Source: Podarcis liolepis (lineage: Eukaryota). Taken from it: a DNA stretch of 64,000 nucleotides. The notes beneath the pieces were generated by a model. The model was not told the origin of the DNA, made no database searches, and saw only the letters and a list, made by a program, of their open reading frames with translations. Of the stretch, positions 1 to 64,000 are shown in pieces (the stretch's first letter is position 1; each line of letters starts with the position of its first letter). A program made the position numbers and the translations under genes. Location: the NCBI GenBank assembly GCA_965112155.1, contig OZ218110.1, one strand, 5' to 3'.

Positions 1-629
1 ATCAATGATTCCCCTTTGATTTCTGGCATATTCTCTTGGGCGATTGCAATGAATTCCATGAAGAAATCTGTTCAAAACTCACATCATCCAATTTAGATCA
101 GGATTCCATCTATGTGAGATCTGTTGTTGTTTTTTTTTTCAAGCCAGGTTGCTCAAACCAGGCAGAAGCTACTGATCATTCTGCGTGTTTAAGATATTTG
201 CTTTGCCTTTTTATTTATTTTACTTGCCACTCTTCATATCCCCCCCAAGAAAACCCTACACTACTGTTCAAACATACATATAGCATACACACAACCCGTA
301 CCCTCAGATAATCCATGCAGATAATCCGAGGAAGGAAGTTATTGCCCTGTTTGTGCTCATGGAAAGAGGGAGTTGATTATCAGATAGGAAATTATTTCCA
401 CCACCATCACAGTAGTGGGTTTTATCTACCGCAGCACCATAACTGGGAATAAACATCATTCAGTCACAGTTTCTCAATTTCCCAATCATAGCTTCAGTTT
501 TCCAAAATTCCACATCAGTTTACAATTTAATTTTAAGAAGTCTTATTGACAATAGAACTTGTGGACACGCTATGAAACTGATTGTTTAAAGATTGAGGAG
601 AAATAAAAGAAATCACTTCTTTATGCAGT

Positions 630-890
630 GCGTAGTTGCCTGCTTCCACAGGATGTGATGATACCCACCAACATGGATGGCTTTAGAAGAGAATTAGACA
701 AATTCATGCTCTGCCTTTCACAGTTGGAGGCAGCAATGCTTCTGAATACCACTTGCTGGAAACCATAGGTAAGGTGAATGCTGTTGTGCTTGAATCTTGC
801 TTGGTGGATTCCTACAGCCATCTGGTTGGCCATCGTGAGAACAGGATGCTGGACTAGATGCCAAAGGCCTGACGCAGCAGGCTCTTCTTA
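630..890 (+). mobile_element. CR1-type LINE 3' fragment
   Basis: Contains ggatgtgatgat...ggctttagaagagaattagacaaattcatg and gagaacaggatgctggactagatg...gcaggctcttctta, typical of sauropsid CR1 3' ends; boundaries approximate. Confidence 0.6.
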
Positions 891-1501
891 AAATTATTGA
901 GAATTACTCAAAATACAAACATTTTTCTATGCAATTATCTCCAACATACACATATTTGCAAATAAATTACCCCTAACATAATGCATATTTTCACTAATTA
1001 TATGCCTTCTTGTATATATTATGTGACGTCAGAAGTGCATTGGAAAATTCATAAAAGGGAGGATTTTTAAAGATGGCAATGTTGTGGTTCACGCATTATT
1101 TCAGAAAGGGTGAATTCAAGCCAGCTTGAATAGCATCACATATGATAGGCATTTAGAATTCTAGAGTTATATGTTACATATTTGGGAACCACCATAGTGC
1201 CTGAAACTCTGGACTCTATATTGGTCATCTTCCTTTGTTATTTCTGGGAAATTTTGTGACGTGCTGTGAGATTGTTTCTTTTTTTCATTGCAAAACACAG
1301 CAATGCTGCATTCAATAACCAATATGAAACCAAACTGTAAAATTCATGTCAAACAAAATTATTATTTTTTTCAAATTCCTTCCTTGATAAACAAGGCAGA
1401 GGCAAAATACATTAATTAATTACATTAATGACCTGTTTTTGTAAGCATTCATATTGTGAAACCAATGCAGTCAATGTTCTCCACACTTTTCGACCTGAAT
1501 T

Positions 1502-2455
1502 CTAATCAGTTCTGTGAAGCAGCTTGAAAGTTTTCTTTGCTGCATCCTTTACCTCCTTGTTCCTCAAACTGTATATAATGGGGTTGACCAGTGGGGTGAG
1601 CAGAGTGTAGAACAGAGAAAAAAGTTTTTTCAAATAACTCAGTGAACTCATATTTGGTAAGACATAGACTATCGTCAGTGAACCATAGAAGCAAGCAACA
1701 ACAGTCAGGTGAGAGGAGCATGTAGAGAATGCCTTTTGTTTACCAGTGGTAGATGGGATTCTTATAATTTTTTTGATAATGCAAACATAAGATGACACAG
1801 TTATTACAAGAGGGGGTAGTATGGCTACAAAGGAGACAATGAAGGCAGTCTTTTCAACCAAATCAGTGTCATTGCAGGAAAGTCTTACCATGGGGGTTAA
1901 ATCACAGAAAAAATGATTGATTTTGTTGGGCCCACAGAATCTCAGCTGAGATACGAAATATAGTACAATGTTCATACCCCAAAAGCCACTGATCCAAGAC
2001 CCAGCAATGAGCATGATGCAAATTCTGCCATCCATGAGCGTCACGTAATGCAGTGGTCTGCATATTGCTAAATAGCGATCATATGACATCACTGCTAGTA
2101 AGTAACATTCTGCAGCTGCAAGAGAACCAAAGAAATACAGCTGTGTAAAGCACCCTTTAATAGAAATAGTTCTGTCTCCAGTCAGAAAACTGACCAGCAT
2201 CCTTGGCATGATGGTTGAGCTGTAACAGGTTTCCAGGCAGGACAGGTTTCCCAGGAAGAAATACATGGGTGTGTGAAGACGCTGATCAAGAATCACTAGA
2301 ATAACAATGAGGATGTTCCCAGCTATGGTTGCAAGGTAAATAGGCAGAAACAGTATGGAAAATAAAACCCACAAATCTTCATTCTTAAAGTTCAAGAGGA
2401 TAAACATTATGGGCTCTGTTTGATTTCCATCTATATCATTGTTTTTCAGTTGCAT
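1502..2455 (-). CDS. Olfactory receptor, class II (OR6/OR11-like), intact, 317 aa (subtype A)
   Basis: N-terminal NQT sequon, GN, LHTPMYFFLGNLS, MSYDRYLAICRPLHY, HFFCD, KAFSTCSSHL, PLVNPIIYSLRN; ATG directly follows the acceptor-like ttatttatatag. Confidence 0.97.
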   Translation of the reverse strand: MQLKNNDIDGNQTEPIMFILLNFKNEDLWVLFSILFLPIYLATIAGNILIVILVILDQRLHTPMYFFLGNLSCLETCYSSTIMPRMLVSFLTGDRTISIKGCFTQLYFFGSLAAAECYLLAVMSYDRYLAICRPLHYVTLMDGRICIMLIAGSWISGFWGMNIVLYFVSQLRFCGPNKINHFFCDLTPMVRLSCNDTDLVEKTAFIVSFVAILPPLVITVSSYVCIIKKIIRIPSTTGKQKAFSTCSSHLTVVACFYGSLTIVYVLPNMSSLSYLKKLFSLFYTLLTPLVNPIIYSLRNKEVKDAAKKTFKLLHRTD

Positions 2456-2598
2456 CTATATAAATAAGACAATATCAAGAAAGAATTAGAGTTGAGTATT
2501 TGATGCTGAATTCACTTTAATTCATAGGATTATATCAATGACATGCAAAAGGCTGGGGGTTTGTACACAACCCGCACTTAAGCAAACAAAATTCTCTA

Positions 2599-2857
2599 CA
2601 GTAGAACTTTGGTTGCGAATGTGATCCATGCGGGAGGCACGTTCGCAACCCACAGCACTCGCAACCCGCATTGCTGTGTCTGCGCACACGTGTGACGCGA
2701 TACGGCACTTTTGCACATGCGAAAAGTGACATTTAGAGTATCTGCGCATGTGTGATTGCCGAAATCTGGAAGTAACCCATTCCGGTGCATCCGGGTTTGG
2801 CGTGCCCGTAACCCAAAAACACACAACCCGCAGCATTCGCAACACGAGGTATGACTG
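2599..2857. mobile_element. Tc1/mariner (Tigger-like) MITE
   Basis: CAGT...ACTG termini with TA on both sides (2597-98, 2858-59); homologous to 47148-47395; absent from the paralogous site near 6400. Confidence 0.8.
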
Positions 2858-3273
2858 TATTTCTGTTTCGGGATACATCACAACATTGACAATGATTCAG
2901 CTATGATATGATTGATGCATGCTATTCACTGCTATTTTTAGAATTAAATCTCTGGCACATTTACAGTGTAATCCAATACTGTACAATACTTATCTACTCT
3001 TAAGCAAATGACTTTGAATTCAATGTCAATTTGTGCCGCAGTCGGTAGAGCTTCTAATCCAAAAACAAATCTAGCACAATCTAAGCCACTGGGTGGATGA
3101 TAGGGGCTGCATAAAGCTTTCGGGGAGGTTTATGTTTCTGAGAGTTAAATAATAATCATAAAAAAGCTGAAATCCTATGTTCACTTAACTTGGGCTAAGT
3201 CTCAATGCTGTTAGCAGAATTTACTATTGAAAAAAACCTATAGAGGATTTGCCTGGAAGAGTTTCATGTGCCC

Positions 3274-3281
3274 CTTACCTT
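3274..3281 (-). promoter_or_regulatory. Putative splice donor of the 5' UTR exon of OR 1502-2455
   Basis: AAG|GTAAG on the minus strand, conserved in paralogous blocks at about 6843 and 10618. Confidence 0.6.
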
Positions 3282-3603
3282 GAAGCCAGAATTCACCAGA
3301 TTCTTGATGAATTCTGAGTTTTCCTCTGTATCACCCAGAATGGAAATATTTCACAAGTATCGTTATTTATTTCCAAAGGGCATCAACTTAATATATGTCT
3401 TGCTAGTATCATCCAGTATGTTTCAATATATATCACTAAGATTTTGTGACCATCTAGTGCTGCTCTGAAAATGTGGATACATCTCTTGTGGATATGGGTC
3501 AACTATTGCTGAATGCCATCAATATATAACTTATATTAACATTCACGTTTATCCATCTGTTTGTAAAATCTCAAAGGAGAATGAACACAGAGGAGACACC
3601 CGA

Positions 3604-3620
3604 TTCATGAGGGAAATTAG
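3604..3620 (-). promoter_or_regulatory. Conserved homeodomain plus O/E(Ebf)-like upstream motif
   Basis: CTAATTTCCCTCATGAA on the minus strand; near-identical copies at 7183-7197, 10980-10995 and 24883-24897, each upstream of a subtype-A OR. Confidence 0.5.
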
Positions 3621-4451
3621 TGGCACTCCTATGTCTACTGTAATAGCTTTCTTCCAGGGAAATCACTGATGGATTTGTTGAGATCCAAGAAACACCCAGT
3701 TATCTAGTAATGAGGAGCAGCATAATCACTTTGCAAAGCAAGCTGCAGCAGGTTCCCTCTGCGCCTTGCCGCCTTGGGGGGGATTACCCCATGTGCCTGC
3801 CCCAGGCAGTGGGACCTTATTCTCTGGCACTGCTGTGAACACAATTTGTTTAAGCTAAATTGTTTATGCTTTGTTTAAGATTGATTAAAACATACAATGT
3901 GAAGGGTTTATTTATATATAACAGGAAGCATAAGGGTACTAGTTCTAAACAGGAAATGGAGAGTAGGAATCAGTCTCATATGCAAGCCTGGCTTGTCTAT
4001 GAAGGATATTAAAAAACAGATGCTTTTTATTCCCATGTTGAATTGGGCTAAGTAGGACCAACTATAGGGTTTTCATTGGTTTCCATTGTCTCTGAAACCA
4101 GCAAAAACGGGTGCAAAAATGTGTTCAGGAGTGAAAATATTTGCCACACATACACAGCCTCTTACACAGAAAGGGAGGCTTTTTAAAGATGGCAATGTTG
4201 TGGTTCTTGTATTATTTCAGAAAGGGTGAATTTGGTAAGTTCACATTGAAATGAGAATCAAAATGAATTATTCTCTCACTAAAATTGTGGGACTTTTGAG
4301 GGCCAGAAATTAATTTATTCAGGTCTTGCATCAACCCTTCAAATTTGGGTTTCATCCACCTCTTTCCTAACTCTAAAAGCCCCAAATCTTAGAAGTCCAT
4401 TAAGAATTTCCATAAAGTGCCTGTGAATAGTTCAAAGCATGTGTATGTCTG

Positions 4452-4483
<32 letters not shown>

Positions 4484-4488
4484 TGTGT
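4452..4488. repeat. (TC)n(GT)n microsatellite
   Basis: Read directly from the sequence. Confidence 0.95.
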
Positions 4489-5311
4489 TCCTTACCCTAA
4501 CAGAATGGAGGGAACAGACTCTTGAACCCATTGTCAACAAGGAGTTTGGTATTATCCATCAGCTCTTTTTTTAAGTCTTTAGCAATTTCCCTTCCATTTT
4601 CAGAACCACCTATTTTTCATTTTTTCAACCATTTACATGCTCTCACATTATTTGACTTCTCAGTTACTTCTCTAATATGTGCAGGTGTCTGTGTATTTTG
4701 TTATGAAAGATTATTGTATTATTTCAGAATCACTTAAAAGTTCTTATTCATACTAATTCTGTTCTTTTGTTTTACACTTAACAGTTGACAGACCTTACCC
4801 TTTCTGACCACACATATTGTCAACAAATGATGTGCATTTGTTGCTTGCTTGGAATTATACATTGATCCTTCCTGCAGTCAAAAACTCAACAGCAATCTAT
4901 GCCCCTAAACATCCTGTTTCTTAGCTGCCCAAAGCCAGCTTGAATAGCATCACATATGATAGGCATTTAGAATTCTGGAGTTATATGTTACATACTTGGG
5001 AACTATCACAGTGCCTGAAACTCTGGAGTCTATATTGGTAACCTTCCTTTCTTATTTCTGGGAAATTTTGTGACGTGCTGCGAGATTGTTTCTTTCTTTC
5101 GTTGCAAAACACAACAATGCTGCATTCAATAACCAATATGAAACCAAAATGTAAAATTCATGTCAAACAAAATTATTTTTTCAAATTCCTTCCTTGATAA
5201 ACATGGCAGAGGCAAAATACATTAATTAATTACATTAATGACCTGTTTTTGTAAGCATTCATATTGTGAAGCCAATGCAGTCAATGCTCTCCACACTTTT
5301 CGACCTGAATT

Positions 5312-6264
5312 CTAATCAGTTCTGTGAAGCAGCTTGAAAGTTTTCTTTGCTGCATCCTTTACCTCCTTGTTCCTCAAACTGTATATAATGGGGTTGACCA
5401 GTGGGGTGAGCAGAGTGTAGAACAGAGAAAAAAGTTTTTTCAAATAACTCAGTGAACTCATATTTGGTAAGACATAGACAATCATCAGCGAACCATAGAA
5501 GCAAGCAACCACAGTCAGGTGAGAGGAGCATGTAGAGAATGCCTTTTGTTTACCAGTGGTCGATGGGATTCTTAGAATGTTTTTGATGATGCCAACATAA
5601 GATGATATGGTTATTAGAAGAGGTGGCAGAGTGCCTATAGAGGAGATGATGAAGGCTGTCATTTCAACTAAATCAGTCTTATCGCAGGAGAGTCTTATCA
5701 CAGGGGTTAAATCACAGAAGAAATGATTGATTTTGTTGGGACCACAGAATCTCAGCTGAGATACCAAAAATATTATGATGCTGATACCCAATGAGCCAGT
5801 GATCCAAGACCCAGCAATGAGCATGATGCAAATTCTGCCATCCATGAGCATCACATAATGCAGTGGCCTGCAAATTGCTAAGTAACGATCATAAGACATC
5901 ACTGCTAGAAAGTAACATTCTGTAGCTGCAAGAAACCCAAAGAAATATAGCTGTGCAAAGCATCATGAACAGAAATGGATCTGTCCCCAGACAGAAAACT
6001 GACCAGCATCCTTGGCATGATGGTTGAGCTGTAGCAGGTCTCCAGGCAGGACAGGTTTCCCAGGAAGAAATACATGGGTGTGTGAAGATGCTGATCAAGG
6101 ACTACTAGAATAACAATGAGGATGTTCCCAGCCATGGTCACAAGGTAAATAGGCAGAAACAGTATGGAAAATAAAACCCACAGATCTTCATTATTAAAGT
6201 CCAAGAGGATAAACATTATGGTCTCTGTTTGATTTCCATCTCTATCACTGTTTTTCAGTTGCAT
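5312..6264 (-). pseudogene. Olfactory receptor with a single 1-bp deletion (or an assembly error)
   Basis: 953 nt versus 954 in paralogs; gcatcatgaac at 5960-5970 versus gcatccatgaac in the 8053-9006 gene; both half-ORFs are otherwise intact. Confidence 0.9.
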
Positions 6265-8052
6265 CTAAATAAATAAGACATTATTAGGAAAGAATTCGAC
6301 TTGAGCATTTGATTCTGGATTCACTTTAATTCATAGGATTATATCAATGACATGCTAAAGGATGGTAGCTTGTACTCAACCTGCATTTAAGCAAACAAAA
6401 CTCTCTGTATTGGGTTACATCACAGCACTGACAACAGCGATCCAAATATGATATCATTGACACAAGCTATCCGCTGCTATTTTTATAGTCAAATCTCTGA
6501 CACACTTACAGCATAATCCAATCCAATACATATCTACTCTTAAGCAAATCACTTTGAATTCAATGTCAATTTGTGCAACAGTCAGTAGAGCTTCTAATCC
6601 AAAGACAAATCCAGAACCATCTGAGCCACTAAGTGGATGGGAGGGGCTGCATAAAGATTTTGGGGAAGTATATTCCTTAGTTTCTGAGAACTACAGGTTT
6701 TTGGTTTTTTTTTTAAAAAAAACAAAAACACAGAAATCCTATGCTCACTTAACTTGGGGTAAGTCTCACTGCAGTTAGCGAAACATACTATTGAAGAAAC
6801 TTATAGAGGATTTTGCCTGGAAAAGTTTCATGTGCTCCTTACCTTAAAGCCAGAATTCACCAGATTCCAGATGAATTCTGAGTTTTCCTCTGATTTACCC
6901 AAAATTGTAGATCATGGAAATAATTGCACAAGTATCATTATTTCCACAGGCATCAACTTAATGTATGTCCTGCTGGTAACAGTCCTACATCCAGTATGTT
7001 TCAATATATATCTGGAAGATTTTGTGGCCATCTAGTGCTGCTTTGAAAATGTGGATTATGGATATGTGGATATGGGTTAGCTACTGCTGAATATCATCAA
7101 TCTATAGCTTAAGTTAATATTCACATCTATCCATCTGCTTGTAAAATCTCAAAGGAAAATGAACACAGAGGAGACACCTGACTCATGAGGGAAATTATTA
7201 GTGTTTCTAATGTCAAAGCTTTTTCCTGGCAAATCACTGATGGATTTGTTGAGATCAAAGAAACTCCCAGTTCTCTAGTAATGAGGATAACATAAAAACA
7301 TAAAAAAATTGTTTTGTGAATAGCAGGCTCCCTCTTCACCTTGTCCCCTTGGGTGGGGGGGGGCACCCTGTGCACCTGCCCCAGGCAGTGGTACCTTACA
7401 CTCCACCACTGCTGTGAACACAACTTCTTTAAGCTAAATTTGTTTGAGCTCATTTTCCCCCCATCAAATTTGTTTAAGCTTTGTTTAAGATTGATTAAAA
7501 CATACAATATGAAGGGGTTTTTTTATAACAGGAAGCATAAGTGTATTGGTTCAAGACAGGAAATGGGGAGTAGCGGTCAGTCACATATGCAAGTCTGGTC
7601 TGTCTAAGAAGGATGATAAAAAATAGAAAAATGATTTTTTATTTCCATGTTGAATTGGGCTAAGCAGAGAGTCCTGCCTGAAATTCTGGAGAGCTGCCAT
7701 CAGTCAGTACTGGCAACACAGTGGAACAATGGGCTGACAACATATGATTCAGATTCCTCTTTTCTTTTTAGATAGTTTTATGATGCAATGCGAGGTTTCT
7801 CTTGTTGTAAATCACAACCACAAGGATAAACTACAAGAATAAACCAAAGGATTAATTCTATAATCCTTTCTCTTGATGCTGGACTCAATACCAATATGAA
7901 GCTAAGCTATATAATTCATACAAGGTCGAACTCCTGCTTTGATAAAGAGGTAAGGGGCAAAATATGCTAATTAATCAGAATCTGTCCCAGTAAAACATTG
8001 ACATCATAAAGCCAATAGTGGCAACGGTCTACTCCACATTTTTACCAGAAAT

Positions 8053-9006
8053 TTAGTGAGCTCTCTGAAGCAGCTTGAAAGTTTTCTTTGCTGCATCTTT
8101 TACTTCTTTGTTCCTCAGACTGTACACAAGGGGATTGACCAGAGGGGTGAGCATAGTGTACAACAAAGATAATAGTTTCTTCAGGTCCATTAAGGAACTC
8201 ATGTTTGGTAAGACATAGACTATCATCAGCGAACCATAGAAGCAAGCAACCACAGTCAGGTGAGAGGAACATGTAGAGAATGCCTTTTGTTTACCAATGG
8301 TGGATGGGATTCTTAAAATGCTTTTGATAATGCACACATAAGATGACACAGTTATTAGAAGAGGAGGTAGTGTGGCTAAAGAGGAGACAATGAAGGCTGT
8401 CTGTTCAACCAAATCTGTCTCATTGCAGGAAAGTCTTACCATGGGGGTGAAATCACAGAAAAAATGATTGATTTTGTTGGGCCCACAGAATCTTAGCTGA
8501 GATACCAAATATATTAGGACACTAATACCCAATGATCCACTGACCCATGATCCAACAATAAGCATGATGCAAATTCTTCCATTCATGAGCATTACATAAT
8601 GCAGTGGCTTGCAAATTGCTAAATACCGATCATATGACATCACTGCTAGGAAGTAACATTCTGTTCCTGCAAGACACCCAAAGAAATACAGCTGTGCAAA
8701 GCATCCATGAACAGAAATGGTTCTGTCTCCAGTCAGAAAACTGACCAGCATCCTCGGCATGATGGCTGAGCTATAGCAAGTCTCCAGGCAGGAGAGATTT
8801 CCTAGGAAGAAATACATGGGTGTGTGGAGGTGCTGATTATTCACCACTAATAGAATAATGAGGATGTTTCCAGCCATGGTCACAAGGTAGATAGGTAGAA
8901 ACAACACAGAAAATAAAACCTGCAGATCTTCATTATTAAAGTCCAAGAGGATGAATGTTATGGGCTCTGTTTGATTTCCATCTTCCTCATTGTTCTTCAT
9001 TGACAT
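8053..9006 (-). CDS. Olfactory receptor, class II, intact, 317 aa (subtype A)
   Basis: All OR motifs present; NQT sequon; cccccag|ATG. Confidence 0.97.
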   Translation of the reverse strand: MSMKNNEEDGNQTEPITFILLDFNNEDLQVLFSVLFLPIYLVTMAGNILIILLVVNNQHLHTPMYFFLGNLSCLETCYSSAIMPRMLVSFLTGDRTISVHGCFAQLYFFGCLAGTECYFLAVMSYDRYLAICKPLHYVMLMNGRICIMLIVGSWVSGSLGISVLIYLVSQLRFCGPNKINHFFCDFTPMVRLSCNETDLVEQTAFIVSSLATLPPLLITVSSYVCIIKSILRIPSTIGKQKAFSTCSSHLTVVACFYGSLMIVYVLPNMSSLMDLKKLLSLLYTMLTPLVNPLVYSLRNKEVKDAAKKTFKLLQRAH

Positions 9007-9061
9007 CTGGGGGGCGGGGGAACAGACAATATTGAGAAAAACATTGACATGTATATATGAC

Positions 9062-9225
9062 CAGGGGGTTTTGTCAACCAGAAGTCACTGGAACTCAGTT
9101 CCGGCCCCATTGCCATTATAAGCAGGTGGGAGACATTCATGGTGGGCCCCATTGCCATTATAAGACAGCAAGGGAGACATTCATGGTGAGTTCCGGCACC
9201 TCTTTTTCTAGAACAAATAGCAATG
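9062..9225. mobile_element. hAT-like MITE with an internal ~43-bp tandem duplication
   Basis: Imperfect 8-bp flanking repeat tatatgac/tatatagc; ggccccattgccattataag...gggagacattcatggtg occurs twice; inserted about 55 bp upstream of the OR ATG. Confidence 0.55.
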
Positions 9226-11770
9226 TATATAGCAGAGGTTCACATTAAGTGAAACACAAATTGAATTACAATGGTAATGACTAGGGCTGTGTAAAGGATT
9301 GGACTGAGATTTAAATTCTGAGCTAAATATGACCTATTTGGAGAGCTCCAAGCTTCAGCTGAGTTGGGTTGGGGAAACTGTGGATCCTTTTGTCCTGGGC
9401 TGTCAGGGAGTGGAGTTTCAGGCAGGAAAGAGAGACTGTCATGAGGTAGAAAAAGGAGAAAGAGAAAAAAAACCCATTTGGCAGCTACATTTTTGACAGA
9501 GAATGTATCTGTGTGAAGTATCTTCCTGCTTGGCCTCTCCTTCCTGCCCTCTAAAGTGGCATAGCACAGGATCAAACTCTCTCTGTTATGAGCTCTTAAC
9601 CAGGAAATTTTAACCTCGCACAGTGCTGATCACTAGGTTTTTTGTGAGAGGCTTGCCTTGCTTGTAGGGAAGCTGCTTGTGAAGGAACAGCACCATACAT
9701 GATTGGCTCCTCCTGCTTAATAGCTAGGAAGTGGGAGAATCTGATCCTTCACAGTGCTGGTGCTTTCATTCCCGACTGCATTTTTAAGCTGTATGTTGAC
9801 TCTTTGTTAAATGCAGCAGGGGTAAGTAGTTTCCAAGTTGACCCAAGGCAAATTGGCTCTATCTGGGAGCCAAAGATTGCAGCTGATTGGACATATTTAG
9901 GTTCATGGTGAAAGAGTTGCCTGGGCTTCTTAAATTAAAACCTGAACTGCAGGGTGTGAGAATTCGGGCAGGAAGGAGAGGCAAGCATGAGAAAGGAGGA
10001 GGAGGAAGCATAAAATGGAGGGACCTACTGGGCAGCTGCATCTTCAAGGGACAAGGTATGGGTGCAGGTGGATGCCTTTGTTTCCCAACCTCTAACTTGT
10101 CCTGCCAGGCCTCTACATTTTGCTGACCCTTGAAGCAGCACTGCACAGAATTGGATCTTCCCATTTAACAACTCTCAACCAGGAAATCTGGAAGCTGTTC
10201 AGTACTGGTTGCTTTTCTTTTATGAGCAGTTTCCCTTCCATACAGGGAATCTGCTCACAAAGGAGCAGAATTAGATTCCCTTGCTTAAAAACGGGTAAGT
10301 GGGGGGATCTGATCCTGCACAGTTCTGGTACACCCTTTCCCAACCATATATTTAAACTCTATGTGTCTTGTATGTTAAAATATGATATAATATTAAAATA
10401 ATATATAATATTAAAATATTTTAGCTATGCCTCCCAGGGGCCAAATATTAGAGCCCAGGTATTTGTTTGCTTTCATTTCTCAGAGCTATTTTGAAGGGAG
10501 AGAAGCTGAAATCCTATATTGGCTTAACTGAGAGTAAGCACCAGTGAAATTAGTTGAATTTACTACTGATTAGACACATTATAGGATTGCGCTTAAATAG
10601 TTGACTGTGCTCCTTACCTTAAAGCCAGAACAAACCAGATTCTTGAAGAATTATGGGTTTTCCTCTCTGCATCACACCAAAATGTGTCTCACAGAAAAAT
10701 TGCACAAGCATCATTTCTGCACGACCAACACATGTCAGATCTTGAATGTAAGTCTTGTTAGCAACTGTTCTGCATCTAGTAGTTTCAAGTATAAATCTGG
10801 AGGATTTCCCTGAAGTCTTGAAAATCTGATGCTGCACTGAAAATTTTGATGGATTTCTTCTTGATATTTGTCAGCTCTTGCAAGATGCAACCATTCCATA
10901 GTTTATGTAAGCATCCAAACCTATTAATCTGCTTGCAAAATCTCAATGGGAAATCGACACAGAAAAGTCAATGCCTAAATCATAAGGGAAATTAGTGGTT
11001 CTCCTAACACTATATCCATAACTTCCTTCCTGGCAAATCCCTGATGGATTTGTTTAACTCAAGGGAACCCTGTGATATCTAAAGCTCAAGGACAGTTTAG
11101 AAATCCATAAATATGCATACTACCAAAAAAAAATAAAATCTGTTAGAACTCATAATTTATAAAAACCTTTCTGGGTTATCCAAAGCCGAGATTCTGTATT
11201 CTGACTAAGTGATATCTGCCCATTTCATTCTCCATAATATAAATTGGAATACTGGTTTTTATGAAATGAATGATCCTTCTAGGCTAGCATAGTGAGACTT
11301 CCAGGGCTGCACCATGTTCATACAGGACCACTATTCAGCATGCCAATTAGAAATTTCATTCTCTCTCCATTAGGACTAGTTTATGTCTAGTAGTGTTGAT
11401 TTTTCTTTGTAGTCTTATTGATTTTATTTCCATGCTTTTTACTTGATTACTAGTTAGTTTGGTCTTTGCCATGGCAAAAAGAAAGCCGCCAAATTGGAGG
11501 ATAGATGAAATACTACATTATAAAGTCACATGGCCATTGGCTGGCTAAATATGAACATACAACTTTGTTCCATTTGAATCTTTGTGTCAGGGACTGGCTG
11601 GATGAGGAAGAGCTAGTAAGTGAGTTGGGAGATCAGAAAGTGAGAGAAACTCAGTGACCCATATGGCAGACAAATGGAACAGTTATCAAGAAGTGGCTCA
11701 GCACAAAACAGTGCAGAGGCAGAGTAGGAGGGACAGTTTTGTTTCACATTACTCCTGCTTGATTCTTAAA

Positions 11771-12037
11771 GAAAGCTGATTGCCATCCTTGGCATGATGG
11801 TTGAGCTGTAGCAAGTCTCCAGCCAGGATATGATTCCTAAGAAGAAATGCATGGGTGTGTGAAAATACTGATCAAGAATTACTAGAATAATAATAAAGAT
11901 GTTTCCAGCCATGGTTGCAAGTTAGATATGTAGAAACAATATAGAAAACAAAACCCAAATATCTTCATTATTCAAGTATAAGGATGAAAGTTATGGGCTT
12001 TGATTGATTTCGCTTTCTCATTGCTTTCCAGTTGCAT
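11771..12037 (-). pseudogene. Truncated OR relic (5' part only, subtype A)
   Basis: Translates as LHI*LATMAGNIFIIILVILDQYFHTPMHFFLGIISWLETCYSSTIMPRM with an in-frame stop; homology ends after TM2. Confidence 0.85.
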
Positions 12038-12212
12038 CTAAATAAATCATACAGAATCTAGGAGAAAAAATAGACTTGAATATATGATGTTGAAGTCACT
12101 TTGGAAGGTAATATCAAGGACATATCAAATGATTGTGGTTTGCATATGACCCATTTTAAAAATACATACAAAAATATGCTTTGATACTTTTAGCACTACT
12201 TTTTCCTGTCAG

Positions 12213-12347
12213 NNNNNNNNNNNNNNNNNNNNNNNNNNNNNNNNNNNNNNNNNNNNNNNNNNNNNNNNNNNNNNNNNNNNNNNNNNNNNNNNNNNNNNNN
12301 NNNNNNNNNNNNNNNNNNNNNNNNNNNNNNNNNNNNNNNNNNNNNNN
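12213..12347. other. Assembly gap (135 N)
   Basis: Run of N. Confidence 1.
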
Positions 12348-12882
12348 CAAGAATGGGTTTCAAAGCTTTACTGGACACAGCCTTATAATATTTACAAAGA
12401 AACATAACAAAATACAAAGTAACACATAGCTCTTTAACAGCAAGCAATGTGGTCCCATCTTCTTTTAAGTCCTTCATACAGTTCCAAAAACTTTCCTTTT
12501 TCTAGTGCCAGATAGATCCTAAGCAACTTGCTTCCATCAGCATCAGAGTTTGCCACTTGTGCCTAATGCAAACTTTTCTTGTAAAATGTTTTCAAACACA
12601 ATGCCTACAAAAATGCATTTTATGCGTATTAAATTACACCTTAAACCATTTTTACAATGAAGACAATATAGTAGCATACTAAAAACTGAGAGGAAATAGA
12701 AACAACTCAGACTTGGATTGGTTACAGATCAACCAATTGAACGATCTTCTGAGAATTCAAGTCAACAGCCACTTTACTAATCCAAGCAACAGTATTGAAT
12801 CAGGGTGATGCAGGGAGGGGATTGGAATCCACAATGTCCAAACAGCAGTTGCACCAGTGCTTATTTCTGGTATTCTCTGATA

Positions 12883-13848
12883 TCAATGAATACAGGAACA
12901 AAACCCAAATTGGCACAATGCTTTTCTAAGAATATCCTTTACATCTTTGTTCCTTAGGCTGTATATGAAGGGATTTGCCATTGGAGTTAGAATTGTGTAC
13001 AAGAAGGAGAAAACCTTATTTAGATCTTTGAATTTACCACTTGTTGGTAAGATGTAGACAAAGGTTAAAGATCCATAGAAAACCGAAACAACAGTGAGAT
13101 GAGAAGAGCAAGTAGAAAAGGCCTTTTGCCTCCCAGTCACAGATGGGATTTTTAGGATTGTACTGATGATAAAAATGTAAGATGTTACAGTTATGAGAAA
13201 TGTGGGTAGAATTCCGATGGATGATGTTATGAATGCTGCAGTTTCAATAACCCGGGTATCACTGCAAGACAGTCTTACTACAGGTGTAAAATCACAAAAG
13301 AAATGGTCAATTTGATATTGACTGCAGAAAGTGAGCTGGGTCAACAAAGATGTTAAGATGGTTATAAGCAGCGACCCAATTAACCAGGATACTGAAACCA
13401 GCAGGATGCATGTTCTGTTGTCCATAAGTGTGACATAATGCAATGGTCTACATATGGCTAGGTAGCGATCATATGACATCACTGCCAAGAGGTAACATTC
13501 AGTAGCTCCCAAGGTGGAAAATATATGCATCTGTAGGATGCAGCCCACAAAAGAAATGGTTTTGTCCCCTGTAAGAAAACTGTTCAGCATTCTTGGTAAG
13601 ATAGTCGAGGTGTAGCATATCTCCACGAAGGACAAATTTGACAGAAAGAAATACATGGGAGTGTGAAGGTGCTGCTCAGCCATGACAAGTACAACTATGA
13701 GGAGATTACCAGACAGAGTCACAATATAGATGGCTAGAAATAACAAAAAGAGGAGTATATTCAAGTTCTCAACATTCCTAAATCCCAGGAGAATGATTTC
13801 GGTGATACCTGTTCCGTTTTGCCATTCTGAGTTTTTCAAATGCTGCAT
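12883..13848 (-). CDS. Olfactory receptor, class II, intact, 321 aa (subtype B)
   Basis: NGT sequon, LHTPMYFFLSNLS, MSYDRY, KAFSTCSSHL, PMANPFIYSLRN; ctatctatag|ATG. Confidence 0.97.
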   Translation of the reverse strand: MQHLKNSEWQNGTGITEIILLGFRNVENLNILLFLLFLAIYIVTLSGNLLIVVLVMAEQHLHTPMYFFLSNLSFVEICYTSTILPRMLNSFLTGDKTISFVGCILQMHIFSTLGATECYLLAVMSYDRYLAICRPLHYVTLMDNRTCILLVSVSWLIGSLLITILTSLLTQLTFCSQYQIDHFFCDFTPVVRLSCSDTRVIETAAFITSSIGILPTFLITVTSYIFIISTILKIPSVTGRQKAFSTCSSHLTVVSVFYGSLTFVYILPTSGKFKDLNKVFSFLYTILTPMANPFIYSLRNKDVKDILRKALCQFGFCSCIH

Positions 13849-14442
13849 CTATAGATAGGAAGTAATATACTGAGTAACTGAAAAAATAGGTTTCCACCCA
13901 CCCCCACCCCCACACAAGAATTAAGCAACCATCACTCAACACACATACACCATTGTGCCATATACACATCTTTTTTAGCAGGGCCATTTTAAATCAGCAC
14001 TTGCATTGGTTTTGCTGCATCTCTTGACAAGTTGCTATGTAATATGTTTGTTCACTTCTTATGGGCTGCAGAAAATCTGCAGAAAATTCTTGACTCTGAA
14101 GATGGGCACTTTCAAACTGCCATTATTTGGGGGGTAGGATTCAATCACTGACTGGCAAATTCAGGGTGCAAAAGTAAAAAAGAAAGAAATGGCTTGTGCT
14201 GTTGTGCAACATATCTGGCTCCCCACAAATCCACAATAAGGGGAACTGCTCTTAAATGTGTGGAATAACAATTGCAACATTGTGTAACTTCCCTGATGCT
14301 GTCTATCCTCTCTGCAAACTTTGTGCAAAGCAATCAAGATGACTCTTGGTTCTAAGTCATCTAGAAGCAACTTAAGACATGTGGAAACAGGTGTGCACTT
14401 CATAGGAAATATAGATAAGTTGGATGGGTGTAAGGTGTAAAA

Positions 14443-14580
14443 CAGGCATAGGCAAACTCCGGCCCTCCAGATGTTTTGGAACTACAATTCCCATCACCCC
14501 TGACCACTGGTCTTGTTAGCTCGGGATGATGGAAATTGTAGTTCCAAAACATATGGGGGGGCAGAGTTTGCCTATGCGTG
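14443..14580. mobile_element. hAT-family MITE
   Basis: TIRs CAGGCATAGGCAAACT / AGTTTGCCTATGCGTG (15/16 match), perfect 8-bp TSD GTGTAAAA (14435-42, 14581-88), internal palindrome. Confidence 0.88.
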
Positions 14581-14729
14581 GTGTAAAAGAAAAAGGAGGT
14601 GTGTGCATTGTAAGGAAGATTCATGATAGAAGTTTTGAGCCAATGTTAGTCTAAATGTTTTGGCTGCTGATTATTATCCCCTCCTTTTTTTAAAAAAAAA
14701 ATAATCATAGCCTCAGTTCCTTTAAACTA

Positions 14730-14965
14730 GAAATCTAACCTGCAGTGTGTTGAAAAGAGCAGGTAGATAGTAGCTTTTGCCATGGATGGGATTTTCAGGT
14801 CTGTGCTGCTGTCGAAAATAAAAGGTATCACAGTTTCAAGAAAAATAGACAGAATTCCTGTGGCTGGTGCTGTAGTTTCAATTACCCAGGTGTAATGGCA
14901 AGGACGTTTCACCATGGGTGCAAAACTGCAAAATAAATGGTTTTATATTGGCTGCAGAAAGGGAG
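14730..14965 (-). pseudogene. Degraded OR fragment (ECL2-TM6 region, subtype B-like)
   Basis: ORF-track peptide TWVIETTA..TGILSIFL.TV..FI...LKIPSM aligns to DTWVIETAAFITSSIGILPTFLITVTSYIFIISTILKIPSM of the 17767-18732 gene. Confidence 0.7.
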
Positions 14966-16278
14966 TCATGTCTTCTACAACTAACAAATAATATACTGAG
15001 TCAAGGACTCTTACGGAATTAGTCAACAGCAATCCAAAACATAAATGTTCATGTCAGATACTGTATCCATCTTTTGAACAATGTTGTTTGTTTGTTTTTT
15101 TTTTAATGCATAATTGAGTTCCCTTCTCATAAACAGTGTAAAACATAATAGAATCAAAATAAGAATTATGAAAGCATGATATTCATGGGAGAACATGGGG
15201 TGCATTGCAGGGAATAGCAGTAATAATGGGGACAGCTGGATTTCAGAAAAACATGCCAAACATTGCTGCTCTTCTCATTAACAATTGTTCCCACTGAGGA
15301 ATCTTCAATAAGATCCTAAATGAGTCAAAAAAATCCCTGGAAGGAGTAGAATTTTTAAAAATCTACTTTAAGCAATTTACCTAAAATCTGAGTGTACCTG
15401 CTTTTTCACATCCATTTCTAGAAGGTTCTTTCTTTCATGATGTTTGTAAGTCCAGGTGACGTCTTTCTGGCTTACCCATTGATATGTCCAAACTATTAAG
15501 AAGAAGGCTACGAAACACTGAATATATTCATTTGTATTTATATTTGTATCTGCACAGTCTCACAGACACATTCTCTCTCATATTCCAGGTTAATTGCATT
15601 ATTCTTTTATTCTCAGTGGGGAAAGCCAAGCAGAACACAAAAGCCCCCAAGAGCCATTGTTGATTGCAAATGAAGTTTCTATTCAAGGGAGACTATTGGT
15701 CAGGTAGGAGAGAGAGGTAGAGCATAAACACTGAGGATGAAAGAATGAACAGATATCATCTTATTATTTGTCTCACATATTTAAAATGGCAGCCCTCCAG
15801 TCAGGAGAACCAATGTTATCATAATCTAACTATGCCTAATTTTCACAGAAATATAAAATAACATGGTAGACCTATTTCTGGACTGTGTGTCCTCAGACTT
15901 CAGGTGACTTCACATGACTGTTCAAGCCAAATATCACCTGCTATCTATATTCATGAAGGGTGGGATATAAACATTATTAATAGAAATGTCCATCTATAGA
16001 TAGAGATATATTCTCTGAGCACAGAAATTTAATTAAGAATGAGCCAAAACATATCCAACCCAATTAGTTTCCACCTTTGTACGTGGCAAAAATGGCACAC
16101 CCATTTTGGACTTTTTGTTCAGGGATTAGAAATAAGCTTCTAGAACACTAGCTTGGCTTCCCAGTGGCACTGATGATGGTGCTTCTCACAGTTGCTAATG
16201 ACTAATGCTTTCCCATGGAATGTTGCTATATGGTGAATGCCATTGTTCTGAGGCGGCTCCTTCTGTGAGGGGTTCTGC

Positions 16279-16623
16279 AGCATTTTGAAGTTGCAAGAAG
16301 CCCAAATAAACATAGTGGTGCAAAGCATCCATTGATAGAAATGGTTCTGCCTCCAGTCAGAAAAGTGATCAGTATCTTTGGCATGAGAGTTGAGCTATAG
16401 CAAGTCTCCAGACAGGAGAGATTTCCCAGGAAGAAATACATGAGTGTGTGAAGATGCTGATCAAGAATCACTAGAATAATAATGAGGATGTTTCCAGCTG
16501 TGGTTATATAGGTAGAAACAATATAGCAAATAAAACTCACATATCTTCATTATTAAAGTACAAGAGGATGAATGCTATGGACTCTGTTTTATTTCCTTGT
16601 TTCTTATTGCTTTTCAGTTGCAT
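16279..16623 (-). pseudogene. Truncated, frameshifted OR relic (N-terminus to TM3, subtype A)
   Basis: AGNILIIILVILDQHLHTLMYFFLGNLSCLETCYSS...TISINGCFAPLCLFGLLATSKC, closest to the 21118-22062 gene; fused to sequence homologous to about 20340-20440. Confidence 0.88.
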
Positions 16624-17766
16624 CTAAATAAATCAGATGATATCTAGAAAAAATTAAGACTTGAATATTTGATGCGGAAATCACTGTAATTCATAGGGTA
16701 ATATAAATGACATATCAAAAGATTTTTGTTTTCAAGTAACCCATTTTAAAGAGACATACAAAATTATGCTTTTATACTTTCAGCAGTTCTCGTTTTAATA
16801 AGATGCCTTGAGTCCCATCAAGGAAAAAGACAGGGAATAAATAAATAAGTAAATAAAAGAATAATAGCTTTCCACCACAAGAATGAGTTTCAAAGATTTA
16901 CTGGAAACAGCCTTAAAATATTTACAAAGAAACAATACAAAATCCAAAGTAATGCATTGCTCTTTAACAGCAGTTGAGGAGAGTAAAGTGAGCTTCAGTC
17001 TATTTTAAGTTGATGCTGAGGCCTTACCTGGGTGATCAAAGTTTGTTCCAACACGAATCACATGGTTGCCCTTGGTTTTAGAACAAAACAACTACTGTAA
17101 TCCTAAGTGGACAGCATCCAGTCTAAAATTGCTGCTAAGTATTGGAATAACTGTCAAATAGTGATTTTATGGGTATATGATTATTTAAAACCATTCAGTC
17201 AATAGTTATCTTGTTTAAGGCATACAATATTGTATAATGCATTTTATACAATTTTTCAATACATTGTGATCATATATAATATACACAATCAGCAAATCAA
17301 TATACAAGGTTTTTGAGATATATAAAATGTAACAGCACATAGACAGTATCCATTAACAGCAAAATAAGAGTAGAGGCATATTCATCATGGTTTGTATCCA
17401 TCTAAGAGCAGATCCACACCGAACATTCAAAACGCATCCAAAGTACACTTAAAGCACATGGTTTCTGCCAGAAAATTCTGGGAAATGTATTTGTTAAAAA
17501 TGCAGAGAATTGTATCTCTGTAAATGGAAAAATGCAGTTCCCAAGGCTCTTTCGGGGAAAACATGTACCTTAAATATATGATATGGGTAGGCCCTTAGTC
17601 ACAATCATAGCAGACCTATTAAAATTGATGGATTTAATTAGTCTTGTCCATGGATTTCAATGTATCTATGACTTAGTTGGATTCAAACCCATTCATGTAA
17701 TTAAACACACAGATGTAAATAACAGATCTCTGTTACACCAGTCCTTATTTCTAGGATTCTCTGATA

Positions 17767-18732
17767 TCAATGAATACAAGAAAAAAACCCAAATTGGCAC
17801 AATGCTTTTCTAAGGGTGTCCTTTACATCTTTGTTCCTTAGGCTGTATATGAAGGGATTGGCCATTGGAGTTAGGATTGTGTACAAGAAGGAGAAAACCT
17901 TATTTAGTTCTTTGAATTTACCAGTTGTTGGTAAGATGTAGACAAACATTAAAGATCCATAGAAAACCGAAACAACGGTGAGATGAGAAGAGCAGGTGGA
18001 AAAGGCCTTTTGCCTCCCAGTCATAGATGGGATTTTTAGGATTGTACTGATGATAAAAATGTAAGATGTTACAGTTATGAGAAATGTGGGTAGAATTCCG
18101 ATGGATGATGTTATGAAAGCAGCAGTTTCAATAACCCAGGTGTCACTGCAAGACAGTCTTACTAAAGGTGTAAAATCACAAAAGAAATGGTCAATTTGAT
18201 ATTGACTGCAGAAAGTGAGCTGGGTCAACAAAGATGTTAAGATGGTTATAAGCAGCGATCCAATTAACCAGGAGACTGAAACCAGCAGGATGCATGTTCT
18301 GTTGTCCATAAGCGTGACATAATGCAATGGTCTACATATGGCTAGGTAGCGATCATATGACATCACTGCCAAGAGGTAACATTCAGTAGCTGCCAGGGTG
18401 GAAAATATATGCATCTGTAAGATGCAGCCCACAATAGAAATGGTTTTGTCCCCTGTAAGAAAACTGTTCAGCATTCTGGGTAAGATATTTGAGGTGTAGC
18501 ATATTTCCACAAATGATAAATTTGACAGAAAGAAATACATGGGAGTGTGAAGGTGCTGCTCAGCCATGACAAGTGCAACTATGAGGAGATTACCAGACAG
18601 AGTCACAATATAGATGACTAGAAATAACAAGAAGAGGAGTATATTCACATTTTCAACATTCCTAAATCCAAGGAGAAGGAATTCGGTGATACCTGTTACG
18701 TTTTGCCATTCTGAGTTTTTCAAATGCTGCAT
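17767..18732 (-). CDS. Olfactory receptor, class II, intact, 321 aa (subtype B)
   Basis: All OR motifs present; close paralog of 12883-13848. Confidence 0.97.
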   Translation of the reverse strand: MQHLKNSEWQNVTGITEFLLLGFRNVENVNILLFLLFLVIYIVTLSGNLLIVALVMAEQHLHTPMYFFLSNLSFVEICYTSNILPRMLNSFLTGDKTISIVGCILQMHIFSTLAATECYLLAVMSYDRYLAICRPLHYVTLMDNRTCILLVSVSWLIGSLLITILTSLLTQLTFCSQYQIDHFFCDFTPLVRLSCSDTWVIETAAFITSSIGILPTFLITVTSYIFIISTILKIPSMTGRQKAFSTCSSHLTVVSVFYGSLMFVYILPTTGKFKELNKVFSFLYTILTPMANPFIYSLRNKDVKDTLRKALCQFGFFSCIH

Positions 18733-21117
18733 CTATAGATAGGAAGTAATATACTGAGTAATTGAAAAAATAGGTTTCCACCCACCCCCATCCCCACAAA
18801 AGAATTAAGCAACCATCACTCAACACACATACACCATTGTGCCATATACACGTAATTGAAGTCATTGAAAAATTAGGTTCCCCCCCATCCCCACACAAGA
18901 ATTAAGCAACCATCACTCAGCACACATACACCAGTGCTTGCATTGTTTTTGCTGCATCTATTAACAAGTTGCTATGTAATGTGTGTTTTTTCACTTCTCG
19001 TGAGCTGCAGAAAATCCTTGACTCAGAAGAAAGGCACTGTCAAACTGCCACTATTCTGGAGGAGGTTCAATCACTGACAGGAAAATTCAGGGTGCAAAAG
19101 TGAAAAAGAAAATTGGTTGTGCAACAGATCTGCTTCCCTACAAATCCACAATAGGAGGAACTGCACTTAAAAGTGTGGGATAAAAATAAATTATTTTATA
19201 TTGGCTCTAGAAAGAGAGTCATGTTTTCTATAAGCAAAAGGTAACATACTGAGTCAGAGATCCTTAAAAATTAGTCAAAAAAATAAATATTCATGTCTGA
19301 TATCCATATTTTGAACAATGTTGTATGGTATAAAATTTGCAAAATTCTCCCTCTTATAAGCAGTGGAAAATCTAATTGAATAAAATTAAAAATTGTGAAA
19401 CCCTGCGAATACTGGGAGAGAACTGGGTGCATTGCAAGGTAATCTGTAATAATGGTGAGCTTGCTATCGGGAAAACTTGCCTTTCTTTTCATTATGGATT
19501 GTTCCCATTGAAGAATTATCAACAAGATCCTAAATGAATCAAAAATTCCTGGAATGAATGTGAAAATTGGGGGGGGGGGGTACCTAAAGCAATTTCCCCC
19601 AAAATCTCAGTGTACCTGCTGCTGAGGGCAACACGTTTTCAAATCCATTTCTAGAAGGTTCTTTGTTTCATGATGTTTGAAAGGCCAGGTAACATCATTG
19701 ATCTGTTTGTACTATAAAGAAGGCTCTGAAACGCTGAATATATTAATTTGTATTTATATTTGTATCTGCACAGTCTCACAGACACATTCTTTCTCATATT
19801 CCAGGTTAATTACATCATTCTTTTATTCTCAGTGGGAAAAGCTAAGCAGAACACAAAAGCCCCCAAGAACCATTGTTGACTGCAAATGAAGTTTCCACCC
19901 AAGGGAGACCACTGGTCAGGTGGGAGAGAGAGGCAGAGCATAAACATGTAGAATGAAAGAATGAACAGATATCATCTCATTATTTCTCTCACATGTTTGA
20001 AATGGCAGTCCTTCAGCCAGGAGAACTGATCTTATCATAATATAACTTACACCTAGTTCTCACAGAAATATAAAATGAAATGGTAAATCTATTTTTAGAC
20101 TGTTTACCCCAAACCTCAAGTCTGGGCTCACATGAAAGCATTCCAGATCCCACCTGCTTTCTTTATTCATGAAGGGTTGTATATAAACATTATTAATAAA
20201 TAAGTTTATCTATAGAAATACATTCTCTGATCACAGAAATTTAGCATGTCAAGTAGAAACATATAATTAAGAGCCTAAACATATCCACCCCAATTAGTTT
20301 CCACATTTGTACGTGGCAAAACTGGAACACCCATTTCATATATTTTGGGGGTGATGTTTTTCCTCACAGAACTAATGACTGGTGCTTTTCCATAGAATGA
20401 TGCTATATAATGATGGGCATTGCTTTGAGGGGACTCCTAGTGGGAGGGAATCTGGTATCAAGAAACAAGTGTTGGCAAAAACAACCAAAACAAATGCTTG
20501 TGTTGAAGTTTCAGAACAATTTTCACTCCCGTTTATTCATCCCAACTCAGAAAAGAATGAGTTAAACTTTCAGTCTAGTGCACATTAATTTCAGCGTAGG
20601 TTAACATCTCACTATTCTGCTTGACAGCCCAGTTTTCTGTGTGCATGGAATTTATATTGTATTATTGAACATTGTGTCATTTGCGACTGCTCCTGCTGTT
20701 TAGGCTGGCATAGTCCAGAAATGGCTTTACTGTCTCCTCAGTAAGGAGTGGGCTTGAAGGAGAGATTGTGAAAGTCATACTAGTGGCTGGCATATGAGAG
20801 GATTTGAGTCCTACTGTCGGTTGAGGCTTACTTCAGAATTCAGAATAGGGAAGGATGAAAAAATTGTTTGGTCTGCTCTTCACAATGAAAATATTTTGTG
20901 TTTCCAAATGTGATTGTGGATAAGAATGCAACTCACATGCTTCTCTAGATTTTGCAGTGCAGTTTCAATGAGAAAAAGCATATGCAAAAGATACCTACTT
21001 GATTAAGATTTCAACTAAATACATCATGTGGATATAATAGAAGACAATGAAAAACATTGAAATAGTTAAATCTATGTTAATGAAGCATCCTCATCATCCC
21101 CCACATTATCCTCAATC

Positions 21118-22062
21118 TTAATGAATTCTATGAATCATCTTAAATAAAGTATTCTTTATTGCTTCCTTCACTTCTTTGTTCCTCAAACTGTATACAAGGG
21201 GGTTGACCAGTGGGGTGAGCAAAGTATAGAACAGAGAGAATACTTTCTTCAACTCACTCAGATAACTCTTGTTTGGTAATACATAGACTATCATCAGGGA
21301 GCCATAGAAGCAAGCAACCACTGTCAGGTGAGAGGAACATGTAGAAAATGCTTTTTGTTTCCCAGTGGTGGATGGGATCCTTAAAATGCTCTTGATAATA
21401 CAAACATAAGATGCCACGGTTATTAAAAGAGGGGGCAGAGTGCCTATGGAGGAGAAAATGAAGGCTGTCATTTCAGCCACTTTGGTGTCATCGCAGGAAA
21501 GTCTTATCAATGGGGTGAAATCACAGAAGAAATGGTTTATTTTGTTGGCCCCACAGAAACCCAGGTGAGATACCAAGAATATCATGACATTGATAGGTAG
21601 TGACCCACTGATCCATGATCCAGCAATCAGCAGAAAGCAAATTCTTCCATTCATGAGTATTGCATAATGCAATGGCTTACATATTGCTAAGTAGCGATCG
21701 TAAGACATCACTGCTAGAAAGTAGCATTCTGTAGTTGCAAGAAGCCCAAAGAAATATAGCTGTGCAAAACATCCATTAATAGAAATGGTTCTGTCTCCAG
21801 TCAGAAAACTGACCAGCATCCTCGGCATGACAGTTGAGCTGTAACAAGTCTCCAGGCATGACAGGTTTCCCAGGAAGAAATACATGGGTGTGTGAAGATG
21901 CTGATCAAGAATCACTAGAATAATAATGAGGATGTTTCCAGCCATGGTTGCAAGGTAGACTGGTAGAAACAGTATGAAAAGTAGTATCGGTGCATCATCA
22001 CTATTGAAGTCCAGGAGAATAAATGCCACAGGGGCTGTCTGATTTCCTTCTTTTCGTTTCAT
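21118..22062 (-). CDS. Olfactory receptor, class II, intact, 314 aa (subtype A)
   Basis: All OR motifs present; NQT sequon; the paralogous start position reads ATA and an ATG lies four codons later. Confidence 0.95.
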   Translation of the reverse strand: MKRKEGNQTAPVAFILLDFNSDDAPILLFILFLPVYLATMAGNILIIILVILDQHLHTPMYFFLGNLSCLETCYSSTVMPRMLVSFLTGDRTISINGCFAQLYFFGLLATTECYFLAVMSYDRYLAICKPLHYAILMNGRICFLLIAGSWISGSLPINVMIFLVSHLGFCGANKINHFFCDFTPLIRLSCDDTKVAEMTAFIFSSIGTLPPLLITVASYVCIIKSILRIPSTTGKQKAFSTCSSHLTVVACFYGSLMIVYVLPNKSYLSELKKVFSLFYTLLTPLVNPLVYSLRNKEVKEAIKNTLFKMIHRIH

Positions 22063-22917
22063 GTTGAGGTGTATCTAAATAACATCAGGCAGTGTTAATA
22101 AAGCTTTGCACTTGTAGAACCAATGCAGGAGTTTCTGTAACTCAGCTGAGCAAACCACATTATATATAGGTTAAATAAACAATTCTACTATATTATGAAG
22201 TTGACATTCAAATGAGCACAACATGTAATTATTTGCTAAGACTGTATTCCTGTCAATGCATAGAAACTTTGCAGGTGGGATCACATTAGAAGAGAAAAGT
22301 CTCCCTGTTTCTACTCAGCACCTATTGAGGGTGATTTCATTTCATTTATTTTACAAAAGAAACACTGCATTTCAACTGCATTCAGTCCTTTAACATTATG
22401 TGCAGTTAAAGGCCAAAGACAACAATCCAAATAAATTGATGTTTACATTTGAGGATGGGATTTGTGGAAAATTCTCAATGTTCTTTGCTTTCAGTGTTAG
22501 TTTCACCAAAAAAATGTGTAACTCATTGGTTTCTCAGGGATATTTCTACCAAATATAGCTCACATACATTAGTCAGCCGAACAGATAAAGGGCTGCTTTC
22601 AAGTTCATGGGTGAGGCAAAACTTATGTGAATGCTATGCATCAGCTGCTTCAATTTCTATGCTGGCAGCAACTAAAGTAAATAGTATGTTTGTATGGATA
22701 ATTTCAATAAAGGAGCTTACATAGCTCATCTGTGCAAGCTCTGTATTAAACAATACAGCAGCATGTAAGAGCTCACCAGTATCTAGACACACAAATCCAT
22801 ATGCACATTTAGAGACATCTTAATTTCTAATATCATGCAGAATTGATCTCATTGGCAAGCAGTTGGCAACAAATATAATGCAGTATGAAATAAAAGAGAG
22901 GGTGAAGTTCTGCCAAT

Positions 22918-23680
22918 TGTGTGACCAGGCAGTGACAGCCCCAGCCCCCAGGGACCATAAGGAAAGAATAAAGACTCTGATGATGTTATATGGAATTACA
23001 ATTAGGCTACAACTTTATTAAACTTCTGAATGTAGGAAGACCTTGGCTTAGGCTGTGGGTGTGTATCCCTCCCAACCCCCCAGCCAGGGGGAGCTGGGGC
23101 TCATCAGGGTAAATGGGATATGGGGGTGCTCTGCAAGACATAAGTGTAGCAGGCAGCCCAGCCCATATTCCCGCATGCAGGGTAGTTTACTGACAACCTT
23201 TCAGTGGCCAGTGACACCCATTATATATAACCCCTTTAAGAGGAGACCCTGGAATTGCCGCTGCAGGGGGGAGTGAATCACCACTTCACGCCCTCCCCCC
23301 ATACAGGGAAGAAAAGACTAAAGGATTCCACCCAAGGCCATAACCGCCAAAGTTGTGACGAACTGCTACAGGGAAGACGAAACCTGCCAATGCAGGAAAA
23401 TTTCTTCCCGGTCCTTCAACAGCAACCAGTCAAAGACCGTAGCAGCGCCCGCTAAACAGGAAGAAAAAGTTAACCTGCAAACAAGAGAACATTAAACTAA
23501 GGGAGGGTAGAGAGGGTGAATCTCCTAAGCCGACTGCCTGGATACTGTTGGCTCCACCTCCCAGCAATGAAACTTGACTACAGAAGCTGGGCATGAACCT
23601 CCAAAGATTAACACTGAGAGGCAGGCCAGTCCCTGTTTGCCAGTAAGTTCCCTGGGAACTGTAGCACCGTGCGCAATCCT
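22918..23680 (-). mobile_element. DIRS/Ngaro- or LTR-like non-coding retroelement remnant
   Basis: Shares AATAAAGTTGTRGCC and the stem-loop/CGTCACAACTT motif with elements at 26.1, 33.4 and 38.2 kb; boundaries approximate; family call is from recognition only. Confidence 0.5.
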
Positions 23681-24138
23681 GTAAAGGGCTCCCACTATGT
23701 AAAGTGTGAGTGCTCACTATCAAACTTAAGAATTGTCTGATAAAAGAGCCTAAATGATTGAAAATGCATACTTGTTCACCAACAGACTCAAAAACTACTA
23801 GGAACACCTCCAGATGACCTATTTGCTGAGTATTCATCCTAATTTGTTTGCACATAGTTTATTCAGGGTTGGATTTATTGAGCATTTGTTCTCATTTGTT
23901 TGTCAGGCTGTAATAAAACAATGAATGTTCACCTTGATTTCCTGTTAATAATTAATTCATCAAAATATTGGTCTATTACTCCATTGTCAAACTATAAAAC
24001 CAGTTGAAAACCGTAGAACTCAATGTCAGTTTTCATGATGTTTCTGCATCTTGAAAGTGAGCATTTCTGATTACATTTTCTCTGTGCATCCATTTAATGA
24101 ATGAACAGCTACAAGGGCTTGTGTGTTTTTCTGTACAC

Positions 24139-24159
24139 GTGTGTGTGTGTCTGTGTGAC

Positions 24160-24204
<45 letters not shown>

Positions 24205-24211
24205 CGCGCGC
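24139..24211. repeat. Compound (GT)n/(GA)n/(GC)6 microsatellite
   Basis: Read directly from the sequence. Confidence 0.95.
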
Positions 24212-25736
24212 ACTGGACTGGAAAGATGATAAACAAAATGTGAAAAGAGAAATATGAAAACTGTAGTCAGTCACTATGATTATTGCATGACATTCCTGTG
24301 ACTGGAGTCAAGATTGTGCCTGAGCATGATCTGCTGCCCAGTCTTGCTGCTATTGATGCTGCTGCAGTCTCACACCTCTCCTGCCTCTAGCATTGAGTAC
24401 CTGGTTCCTATGTTTGTGTGTAAGAGCAGTCTGAGATATTACCTGTTTTCATCCTGATGCTCTGTCAAATAAAACTATTTAATTTAAACAGCTGAAATCT
24501 AAATGGGAATTGAAAAATAAATATAAAAGAATACTTCACCCAGGCTGTGATCAGGTCACAGGCAAAGAGTGTTCAGGAATCCTGGAGCATGGGAATAGTT
24601 GGACACATAACATAATTTCTGTTGATCTTCATCAGTTGTATGTTAGGTAGAAGCCATTATATTAGTGAAACATCATTATATCCAACACTTCAAAGCTGTC
24701 TAGGTGTCTCTGACACCTTGACAATCTTGCCCTATACTGAAAATGTGGATGAATGTTTTGCGAGATCCCTCCCCCTGCATAATACAATTCATCTATAGGT
24801 CATATATATATATATCCAAACCAATTAATCAACCTGAAAAAAATCTCAGTAAGAAATGTAAAAGAAGAAGAAAACACTAAAACCATAAGGGAAATTAATG
24901 AGTAAAGTAGAAATTCCTAACAATCAAGAATCAACAAAGGCAAGAAAAAAATAGAAGACACTCAAGGGAGGGAGAGCAATAAGTGCACTTAAGATAATGA
25001 GGAAAAATGTATTACTATGTATGTTTGGGGTGAGTGGGGGGTATATGAATGAAAGAAAGAGATGCGTCTGAGGGGAAAACAAGGGGGTGCATACCCCTAA
25101 ATATTTTGTGAATCTTTGTACTTTTGTCCATTTAATGCATTTATTTTTCCTGATTTGAACTATAAAATGAGAGAACTCCTAAACATTTTTTGAGGGGGGG
25201 GGAAGCACTCATGAGGGGTTTCATGTAACTCACCCTGACAGCTTTCCTTGAAGGGTTAAGAGGGAATAAAATGGTCAACTAAAAAGGAATGAGGTAAGCA
25301 AAAAGCAAAAACTCACATGAGGAGTCCTCTAGCAATCCAGTAAAAAGTTCAGGTGGTTAGCAATGGAAGACCAAGGCAGCAACAGCAAACTTTGCTGGTT
25401 GTAAGCAAGCAATATTTGTGACATTGCATGGTCATGGGATACATTCACCGAGGCATCCATCCTAGCTTCTGATTTCACAATTCTGTGGCAACATGCCATA
25501 GTTTTAACTCTCATCTTAAAATGGCAGGTTGCCCCCCCTTTTCTTTCTTATCATTGGATTATTTAGACATGAAGAAGAAAATTATGTGATCTGGCTGAGA
25601 GTGCAACAAATGTGATATTTACATGACCAAAAAATCCAATAAATAGGTCATGAGAATACTGGTAAATTCTATAGCTATTTCCAGATAATTTTATTTTACC
25701 AAACAAGTTTTTCTGTAGCTGACTTGTAGCTAAACA

Positions 25737-25876
25737 GTAGATAGGTAGCCGTGTTGGTCTGCCATAGTCAAAATAAAAAATTCCTTCCAGTAGCACCTTA
25801 AAGACCAACTAAGTTAGTTCTAAGAACTAACTTAGTTGGTCTTTAAGGTGCTACTGGAAGGAATTTTTTATTTTGA
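25737..25876. mobile_element. Palindromic insertion, probably a Penelope-like element terminus
   Basis: Perfect 54-bp inverted arms (25768-25821, 25823-25876) and a 13-bp direct repeat TTGTAGCTAAACA (25724-36, 25877-89); gtagccgtgttggtctg...gcaccttaaagaccaac resembles reptile Penelope ends. Confidence 0.75.
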
Positions 25877-26120
25877 TTGTAGCTAAACAAACACTCTGGT
25901 TCTGGTGTGGGTGTTGGATGCTTACAGCAGGGAAGGAAAATCTATGGCCCTCCAGGTGTGTCTGCATGACAGCTCCAATAACCCCTGACCTATGCTTATT
26001 AGATCTGACAAAAGTTGGAACCTAACAATATCTGGAAGGCAACACTTTTCAATCCTTGGACTCCAGCTACCACACAAGATTATTAACAGAAAGCAGGTGT
26101 CATTTGCATACCCAGGCACA

Positions 26121-26790
26121 TGATGCTTGCTATCTGGTGCAGGGTCTCAGTATGAAATAAGACATAGGACATTGATGTTGGGTGGAAATTGGCCACAACT
26201 TTTATTGATTGCAGATGGAATAGGCTTTGGCCAAAGTCATTGGGTACGTATCTTGTATCAAGCAGCCCGACTGCTGGTTGATAAGTAGGTGTAGAAAGGG
26301 GGGGGTCACCTGCCAGGGCCACCTTTTGGAAGGTTGCTATGGCCTGTTGGCCCCTGTGTGGGCTCTCAGGTAGAGACAGCCCTCCCTGGCCCCTTTACCT
26401 GATCAGCTAAGTATACAACCCAATGCCTTAACCACCCAAGTTGTGATGTTTTCTATGAGGTAGGTAAAAATCTACAGACCAGCCAATTTGTCTGCAGGAA
26501 AAATCCTCCCTGGCCCTGAATATGGTGACAACAAATACCATAGCAAGGTCCACATTGTCCTGCCCACACATCTTTGGACAGGACTACATACAGATTATAT
26601 ACAAATGGGAGAGTGGGTGGTGAATCCTGTGGTAAGGTTCAAAACGGGAGAGGCTCAGGGTGTGCCCCCCTGTTTAAGGCACTGCAACCCTGCTCATAGA
26701 GGTGACCTGACTGGCTAATATTTTTATCTCCCTGAATATCTGTGTGAGTGGTACTGTTAGCCACCAATCCTAGGGGGGGGGGGGGGGTTC
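26121..26790 (-). mobile_element. DIRS/Ngaro- or LTR-like remnant (same family as the 38.2-kb copy)
   Basis: Reverse complement of 26416-26516 is highly similar to 38205-38306; boundaries approximate. Confidence 0.55.
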
Positions 26791-28013
26791 CAAAACCCAG
26801 TGACCCTGATTTCACTGCTCATGAATGGGACAAAGAAATAGAGGTGAGGTTCAACTTAACCCTAGATCATGGCATTGTTTATTATTGTTATGTTTTGATC
26901 AGTCTTCTTCCTCATTAATATTTCCTGTGGGATTAGAGTTTTGCTTAAGTCTAACAGGATGCCCCAGTGGTTTTTCTCTTAATTTCCCTTCTTCCTTGGA
27001 GACTCTTGTGCCATTGATTATCATGCTTGCAGTTTAAACTCTTCCTTACTGAAATTAATAGTCTGTAAATTAACAGGCCATGAGGCAGTTGATATTTAAA
27101 AGACATTTATTTTTTTAGTAACGAACTCTGTTAAATGCTTTAAAGTGGCATGCTGCAATGCTGTGAGGAATCTAATTGGATGTCTTGTCAACAAACCACA
27201 GACTTAATAACTTCTCCAACTGTAAAATCCTGGATTATGGGCAAAGTATAAGGTAGGATGAATAATGAAGGAAAAGATGAAAACTGAGACAGCAGTAATA
27301 ATAGTTCTCTTTAATAAATGTTGGAATGGATGAAAATGCAGGACTGGGTCAGCACTGCTTTTAAAATTGTCCCGTGTGACAAAAGCAGCAGGAGAAATGA
27401 GACATATCTAAAGAGATTTATCATTGTTGGAAGTTAAAAGAAATGTGCAAAAATTAGACACCTTTAAGGTCAACTGGTTCTTTTTCTAGTGGGACAATTA
27501 AACACATTCTTACTTTTTAAAATTTCCCATGGAAATCAAGAGGTCTTTGAACTAATGTATGATGATGCTTATGAGTCCTGCTCTTAAGATCCAGAGTAGG
27601 AGAAAGCAGGAGAGACTGGGAAGACCTGCATTCAAGCTCCTATTTATGTTGCCCCGTTTTCAGGGACAATTTTTTTTGTTTGTTATTTCTTCAGGTGATG
27701 GTAATATGTGGATCTTGTTTTGTTTTGCTTTGCTTTTAGAAGCATAGTTTAGCCTCCTCTCTCGAGAAAGTGTAGTGGTTCTTTTCTGAGTCTGGAGAGC
27801 TAACATGTTTCTCCATAATGCCTCTTGTCTTTCAAGTAGAGATATTTCCCATTCTGCATCTGTAATGGAATTGTATCAAACGTGTTTTTAATACATTAAT
27901 TAATTAATTAATTTTATCACTTATGTGTTTGTTTCCCTAGGAGCCTTTAGAAGGAAGGATGGAATATCACAGCAGCAGCAACAACAACAGCTAGGCTGTA
28001 GCACACTGCAGAT

Positions 28014-28069
28014 AATGTTGCTGTGCATCAGAGAATGTTGCTGTGCATCAGAATGTTGCTGTGCATCAG
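28014..28069. repeat. Three tandem copies of the 18-mer AATGTTGCTGTGCATCAG
   Basis: Copies at 28014-31, 28034-51 and 28052-69. Confidence 0.95.
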
Positions 28070-28233
28070 TACCATTCACATCATTCAGTTTTAAGCATTC
28101 AACTGTGCTTAAGACTCATTGCTTTGATTGCTCTTCTGAATTGTGAAATTCAAGGCCAACCCATAATATTTGCAATATTGTGTTCCTCTCTTATTTGCAC
28201 CAGATTATATGTCTGAATATGTTTTACCCAAAG

Positions 28234-29190
28234 ATGCAACTTCTAAGCAGCACCGATAAGGAAAATCAGCCTAATGTGACCGAGTTTGTCCTTATAGGAT
28301 TTAGTAATCTCCGAGAGCTGCAAATTCTTCTCTTCTTGCTTTTTTTGCTTTTCTACATGGTTACCTTGGTTGGGAACATTCTCATTGTCATGCTTGTTAT
28401 AGCTGATAAACAACTTCATACCCCCATGTACTTCTTCCTTGGGAATTTTTCTGGCCTGGAGACCTGCTATAGTTCTACTATTCTGCCCAAGACTCTGGCC
28501 AGCCTTTTAACTGGTGACAGATCTATTCAATTCAATCTCTGCTTTGTTCAGCACTATTTCTTTGCATCATTTGGGGCAGCTGAGTGCTATCTCTTATCTG
28601 TGATGTCCTATGATCGCTATTTAGCTATATGCCGACCCTTGCATTATGCAACCCATATGAATGGTAAGTTCTGTGTGAAGTTAGTTGGTGTGTCTTTCAT
28701 CAGTGGATTTCTGGCCATTTTCATAACAATATCATTAGTGTCCAGGTTAGCTTTCTGTGGCCCCAATGAAATAAATCATTTCTTTTGTGATGTCTTTCCA
28801 CTCATAGAATTGTCTTGCAGTGACACTAGTCTTTTGAGGATTTTGATATTCCTTGTTGCTTCTGTATTCACCGGTCCTCCATTTTTGCTGACATTGATAT
28901 CGTATGCTTCCATTATCACTGCCATATTGAGAATCAAGTCCACCAGTGGCAGACAAAAGGCCTTTTCTACTTGCTCATCTCATCTTATTGTGGTCACAAT
29001 TTTCTATTCCACAATAGCCATTGTCTATGTGTTACCAAACACTGTCACACTGAGAGACCTTAACAAAGTATTCTCTGTCTTCTATGCTGTCCTGACTCCC
29101 ATGATAAATCCACTTGTCTACAGCCTGAGAAACAAAGAAGTAAAGAAGGCACTGAAGAGACAGATTCGTCAGTTGCTTGTAGATATGTAG
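28234..29190 (+). CDS. Olfactory receptor, class II, intact, 318 aa
   Basis: MQLL start matches the MQL starts of paralogs; NVT sequon; all OR motifs; an alternative in-frame ATG lies at 28219. Confidence 0.95.
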   Translation: MQLLSSTDKENQPNVTEFVLIGFSNLRELQILLFLLFLLFYMVTLVGNILIVMLVIADKQLHTPMYFFLGNFSGLETCYSSTILPKTLASLLTGDRSIQFNLCFVQHYFFASFGAAECYLLSVMSYDRYLAICRPLHYATHMNGKFCVKLVGVSFISGFLAIFITISLVSRLAFCGPNEINHFFCDVFPLIELSCSDTSLLRILIFLVASVFTGPPFLLTLISYASIITAILRIKSTSGRQKAFSTCSSHLIVVTIFYSTIAIVYVLPNTVTLRDLNKVFSVFYAVLTPMINPLVYSLRNKEVKKALKRQIRQLLVDM

Positions 29191-29407
29191 CTCAAACAAG
29201 ATGAATCCATATGTTTTCATGCACCAAATAGGAAATTGGATTTTATCAGACTGTATCACAATAAATAAATAAATCACTGCTCAATTTCAAAACCAGTTTA
29301 TCTTGACACATGGGAAACATCCCAATCTTGCACGTGAACGCAGATCTACCCACCATGGAGAAAGTGGAAAGAAATAAGATTCACACACACTCTCTCATAA
29401 TGATGGA

Positions 29408-29500
29408 ACAGGGGTCATCCAATTAAGTTGAAGGGTGGGTGATTCAGGACAAGTAAAAGGATACACTTTCATACAGCACATAGTTTAACTATAATGGCCA
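29408..29500 (+). mobile_element. CR1-type LINE ORF2 3' fragment
   Basis: acaggggtcatccaattaagttg...ttcaggacaagtaaaagg...tttcatacagcacatagtt resembles the CR1 ORF2 end. Confidence 0.45.
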
Positions 29501-30278
29501 TTCACCAATCCAGCAGTGGGCGATGTTTGTGACCCAGTGCAAGGCTCCTCCATCATCCCACAGACATGGCTCTTTCTTCCTGCCCATTGCCACGTCCCCA
29601 ACAGCCGTCACGGTGGCCTCTGGGTTCCCACCAAACCCAGATTCAAATTCAGTCAATCTGCAGGGGCCGGGGGCTGGGGTAACAGGAGCAGACTATGCCA
29701 AGGGAAATTTCACTCTGGTCCGCTTGTATAAAAGGGGGCCAAAGCAATCAGCAGCATGAATCTACCAACTAGTAATGTAGTGATGAAGCATTCATGCTGA
29801 ATTTATATATCATTTAATATTGACTTGTAATTAACATAGTGACTGTTTCAGAATTAATGAATTAAGCCAAGTAGGCAATCAGTCAGCCAAATCTGAGTGC
29901 ATCATCCAAGTCCTTTGCCTCTTTGTGTTAGAATGCCTGCAAGGTAACATTTCATTCTCAATGGCAGCAGCTTGGGGTTTGGATCCTGAAAGCATCAAGG
30001 CCATGGCATTCCAAAGCATGTTTGGGCTCAGTCAAAATTCCAGCCTTGTTCATCGGCCTCTTGGTCAAGCGGTTTTATATTTCACACAGGGGCAGGGAAT
30101 GGCATATCCAAATTAAGCCAGGAAAGGGATTTAATTTAAGGAAGGGGTGGGGGAAATTCAGGTCTGGGAGCCAAATGTTGCCTTCCAGGCCTCTCTGTTT
30201 GGCATTTGGAACCCACCACAGTCAACTCCTCTTTTGCCAGGCCACATTCCTCACACACCTTGTGTATTTTTTGCAATA

Positions 30279-30520
30279 CAGTGGTATGTCGGGTTACAGA
30301 CGCTTCAGGTTACAGATGCTTCAGGTTACAGACTCCGCTAACCCAGAAATAGTACCTCGGGTTAAGGACTTTGCTTCAGGATGAGAACAGAAATTGCATG
30401 GCAGCGGTGCTGCAGCAGCAGGAGGCCCCATTAGCTAAAGTGGTACCTCAGGTTAAGAACAGTTTCAGGTTAAGAACAGACCTCCAGAATGAATTAAGTT
30501 CTTAACCCGAGGTACCACTG
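30279..30520. mobile_element. Tc1/mariner (Tigger-like) MITE, second family
   Basis: CAGTGGTA...TACCACTG termini, TA TSD, internal ttcaggtta repeats; inverted copy at 59125-59366. Confidence 0.85.
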
Positions 30521-31341
30521 TATCCTTGGATATTCCCTGCCTTGCTGGAATGTGTCCTTGCACTCTAATGACACTTGCTTGTTCAGATGGATGGTGGAGA
30601 TGGGTGTGAGAGTGTGTGTATCCACTAGGCTACTGTATAAACATAAAATCCATCTCTCCACCCTCTTTTTGCTTCTGACTCTATCTACCACTGCCATGTG
30701 CCTGTTTGCCAGAATTGGAGATTGCCCACTCCTGAATTAAGATGCTCAGCAGACATCATTAAAGAAAATAAATGTATATATTGCTGATTGCTCCCTGTCC
30801 TGTAAATTCCCCTTGAGTGCAGAATGCACTAGTAATAAGGAGGGGCATCTTATAATAATCACTACCAAGGAGAATCTAATCTTAATGTATAAAAGGCAAC
30901 TCACATTCAAAAGATTCTTTCAGATGTGATAGGCTCCTTTCTGTATTTTCTCCAGTAATATAATAATAATGGACATGGTTCTGTTAGCATCTGCCTAGAA
31001 ATATATATTTGGACCTTGAGATCCAGATTAAGTAGGGTTGTCTCCCTTTATCTGTTTAGAGAAAGAGACATGAAGGTGGAAAGGAACCTGGCGACATTTA
31101 GGAGGTTTCAATTAACACGTTTCTTGATTTTGACTTTCAGTGCTGCCCACATTTTTTTCTTCAGACTAAGTACTGCAATGTATTAAATGAAAGAACAGCA
31201 GAAGAATCACAAAGGAGATGTTAGATAGTATGGGTAAGACTATCCAGCATGACAAAACAAATTCTATAGATGAAGAACTTCTAATGAAATTATGTGTTGG
31301 TTGCTGAAACGTTGGACAAAATTAACCAATGTGAATCAGTT

Positions 31342-31359
31342 ATGAATACCCAATTAAAG
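31342..31359 (+). CDS. Predicted upstream coding segment (MNTQLK) of OR 31729-32706
   Basis: ATG AAT ACC CAA TTA AAG|GTATGT is a phase-0 consensus donor, in frame with acceptor ttttttacag|GTG at 31729; in-frame stop upstream at 31285. Confidence 0.6.
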
Positions 31360-31728
31360 GTATGTGGCCTTTTACTCTCTTTTGAAATATATAAAATGCA
31401 TGCAATATAGTACTTAACAATGCTTAGAATTACAAGGGTGCAAGGCTGCTGGAGGTGTGAGTTAGATGGAGGAATGGAAATTTGGCAGGCTGGATTTCTA
31501 ATGCAGATATTGTAGTTCCATTAGGAAACAGGAAAGCCATATTCCATTTGAGAAATGAAATTATCATTGTTGGAACTATAAACTCTTGCAAAAGCTAGCC
31601 AGGTTAAAAGTTGATGCAGCTGAACAATTATCATATGGAGAACAAAGGAAATGTGCTCCTTTTGAAGTGTTAGGATCCAAGATATAAAAACCATTTAATT
31701 TTGCCATGAACTTGTTTCTTTTTTACAG

Positions 31729-32706
31729 GTGCAGTTATATGAAAATAAAGAACAGCTAAATCATACACATGTAACTGAATTTATTCTTCTGGGATTTGGA
31801 GATCACCACCAGGCACTGCTGATTCTTCTTTTCCTTTTGTTCCTTTTCATCTACATTGTGACGATGGCTGGGAACATCCTCATCATTTTACTAGTTGCCA
31901 CTGACCGACACCTTCACACCCCAATGTACTTCTTCCTTGGGAACCTCTCATGCTTGGAGACCTTCTGCAGCTCAAACATCTTGCCAAGAATGTTATCCAG
32001 TTTCCTTACGGGAAGGAAAGTGATTTCAGTCAATGCATGTTTTGTGCAACATTACTTCTTTGGTTTTTTTGGAGGTGTGGAATGCTACTTATTATCAGCA
32101 ATGTCCTATGACCGGTACTTAGCTATATGTAAACCTCTCCATTATGTCACCATGATGAATGGCAAATTGTGTTTCCAACTCATAGTCAGCTCTTGGTTTA
32201 GTGGTTTTCTGTCAATTACTATGACAACGATTATCATGTCCAAGTTAGTTTTCTGTGGTGACAATAAAATTGACCATTTCTTTTGTGACACCTTCCCCAT
32301 CATAGAACTATTTTGTGGTGACACTAGCACCTTAAAGTGGTATATATATGTTTTATGCTCTGCATTCACCTTTCCCCCATCTATATTGACCTTCACATCA
32401 TATACTTTCATAATTATAGCCATAATGAAAATCCCTTCTGCAACCGGAAAACAAAAAGCATTTTCTACCTGTTCCTCCCATCTCTTGGTAGTTACAATTT
32501 TCTATGGCACACTGATGGCTGTCTATGTGATTCCGAACACTGACAGACTGAATGCCCTTCACAAAGTCTTCTCTATCTGTTATACCATCCTGACTCCCAT
32601 GATCAATCCCATCATATATAGTTTAAGAAATAAAGAAGTAAAGGAAGCATTGAGAAGACATATTTCATTCCTAGTAGTGCAAAATGAGAAGAAAAGACAG
32701 ACTTAA
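31729..32706 (+). CDS. Olfactory receptor, class II, main coding exon (begins GTG; 331 aa if spliced)
   Basis: NHT sequon and all OR motifs; no in-frame ATG before TM1; strong polypyrimidine acceptor at 31728. Confidence 0.92.
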   Translation: MQLYENKEQLNHTHVTEFILLGFGDHHQALLILLFLLFLFIYIVTMAGNILIILLVATDRHLHTPMYFFLGNLSCLETFCSSNILPRMLSSFLTGRKVISVNACFVQHYFFGFFGGVECYLLSAMSYDRYLAICKPLHYVTMMNGKLCFQLIVSSWFSGFLSITMTTIIMSKLVFCGDNKIDHFFCDTFPIIELFCGDTSTLKWYIYVLCSAFTFPPSILTFTSYTFIIIAIMKIPSATGKQKAFSTCSSHLLVVTIFYGTLMAVYVIPNTDRLNALHKVFSICYTILTPMINPIIYSLRNKEVKEALRRHISFLVVQNEKKRQT

Positions 32707-32818
32707 GATTTGCTAAAGGTGTTGTTTTCTCAAAAGTGACTTCAAATTTTATAGCATCACTAAACATATATGCTTTCATTTTTATAGATAAATGTGCTCC
32801 TTTTTTGTGCACATTAGA

Positions 32819-32822
<4 letters not shown>

Positions 32823-32861
<39 letters not shown>
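32823..32861. repeat. (CA)n microsatellite
   Basis: Read directly from the sequence. Confidence 0.95.
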
Positions 32862-32863
<2 letters not shown>

Positions 32864-33371
32864 AATGTGGAATGCCAGAATCTGGACTAGTTCCATCCCA
32901 AATTTAGCAAATTTCTAGCCTCCTTCCACAGGCTGAATCTAGCTAGAGAACCACAGAAATACCTGGGTAGGCCTTGCTCTATATTTTCAGTCAGGAGAGT
33001 GGTACAAGTTTATAAGAAACTACATTTTCTTTCCCAGGAATCATGCATCTCACACACACAACTAAACTTTGATGCTTTCACTTGGTTACTGTTAGATCAG
33101 AATTGTATGTGGGATTTTTCTAATCTTTTCTTCATTACCTTTTATCCTCCTGTTTTACCTTTCATTTTTGTCTTTTCCTCTCCCTCTCTCCCCTTGACCC
33201 CAAATCCTCTCCTGTCCTGGGAACTCAAGGTCTCTAACTTTTGCAATATTCCTACAAGACGCAGAGCTTTTTATATATGTGAAGTACATTTGTAATTGCT
33301 ATGTAATCATATTGTAACAATGTTGTTGATGATGACAATGATAAAGCGTGTTCTCACTAAAAGAGAGCACG

Positions 33372-34149
33372 TGTTGCGGATGGGGCCGAACAAAACTCCA
33401 CTTGGTTGCCAGGCAGTATTAGATTCAAGGGGCCTGGAGCAGATTGGAGGATGGTGTTACTGGGGTAAATTTGATGTTGCCAATTTAGGGGTGGGATCAG
33501 TGGTTATTTAAGCAAGGTCCACAGCTTTCTCTTTCTCTTTCGCTGTGGACATCGGATCTCCCGCCCACCCTCCCTTGCTTGGGCTTGCGCCTTGACCTTG
33601 CTCTGCCTGTCATGGGGTCGTTCGCCTTGGTGCGGGGGCCCAGTAGGAATTTTTCCAATTGGCTGATTAGTGTGTGCCTTTTGGGTTTTGCCTACTGCTT
33701 AGCAAATCGTCACAACTTGTAAGGTTGGCGGTTAGGCATTGGTTAAATTGGTTGGTGGAGGGGTATGGATTGGCTGTGCCTGCCCCTCCAATGCTGCTGC
33801 TGATGGGTATTCCGTTAAAGGAATTCTGGGGCTTACCATCCCTTCGTCCAAACCCTTGGAGCAGGGTGCGGGCCGTGTAAGTTCCCAAGGAACAAGCAGG
33901 GAATAGCTGAGGGTCTGTGTCGCAGTCCCAGCTGTCCCTGGTCTTGTTCCTCCACACGCTGACTCACGGGAGTCAGCGCTGTCCCCAAGGCGGGGGGGAC
34001 AGATAGTCATAACCAATGCCTAAGCAACCACTCTCAATTTGTATGAAAATAAAGTTGTGGCCAAAAGTATGCCAAAAACCTTAAACAAAAATTATGTGTG
34101 ATGTGTGAGTTATTGGGGTAGGGGTTTTGGGGGACCTCAGCACGCAACA
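33372..34149 (+). mobile_element. 778-bp DIRS/Ngaro- or solo-LTR-like element
   Basis: Inverted termini TGTTGCG...CGCAACA, GC-rich, AATAAA at 34048, no clear TSD, several internal inverted repeats. Confidence 0.65.
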
Positions 34150-35465
34150 GTAGTACAGTAGTCACTCAATCATTTAATATTGATTAAGAACATGTATATT
34201 GTTTTGATCACAATTTGTATTTGTATTTTTGCAACAAGTTCACCTTTGGTGGGAATTAAGACTAATTTTTTGTTGGGGTGTGCATGTGTGGTTTACCTTT
34301 TGTAGTTGTGGTATATATTTATCTTGGATTTAATGTTTTGTTGAGTATTGTGTGTTAATTTTGTGTATTAATTTAGACTATTGGTGGCATTGAACAGGGG
34401 AAAATTAGCAACTTAAAAAAATACAGGGCTGAAATGTACATCTTGCAGACTGAGGTGTCTGAAAACAGATATGTTTTGCTTCCTTCCTGAAGAGATAGAA
34501 AAATAGAGCAGATTTTTGTATCTCTTCGGGGAGATTCCACATCCACAGAGTAAATGTGGAAATGAATTATAATGATATCATAACTTCAGATGATGTTGGC
34601 ACATGGAACAAGGACTGGAGAATGTAAACAACAGTTGGGTGTATCTGGGTAGAGGCAATCTGTCAGTTGTTTTAGTTTGGTTTGACCTGTATCAAGCTTA
34701 AAACAAAAGAATTTACCACAGTTCACCTAGTTCTTCTGGGTGAAATTAGTTGTCTATCTACCTTTCAATTACTGAAGCACCTGGGTAAATTCCCTCATGC
34801 CCCATATTCAGCTGAGGATCATCAGAATTATAGCAATGAAGGGATGTATTAAGAAAAAATGTTGCAGTGAAAGTAGCTAGCAGTACTTAAGTGAAGCTAT
34901 AAATAAGACCACCCTTTGGCCTAACCTGACATTTCTACCTCAGATACCTAACTCCTAAGTGAGATTCTATTGTTTTATAAGCAAGATGGTTTATATTGAG
35001 ATTATCTAGTTCATGTGTGGAATATGTTTTTCTAGCCTTCTTAAATCACTTCTTGACAAAATTCTTTGCATGTTCCATCTGGACCTCTGAGTTGGTCTTG
35101 AAACTTTATTTTTGGTGAAGCAGGTGGCAGCACAGAGGTATGAGGCACCTCTGAAAAAATATCCACTCATTTTAACCCTCCACCCTCTTCAAAATTCCTT
35201 GAATATTTCACAGGAAACACCAAATTCTTCTCAAACACCTTTCCCAGTTGTGTCCAATTCAGAAGGCAGAAAGAGAGATAGATTGGAATGTATCTTCATC
35301 TGGAGGTTTTCTTCTATTACTTACTTCCTCAGTCTAGGCATGCATCAAAAATCCTTGTTCTTCCTCTCTCTTATTCAGTCAGTCCTTTTTCTAAAGGCCT
35401 TACTCTCTTATCATAGCCCTGGGATACATGTGAAGGAAACATGCCCTGGCAGACCTTGTTCTGAA

Positions 35466-35683
35466 ATGTTCATGATGCTCTCTCTGGTATTCCTTTCACT
35501 GCTGTTTCCAAATGTGGTAGGGAAGGAACCCCACTTTAAGTGTATACGTGAACACCGCTACCCAGAGGGATACCATAAAGATGGGGACTTCATTATTGGC
35601 GCACTTGTATCTCAGTTCCTTACATGGGAAAAGCTAGAGGGATTTGATATTCAGCCTCCTCTTGCTTACTCATTAGATCCATA
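35466..35683 (+). CDS. V2R exon 1 (signal peptide, GDFIIG motif)
   Basis: [15 protein letters not shown]...[13 protein letters not shown]; donor TA|gtaagt. Confidence 0.88.
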
Positions 35684-38600
35684 GTAAGTCACTCTTCTTC
35701 CTTTAACTGTGTTAAAGTTGTTTCAAATATGTTGTGAAATGCTTCTTATAAAATAAAGAAAGTTCATTTATTTCAATAAAGATGAATCCCTGTAAGGGTT
35801 TTGTTGTTGTTGTTTTTGGTGGGTATACAGACATGTTTCTTCATATTCTTCACACATACTTGAATACATATACAAAAATATTTAAATAAGGGCTAAACTG
35901 GGAAGATTTTTTTAAAAAACTCTTCAGCAATTACATATATTTTCCCCAAACTACTCAATGATCACGCCAAACCAAGCTGGTATTTCTCTCCATTCCACAC
36001 ATTACGCAGAAGTAAACCTTGGTTTGCCTGTGAATGTTTACTCAACAGCTGCCAACAGTTGTGATTTCAATGGGGTGTACTTATGATCCAGTTCTATTTT
36101 GTTATGATTACTGTATTTTTTATAAGTGGTTTCTTGCAATTACTCTTGAAATTAAATTTTGCAGTGTGTGTGCATGTGTGGTGGTAATGGAATACTGCAT
36201 CTTCTGTGCATTTACAGAATTAATTCTCATTGCAGTCCCTTGACTCGCAATTATCAACATGTTCTTGCCTTGGTCTATGCAGTAGAGGAGATAAACAAGA
36301 ACCCCAATCTGCTACCCAACATGACTCTGGGATTTCACACCCATGAAAACTATTTCAATGCAAGGAAAACATATGAATGTTCATTAAGTATCCTTTCAGG
36401 AAGAGGCAGAACAGTTCCCAACTACACCTGCAGGAAACAGAACAACTTAATAGCTGTTATTGGAGGGCTAAAGTCCATGTCATCCATTCAGATGTCAACT
36501 GTCTTAGGTTTATACAAGATACCACAGGTGTGTATATTGGAAGAGACTTTCATGATAGAACATTCAGACATCCAGATCTTCTTTTGGCATATTAGCGATA
36601 TCAGACAGTTTATATGTGAGCACGCTTTCACCACCAATAGGAAGGATGTTGGGATGTAAATTAATATGGAAATGTGTGATACTTTGTTTGTGACTCTCAG
36701 TGAAAAGGGTACTTGTCTTCTTTCCCCCTCATTTTAGATCAGCTACGGATCATCTGATGAAGTATTGAGAAGTAAAACCCTTTTCCCATTTTTCTACCGG
36801 ACTGTCCCAAATGAAGGTCTTCAGACCTTAGGAATAACCAAATTAGTTTTGCACTTTGATTGGACGTGGGTTGGCCTCATAGCATCTTATAATGATCAAG
36901 GTGAAACCTTTGTCCTGAACTTGAAGAAGGAATTTGTCCAAAAGGGTGTGTGCATTGAATTTACAGAAATGCTTCCCAAAATGCTTGATAAAACTATGCA
37001 TATAAAAAATAAAATAATTAAGTCATCCTCCAGTATCATTGTGGTGTATGGAGATACAGATTTCCTCATCTGGGTAAAGATAACTATTGAAAGTTCTGCA
37101 GTTTCAGGGAAGGTTTTAATCATCACATCCCAATGGGACTTCCTATCTAGTGTCTCTTATTTGCATATGGGATTTTCTTCCTTCAGTGGCACCTTGTCAT
37201 TTGCTCTCCATAAACATGAAATTGTGGGATTTCGCCATTTTCTTCAGAACATAACCCTCAGCAAATACCCAGATGATGTCTTTCTGCCACATTTTTGGGG
37301 GGCTGCATTCAGCTGTTTCATTCCATCACTAGATTCAGGCAGCATGTTTTGGCAACTATGTACTGGAAATGAAAGGATTAAGGATTTGCCTAAGTACAAA
37401 TTTGATTTGCAAACATTGGACTTGAGCTACAATATATACAAAGCTGTTTATGCCATCGCAAAATCTTTACATGAAATGTATTCATCCAGATACATCTCAA
37501 CAAAGATGGAGAACAGATCAAGACCAAAGATGCATAAAATTAAGCCATGGAAGGTAGTAAGAATATTTACTTTCTACTTATTTAAGGTTATGAGCAATTG
37601 CTGCTAGCTTCTGTTTCCACTAAAGAAAAGTATGTCTCAGGATGGATCTGTGTTAACAAAGGAATATTATTATTCAAGGTTTCCATTTCCTGAGAAATTG
37701 AAAGATGAATGACAGCAATGGTGGTCTCCAGCTTAAAGAAGGGGCAACCAAATTTTCAGTTTTCCAAAAACCCACCTGTTCCCACCAATGAAACAATTCA
37801 GTTGCAGTTGCACTTTCTACTACTTGCTTTAGTGTGTTCTTGTTAGCCAGATTACTATTGTTCTTCAAACTGTTTTTCCAGTGGTGGCAATCGCGGCTCT
37901 GCGTGGCCATGGGAAAACCAGGGGTTCTCACCTGCATGACCAGCAGCAGCAATAACAGCTTTTACCAGTAGCAGGGACTTCTGGGACATCTCTCCAAACT
38001 TCAGATTGGCCAATAGTGAGTGTGGTTTGGGAGATGAACCTGAGGGAACTAGTCTCCACTCAGATCCATCGCCGTTGCATAAATTCTTGCTGTGCTTTGA
38101 GTGGCCAGCACAGTCAACATTCTGTATCTTTTGGCCCTGCCCAAAGGCTAGTAGACAGTGCTCCAGCACAGCCTTGCTGTGGAATTAATCAGTTGCTGTA
38201 TTAAGGGCCAGGGAGGAATTTGCCTGCAGACAAATTAAGCCTGTCTGGAGTTTTTGCCTACCTCATAGCAACAGTCACAACTTTTGGCAGAAAAGGCATT
38301 GGGTTGTGTCAGTGAAGCTCAGATGCTGACAGTAGAAGAAGAACCAGGCATAGACATAGAACAGTTAACTGCAGAAGACAGAGAGGAGGGGGAGAGCAGC
38401 TGTAATCTGAGCTCTGAACAAAGGGGAGACAAAAGACAGGGCCAAAGTGATAGGCGGCTGTGTGAGAGCTCCAATAGTGAGTTAGATGTTGGAATGCAGG
38501 AAGCATTCGCTCCCAAATCTCGCAGGATCTCAAAAGTGGCTGAGATGTGTGAAGGATACTGGAAAAGAAGGTGGGGGGTTTCGTGCTGGGGAAGGGGGAG

Positions 38601-41600
38601 GAGCTCAGTTCGGGCAACTCCATCTTCTGGGGAGGATGATGAGTAGAGGAGCTCTGTTCTAATTTGTTGTTTTAGCAATAAATCTGAAATAATTAACAGC
38701 CAGAGTCGTCTCGCATTTGTGGGAGAGACCAAGCCATAACAGGTTGGATCCTTAGTCAAAACTGCAACAAAATGTTAAGGGTACTCTGGTAAAGGGGTCC
38801 ATGATAAAAGTTTTGATGATTAGCCCCAGATGGGGGCTAATGGGAGGTAAAACATCCCAAATCATGGCCTGCAATACTACTCTGTCCATGTGTTTCAATT
38901 AACAGGAGAGATCATGCTCATGGTCCCACAACTGGGGGTGGCTCATTGAGTGATTACAAAAGACAGGGCCTTTCCAGTGGTGACCCTCGGTCTCTGGAAT
39001 TCCATCCTTGAGGAAATATGGATAGCCTGTCATTGGTGGCATTTAGAAGCCAGTTAAAGTTTTATCCATTCGCTTGGGCCTTTAAGACCCAGTAGTTGAA
39101 AATGCTTGAAAACTTTTTCCAAGTTTGTGTTTTTAGAGTCTTAATGGTGTTATGAATGCTTTGTGATGATGTTTTTAATTACATTGTTCCCAACTTGGAG
39201 GACTTGCAGTATGCACATAAAAGCAAATCATACATAAAAATAAAACTATTACCGTTACTTCCTGTTACAAAAACACACACCAGAAGAACCACATTGTCTT
39301 CAAAAATGACTTTAAAAATAACAATAGCTTGCATCCAGACTAAATTAGTTGTCGTTAGTTCCCACCAAAATCAATAGGATTTAACATTAGTCATGATTAA
39401 AATATCACATTGATTTCATATTGACTCAAGTTTGGGTGTAATCCAATATTTGTCTTCCACATTTGAAATTAACCAAACAATTACTTTGGCTTGCCAGGTA
39501 ACTTGGTTCAACAGCTGTGGATCCATCACCGTGAAAGCCCTGCTCTGAGTACAAGAAGAGTCCATGTCTAAAAATGAAAGTGCCAAGAGTCAGGCTTCTG
39601 CAGCATAGTTCATAACTTTATTACTCGAAGCATGTATACAGATAATGTCTGTACAGGTCTAATGTTTTTATTATTTGGGATATGAATGTTGCTTGCATTT
39701 GAGCAAAAAATATTGACCATTGTGCATTTCCTTCTTTTAATTGATCATGCTATGCAGCTGCATCCTTTTCTGAACGAAGTCAGATATCATATTACTTCAA
39801 CAGATGATGTCTTTTTTGATGAGAGGGGAGAATCAACATCTGGATATGACATTCTCAATTGGTTTACCCTACCAAACGATACCTTAATTAACAGGAAAGT
39901 TGGTAGAGTCTACATGCGCCATCCATCAATTGAACCATTTTTCTTTATAAATTCAACAAGAATTGTTTGGCAAAAGAATTTCAAGAAAGTAAGAATTGCT
40001 ATGGGGTTGTTGTTGTGGGGTTTTTGTTTTTGTTTTTTATTTTAATCACTGATAATTAATATAATATACTACTATTCACTAGCAATTTCTCCCCCTACCA
40101 CACTAAGTAGTAATTTCATACATCTTTACATCTTTTAAATTGAATGCAATTGTAGATGATAATCAGAAAATCTGTCTATTTCTGCTCCATCATACTTTTG
40201 CATTTCTTTAAAGTATATTTGCTCAAAATATGTATTTAAATATGGAAAAAATATACACCTGCCCCATACTTTCTGTCTTGACTGACGTGAATCAGCAGGG
40301 CTTGAGATAGAATCATAGAGTTGGAAGGGATTCCATGGGCCATCTAGTCAAACCCCCTGAAATACAGGAATGCAGTGGTTTTAAACTCTGACTGAACATG
40401 GAGTCAGCAAGATGGGGGAAGGAGATACTGCATCTCCTTTTCTCCCTCTCAACCACATGTTTAATTAGGTTTTCAAGCTTATTTTAGGCCTCCCTAGGTC
40501 TTGGTTCCAGGATAAATCAGGGCTGATAGGAAGCCCTGGATCAGCCCCAAAATCAGAATGGGAGTCCTGTGTTCAGCTTCAATAAATGCACATTGCATTT
40601 GACCCATGGAAATGTCCACAAATATACAGATTCCCAGTAAAGTACAAAAGAATAAAAAATACATCTGCAGCCTTCATTTGAGCCATTTATTTTGTTTTCC
40701 CAGATATATAAAGTTTGCTTATATTCACAAAAAGCATATGGTCTTTCAGTAATCTCTTTCACATGCTGACATGAACCATTGCTTTCCCCCATCATTTTTG
40801 TGAATCTCTATTCTATTTTTTTCCTATATAAATAAAACACATTTTTATTAAAGATTTCTTGGTTTACAAAAGTATGTGCAATGTCTCTTTTTTTAAGTTA
40901 CATTTTTTACAGATCAATTTCATTTGTTGAGACATTAGTGTTACCTGAGGAAGAAAAGGGGGATAGAGGTGGAGGGGGGCATGGTGAGTGGGGGTGGGGT
41001 CGGGTGGCAATGTTTCTATTCTACTTAACATATGTGTGAGGTTTTGTGTCAGCCTTGCTTGTGTGGGTTTTCTTTACTATTCGCTTGTGTTCCTTTGGTT
41101 GTGAGAGAGGTTGGGGTTGGCCTAAGGTGTGGTTGTTTGTTTGTGATTGGCTGTGGTGAACTTCATTTTCATGTTGTTTTAGGTTCCACAATCTATCTGC
41201 ACCAAGAGCTGCCTTGAAGGTCAGTATAAGATAGCCATTGAAGGGAATCCTGTCTGTTGCTTTGCTTGTTCTCCATGCCCAGAAGGAACATTTTCTAACT
41301 ACACAAGTAAGAGCTATGGAGAGATCATGTCTTGCAAAAACCTGGAATATAGTCAATGTTCTGTGAATTTCAGACCCACACATATAGCTCTGAAAAATCA
41401 GGAGGGACTTCGTTCTTTGCAAATGCTCCGTATGCAAATACTCTATGACATGTAAAGGGTGTTTTTGTTTGTTTTTTACAATTCATTCATTTTATCAGAA
41501 GGCATCATCATAACCTATTTGATTAGAAAGAAGTGGTCTCAGAATTTTATCTAACCCAGCCTTCCCTAACCTCTTGCCCTCCAAATGTTCTAAGCTATAG

Positions 41601-43425
41601 CACCCATCACTCCCAGCCAGGATGATCCAAAACACTGGGAGGGCATGAGGTTGGGGAAGGGTGATCTAGTTAGTGAGTATAGGCTTTAAGATACTTGAAA
41701 GTGAGTTAGAGACATAGTTTCATGTCAGGCATAAAATCATTTATTTTGACTCACTGTTTCTGTTTCTGATGCAATAGAAAAGCCCAGCAAAACTGTTTAC
41801 TTGATGTGACAGTGAAATGAGTGTGGTACAAACTGCATGGGAAAAAATTTAATACTACCTTCAGTGTCTAGCGGAGAGGACACCTATGATTTTTCTACAG
41901 CCTGATTAAACAAACAAGTGCATATATTTTGTTGTATTAATCTCAATGGAATCAATATACTGGTTTATCTTAAATTTAAGTCCTGGAGAGTTTAGTTGGC
42001 TTGTGGTTCATTCTCTAATGCAGGGAGGGCCAACCGAAGACCAGTTCATGACCCAGCATACTTCTACTGCAGAAACATGGGGGTGGTTGGAACATGAGCT
42101 CTGGCCACTAAACCCCAGAGGGGACATATGGGTGCAGGAGAGATCAGAAGAAGCCCCAAGCTGCCAAACTCACACATTATGACATTTTTAAAAGAGGATG
42201 CTGGCACCAGTGCCACTGCTGCTACTAAGATAAGCAGATCCCCCTCATCTGAACAGATGAGTTTACTTTCCAACCTAAGGGAGATGGAGCTCAGTTTTCG
42301 GTGTGAATCCCAAAACTGGGCAAACAGTTTGTAACTACAGGAGACACATGCACCTTTAGAGAATACTATCAAACTATCAGGAACTCACACTGCATGCCAT
42401 GTCCGTTGCTGAGACTAAAATGGATTGTCTTTCCATCACTTCAGTTGGATGTCCTGGCTGCAAAACATTCCCCCCTCAATTTTAATGTTTCTTCCTTTCA
42501 TTCAGATGCAGATCGTTGTGAGAAATGCCCAGAAGATCAGTACCCAAATCCAGATAAAGCAAACTGCATTCCAAAGTCAGTCACATTTTTGTCATTTCAT
42601 GAGCCTTTGGGGATTGGTTTGGCTGGGACAGCTGGTTCCCTTTTTCTTATCACAATTTTGGTGCTAGGGGTTTTTATTAAGAACCAGGATACTCCCATTG
42701 TAAAAGCCAACAATCGGAATCTTACCTACACCCTTCTCGTTACCCTGATGCTCTGCTTTCTTTGTTCCTTCCTATTTATTGGTCAGCCTGGAAAAGTGAC
42801 TTGCCTTCTCCGACAAACTACTTTTGGGATTATATTTTCTGCCTCTATTTCTTGTGTCCTGGCAAAGACTGTCACTGTGGTTCTGGCTTTCATGGCCACT
42901 AAGCCTGGAAATAAGATTAGGAAATGGAATGGAACAAAATTGACAAACTCCATCACTCTTTTCTGTACCCTTGCTCAAGTTATCATCTGTATTGCCTGGC
43001 TTAAATCCTCTCCTCCATTCCCTGATTTTGACTTTGAATCTGAGGCTAATCACATAGTAATCCAGTGTAATGAAGGAGCTGCCCATATGTTCTACACAGT
43101 CCTTGGTTACATGGCCTTTCTTGCTATTGTAAGCTTCTCTGTAGCTTTTCTAGCCAGGAAGCTGCCAGACATTTTCAACGAAGCCAAGTTCATCACCTTC
43201 AGCATGCTGATTTTTTGCAGCATTTGGATCTCATTTATTCCCACGTATTTCAGCACTAAAGGGAAGTTTATGGTGGCTGTAGAGGTCTTCTCCATTTTAG
43301 CCTCCAGTGCAGGCTTGCTGGGGTGCATCTTCTTCCCCAAAGTCTACATTATTGTCATGAGGCCTGACCAGAACACCAAAAGGAAGTTACTAAAGAAATC
43401 AAATTCTGGAACAAATGAGTTATAA
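35466..43425 (+). CDS. Vomeronasal type-2 receptor (V2R, class C GPCR), six coding exons, 866 aa, intact
   Basis: join(35466-35683,36236-36527,36738-37553,39758-39988,41183-41306,42506-43425)=2601 nt; all introns GT-AG with consistent phases 2,0,0,0,1; exons of 292 and 124 nt are typical V2R sizes. Confidence 0.93.
36236..36527 (+). CDS. V2R exon 2 (292 nt)
   Basis: [29 protein letters not shown]...PNYTC...LYKIPQ; ttgcag| acceptor and CAG|gtgtgt donor. Confidence 0.93.
36738..37553 (+). CDS. V2R exon 3 (816 nt, Venus flytrap domain)
   Basis: ISYG...[11 protein letters not shown]...HFDWTWVGL...[18 protein letters not shown]...PWK. Confidence 0.93.
37900..38870 (+). mobile_element. DIRS/LTR-like remnant in V2R intron 3, interrupted by a solo LTR
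   Basis: 38205-38306 matches the 26-kb element and similarity resumes after 38746; outer boundaries approximate. Confidence 0.5.
38307..38741 (+). mobile_element. Solo LTR (435 bp)
   Basis: TGTCA...TAACA termini, perfect 5-bp TSD GGTTG (38302-06, 38742-46), AATAAA near the 3' end. Confidence 0.8.
39758..39988 (+). CDS. V2R exon 4 (231 nt)
   Basis: LHPFL..VRY...[17 protein letters not shown]...KVG...IN...IVW; AAA|gtaaga donor. Confidence 0.92.
40307..40371 (-). mobile_element. CR1 3' terminus fragment
   Basis: atagaatcatagagttggaaggg...catctagtcaaacccc is the reverse complement of a CR1 end with an ATTCTRTG tail. Confidence 0.6.
40842..41163 (-). mobile_element. Antisense LINE (L1/Tx1-like) 3' UTR fragment in V2R intron 4
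   Basis: Begins with a T-rich tail (tttttattaaagattt) followed by a GT-rich body; ends about 20 nt before the exon 5 acceptor; family is from recognition. Confidence 0.55.
41183..41306 (+). CDS. V2R exon 5 (124 nt, cysteine-rich domain); missing from the ORF track
   Basis: [41 protein letters not shown]; ttttag| acceptor and A|gtaaga donor. Confidence 0.93.
41557..41663. mobile_element. Degenerate hAT-like MITE
   Basis: CAGCCTTCCCTAACCT / AGGTTGGGGAAGGGTG inverted termini; partial flanking repeat atcta. Confidence 0.6.
42506..43425 (+). CDS. V2R exon 6 (7TM domain)
   Basis: CPEDQYPN...TPIVKANNR...CLLRQ..FGIIF...LAKT...[16 protein letters not shown]...[20 protein letters not shown]. Confidence 0.96.
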
Positions 43426-43426
43426 G

Positions 43427-43432
43427 AATAAA
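43427..43432 (+). terminator. Candidate poly(A) signal directly after the V2R stop
   Basis: TAA g AATAAA. Confidence 0.4.
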
Positions 43433-43852
43433 AGACTCTTTTGCTCTTAAATTCCTAGCAAGGAAAAAAGGACTCTTGGAAAACATGTCCAAAAAAATCA
43501 TCGTTATGTGCCATCATTCCCATAGTCATTCAGATCAAGTAGTGCAGTAGAGTACAGCCCCCAGCAACCCAAATGCTTCTTCATATTTTGGAGCAAAGGA
43601 AAAGAATATGCAAAACCACTTAATCTAATGACAAAGGTGTCTTTGTCATTTTCAGAAATGTATCCCATTCACCTACCATTTCTTGCCAAAAAGAAAAGCC
43701 AGACTAATATTTCTGGTGAAAACTATCATGAAGGTAAGGCCATAGAGAGGATGCATAACAAAAACAATTTTAATACAAATTGTTATGAAGTGAGAAACAA
43801 CTGACACAAGCACACAGTGCCTGAGAGATGATACAGGTAGTTCCTGGTCAAT

Positions 43853-43879
43853 ATGATGATGATGATGATGATGATGATG

Positions 43880-43929
<50 letters not shown>

Positions 43930-43972
43930 TTATTATTTATACCCCACCTATCTGGCTGGGTTTCCCCAGCCA
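43853..43972. repeat. (GAT)n(AAT)n microsatellite attached to an antisense LINE 3' tip
   Basis: Repeat is followed by ttatttataccccacctatctggctgggtttccccagcca. Confidence 0.8.
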
Positions 43973-44185
43973 TGCTACAACTTGTGTGCCTAAATATTTG
44001 CTTTGTATTCTAGAACCTTCTCAACAAGTGTAAATAAAGAGTCTAAATAAAGAGGTCATAAGAGATAAACTAAAAGTCTCTGTTGTTCTCTCCTCTGATG
44101 GAAACTGATGCCAATATGGTGTAGGAAATGTGGTCTTTTCAGTCCCACCTAAGAACTCTTTTAGATACCTGCAGTAGAGAACAAG

Positions 44186-44186
<1 letters not shown>

Positions 44187-44219
<33 letters not shown>
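44187..44219. repeat. (TG)n microsatellite
   Basis: Read directly from the sequence. Confidence 0.95.
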
Positions 44220-44222
<3 letters not shown>

Positions 44223-44769
44223 CACACGCACCATTCCATGTAAAGAAGTCAACTGCATAGACAGTTGAATATTTAATAATGGCTATAAGCTAGCAGCTTC
44301 TAAGACACCTCAAGGCAGCAGGATAATTTGGGCTCAGTAGAACGCACAATTCTGTCCTTGAACACCACTTCCTGTCTCTCAGTATCTGCCACTTGATGCA
44401 GAGGTCTCAGTCTGCCTAACATCCCTGAAAGAATGACACTTTTGACTACATGCAAAAAGAGGCAGCAAAGTAGTAAAAGTTATCTTACAATTTGGGTACC
44501 ATTTTGTGTAGCAAATTGGTCTTAGTTTAGCACATATAGAATTAACTGAAATGGTTAATCCTAGTGAGATATGTTTCAAAATACACTCCACTACATGAAC
44601 CCTAGAAGTTGCAGTCATGCCCCAGCTGGCTAAAGCTTCTGCACCACAGTATTTCCACCTCATTAGTGTTTTCAGACCAATTTCAAATTCAGACTGAATT
44701 CTTTGGGAAGGTGGCCATGTTAGTAATGCCAAATCCAGATAGCAATACCCTCAAACATAGTGCCCAATG

Positions 44770-45110
44770 ATGGCACACTCATGGAAGCAGTGGATGGTTG
44801 GTGGAAGGACCCTGAGTGAGAAGTGGGGAAGAGAAGATATCCCAGAATGAGAGACTGGGAGGAGATGAAGAGTTCCCAGATGAGAGCTGGGAGGGTCCAC
44901 CACTTTCTGTGCATGACAAGGGTTCAGTGCTGCCTTTGAGAGAGGTCTCTGTGTTTTCTCTCTCTCTTCCTTTCTCTGTTTTGTTTAGATTAGTTTCTTT
45001 TATCTTACTGTATTATGAAAAAGCTTTAATAAAATATTATGAGAAAAAGAAGAAGACAGAATTCAACTTGCTTCTTAATGGCTTCCGGGACAAAAGAACT
45101 GGCTATGACA
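44770..45110 (+). mobile_element. Possible degenerate solo LTR
   Basis: Purine-rich body like 38307-38741, AATAAA, ends in ...TGACA; 5' end and TSD not found. Confidence 0.4.
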
Positions 45111-45151
45111 TATATTTAGGATAGGCATATGTGAAAGACCACCTTCACTTA

Positions 45152-45383
45152 TATTTTTATTTTCTTTATTATTACATTTAAATTTCACATTTCCTCCAAG
45201 AAGTTCAAGGTCGCAAACACAGAACTCTCTCTTCCCATTTTACGCTCAAACCAACCCTGAGCTAGATTAGGTCAAGAGAAAGCGTTTGGCTCAAGGTCAC
45301 CCACTTCATTGCTGAGCTGGGATTTGAACCCTGTCTTCCAGGACCTAGTCCAATACTTTAACCACTACACCACACTGGTTCTC
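45152..45383 (-). mobile_element. Older tRNA-derived SINE (Squam3/MIR-like)
   Basis: Reverse complement begins gagaaccagtgtggtgtagtggttaaag (A box) and has a gggttcaaatccc B box and an A-rich tail. Confidence 0.75.
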
Positions 45384-46030
45384 ATATGTATCCCATAAGA
45401 GCCTGCTTGCTTATTAAAATAATCAATGGAGACTCTCTTATGCCTGATGTAAATTTATTTACTATGCATATATTATTTAAACAAAAATACTGATGCTAGC
45501 TTTGGGAATTCTGGGTCTTCCACTTTGGGATTTCTGGATATCTGCAACTAGACCCTAATAATTCCCTCTCTTCATACTCTTACCTTAATTAATTCCCTAG
45601 CGTGTTGAATGTAAACAGATTTGTGGTTGTCATCACAGTAGAGTAGTCCACAAAACTCCATGCATGACAGTTTCATAAGGATATAATGTTGCCTGCTGAG
45701 TGCAGCTCATTTTTCGTCCTGTAAAATCATTCATTTTTTGTTTCTAGAAAGAAAGAAGTGTAACCATGGTTGTTGGGGTACTGTTGTTGCAAATGTGATC
45801 TGGATCATTGTGACTAAATTCAGAAGGGGAAAAAATAAGGTGATTTTATTAGAAGTTCTTTGTTCACATTTGATTAGCTGCCCATGCAGGAACTACAAGG
45901 AGCAAAGCTGGCTGCTTGATGGTGCCCAACAACTGGATTCTACTTGAATCTCAAGACAGGGTAACAAATAAAAATGGAGACAGCTTGTTTCACTCTAAGA
46001 GGTTGTAGACTCTGCTCTACAACCCAGTGT

Positions 46031-46286
46031 GAGAGCCAGTGTGGTGTAGTGGTTAAGAGCGGTAGTCACGTAATCTGGGAAACCGGGTTCGTGTCTCCGC
46101 TCCTCCACATGCAGCTGCTGGGTGACTTTGGGCCAGTCACACTTCTGTGAAGTCTCTCAGCCCCACTCACCTCACAGAGTGTTTGTTGTGGGGGAGGAAG
46201 GGAAAGGAGAATGTTAGCCGCTTTGAGACTCCTGAAGGGGAGTGAAAGGCGGGATATCAAATCCAAACTCTTCTTCTTCTTCTTCT
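46031..46286 (+). mobile_element. Young tRNA-derived SINE (Squam3-like, (CTT)n tail)
   Basis: A box tggtgtagtgg, B box ggttcgtgtc, CORE-like ctgggtgactttgggccagtcac, (TTC)n tail, CpGs retained. Confidence 0.85.
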
Positions 46287-47147
46287 GCTCGTTAGACTGT
46301 AGTGTAGGTTGTGAGGATGTAAAGTAAAAGCCTTAATGTAGCATGAAGGAGAGATATGATACAGCATCTTCAGATAAGATATTCATGATAATTTGGCCTA
46401 AAAGCAAAACATGCCATCTCATTATAATAATGAAATCACCATTGCCTTTTAAATATGTTGCTAAACTTGAATGAATTTGCCAATTTTAGATGATTGGGCA
46501 AATGCTTACCAAATTGAAATAGAAGATCTTTAAATAATGCTACGAAATGCTCATTCGTTTTTGCATTTGACATGAGATTGATCTGAAAGACCATACTCAT
46601 GTAATATGAGAAAAACATAAATAGAAGAGAAATGTGGTTACATGTAGCACTTAAAATGGCACTTAAGTGGCACTTAAGATCCAATAAGCTTTACTTACTC
46701 TTATTGCACATGTGTTAGTGCTATCTGAGTGTAGTACTGTCAATTTCCATAGGCAACTAGATTGTTTAAATTGCTTCTGACAGACACAAATAAGGAACAA
46801 CAAACGGAAGTCATGAACAACGGGTTTCATTAAACTGAGTTTTACTCAGAATAGACCTGCTGAAATGAATGAACATGAATAAGTCCATTCATTTCAGTTG
46901 GTCTTCTCTGAGTAAATATTTGCTTATTTTATAAAAGGTAATCTGTACAACTTCTTTTTTATTTTTTTGCAAACAAGTAAGTTTCAAAGGACCGGTAATA
47001 TTTGTTAAAAATCTACACTGATGTCACCTGTGTCTCACCTATAAAATAATTAGAGAAAAGTATGTTTCCTCTTCTAGAAGCTGTGTGGTATTATACTTCA
47101 CTATACATATTTATCTGGACTCTTTAGGACTTCTCAGGAGACATGTG

Positions 47148-47395
47148 CAGTGGAACCTCGGGTTGTGAACGTAATCCATGCGGGAGGCACATTCACAACC
47201 CGCAGCGCCGCATCTACGCACTCGTGGGTCGTGATTCAGCACTTCTGCACATGTGCAAAGCACGATTTAGTACTTCTGCGCATGCATGAGCACCGAAACC
47301 CAGAAGTAACCCATTCTGGTACCCGTTCTGGGTTCAGCGCGGTGCACAACCTGAAAATACATGACCTGAAGCATCTGGAACCCGAGGTACCACTA
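47148..47395. mobile_element. Tc1/mariner (Tigger-like) MITE
   Basis: CAGTGGAACCTCGGGTT...AACCCGAGGTACCACT inverted termini; homologous to 2599-2857. Confidence 0.8.
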
Positions 47396-47705
47396 TATAT
47401 GGCTACATTTAGTCTGTCCATGGTATCCAAAGAATAGCAGAAAACCAAAGAGATTTAGGTTTTATAGAAAAAACCCAAACTTCATCAGAAAACAATAAAT
47501 AATCTGTTCCTTTCATCTGCTGAACCAAGGAACTTGCTTATTAAAAGAATGATCTCCACATTCACACACTTGTGCACATGCACATAAAAACTCAGAGTGT
47601 AGTCATACTTGTATATTAAATGGTATATATCAGATTTGAATGATGACACCTCTATTTTTACCTATTGCCTTTTGCAGTTCCTTGAAATACCCTGAGGAGC
47701 ATTTC

Positions 47706-48650
47706 ATGGATAATAAACAATGGAACAATCAAACAATGGTCAAAGAATTCATCCTCCTTGGATTTGGAAATATACATTCATTTCAGCTCCTTTTCCTGGT
47801 ATTTCTAGTGATTTACCTTGTGACCATGTTAGGAAACCTTTTGATTGTTATCTTAGTTGCAGCTGATCAACACCTACACACTCCCATGTACTTCTTCCTA
47901 GCAAATTTGTCTTCTTTAGAGTCGTGCTACATCTCAACTATTTTGCCCAGAATGCTGAACAGTTTCATAACTGGGAATCAGTCTATGTCTGTGAATTCTT
48001 GTTTCATGCAACTATATTTCTTTGGGGCCTTGGCTACTGCAGAATGCTATCTGCTTGCTGCTATGTCTTACGATCGGTATCTAGCAATCTGCAAACCATT
48101 GCATTATATGACCATTATGAATGCCAGGTTCTCCCTGCAACTTTCAAGTGGTTCTTGGGTCATTGGATTCATCGTTAATACTTTAACGACCTCTTCAATG
48201 ATGCACTTAATATTCTGTGGACCTAATGAAATCGACCACTTCTTCTGTGATTTTGCACCATTACTTCAACTGTCTTGTAATGATACCCTGAAAATACAGC
48301 TGCTGATTTTTGTTCTGTCAGCTCTGTTTGGATTGGTGCCATTTCTTTTAACACTTATTTCCTACAGCTGCATCATAAAAACCATTCTGAGGATCCCATC
48401 CACTTTAGGAAGGAAGAAAGCATTTTCCACCTGCTCATCACACCTCATTGTGGTTACACTCTTTTATGGCACTATAGTCATTGTATACGTGTTACCAAAA
48501 ACCAGAACACTTAGAGACCTTAACAAGGTCTGCTCTGTCTTCTACACTGTCTTAACACCCTTGGTGAATCCTTTTGTTTACAGCCTGAGAAATAAAGACA
48601 TTAAACAAGCGTTAAGGAAAGCTGTGAGATATTTTGTCGATAGATCATAA
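47706..48650 (+). CDS. Olfactory receptor, class II, intact, 314 aa
   Basis: MDNKQWNNQT start downstream of the acceptor ttttgcag (47677); all OR motifs. Confidence 0.95.
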   Translation: MDNKQWNNQTMVKEFILLGFGNIHSFQLLFLVFLVIYLVTMLGNLLIVILVAADQHLHTPMYFFLANLSSLESCYISTILPRMLNSFITGNQSMSVNSCFMQLYFFGALATAECYLLAAMSYDRYLAICKPLHYMTIMNARFSLQLSSGSWVIGFIVNTLTTSSMMHLIFCGPNEIDHFFCDFAPLLQLSCNDTLKIQLLIFVLSALFGLVPFLLTLISYSCIIKTILRIPSTLGRKKAFSTCSSHLIVVTLFYGTIVIVYVLPKTRTLRDLNKVCSVFYTVLTPLVNPFVYSLRNKDIKQALRKAVRYFVDRS

Positions 48651-49253
48651 GCATCATCAGGCTTTCTTCTGCATACTCCAGGAATGGGGAACTGGTTGGA
48701 CTTCAACTTACATGAGTTCCAGCTACCATGGATAATGGTCAGGGTTGATGGGAGAAGCAATTTGGCAACATCTGGAGGGCCTTTTTTATTTAAATAAAAA
48801 TGTAAAAGCTGCCACTACTATTTCAATGAGATGGCTACCATGATCATGCCTTGCTTTCAGAGAAAAGTGACTTGTTTGAATTAGAATGCTAAATTGCATA
48901 TACAGCCTCGTCTGATCCATTCAATTAATATGTATGTGATTATGACAAAAATGCAGGAATCCTGCCCACAGCCATTCCTGGCTGGCTTGTACCACAGATG
49001 CACTAACCCATTGCACCACATGACCTGCATCAGATTATTTGGAAGACCTAGGCACCCAAAGGAAAATATAGGAAACAGTGTTGTTGTCTCTTATGTGGCA
49101 AGGTCATTTGAAACACTGCTGTTTAGTAGCAACAAATGTATTCCTTACTAAATCTGTCTGAATTGATTTGTCTTTAAAGCTGCTTGTGATAGGAAGAAAT
49201 ATGTTCCCCATTCACAAGTCCAGAGCATGTGCATGAGGTTGCACATAGGTGCG

Positions 49254-49348
49254 ATTGCATTGTAGGGAGTTGGACTAGATGATTCTCAGGGTCCCTTCCA
49301 ACTCTACAATTCTATGATTCTGTGGTTCTATGGTTCTATAGTTCTATG
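49254..49348 (+). mobile_element. CR1 3' terminus with (TTCTATGR)n tail
   Basis: ggagttggactagatga...ggtcccttccaactctacaattctatgattctgtg. Confidence 0.75.
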
Positions 49349-52142
49349 TAGTGCTGATCTTCCAGAATATAGCAGCTAGCTCATGCCCATAATGTAAGCT
49401 CCCTGAGGCACCAACCACCTCACATTGCCAGCTGGTTACAGTGACTTGTCACTTGGTCTGATGATCCTGGAACTTGGAGGTCTACCCAGCTGAATGCTGG
49501 ACAGTGTGAGGAAACAGGTTTCCTGTCAGTTCACAGCTGTGCTAGGTGGCAATAGGAACCTCTTCTAGTTCTAAAGCTAGGGTTTGGGCTTTTACTGGGA
49601 TGCTGTTGTCCAAAGGCTATTGGCATTCCCTTGCTGTATGCCAAAATTAATCCCACACGTGTTTACAACCCAGCTGCAAATGCTTTTGTTCTGTTAATAA
49701 AGTTTGACCCTTTAGTCCAACTTTCCTGTGTGCAAGTCTTTACTCTGGGGTGGGGGTAGGCAGTGCATATGTCTTATGTTGTGAATTATCTTACAATGAA
49801 CCATCATATCCACCCACTTGTTCAACTCAATTACTTCACTTGAATAAAACTGAAACAGAATTCAAACATTAAGAGGGTCATTCCAGAGTAAGCTCTCAAA
49901 CCATTTACTGTGCAATCCTAAACATGTCTACTTAGTACTAAGTAGGCCTGTGCATAGGTCCCACAATCTGCCCTGTGTGGCCTTGATCTGTATCCCCCAA
50001 ATTGGGCCTATTTGCTCTGAGCTACCGCGGTGGCTACCTACCATACCCTGGATTCATTCCTGAAGCAATTCATGGAGCAGTGCTAAAATGCTAAAAACAA
50101 AACAAAAAAATTGACAGGAAAGGATGGCTGCCACATCAGATCCTCCCATCTGGTAGCTTCTTCCCTATGATCAGCTCTTTAATGAATGAGTCACTCATGA
50201 AGAAACAGCACCATGCAGGGTCAGAACCTCTCACTTAACTGATGTTAAGCAGAATGGTCCAATTTTACATGGTGCTGGAAGGAGAAGAACCTGGAGGGAA
50301 AGAGGAGGAGAACCTGGAGGGTGTATGTTACTTTCACTCACGTGTGCATTTCAATGCATTTTTATGCATGCTACTTGGCCGAGAGCTCCATTGCAAAATT
50401 TGAAGAAATACAAATTTCAAGGGATGCCAATGTTTGGATTCACATATTTTTCAGAATGTGTGAATTAGACGGGTTTGCCTTTAAATGTGAACTGAATTAA
50501 TCCCCCCCCCCATCTCTGCTTTGAAACAAGACAATGGTTTTATGTCATAAAGCAATTCAGTGCTATGATATACATCTTAGATAATTTTACTTAGAAGTCA
50601 GCCCTACCGGCCTCAGCAGGTCTTACTTCAAAATAGGTTTGTTTAAAGGATTGCAACTTAACTATGCATTTAGAGTCTCTTATGAATCCATACAATATAA
50701 TTCAGTTTTGTCAACTGACCAAAAAATAGTTATCCCCCCCCCATGACTACCCATTTTTCGCTATTGTAGCTTTCATTAGTGAAACTGTAGGTAATGAATT
50801 CCTTAGGCACCTCAAGTTAAAGTTGCCTGCACAACTGGCACCAATTAAATTGAGTATATAGTAATGAACTGGGAGTGTTTCTTTTCTTATTTTTGCAAAT
50901 CTATAAGGCCACATGCTCTGTGGGATACACTGCACTTTTTTCTAACACTGGAAGGATGCGGCAGTCAAAACAATCAAATGCACCAATAGCACCTCAGAAG
51001 CGGTAGGAATTCCGATCCTTTAGCAAAATTATGAAAAATGCAATAGAAGCTCTAACTGTGTCCTAACTTAGACACGAATGGAGCATTATTTCCAATAAGG
51101 TATGTTAATGCAGAAATGTGGAACTTATTAAATGACCTGTACAGTATATTTAATACATTTAGAATTTTGGTCTTCAGCATAACAGCAACCATAGGTTTAA
51201 TAAGAGAGTGATATCTAGTTCACTAGAAATCATGATTTGAGAGTATTTTACATCAAACATTGAGTTTGTTCTGCTTAGTAAGCCACTAGAACTGGTTCAA
51301 CATTTAGTTCTGAAGAACTTCTGTATGTCTAGATTGAAATAAGTGCTCAAAGTTGAAAAATCAGCCACTTGTTTTTACCTATCAATGGGGTACATGGATC
51401 ATTCATGTAGAGGCTCATGGTGCATACAGAGCTTGATGAGTATTGACTTTTATCAGGGTTAACTGTAAACAGGACTTGCTGGTTACTCTTAAGGGCTTGC
51501 TAGAAGCTTCTGTGATGTGAGCCAAAGGTCAAGAACTGAAGGAATGTTGTTCTATCACTCTTTGTGTGATGCTTGTGCACCCTATGAGGAGAAAGAAAGT
51601 CCAGTACACTCCTGCAAAGGGATTGTGGAAAGGAGTCGTCTTAAATATCCCACATGTAAGAAAGACACCATAGACAGTGTGGGTCTTCTATGAAACCTAT
51701 TGCACCACCACTCCAAACGCAACATAGAAGTAATCAGTTTCTCTCTTTGCGGGTGAAAAACTATGAAATAACTTGCAGCTTGGGAGTGTTTTGTTGAATG
51801 AGGAAGCCTCTTCTAAGAGAGAGCATGCCAACCGGCACAGGGCTGGTGTTAAGGAGCTATTCCTGATATTTTGAATAACTATGAGATTGCATTGAATTGC
51901 ATTGTTTTGATGAATTGTTTTGTTTAAATTATTGTTTTTGATCTTATAGTCATCATAGTGATCATTTTTTAACACTCTTGTTACTGTGAGCCACTTTGAG
52001 CTTAACCTTTGTTGAAAAGCAGAATAAATATGATGTGGCTGAGTTCTGTGTACACCTATGGGATCCACATAACAATCTCTGCAGATGTTATTTTCAGGCT
52101 GAATGCAACAGAAGCATTGGCTACCATTGTCACAAAACATAG

Positions 52143-52342
52143 ATGTAGCTCAGTGGCAGAGCATGCAGAAAGTCCCAGTTTCAACCCCTGGCATACCTCC
52201 CATTCTGTGATTACTTTATGAATAGGCAACATGTGTTGTGAAAGACCTTTGAGACCCCAGAGAGCTGTTACCAGCTAGAATGAACCATACTCATCTAGAT
52301 GGATCAGTGGTCTGAGTCAGTATGAGGCAGCTTCATAAGTTT
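52143..52342 (+). mobile_element. Degenerate tRNA-derived SINE
   Basis: tagctcagtggcagagca (A box), gtttcaacccctggca (B box), 3' gtatgaggcagcttcat. Confidence 0.6.
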
Positions 52343-53002
52343 GGAAATTCTGTAAAATTCAATATTTTTTATTCACACCCAGTTACCAAAGTAGCAGAAA
52401 CCAATAAGGTCCCACAATCAACTAAGTTAGCAAATAATACTATTGCGATTACAAGGTTAATTGATAAAACTACCCTTCATTAGAAGACACTTCCAAGCCA
52501 ATCTCAACATGTTCATCGAGATATGAACATGCTAAGGTATGCTTTCTCAGATCAACTGATTTTTTTTTTGCCCAAATTCTATATATACAGTATGTGAAAT
52601 ATTAACCTTTATATGAGACTGATAATGTTTATTTTATGGATATATATCCTGTCTTTGAGAAGACATTCTCCCTCTTGAACTCTGCAATGTCTGGCTGACA
52701 TTACATTGCATGCATAGCCCATCCTCTGCTTCAAAGCTCATTCTCCCAAGAAGGTAGAAGCAAAGTTACAGACCCATGTCAAATAGAACATTTTGGTGGG
52801 TCACTCCTGTATTAAAGAGTTAGTTTTGCAACACCTGTGGAATTATTTCATCTAACCTCTTAATTTGCCATGTTTCTTACAGATTTAATCCATCTTTGAA
52901 CTATTAAAAGATCAATGAACAGATTCGATTTTTTAAGAACTGTGTATATGGTTATCTTCACAAGTGTACTTCTGTTTCTGTTATCCATGCATAGTAAATG
53001 CA

Positions 53003-53983
53003 ATGGGAACCCAGAACTGGAGGAACCAGACAGACTTTTCAGAATTCATTCTCTTGGGATTTAGTGATGTTCCTGAACTACAGTTAATTTTCTTTTTGAT
53101 GTTTCTTCTGGTCTACACTGTGACCATGACTGGAAACCTTCTGATTGTTGTTCTTATCATATGTGACCAGCATCTCCATACCCCCATGTACTTCTTTCTG
53201 GGCAACCTTTCATGCCTGGAGACCTTCTACAGCTCAACCATAGTACCCAGGATGCTAGCAAGTTTCTTGACTGGAGAGAGGACAATTCCTATGTGGGGCT
53301 GTTTTTTACAATATTATTTCTTCGGCTCTCTTGTGGGTTCAGAATGTTATCTGCTGGCTGCTATGTCTTACGATCGGTATTTAGCAATTTGCAAGCCTCT
53401 TCACTATTCAGCCTTAATGAATCATACGTTGTGCATACAGATTATGATGGGATCGTGTGCAAGCTGTTTTCTACTTAACACTATAACAACATATTTGATG
53501 TCCCAGCTATCATTTTGTGGTCCTCGTATTCTTGATCATTTCTTCTGTGATTTCACCCCGGTTATAAAGCTTGCCTGTGGTGATACACAACAGATGGAAT
53601 TAATGGCTTTCTTCCTCTCTTCCCTAATAGCTCTAGCCCCATTTCTTTTGATTTTGGTGTCCTATGGTTTGATCATCTCCACTGTCCTAAGAATTCCATC
53701 AAACACAGGGAGACGAAAGGCCTTTTCCACTTGTTCATCCCATCTTACGGTGGTTATAGTTTTCTACGGAACCCTTGTCATTGTCTATATGTTTCCCAAA
53801 ACAAACACATTGAAAGACCTGAACAAAGTCTTCTCCATCTTTTATACAGTTCTAACCCCCATTGTCAATCCCATTGTATATTGCCTGAGAAACAGAGAGA
53901 TAAAGGAAGCTATGAGTAAGCTTATCTGTCAGTTGTTTAGTTTTGTAAGGAGAAGTACATTTTTCCACAGCAGCTTTGGGTAG
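53003..53983 (+). CDS. Olfactory receptor, class II, intact, 326 aa
   Basis: MGTQNWRNQT start; all OR motifs; the ORF-track extension lies in the acceptor tract. Confidence 0.95.
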   Translation: MGTQNWRNQTDFSEFILLGFSDVPELQLIFFLMFLLVYTVTMTGNLLIVVLIICDQHLHTPMYFFLGNLSCLETFYSSTIVPRMLASFLTGERTIPMWGCFLQYYFFGSLVGSECYLLAAMSYDRYLAICKPLHYSALMNHTLCIQIMMGSCASCFLLNTITTYLMSQLSFCGPRILDHFFCDFTPVIKLACGDTQQMELMAFFLSSLIALAPFLLILVSYGLIISTVLRIPSNTGRRKAFSTCSSHLTVVIVFYGTLVIVYMFPKTNTLKDLNKVFSIFYTVLTPIVNPIVYCLRNREIKEAMSKLICQLFSFVRRSTFFHSSFG

Positions 53984-54259
53984 AATGAAAAAAGAATTTC
54001 TGATTGTGAACTGATATAGGATAATGTCTGGGTTAGATCCAATGAATTGTTTGGCAGATTAAGGCACTTCTGACAAATAACACCTTCTTATGAATAGAAG
54101 ACATTCCTCCATCGGAGAAAACTTCTTAGAATCACCCCTCTATGTTGAGTGAGTGAATAAATATTTCTGGCCATCTCAAATGATATCCAGCTAACTTCAT
54201 TATTTCCTTCTGACCCAGCTGAAGTTTAACCAATGTGAAGAAAATATTTTTGCTTAATC

Positions 54260-54790
54260 TGTTGCATGAACATAGAAGCTTCTCTATGTGTTTCATATCA
54301 GTGTCACTGAATTGCTATCTACTATTGGAATAAGAAAAATGATGACGGTCATGTCAGCATATGAGCTCATCGCAGCTGCAGACAGCCAGCTTGTTGACAT
54401 CGTGTGATTTGGCTGACTGTGGGAAACAGTGTTCCAGTCAGTTCACAGGGCAGTTCACCGGAATTTGCTCAGAGTGTAATATGAGACCTTCCTCTTGCGA
54501 TTGTACAGGAAGTCTTTCTTACTTGTTTGCCGATGTTTGAAGAGAACAGACATGTTTTCTGTAATGCTGAAGAGTCAGAAATAAAGGATGTAAATAAACA
54601 TTTCTGACTATCTCCTTTCCCTGCCGGGGGAGCAGGAAGGAGTGGGTGTGCTCTTCCTATGCTGGGAAGGGTCGCCTATCGAGACCTAGCCTAAGCTTGC
54701 TGGGGAATGCAGCCAGGGAGGTCAGCGAAGACCAAACCTGGTGCCTAGGAGAGTTGCCAGCTTCTCCCAATATAGGCTTGATTTCCAACA
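54260..54790 (+). mobile_element. Possible solo LTR
   Basis: TGTTG...CAACA termini, internal AATAAA, CpG-enriched; no TSD seen. Confidence 0.4.
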
Positions 54791-56807
54791 GGTCAACCTG
54801 CCTTTTAGGAGACACTGTTCCACAAAAATATGACCCCGCCCCAAAATAAGAGGAACTGGACACAAAAGCAGTAAGGTGAACAGCAAATGATTTAATAAGC
54901 ATTTTGGACCCTGCTAGACCTTCCTTGGGGAAAAATAAAATAAGTTTATAAAATAATAATTACAAAACAGAATAGGTTATATAACTACCATAACAGTCTT
55001 TTTAGATTTCATTACAAGCTAGGAAAAGAAAACAATGTCCTTTTCATGAAAGCATCACAAATAATATAAGTTGATAAGACAAAAGCAAGGAACAACAAAT
55101 GATATATACAGGGATAGACTGGACAGGATGGGGGGAAATGAGAAAAAATAAAGTTTTTTTTTTGTAAGACATGGTCCTCAATGGTGGGGAAGAAGAAAGC
55201 TCAGAGACAGCATAATTGTAGGAAGAAGGCAAAGTACATAGTGGATGACTGTAATAAAAGGGAATATGGAACAGGAATGCCAGATTCCTGCATGATATGC
55301 ATAATATACTCATAATATCACAATACAAATCACCTTATAAAATTCCTACTACAAAGCCTTTGGTTACATCCATTGCCTATTGAATTGTACACTGCATTGA
55401 CTATATATGCCATTTTACAATAAAATGATAAACAACAGATAATAAAGTACTCATATTCTCTGTGAGAGCAATCTTATACACAAGAAGCTGGTATAAAGCA
55501 AGCCAGCATAAGTTAACCCAGTGTAAAGTTATGTCAAAACCATACTCTGTTAAGGAGCAAGGCAGCTGCCAACCCAAGCCTGTCAGAAGGAAAACAAGCT
55601 TTTAAAAAATAACCTGACTTGTATTATCCATCTTTCCATGTCATGCTACTGCCTAGCTCTGTCACTGTCATGCCGCCAGAAAGCCCCTTTTGGTGGGAAT
55701 TACACTGGTCTCAGCCCAGCTGAGTTGGGAATCAACTGGCTGAGCTGAAGATCCACCACATCCTAACTCACTCATCCTAGTGAATCTTGCCATAAGATTG
55801 CCTCCATCCTTTCTATTTTATATACTTTAATATATCCCAAATATAGATTCACTAAATCCTGCTTTTTATTATTTCTCCACTCTATTTCTCCACTTATTTG
55901 TCTTCACATTGTTGTCCATCTCTGGTTCTGATTAAATTCAATAGATTAACCATATATATTAGTTAGCCAACAGTCTGTTGAGATTTTGGCATTCAATCCT
56001 TCTTCCTGCAGTTAACAATTTCCAATGTTATCCCTCTGAACTCTATCCTTAAGATATTGAAACAATATCACTAGTGGGTCATTGGGAAGATCATAACCCA
56101 AAATATCCTTTGTTTCACTCAGAAGTAAACTCAAATATATCTGAATTTTCCTGCATGACCACATGATCTGAAATATGTCAATCACAGGAATTTTGTACTT
56201 CCAGCAATTATTTGATGTTCCTATTTAATCTGTTTGGTGCCATCCCAGTCATCACAGAAATAAAGGACCAGCAAACATCAGTATGTAACTCCATCCATTA
56301 AAAAGCCCCCTTAAGCAGCTGCTGCTACAGCAACAGCAATCACCTAAGCATGCCTTAAAAACATGGGATTCTTGTTAGGTAGGTTTGCCATATATTGAAC
56401 AGCAAAAAAGAGGCCAGCCCAAGCTGCTGCCAGCCGGAGCAGGAAAAAGAGGTGCACAGGTCTGAGGGGCTGCCACTGCCATGCCCATGCGCCTCTTTCC
56501 CTGGCTCAGGCTGGCAGTGGTCATGGTGTGCAGAGAAACCTGTGCCCAAGCCCAAGCTGGCTCCCAGAGAGGAATTCATACCTGCTATATAACAACAGTG
56601 TGGCATGGCAGTTAAACTAGGGATTGTGCTTCAGTTTGTCATCCAAACTGGGAACAGTAGTTAAGATCTCTCCTTAACCATGGTGTATAGCCAATAGGCT
56701 ATGATTAGTAACATTAACCATAAACCCTAGCATAGATGTGCATATTCACGATGTCACGGTAAAGAATATCTTGGCTTACACAGATGTGTGGACAAAGCTT
56801 CTGCACA

Positions 56808-57755
56808 TTATCCTAAAAGCCTGCATTTGCTTATGACCCTCCGTAAAGATTCCTTCACCTCTTTGTTCCTTAGGCTGTAGATAAGTGGATTGATTAGAGG
56901 GGTTAAGACTGTGTAGAAGACTGAAAAGATTTTGTCCACTTCCCGCAGAGCTTTCCTTTTTGGAAGTGCATATACAAATATTAAGGATCCATAAAATATA
57001 GAAACCACAATAAGGTGGGAAGAACAGGTTGAAAAGGCCTTTTTCCTCCCTGTTGAAGATGGGATCCGTAAGATGGTGGCTATTATACACACATAAGACA
57101 TCAGTGTCAAGAGACAAGAAGGAATAGTGTCTATGGCTGAGACTGTAAGACCCACCAGTGTCACCAAAGTGGTGTCACTGCAAGACAGATTAATCACTGG
57201 TGTCAATTCACAAAAGAAATGATCAATTTCACTGGGACCACAGTAATATAGTTGTGACATTAAACTTATTACTATTGTCATAACTGTAATCCCACATAGC
57301 CAGGACCCAGCCGACAAGAGAAAGCAGAGTTTCCCATTCATAAGAGTGGCATAGTGGAGGGGCTTACATATGGCTAAATAGCGATCATAGGACATAGCAG
57401 CCAACAGGTAGCATTCAGCTACAACTAGGGATCCAAACCAATATAGCTGAGTGAAACAGCCACCAAGAGATATAGTTCTATCCCCTGTCAGGAAGCTGGC
57501 TAACATCCTGGGAAGGAGGGTTGATGTATAGCAAGTTTCCAAACAGGACAAGTTTCCAAGGAAGTAGTACATAGGAGTGTGAAGGTGATGATCAGAGATT
57601 ACCAGAGTGATGATTATGATGTTTCCAACCACAGTCACAGTGTAGATGATTATGAACACCATGAAGAATGGAATTTGTAATTTGGGGTCATTTCCAAATC
57701 CCAGAAGGGTAAATGTGGTTATTGCTGTTCCATTGCTTATTTCAAAATTCTCCAT
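56808..57755 (-). CDS. Olfactory receptor, class II, intact, 315 aa
   Basis: NGT sequon, LHTPMYYFLGNLS, MSYDRY, HFFCE, KAFSTCSSHL, PLINPLIYSLRN. Confidence 0.97.
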   Translation of the reverse strand: MENFEISNGTAITTFTLLGFGNDPKLQIPFFMVFIIIYTVTVVGNIIIITLVISDHHLHTPMYYFLGNLSCLETCYTSTLLPRMLASFLTGDRTISLGGCFTQLYWFGSLVVAECYLLAAMSYDRYLAICKPLHYATLMNGKLCFLLSAGSWLCGITVMTIVISLMSQLYYCGPSEIDHFFCELTPVINLSCSDTTLVTLVGLTVSAIDTIPSCLLTLMSYVCIIATILRIPSSTGRKKAFSTCSSHLIVVSIFYGSLIFVYALPKRKALREVDKIFSVFYTVLTPLINPLIYSLRNKEVKESLRRVISKCRLLG

Positions 57756-58744
57756 AGGTTCACTGGAGGTTAATTGCTAAAATTGTTGTTTCCCCAGAAT
57801 GTTAATATTTCAGATTTCAATGATTGCAATCATTCGAATGAAATTTGGAAGAATTTTGCCTGTAGTTAATGATCATGAAGTGATACATCTATTTAAACGA
57901 TGAATCGTGGATATAGTTTGAACTGGAGATCAACTGAAAATTACAACTCGGTTGTGCGGCTCCTTGTGTCACTGTTGACATCTCATCATCAGTATTTTGC
58001 AGACCAGCGAATGCTTATTGATGGCACGCTATATATACTATAAAAAACCTTTACAGTTTAAACAGCACAGTAAAAATATAGAACAACAAACTGTTGGTGG
58101 TGGGTCTGGTTCTCTGACTCCAATCAAGCAGGACTATGCAAAATATGAACTCCGGTGCTTCTAATACATCTTCATTCACTACAATGAAAGGAACACTTTT
58201 CAGTGCACTGCCCATTTTACTCAGAAGATTGGATACAGTCCATGATAGCTACCTTTAGCTCCCTTGGAAATAAATGAGAGATTTCAGTCATGACTAGCAT
58301 GTCTCATTGATTTCATTGGGACCAAATTCAACTAACTTAGCCTGAATCCATCTCACAGGTACCCCCTGAGGCTTCAATCATATTCACTTTCCACAACATG
58401 GAATAACTTCCCAGTAATATGCTCCTACACTGCAAAGCAGGGGTGAGCTGAAGGTAATGGCTTTTGATTCCCATTTGTTTGGCATCAACATTAAATACAC
58501 CTGCTGAGAGATAGAAAACTTGAGACAACCTGAAGTATACTCTTATATGAATGGACTGCAAACTCATTTATTTTTTGGTAATGAAAACAGCTTAGACTTG
58601 TTCCTTCATTCTATCTGTACACATTTAAAACTAACTGTGGTTGGTATATTCTTTAGTTCTTGTTTTAAGTAGATTATGATTCTGGCCATGCTTCATGTAG
58701 GGAGAAAATATGACTAAACATTGCCACAGAGGAAGGGCTGTTTA

Positions 58745-59389
58745 TGTTGGGATTTTTATGCCTACATGCCATTTGATGCAGCTTCTCACAAAAGCAGTTA
58801 AGAAGTTGACTGAAGGCCAAGAAGACTGAGCAGAGGGGGTTATTCTGCCTAGAGATATGGGAGCTTGGATACAACTCTGCTATTGGTCGAGGTCTCCACA
58901 TAGGCATGATGACTCATGACCTTCCTTGGCTGGATAGTTGGTTGGTCAGTGTATGTTCTGAGAGCCATCTGGAGTATGTTAAGTGAGAGAGTTAAGATCC
59001 GTGTCTGTATCCTTTATATAGTAACTTGTGAGTCTGCTGTAAATAATAAAACACCTATAAGTTACTGGTAGCAGCGTCTTGTTCCTGCTTCATCCTTCTG
59101 GAAGTCCGCGTATGCTCTGCTATACAGTGGTACCTCAGGTTAAGTACTTAATTCGTTCCGGAGGTCCGTTCTTAACCTGAAACTGTTCTTAACCTGAAGC
59201 ACCACTTTAGCTAATGGGGCCTCCTGCTGCCGCCCTGCCGCCGGAGCTTGCTTATCCTGAAGCAAAGTTCTTAACCTGAAGCAGTATTTCTGTTCTTAAC
59301 CTGAAACACTATTTCTGGGTTAGCGGATTCTGTAACCTGAAGCGTATGTAACCTGAGGTACCACTGTATTCAACTGCAATCCTGCAACA
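58745..59389 (+). mobile_element. Solo LTR containing a nested MITE
   Basis: TGTTG...CAACA termini, flanks GTTTA/GGTTA (4/5), AATAAA at about 59045. Confidence 0.55.
59125..59366. mobile_element. Tc1/mariner (Tigger-like) MITE
   Basis: CAGTGGTACCTCAGGTTA / TAACCTGAGGTACCACTG perfect TIRs and a TA TSD. Confidence 0.9.
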
Positions 59390-59626
59390 GGTTAAAGTTG
59401 TGAAATACCAATAGTTTACAAGGGTCTTTCCTCCTTACTGGCACCCTCTCTCTCAATTGAATAACAGTTTGTAAAGAGGGACACACACCAAAGAGTAAAA
59501 TCCAAGGAAGCAGAAGACCATCAGTTGCTGCAGATGTTTGAAGCTAAGCAAGATAATTCAGAAGTGATGAAGTGATAGATAAGTAATTGCAAGGAGAACA
59601 AATGTAAGAAGTATCAAATAACAGCA

Positions 59627-59672
<46 letters not shown>
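59627..59672. repeat. (ATT)n microsatellite
   Basis: Read directly from the sequence. Confidence 0.95.
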
Positions 59673-60160
59673 TAAATCTGCCTTCTGGAATGGATTCCTG
59701 GATAATTGCAGTTTCTTGAATGCATTTGTATTTCATTTATCAGTGTCCAATACAATGTTCATGAAAATGGTATGCACTGTGATATTTGAGGCCAATTTGG
59801 GTGTTTTTCCCCAAACAAAAAGGTCTGATGAATTTCAAGGGGAAATCAAAAAAAGGTTAACAAATCTTTAGGGAGAGTCATGTGAGAGCCACAAGAATGC
59901 CATTCAGAAAATATATCTGTTTTACTCATGTTCCATGGGCTACAACTCAACACAGTAATGCTAAAGTAATTGAAATTAATGCCCATTTCTGTGTTGCCAA
60001 AGATTGAAACTATACACCAACTTTCCTGAGAGTGCCATTCAACTTAATGGGACTTCTGTGTACTCATGTATAGGTCTGTACTGTAAATGTTTGGCAAATA
60101 GTGAAATTAATGTCCTGGTTTTTGCATTGCAGAGGAAAGACAATTGGAGCACACAAACAC

Positions 60161-60164
<4 letters not shown>

Positions 60165-60197
<33 letters not shown>
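60165..60197. repeat. (AG)n microsatellite
   Basis: Read directly from the sequence. Confidence 0.95.
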
Positions 60198-60200
<3 letters not shown>

Positions 60201-60657
60201 CTTTCTCTTTAAGTCATTTGCTTTTCCAGCAATGATCTGTAAGTAATGTGAAATTTTAAAATAGGCAGACATCTAGTGAAAATAAGTGATTGGGTGTGAG
60301 GAGAATAATAATAATGTTACCATTCCTCTTGACCATCAGATGGAACCAAGGCAGAACAACTTAGTGATTCATTTCCTCAGCTGTGATGATCACAACTTGT
60401 CCAGTCACTTCACATGACAGCATCTCATGCTAACATGTTTTGCAAGAAGAGGGATTATATAAGAAGTTGGAAATGGTCACAGGGGATCAGTATGAAGATC
60501 AACCTCTTGAGTTTTCCAAGAAGAGCTGCACTTAAATTGCTCTTCTGGGAAAAGGAGGCATATTCCCTTTGTAAAATGATGGTTCTACTTTAATTAAGAA
60601 TGTATTGTAGGTATCAATATTGTGCAGTTTGAAGTGATTGGAAGCTTAATAACGCAC

Positions 60658-60660
<3 letters not shown>

Positions 60661-60692
<32 letters not shown>
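60661..60692. repeat. (GT)n microsatellite
   Basis: Read directly from the sequence. Confidence 0.95.
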
Positions 60693-60694
<2 letters not shown>

Positions 60695-60702
60695 CTGTAA
60701 AT

Positions 60703-61887
60703 GTTTTTTTTATTGATTTTACAATTTTAACTTCAACAATTATTCTTTGTAAAAAAGAGAACAAAAGCAAAAACACAAAACAGAAACAACAAAAACAACA
60801 ACAAAAATATAAAAACATAAACATCAAACATCAACACTTTTTCCAATATATAAACATCATCTCTTTCTTTTGGGGAGGTTCTCTTTAACCTCCTGACTTT
60901 CCTCCATTCCCTTTTCTGGTTCATTGAATGTATACATTTTCTGCATAATTATAATTAAACCTCTTATTCTTATTCTCATTATTTTATCAACATTTAACTG
61001 ATTACCATCAAACCTTAATATCTCAATTCGAATTTCCTTTCTTTAACTTTATCTCATTTTTAACTGCTTGCAAATATTTAATCAAAGCCTCCCAATGTTT
61101 CTACTTGTTTGCAATATTTTTGTTCATACACAATAAAGGTTTCCCTTTTTTTTGAAATTTTTCATTATCAATCTCTCTAAGCTTTTCTGTGAGTTTAGCC
61201 ATTTCAGCATAGTCCATCAATTTCAGTTCCATTCTTCTATTGTTGGTATCATGTCTTCCTTCCATTTTGGGCTAATAGAATCTGGGCTGTTGCTGTTGCG
61301 TACATAAACAATTTATTATTTTCCTTCAAGATCTGGCTTCCTGTTATTCCTAATTCTGTTTTTTTAATAAAAGTCAATTTAAACATTTTCTTCAATTCGT
61401 TATATATCATTTCCCAGTAACTTTTAACCATTTAACGTTCCTACCACATGTGGTAAAAGGTACCCTCTTTTTCTTTGAATTTCTTTGAATTTCCAACATT
61501 TATTAGAACTTGTTCTATACATTTAGCAAGTTTTACTGGTGTTATGTACCAACAGTACATCAATTTCATATAGTTCTCTTTCAGTGTTGTACATGCAGTG
61601 AATTTCAGATTCACCTTCCAAATTTCCCCCAATCACTCATTTGAGTATTATGTCCCAGATCTTTTGCCCACTTAATCATCACACATTGAACCTCTTCATC
61701 CTTTGTTTCCCATTCTAGCAGCAAGCTGTACATTTTCTTCAATAATTTTAATTCAATAATCTTTTAAATCTAGATATTGAGTAACTTTTTATCCTCTTTA
61801 AAAATCTCATTTAGTTGAAAATATTGTAACTGATCTGTTATCTTTTCTCTTATTTCCTCAAATTTTCTTAATTTTAATTGATTTTTC

Positions 61888-61932
<45 letters not shown>

Positions 61933-62095
61933 TGAGATTTTCAGTTAAACAGAAAACATCATGTTTTAACTAAAAACTTTTGACTGTTTGTTTTGGTTTG
62001 TTTTCTGTTTAATTGATTTTCCATTTCAATTAGGAGCTCTCTATATGTTGGCCAATTTGTCCTCATATTTATCTTTTTGAGAGATATTGCTTCCA
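60703..62095 (-). mobile_element. 5'-truncated, decayed L1-clade LINE (ORF2 C-terminus plus 3' UTR)
   Basis: Peptides WKVNLKFTACTTLKENYMKLMYCWYITPVKL, EGTFYHMW and LFMYATATAQILLAQ; T-rich tail at about 60704; internal (ATT)n at 61888-61931. Confidence 0.8.
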
Positions 62096-62529
62096 GATAT
62101 TGCTTTCAGAGCCATCACCCTTTCCAGATGGCGAATTTGAAACTCAATAGCCTCATCACATGATCAAATGCTACTTTAGTTTAGAGTAACAGAAAACAAT
62201 CTAGAGGCAATCATTAACCCATTTAGGAGCTAAAAAAACTACAGTGGTAAAACCCTGTGTTAGCAATACACATTTAGACTTTTTTCATTTTAAAGCTTCA
62301 TTAATACACAGGAATTTTCCCTTTTTAGTGTCAATTAAACCAATTATACCTAACAGAATGTGTCAGTGGGTGCTGTGAAAGTGTGGCAGTGAGGTAGAAA
62401 TAATTACACCTCAAAACTTGGTTCATTTGGAGGGCTAAACTGACTTCAGTCTATCATTACTTGATGAATGTGTGGTGCCAGGTGTTGGATGAACAACACT
62501 GTGACCATATTGGATTCTGTGGTTTGTAA

Positions 62530-63690
62530 GAAGTCTATCAAAATTAGCCAAGGACTGGTTCCAATATTATCAATTATTTGAAACCTTCAAATGTGATAAA
62601 TGTGATTAAAAAAGAGGATTTTGACAGAGATTTCCAGATTTGAATCAGATCTAGTAAATTCTAAAACTAAAACCCTCTCCAAAACATACCAACTCCTCCT
62701 GGACTGGGAAGTCAAGGAGGAGGAGGTTAAGTCCACAATGATCACATGGGTCCAAGTCTTTGGTTACAACATAGAGATGAGCCAAAGGGAACACCTATGG
62801 AAAGTAAATTGGAACTTTACGGCATGCTACACGTTAAGGGAGAACCTTCAAAAGATGTTATACCACTGGTATCCAACCCCTTCTAAACTCTCCAAAATGT
62901 ACAAAAGTGTGTCTAATATATGTTGGAGATACGGAGAACCAGGTGCTCCATATGTGGTGGGTTTATAAAAATATCAAAACCTTCTCGAATGACATACATG
63001 TCAGCTTCAAATAATGTTAAATGCATCCTCCCCCCCCCCAAAAAAAAACCAGAATCATTTTTATTGGGTATTACAGGAGCAGGTGTAGCCAGGAAGATAA
63101 GGAAAATCTTTCTGTATGCCACCACAGCCACGATAGTACTTTTAGCAAAACATTTGAAGCGTGACCAAATCCCCATCAGATCAGAATTGGTAGAAATTAC
63201 TAAAATTGGTAGAATATGCTGAACTAGATAGTCTCTCAGAAAAGATTAAAGATAAGCAAAAACGGGAGTTCATTGATAACTGGAAACCTCTAAAGAATTA
63301 CTTAAAAAATAAGTGTTGCAATCTGAATTCAGTGGCAGCTTTTGAATAAGCTCTGTAAATAAAGGTTAAATGGGTTAAAGTAGAGTGATATACACAGATA
63401 TAAATATATTATAAATATATATGATTATATAAATATAATATAAATATATATGATCTAGAGTAATATACATAGATGCATATTAATATTTTATTATGATTTT
63501 GCTGATAAATTTAGGTAATAGGTTGATGGGAGTGAAAAGATGTTGAGAAGGACGGGAAATCAAATTTATGTAGATATATACTTCTTTGTTGGAATTTTTA
63601 TTTTGATGAGTTTGATCTACAGTCTATAAAATGTCTTTGATGTATGGATGCAACTACAGTTAATAAAGCATAATAAATAAATAAATAATA
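62530..63690 (+). mobile_element. 5'-truncated, decayed L1-clade LINE (ORF2 C-terminus plus 3' UTR)
   Basis: Peptides LWKVNWNFTACYTLRENLQKMLYHWYPTPSKLSKMYKSVSNICWR, KPESFLLGI and FLYATTAT; (AATA)n tail. Confidence 0.8.
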
Positions 63691-64000
63691 AACCTACAAT
63701 TAAATCATCAATTAAAACAGGCAGCTTAGGCAGACAGCTTAATAGGCCAGCTGAATGTTAATATATCAACAAGAAGTGCATTCCATAATACCTATCAGGG
63801 ACTGGGCAGAGGAGAAATGGTGGAGACCCCCTCCCCAGCTTGACCCTTGTAAGGAGGAGGAAGAGGAAGACAGTTTAGATTTACAACAGGGGTTTTAGGG
63901 ATGTCATGGCTCAGAGGCAGATGAGGGTGTTAAAGAAATTTGCCCATAAATTGTTGCCTTCCTTAAGTGATTTGCAACTACCAAGAAGGCACGTTTTAGG

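What the first reader, a model, noticed from the sequence alone, without database searches (positions are those of the whole stretch)
23331..38306. Covarying stem-loop RNA motif shared by four diverged non-coding retroelement remnants
Seen: one ~100-nt module occurs at 23331-23415(-), 26416-26516(-), 33635-33745(+) and 38205-38306(+), in elements that otherwise align poorly (only the 26- and 38-kb copies are close). Its layout is outer stem P1, internal loop AATTTT / TTT(T/C)G, inner stem P2 with an (A)ATTG(G)-containing loop, then TAGCA..GTCACAACTT..GGCGGTTA.GGCATTGG. P1 changes sequence but keeps pairing: CAGTAGG/CCTACTG (33641/33691), GGGAAGA/TCTTCCC (23-kb copy) and AGGGAGG/CCTACCT (26- and 38-kb copies, one mismatch). 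P2 does the same: CCTGC/GCAGG, CAGAC/GTCTG and CAGACA/TGTCTG. Inference: compensatory change with conserved loops points to a selected RNA structure, such as a packaging/export signal, an RT or recombinase recognition site, or a ribozyme-like fold. From memory, a similar GGAAGGAATTTT...TTTTCGCCTTCC motif occurs in 3' UTRs of some vertebrate CR1 LINEs, which would mean a module shared across retroelement orders; this is unverified.
Basis: partly seen in the sequence, partly recalled or inferred. Interest (0 to 1): 0.7.

Follow-up and report, generated by a model that had tools for sequence, protein, structure and literature searches.

The report
Tail-clamping RNA fold in Ngaro retrotransposons
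The four copies are leftover end-pieces of a jumping gene that inserts with a tyrosine recombinase, and each carries a conserved, branched RNA fold whose U-rich loop likely grips and protects the element's own poly(A) tail.

Summary
The copies are not unrelated remnants. They are solo A-spacer-B end-units of Ngaro-type tyrosine-recombinase retrotransposons in a reptile olfactory/V2R receptor cluster. In 33 of 62 fetched coding copies the motif lies once, in the unique spacer just before repeat B2; the other 29 lack an intact spacer-B2 block. A tree-aware test gives 12-16 compensatory events against 2.6±1.5 in the null. Two long-range helices are predicted to park the RNA's 3' end beside it. 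Best reading (0.5): an ENE-like poly(A) clamp that stabilises only the full-length RNA. Boldest reading: the adjacent invariant GUCACAACUU is a self-priming site for reverse transcription. The whole fold also occurs in bird-like repeat DNA with no Ngaro genes. The CR1 link was not confirmed. No function was tested. The scan noted the same Ngaro/ENE reading before on other DNA (e1-9994920, e1-9066372, e1-9972237).

The parts
33343..34147 (+). Solo A-C-B end-unit of a young Ngaro family (805 bp, no target-site duplication)
   Evidence: Sharp ends in 30 loci; seven other loci 99.4-99.9% identical; 10 of the 40 places scored carry a second B upstream; full-length relatives encode RT, YR and a GDSL/SGNH-like ORF
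33343..33558 (+). Repeat A (216 bp), with TATA-like box 33505-33511 (promoter inferred)
   Evidence: A1/A2 identity ends at unit position 216; TATA-like word 53-58 nt before the A end matched by pattern in 21 of the 27 elements with a defined A
33559..33725 (+). Unique spacer C between A2 and B2 (single copy per element)
33592..33716 (+). Motif, 33-kb copy: closing stem P0 (33592-33605 with 33698-33712), hairpins Pa and Pb, P1 33641-33647/33691-33697, U-rich internal loop, P2
   Evidence: MFE fold, pair counts, CM 107 bits
33709..33718 (+). Invariant GTCACAACTT, complementary (10 bp) to 34052-34061; candidate primer-binding site
33726..34147 (+). Repeat B, with long-range helix 33727-33742 / 34013-34025, AATAAA 34048-34053 and AAGTTGTGGC 34052-34061
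22917..23716 (-). Solo end-unit of an older family (about 85% identity among copies); same ends and layout; no coding copy found
   Evidence: 30 of 30 loci fetched with its B repeat have the motif upstream and no ORF match
23352..23451 (-). Motif, 23-kb copy (short P2; compensated P0, Pb, P1)
   Evidence: z -4.6, CM 73.5 bits
26092..26719 (-). Decayed solo unit of an old family (5' end uncertain)
   Evidence: profile match; a B copy of this family directly follows an SGNH ORF remnant in L374/L402
26440..26552 (-). Motif, 26-kb copy
   Evidence: CM 81.7 bits
37883..38857 (+). Decayed solo unit of the 26-kb-type family, interrupted in B by a solo LTR; both ends uncertain
   Evidence: profile matches 37883-38310 and 38742-38857
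38168..38281 (+). Motif, 38-kb copy
   Evidence: CM 83.5 bits
38307..38742 (+). Unrelated solo LTR (TG...CA, 5-bp duplication GGTTG) inserted into the 38-kb unit; not part of the motif

Best explanation
The motif is a conserved branched RNA domain in the unique spacer just before the last terminal repeat of Ngaro retrotransposons, and its U-rich internal loop likely binds the element's own poly(A) tail as a triple helix (an ENE-like clamp) that would slow decay of the full-length RNA. Shown: the host element, the single-copy position, the stems and their compensatory changes, U-tracts of about 3-6 on both strands of the loop, and complementary segments that would close the 330 nt between the motif and the AAUAAA of B2. 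Inferred: transcription starts near the end of A and ends after the AAUAAA in B. Because B1 has the same signal but no upstream motif, only RNA that reads through B1 (the replication template) and the short RNA from A2 or solo units would carry the clamp. Untested: triplex formation and any effect on RNA half-life.
For: Position: in 33 of 62 fetched SGNH-bearing loci the motif sits once, in spacer C; it never precedes B1 or follows A1. It is the best-conserved part of the 3' unit: mean column conservation 0.91 against 0.71 for A and 0.82 for B, 29 elements. Structure: 19 of 38 pairs show two-sided change; paired cells 86% against 38-47% in slid controls; 12-16 compensatory events on a tree built from repeat B against 2.6±1.5, 0 of 1000 random re-pairings as high. 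RNAalifold independently recovers the inner part of P0, outer Pb and P1. Loop: AA-U(3-5) opposite U(3-6)-YG, between G-C-rich stems, persists while P1 changes among CAG/CTG, TAG/CTA, CGG/CCG, AGG/CCT and GGG/CCC. This matches the published ENE definition, a U-rich internal loop next to G-C pairs (PMC7583470, passages), and the Evade ENE lies likewise in a spacer before the 3' repeat (PMC12501189, first part read). Geometry: AATAAA is 305-345 nt downstream in the 32 elements, but only about 3-21 nt past the end of a predicted long-range helix that itself covaries (GGCATTGG/CCAATGCC; GGCACTGG/CCAGTGCC in L163, L166; GGCCTTGG/CCAAGGCC in the 23-kb family). GUCACAACUU pairs with AAGUUGUGGC at the hexamer. 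Portability: the reptile-trained model scores four bird-like loci at 60-64 bits (32-38 without structure); chance pattern matches score 13-23 bits. Those loci have no Ngaro protein match and read GACCAC where Ngaro has GTCACAAC. A protein-independent role fits this spread.
Against: No functional or probing data. The AA between the lower stem and the 5' U-tract is not part of the canonical PAN-type loop as I recall it. It could pair with the 3' U's and shrink the loop to a run of U.U mismatches. Several young families have only three U's per side (AATTTA/GTTTCG), weak for a triplex. In the 23-kb family the pair next to the loop is A-U. An ENE alone does not explain why the closing stem, the bulged hairpin Pb and GUCACAACUU are as conserved as the loop. 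In the whole-3'-end MFE of the 33-kb copy the closing stem is lost to an alternative fold. In the bird-like loci there is no nearby downstream AATAAA on the motif strand in L213 and L217. The poly(A) site was not mapped (one search gave no pile-up of ends). The structure was drawn from the same sequences it was counted on, and the 32 rows were hand-picked, favouring less decayed copies.
Confidence: 0.5

Rival explanations
1. The domain is the start site of reverse transcription. The RNA's own 3'-terminal segment AAGUUGUGGC anneals to GUCACAACUU at the foot of the fold and, once trimmed, would prime minus-strand synthesis into spacer C, with the junction binding RT. This can coexist with the clamp.
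For: B1 and B2 are 99.5% identical within an element over their first 300 nt (minimum 96.4%), against 93.5% to the closest other element and 72% over all pairs; own B2 is at least as close in 32 of 32. So B2 is re-made from the same template as B1 each cycle, which priming at the RNA 3' end would not give (inference). B1/B2 identity starts 6-11 nt after GTCACAAC in 32 of 32. Both strands of the 10-bp helix are among only six runs of 8 or more near-invariant columns, and the polarity puts the 3' end on template C. The DIRS primer is unknown (PMC7192593, passage). Self-priming has precedent in Tf1 (PMC4600332, passages).
Against: The 10-bp helix shows no two-sided change in the table of 112 distinct copies, so the pairing is not proven by covariation. 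Priming needs an unshown cut about 10 nt after the hexamer. Other template-switch schemes could also homogenise B. The bird-like copies keep the junction but lack GTCACAAC, so this cannot be the role of the shared core. No cDNA ends were seen.
Confidence: 0.25
2. The domain and its long-range helices decide between the identical poly(A) signals of B1 and B2.
For: The two B copies have different upstream partners. Upstream of B1 a covarying helix reaches towards the hexamer from the 5' side (-20 to -42 kcal/mol, 9 elements). Upstream of B2, GUCACAACUU pairs with the hexamer's 3' side; B2 is stronger in 32 of 32.
Against: The predicted pairing would hide part of the hexamer in B2, the copy that should be used. 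Hexamer accessibility differs inconsistently between B1 and B2 in 8 elements. It does not explain the U-rich loop.
Confidence: 0.12
3. A protein-binding signal for packaging (Gag) or nuclear export of unspliced RNA.
For: Single copy, present only in RNA that reaches B2; conserved bulged purine and junction bases.
Against: An element-protein site would not be expected in bird-like repeats without Ngaro genes. I recognise no known export-factor motif (recalled, not tested).
Confidence: 0.09
4. A self-cleaving ribozyme of a new class.
For: Four-way-junction layout with internal loops; retrotransposons often carry ribozymes (recalled).
Against: No Rfam match at the four sites at E<=10 or in 7 related loci at E<=0.5. 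The conserved unpaired bases are mostly U. A cut inside C would destroy a needed template.
Confidence: 0.04

Closest known systems
Ngaro superfamily of YR retrotransposons (order DIRS), hydrolase-bearing vertebrate type such as Xenopus DIRS-53_XT (PMC9210276, passages); solo AB repeats as in Cafeteria Ngaros (PMC8547959, passages)
   Same: A1-ORFs-B1-A2-B2 split direct repeats; RT, YR and SGNH-like ORF; solo end-units
   Different: The passages read mention no spacer between A2 and B2 and no RNA structure ('secondary structure' 0 hits in PMC9210276, 'spacer' 0 in PMC8547959). Here a 156-183-nt unique spacer holds the fold.
ENE stability elements: KSHV PAN RNA; plant and fungal TE ENEs; Arabidopsis Evade/Copia93 (PMC7583470 and PMC13541005, passages; PMC12501189, first part and passages)
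   Same: U-rich internal loop on both strands between G-C-rich stems, in a non-coding spacer before the 3' repeat of a retroelement
   Different: Single loop with a 5' AA and 3' YG; mounted on a multi-way junction; about 330 nt from the poly(A) signal and bridged by long-range helices; host is a vertebrate YR element. The review lists only stickleback retroviruses among animal TEs. Triplex not shown.
Tf1/Tj1 self-primed reverse transcription (PMC4600332, passages)
   Same: A primer-binding site complementary to the element's own RNA, next to a repeat boundary
   Different: Tf1 uses the 5' end of its mRNA. Here the partner would be the 3' end, in a YR element, and it is only inferred.
CR1 LINE 3' UTR hairpin as RT recognition site (PMC4316615, passages)
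   Same: Structured 3' non-coding RNA of a retroelement; one trimmed CR1 consensus keeps the half-site TTTGCCTTCCTCTGG
   Different: The described CR1 hairpin goes with the terminal microsatellite; presence of the full fold in CR1 could not be shown here.

Membership tests
Ngaro YR retrotransposon (33-kb family) | Split direct repeats A1...B1-A2-B2 | tested here: met
Ngaro YR retrotransposon (33-kb family) | Reverse transcriptase and tyrosine recombinase ORFs | tested here: met
   RVT_1 E 1.5e-12; Phage_integrase E 4e-6 (27.0 bits, cut-off 27.1) with N-terminal SAM-like domain
Ngaro YR retrotransposon (33-kb family) | No methyltransferase; SGNH hydrolase ORF after YR | tested here: met
   No MT family in 7 ORFs scanned; Lipase_GDSL weak, E 0.007, in 1 of 2 copies
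Ngaro YR retrotransposon (33-kb family) | No target-site duplication; ends rejoin at the B|A junction | tested here: met
   30 loci; junction CACGC-AAA-GCGTG is a short inverted repeat
Ngaro YR retrotransposon | RT groups with reference Ngaro sequences | not tested
   No reference Ngaro sequences were in hand
Ngaro YR retrotransposon (26/38-kb family) | B repeat follows the SGNH ORF in a coding copy | tested here: met
   1 locus (L374/L402), SGNH remnant E 5e-18; no RT or YR match in the 10 kb fetched
Ngaro YR retrotransposon (23-kb family) | Coding copy with split repeats | tested here: inconclusive
   0 of 30 B-repeat loci and 0 of 24 earlier loci match YR/SGNH; assigned by ends and layout only
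ENE | Internal loop with U-tracts on both strands | tested here: met
ENE | G-C pairs adjacent to the loop | tested here: inconclusive
   Upper stem opens with C-G pairs and the lower stem ends in G-C pairs (28-31 of 32 rows), but AA/YG lie between; the 23-kb family has A-U at the top
ENE | Close to the poly(A) tail | tested here: inconclusive
   305-345 nt linear; near only through predicted helices; poly(A) site not mapped
ENE | U.A-U triple helix with poly(A); protection from deadenylation | not testable with these tools
   Needs melting, probing and reporter assays
CR1 3' UTR element | Full motif downstream of CR1 ORF2, before the terminal microsatellite | tested here: inconclusive
   None found in this genome by pattern; in L212 the CR1 fragment ends about 700 nt before the motif; published alignment trimmed
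Known ribozyme or other Rfam family | Match to an Rfam covariance model | tested here: not met

The most novel reading that the evidence does not exclude
Ngaro RNA folds its own 3' end back onto spacer C. The U-rich loop clamps the poly(A) tail, and the helix GUCACAACUU/AAGUUGUGGC supplies, after trimming, the long-sought primer of YR retrotransposons, so B2 serves as primer rather than template and both B repeats are rebuilt from B1. The clamp module is portable and has moved between vertebrate repeat classes.
Probability: 0.2. Interest if true: 0.82.

Novelty: new variant of a known kind. Interest (0 to 1): 0.58.

Why it matters
No packaging, stability or priming signal of Ngaro elements turned up in the papers I could search, and the DIRS primer is stated to be unknown (PMC7192593). 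This gives a compact, covariation-backed RNA domain at a fixed place, with young intact elements in the same genome, so both ideas can be tested directly. If it is an ENE, it extends poly(A)-clamping elements, known mostly from plants, fungi and viruses, to an abundant reptile retrotransposon and to bird-like repeats, in a new junction-mounted form. If it primes, it answers an open step of the YR replication cycle.

Tried and rejected
Rfam: nothing at the four sites or in 7 related loci. Two carry Ngaro-type downstream words, one is unclear and one is chance. A stricter bird/CR1-type pattern gave 0, and blastn with the bird-like motif gave 0. These are exact or word-based searches and do not show absence. 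Metagenome scan: 8 of 12 loci are bacterial chance matches (5 of the 8 read; the other 3 not read). Viral contigs: 80 of 120 pattern loci scored with the model, best 19.4 bits, so chance. Expression: no RNA holder on record was listed. Four raw-read RNA runs gave 79-95 reads each out of 10-13 million, nearly all partial and mostly under 95% alike, piled on conserved blocks, with no strand or end information; no evidence either way. The whole genome could not be scanned with the covariance model, so other element classes carrying the fold may be missed. A tRNA primer site at TGGCGG was rejected: the TGG is broken in L114 and L164, and I recall no matching tRNA. Literature: 'Ngaro'+'triple helix' gave 5 unrelated papers; 0 papers for CR1/turtle/DIRS/conserved secondary structure; motif strings occur only in 2 unrelated papers; ENE+vertebrate+retrotransposon gave 1 unrelated paper. 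Tycowski 2012/2016, Torabi 2021 (both) and Mitton-Fry 2010 were not held. I know them only through reviews, and their ENE lists or supplements could contain a relative. The supplement of PMC9210276 and file 1 of PMC4316615 could not be read.
Full report
1. Observation. A covariance model later found these four and no other site in the window. The window is a cluster of olfactory receptor genes with a V2R-like gene in a 1.57-Gb genome; I infer a lizard-like reptile.

2. What the elements are. The 33-kb copy is an 805-bp unit (33343-34147) with sharp ends and no target-site duplication. Ten of the 40 places scored carry a second copy of its last 422 bp directly upstream. Ten such places were fetched. 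They have the layout A1-interior-B1-A2-C-B2, with A = unit 1-216, a unique spacer C = 217-383 and B = 384-805. Two of them encode RT (Pfam RVT_1), a tyrosine recombinase and a GDSL/SGNH-like ORF, with no methyltransferase hit. This is the published description of hydrolase-bearing Ngaro elements (PMC9210276, passages). Solo AB units are known from other Ngaros (PMC8547959, passages). The 23-kb unit has the same length, right end and spacing, but no coding copy was found. A B repeat of the 26/38-kb family follows an SGNH remnant in one locus. The 38-kb unit is split by an unrelated solo LTR. So the four are relatives, not elements of different orders.

3. Where the motif sits. A search with the SGNH protein gave 150 scored matches. 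I fetched 60, picked by hand to span 44-89% identity, and added L113 and L114. In 33 of these 62 the motif occurs once, in spacer C. The other 29 lack an intact A2-C-B2 block, 28 of them still showing B1. The motif never precedes B1 or follows A1; extra hits in L166, L172 and L186 lie in flanking DNA. It is the best-conserved part of the 3' unit (0.91 against 0.71 for A and 0.82 for B; 29 elements).

4. The fold. Distant families cap Pa and Pb with UUCG and GCAA loops. Single-sequence folding recovers a multi-branch form in L182 (z -4.1), L144 (-3.8) and the 33-kb copy (-1.4), and a three-way variant in the 23-kb copy (-4.6). The 26- and 38-kb copies and two other old copies fold poorly. On a sequence-only alignment of 32 hand-picked rows, 86% of cells pair and 19 of 38 pairs change on both sides; slid controls pair 38-47%. 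On a tree built from repeat B (31 rows; the 38-kb copy dropped), parsimony gives 12-16 compensatory events against 2.6±1.5 for random re-pairing of matched columns, 0 of 1000 as high. The share of double changes that keep pairing (0.72 against 0.51) is not significant, and the outer part of P0 has no compensatory event. RNAalifold supports inner P0, outer Pb and P1 but not Pa or P2, and offers a shifted register at the junction. The sense strand folds better than the antisense in 31 of 31 elements scored. The structure was drawn from these sequences, which favours it.

5. Outside Ngaro. Four are GC-rich, bird-like DNA that holds the whole junction with changed but paired letters. The reptile-trained model scores them 60-64 bits, against 32-38 without structure; chance matches to the same pattern score 13-23 bits. 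The pattern fixed P1 in these loci, but not P0, Pa or Pb. They show no Ngaro protein match, and the CR1 fragment in L212 ends about 700 nt upstream. The CR1 claim itself is unproven.

6. Long-range pairing. The start of B pairs with the segment just before AATAAA in all 32 intact elements, with compensatory changes. The invariant GUCACAACUU at the end of C is complementary over 10 bp to AAGUUGUGGC at the hexamer. It appears in the MFE of the 33-kb, 23-kb and L182 units and across most of 112 distinct copies, without two-sided change. These helices would put the RNA's 3' end at the foot of the junction in B2 only. B1 has a different upstream partner.

7. Mechanism. The loop has U-tracts on both strands between G-C-rich stems, which is how ENEs are defined (PMC7583470, passages). 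The Evade retrotransposon keeps its ENE in a spacer before the 3' repeat and loses RNA and mobility without it (PMC12501189, first part). I therefore think the arm most likely clamps the poly(A) tail (0.5). Against this stand the extra AA, families with three U's per side, and the conserved junction, which a clamp does not need. The main rival (0.25) comes from the repeats. B1 and B2 are 99.5% identical within elements over their first 300 nt, against 72% between elements on average, and the identity begins 6-11 nt after GTCACAAC in 32 of 32. That is expected if reverse transcription starts at the C/B2 border and B2 is rebuilt from B1. The 10-bp helix has the polarity to deliver the RNA's own 3' end as primer. 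The primer of DIRS-order elements is unknown (PMC7192593, passage), and self-priming is known in Tf1 (PMC4600332, passages). The two readings are compatible. Poly(A)-site choice (0.12), a protein site (0.09) and a ribozyme (0.04) rank lower.

8. Novelty. No Rfam family matches, and my paper searches found no description. The primary TE-ENE papers were not held, so a listed relative cannot be excluded. Earlier notes of this scan reached the same Ngaro/ENE reading on other DNA. I had formed it before reading them; they are not independent support. The homogenisation argument and the self-priming proposal did not appear in the notes shown. Verdict: a real, selected RNA domain of Ngaro retrotransposons, a new variant of a known kind if an ENE, with function untested.

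Noticed in passing
L212, L213, L217, L220 (metagenome contigs): GC-rich, bird-like (inferred from an avian-type CR1 fragment) multi-copy repeat with the complete junction, followed by two or more decayed copies about 173 nt apart; about 900 bp of shared upstream sequence; no Ngaro protein match and no Pfam family passing its cut-off in 4 ORFs. Identity unknown.
   Followed up: partly
G000 loci L146-L205: Three forms coexist: full A-ORFs-B-A-C-B, short (A)-ORFs-B (28 of 29 coding loci without the motif still have B1) and solo A-C-B. In the 23-kb family 30 of 30 top B hits are solos. Homologous recombination, recombinase resolution of the two B|A junctions, or mini-circles could each contribute.
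   Followed up: partly
L106-L111, L115: The youngest copies of the 33-kb family have no RT, YR or other plus-strand ORF of 200 aa inside the repeats, only internal tandem repeats: a probable non-autonomous subfamily whose A is 99.5-100% identical to the window copy.
   Followed up: no
L113/L114 and relatives, 45 nt before B1: The end of the SGNH ORF forms a long, covarying helix with the segment just before the AATAAA of B1.
   Followed up: partly
window 33593-33596 and 33709-33712: GUCA can pair either upstream (UGAC) or downstream (helix at the hexamer); both partners are invariant, suggesting a switch once B2 is transcribed.
   Followed up: no
window 38307-38742: Solo LTR of an abundant family (TG...CA, 5-bp duplications), inside the 38-kb unit, within a V2R intron.
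   Followed up: partly
window 25751-25894, 14443-14580, 46841-46916: Long palindromes (small inverted-repeat elements); source of spurious miRNA-like Rfam hits at 25.8 kb.
   Followed up: no
window 1505-57776 and 35400-43422: About ten single-exon olfactory receptor genes on both strands and one multi-exon V2R-like gene; local duplications at 1.1-2.6/4.9-6.4 kb and 12.8-14.0/17.7-18.9 kb.
   Followed up: no
L164, L203: Intact Ngaro elements inserted in tandem satellite arrays (units of about 185 and 177 bp).
   Followed up: no
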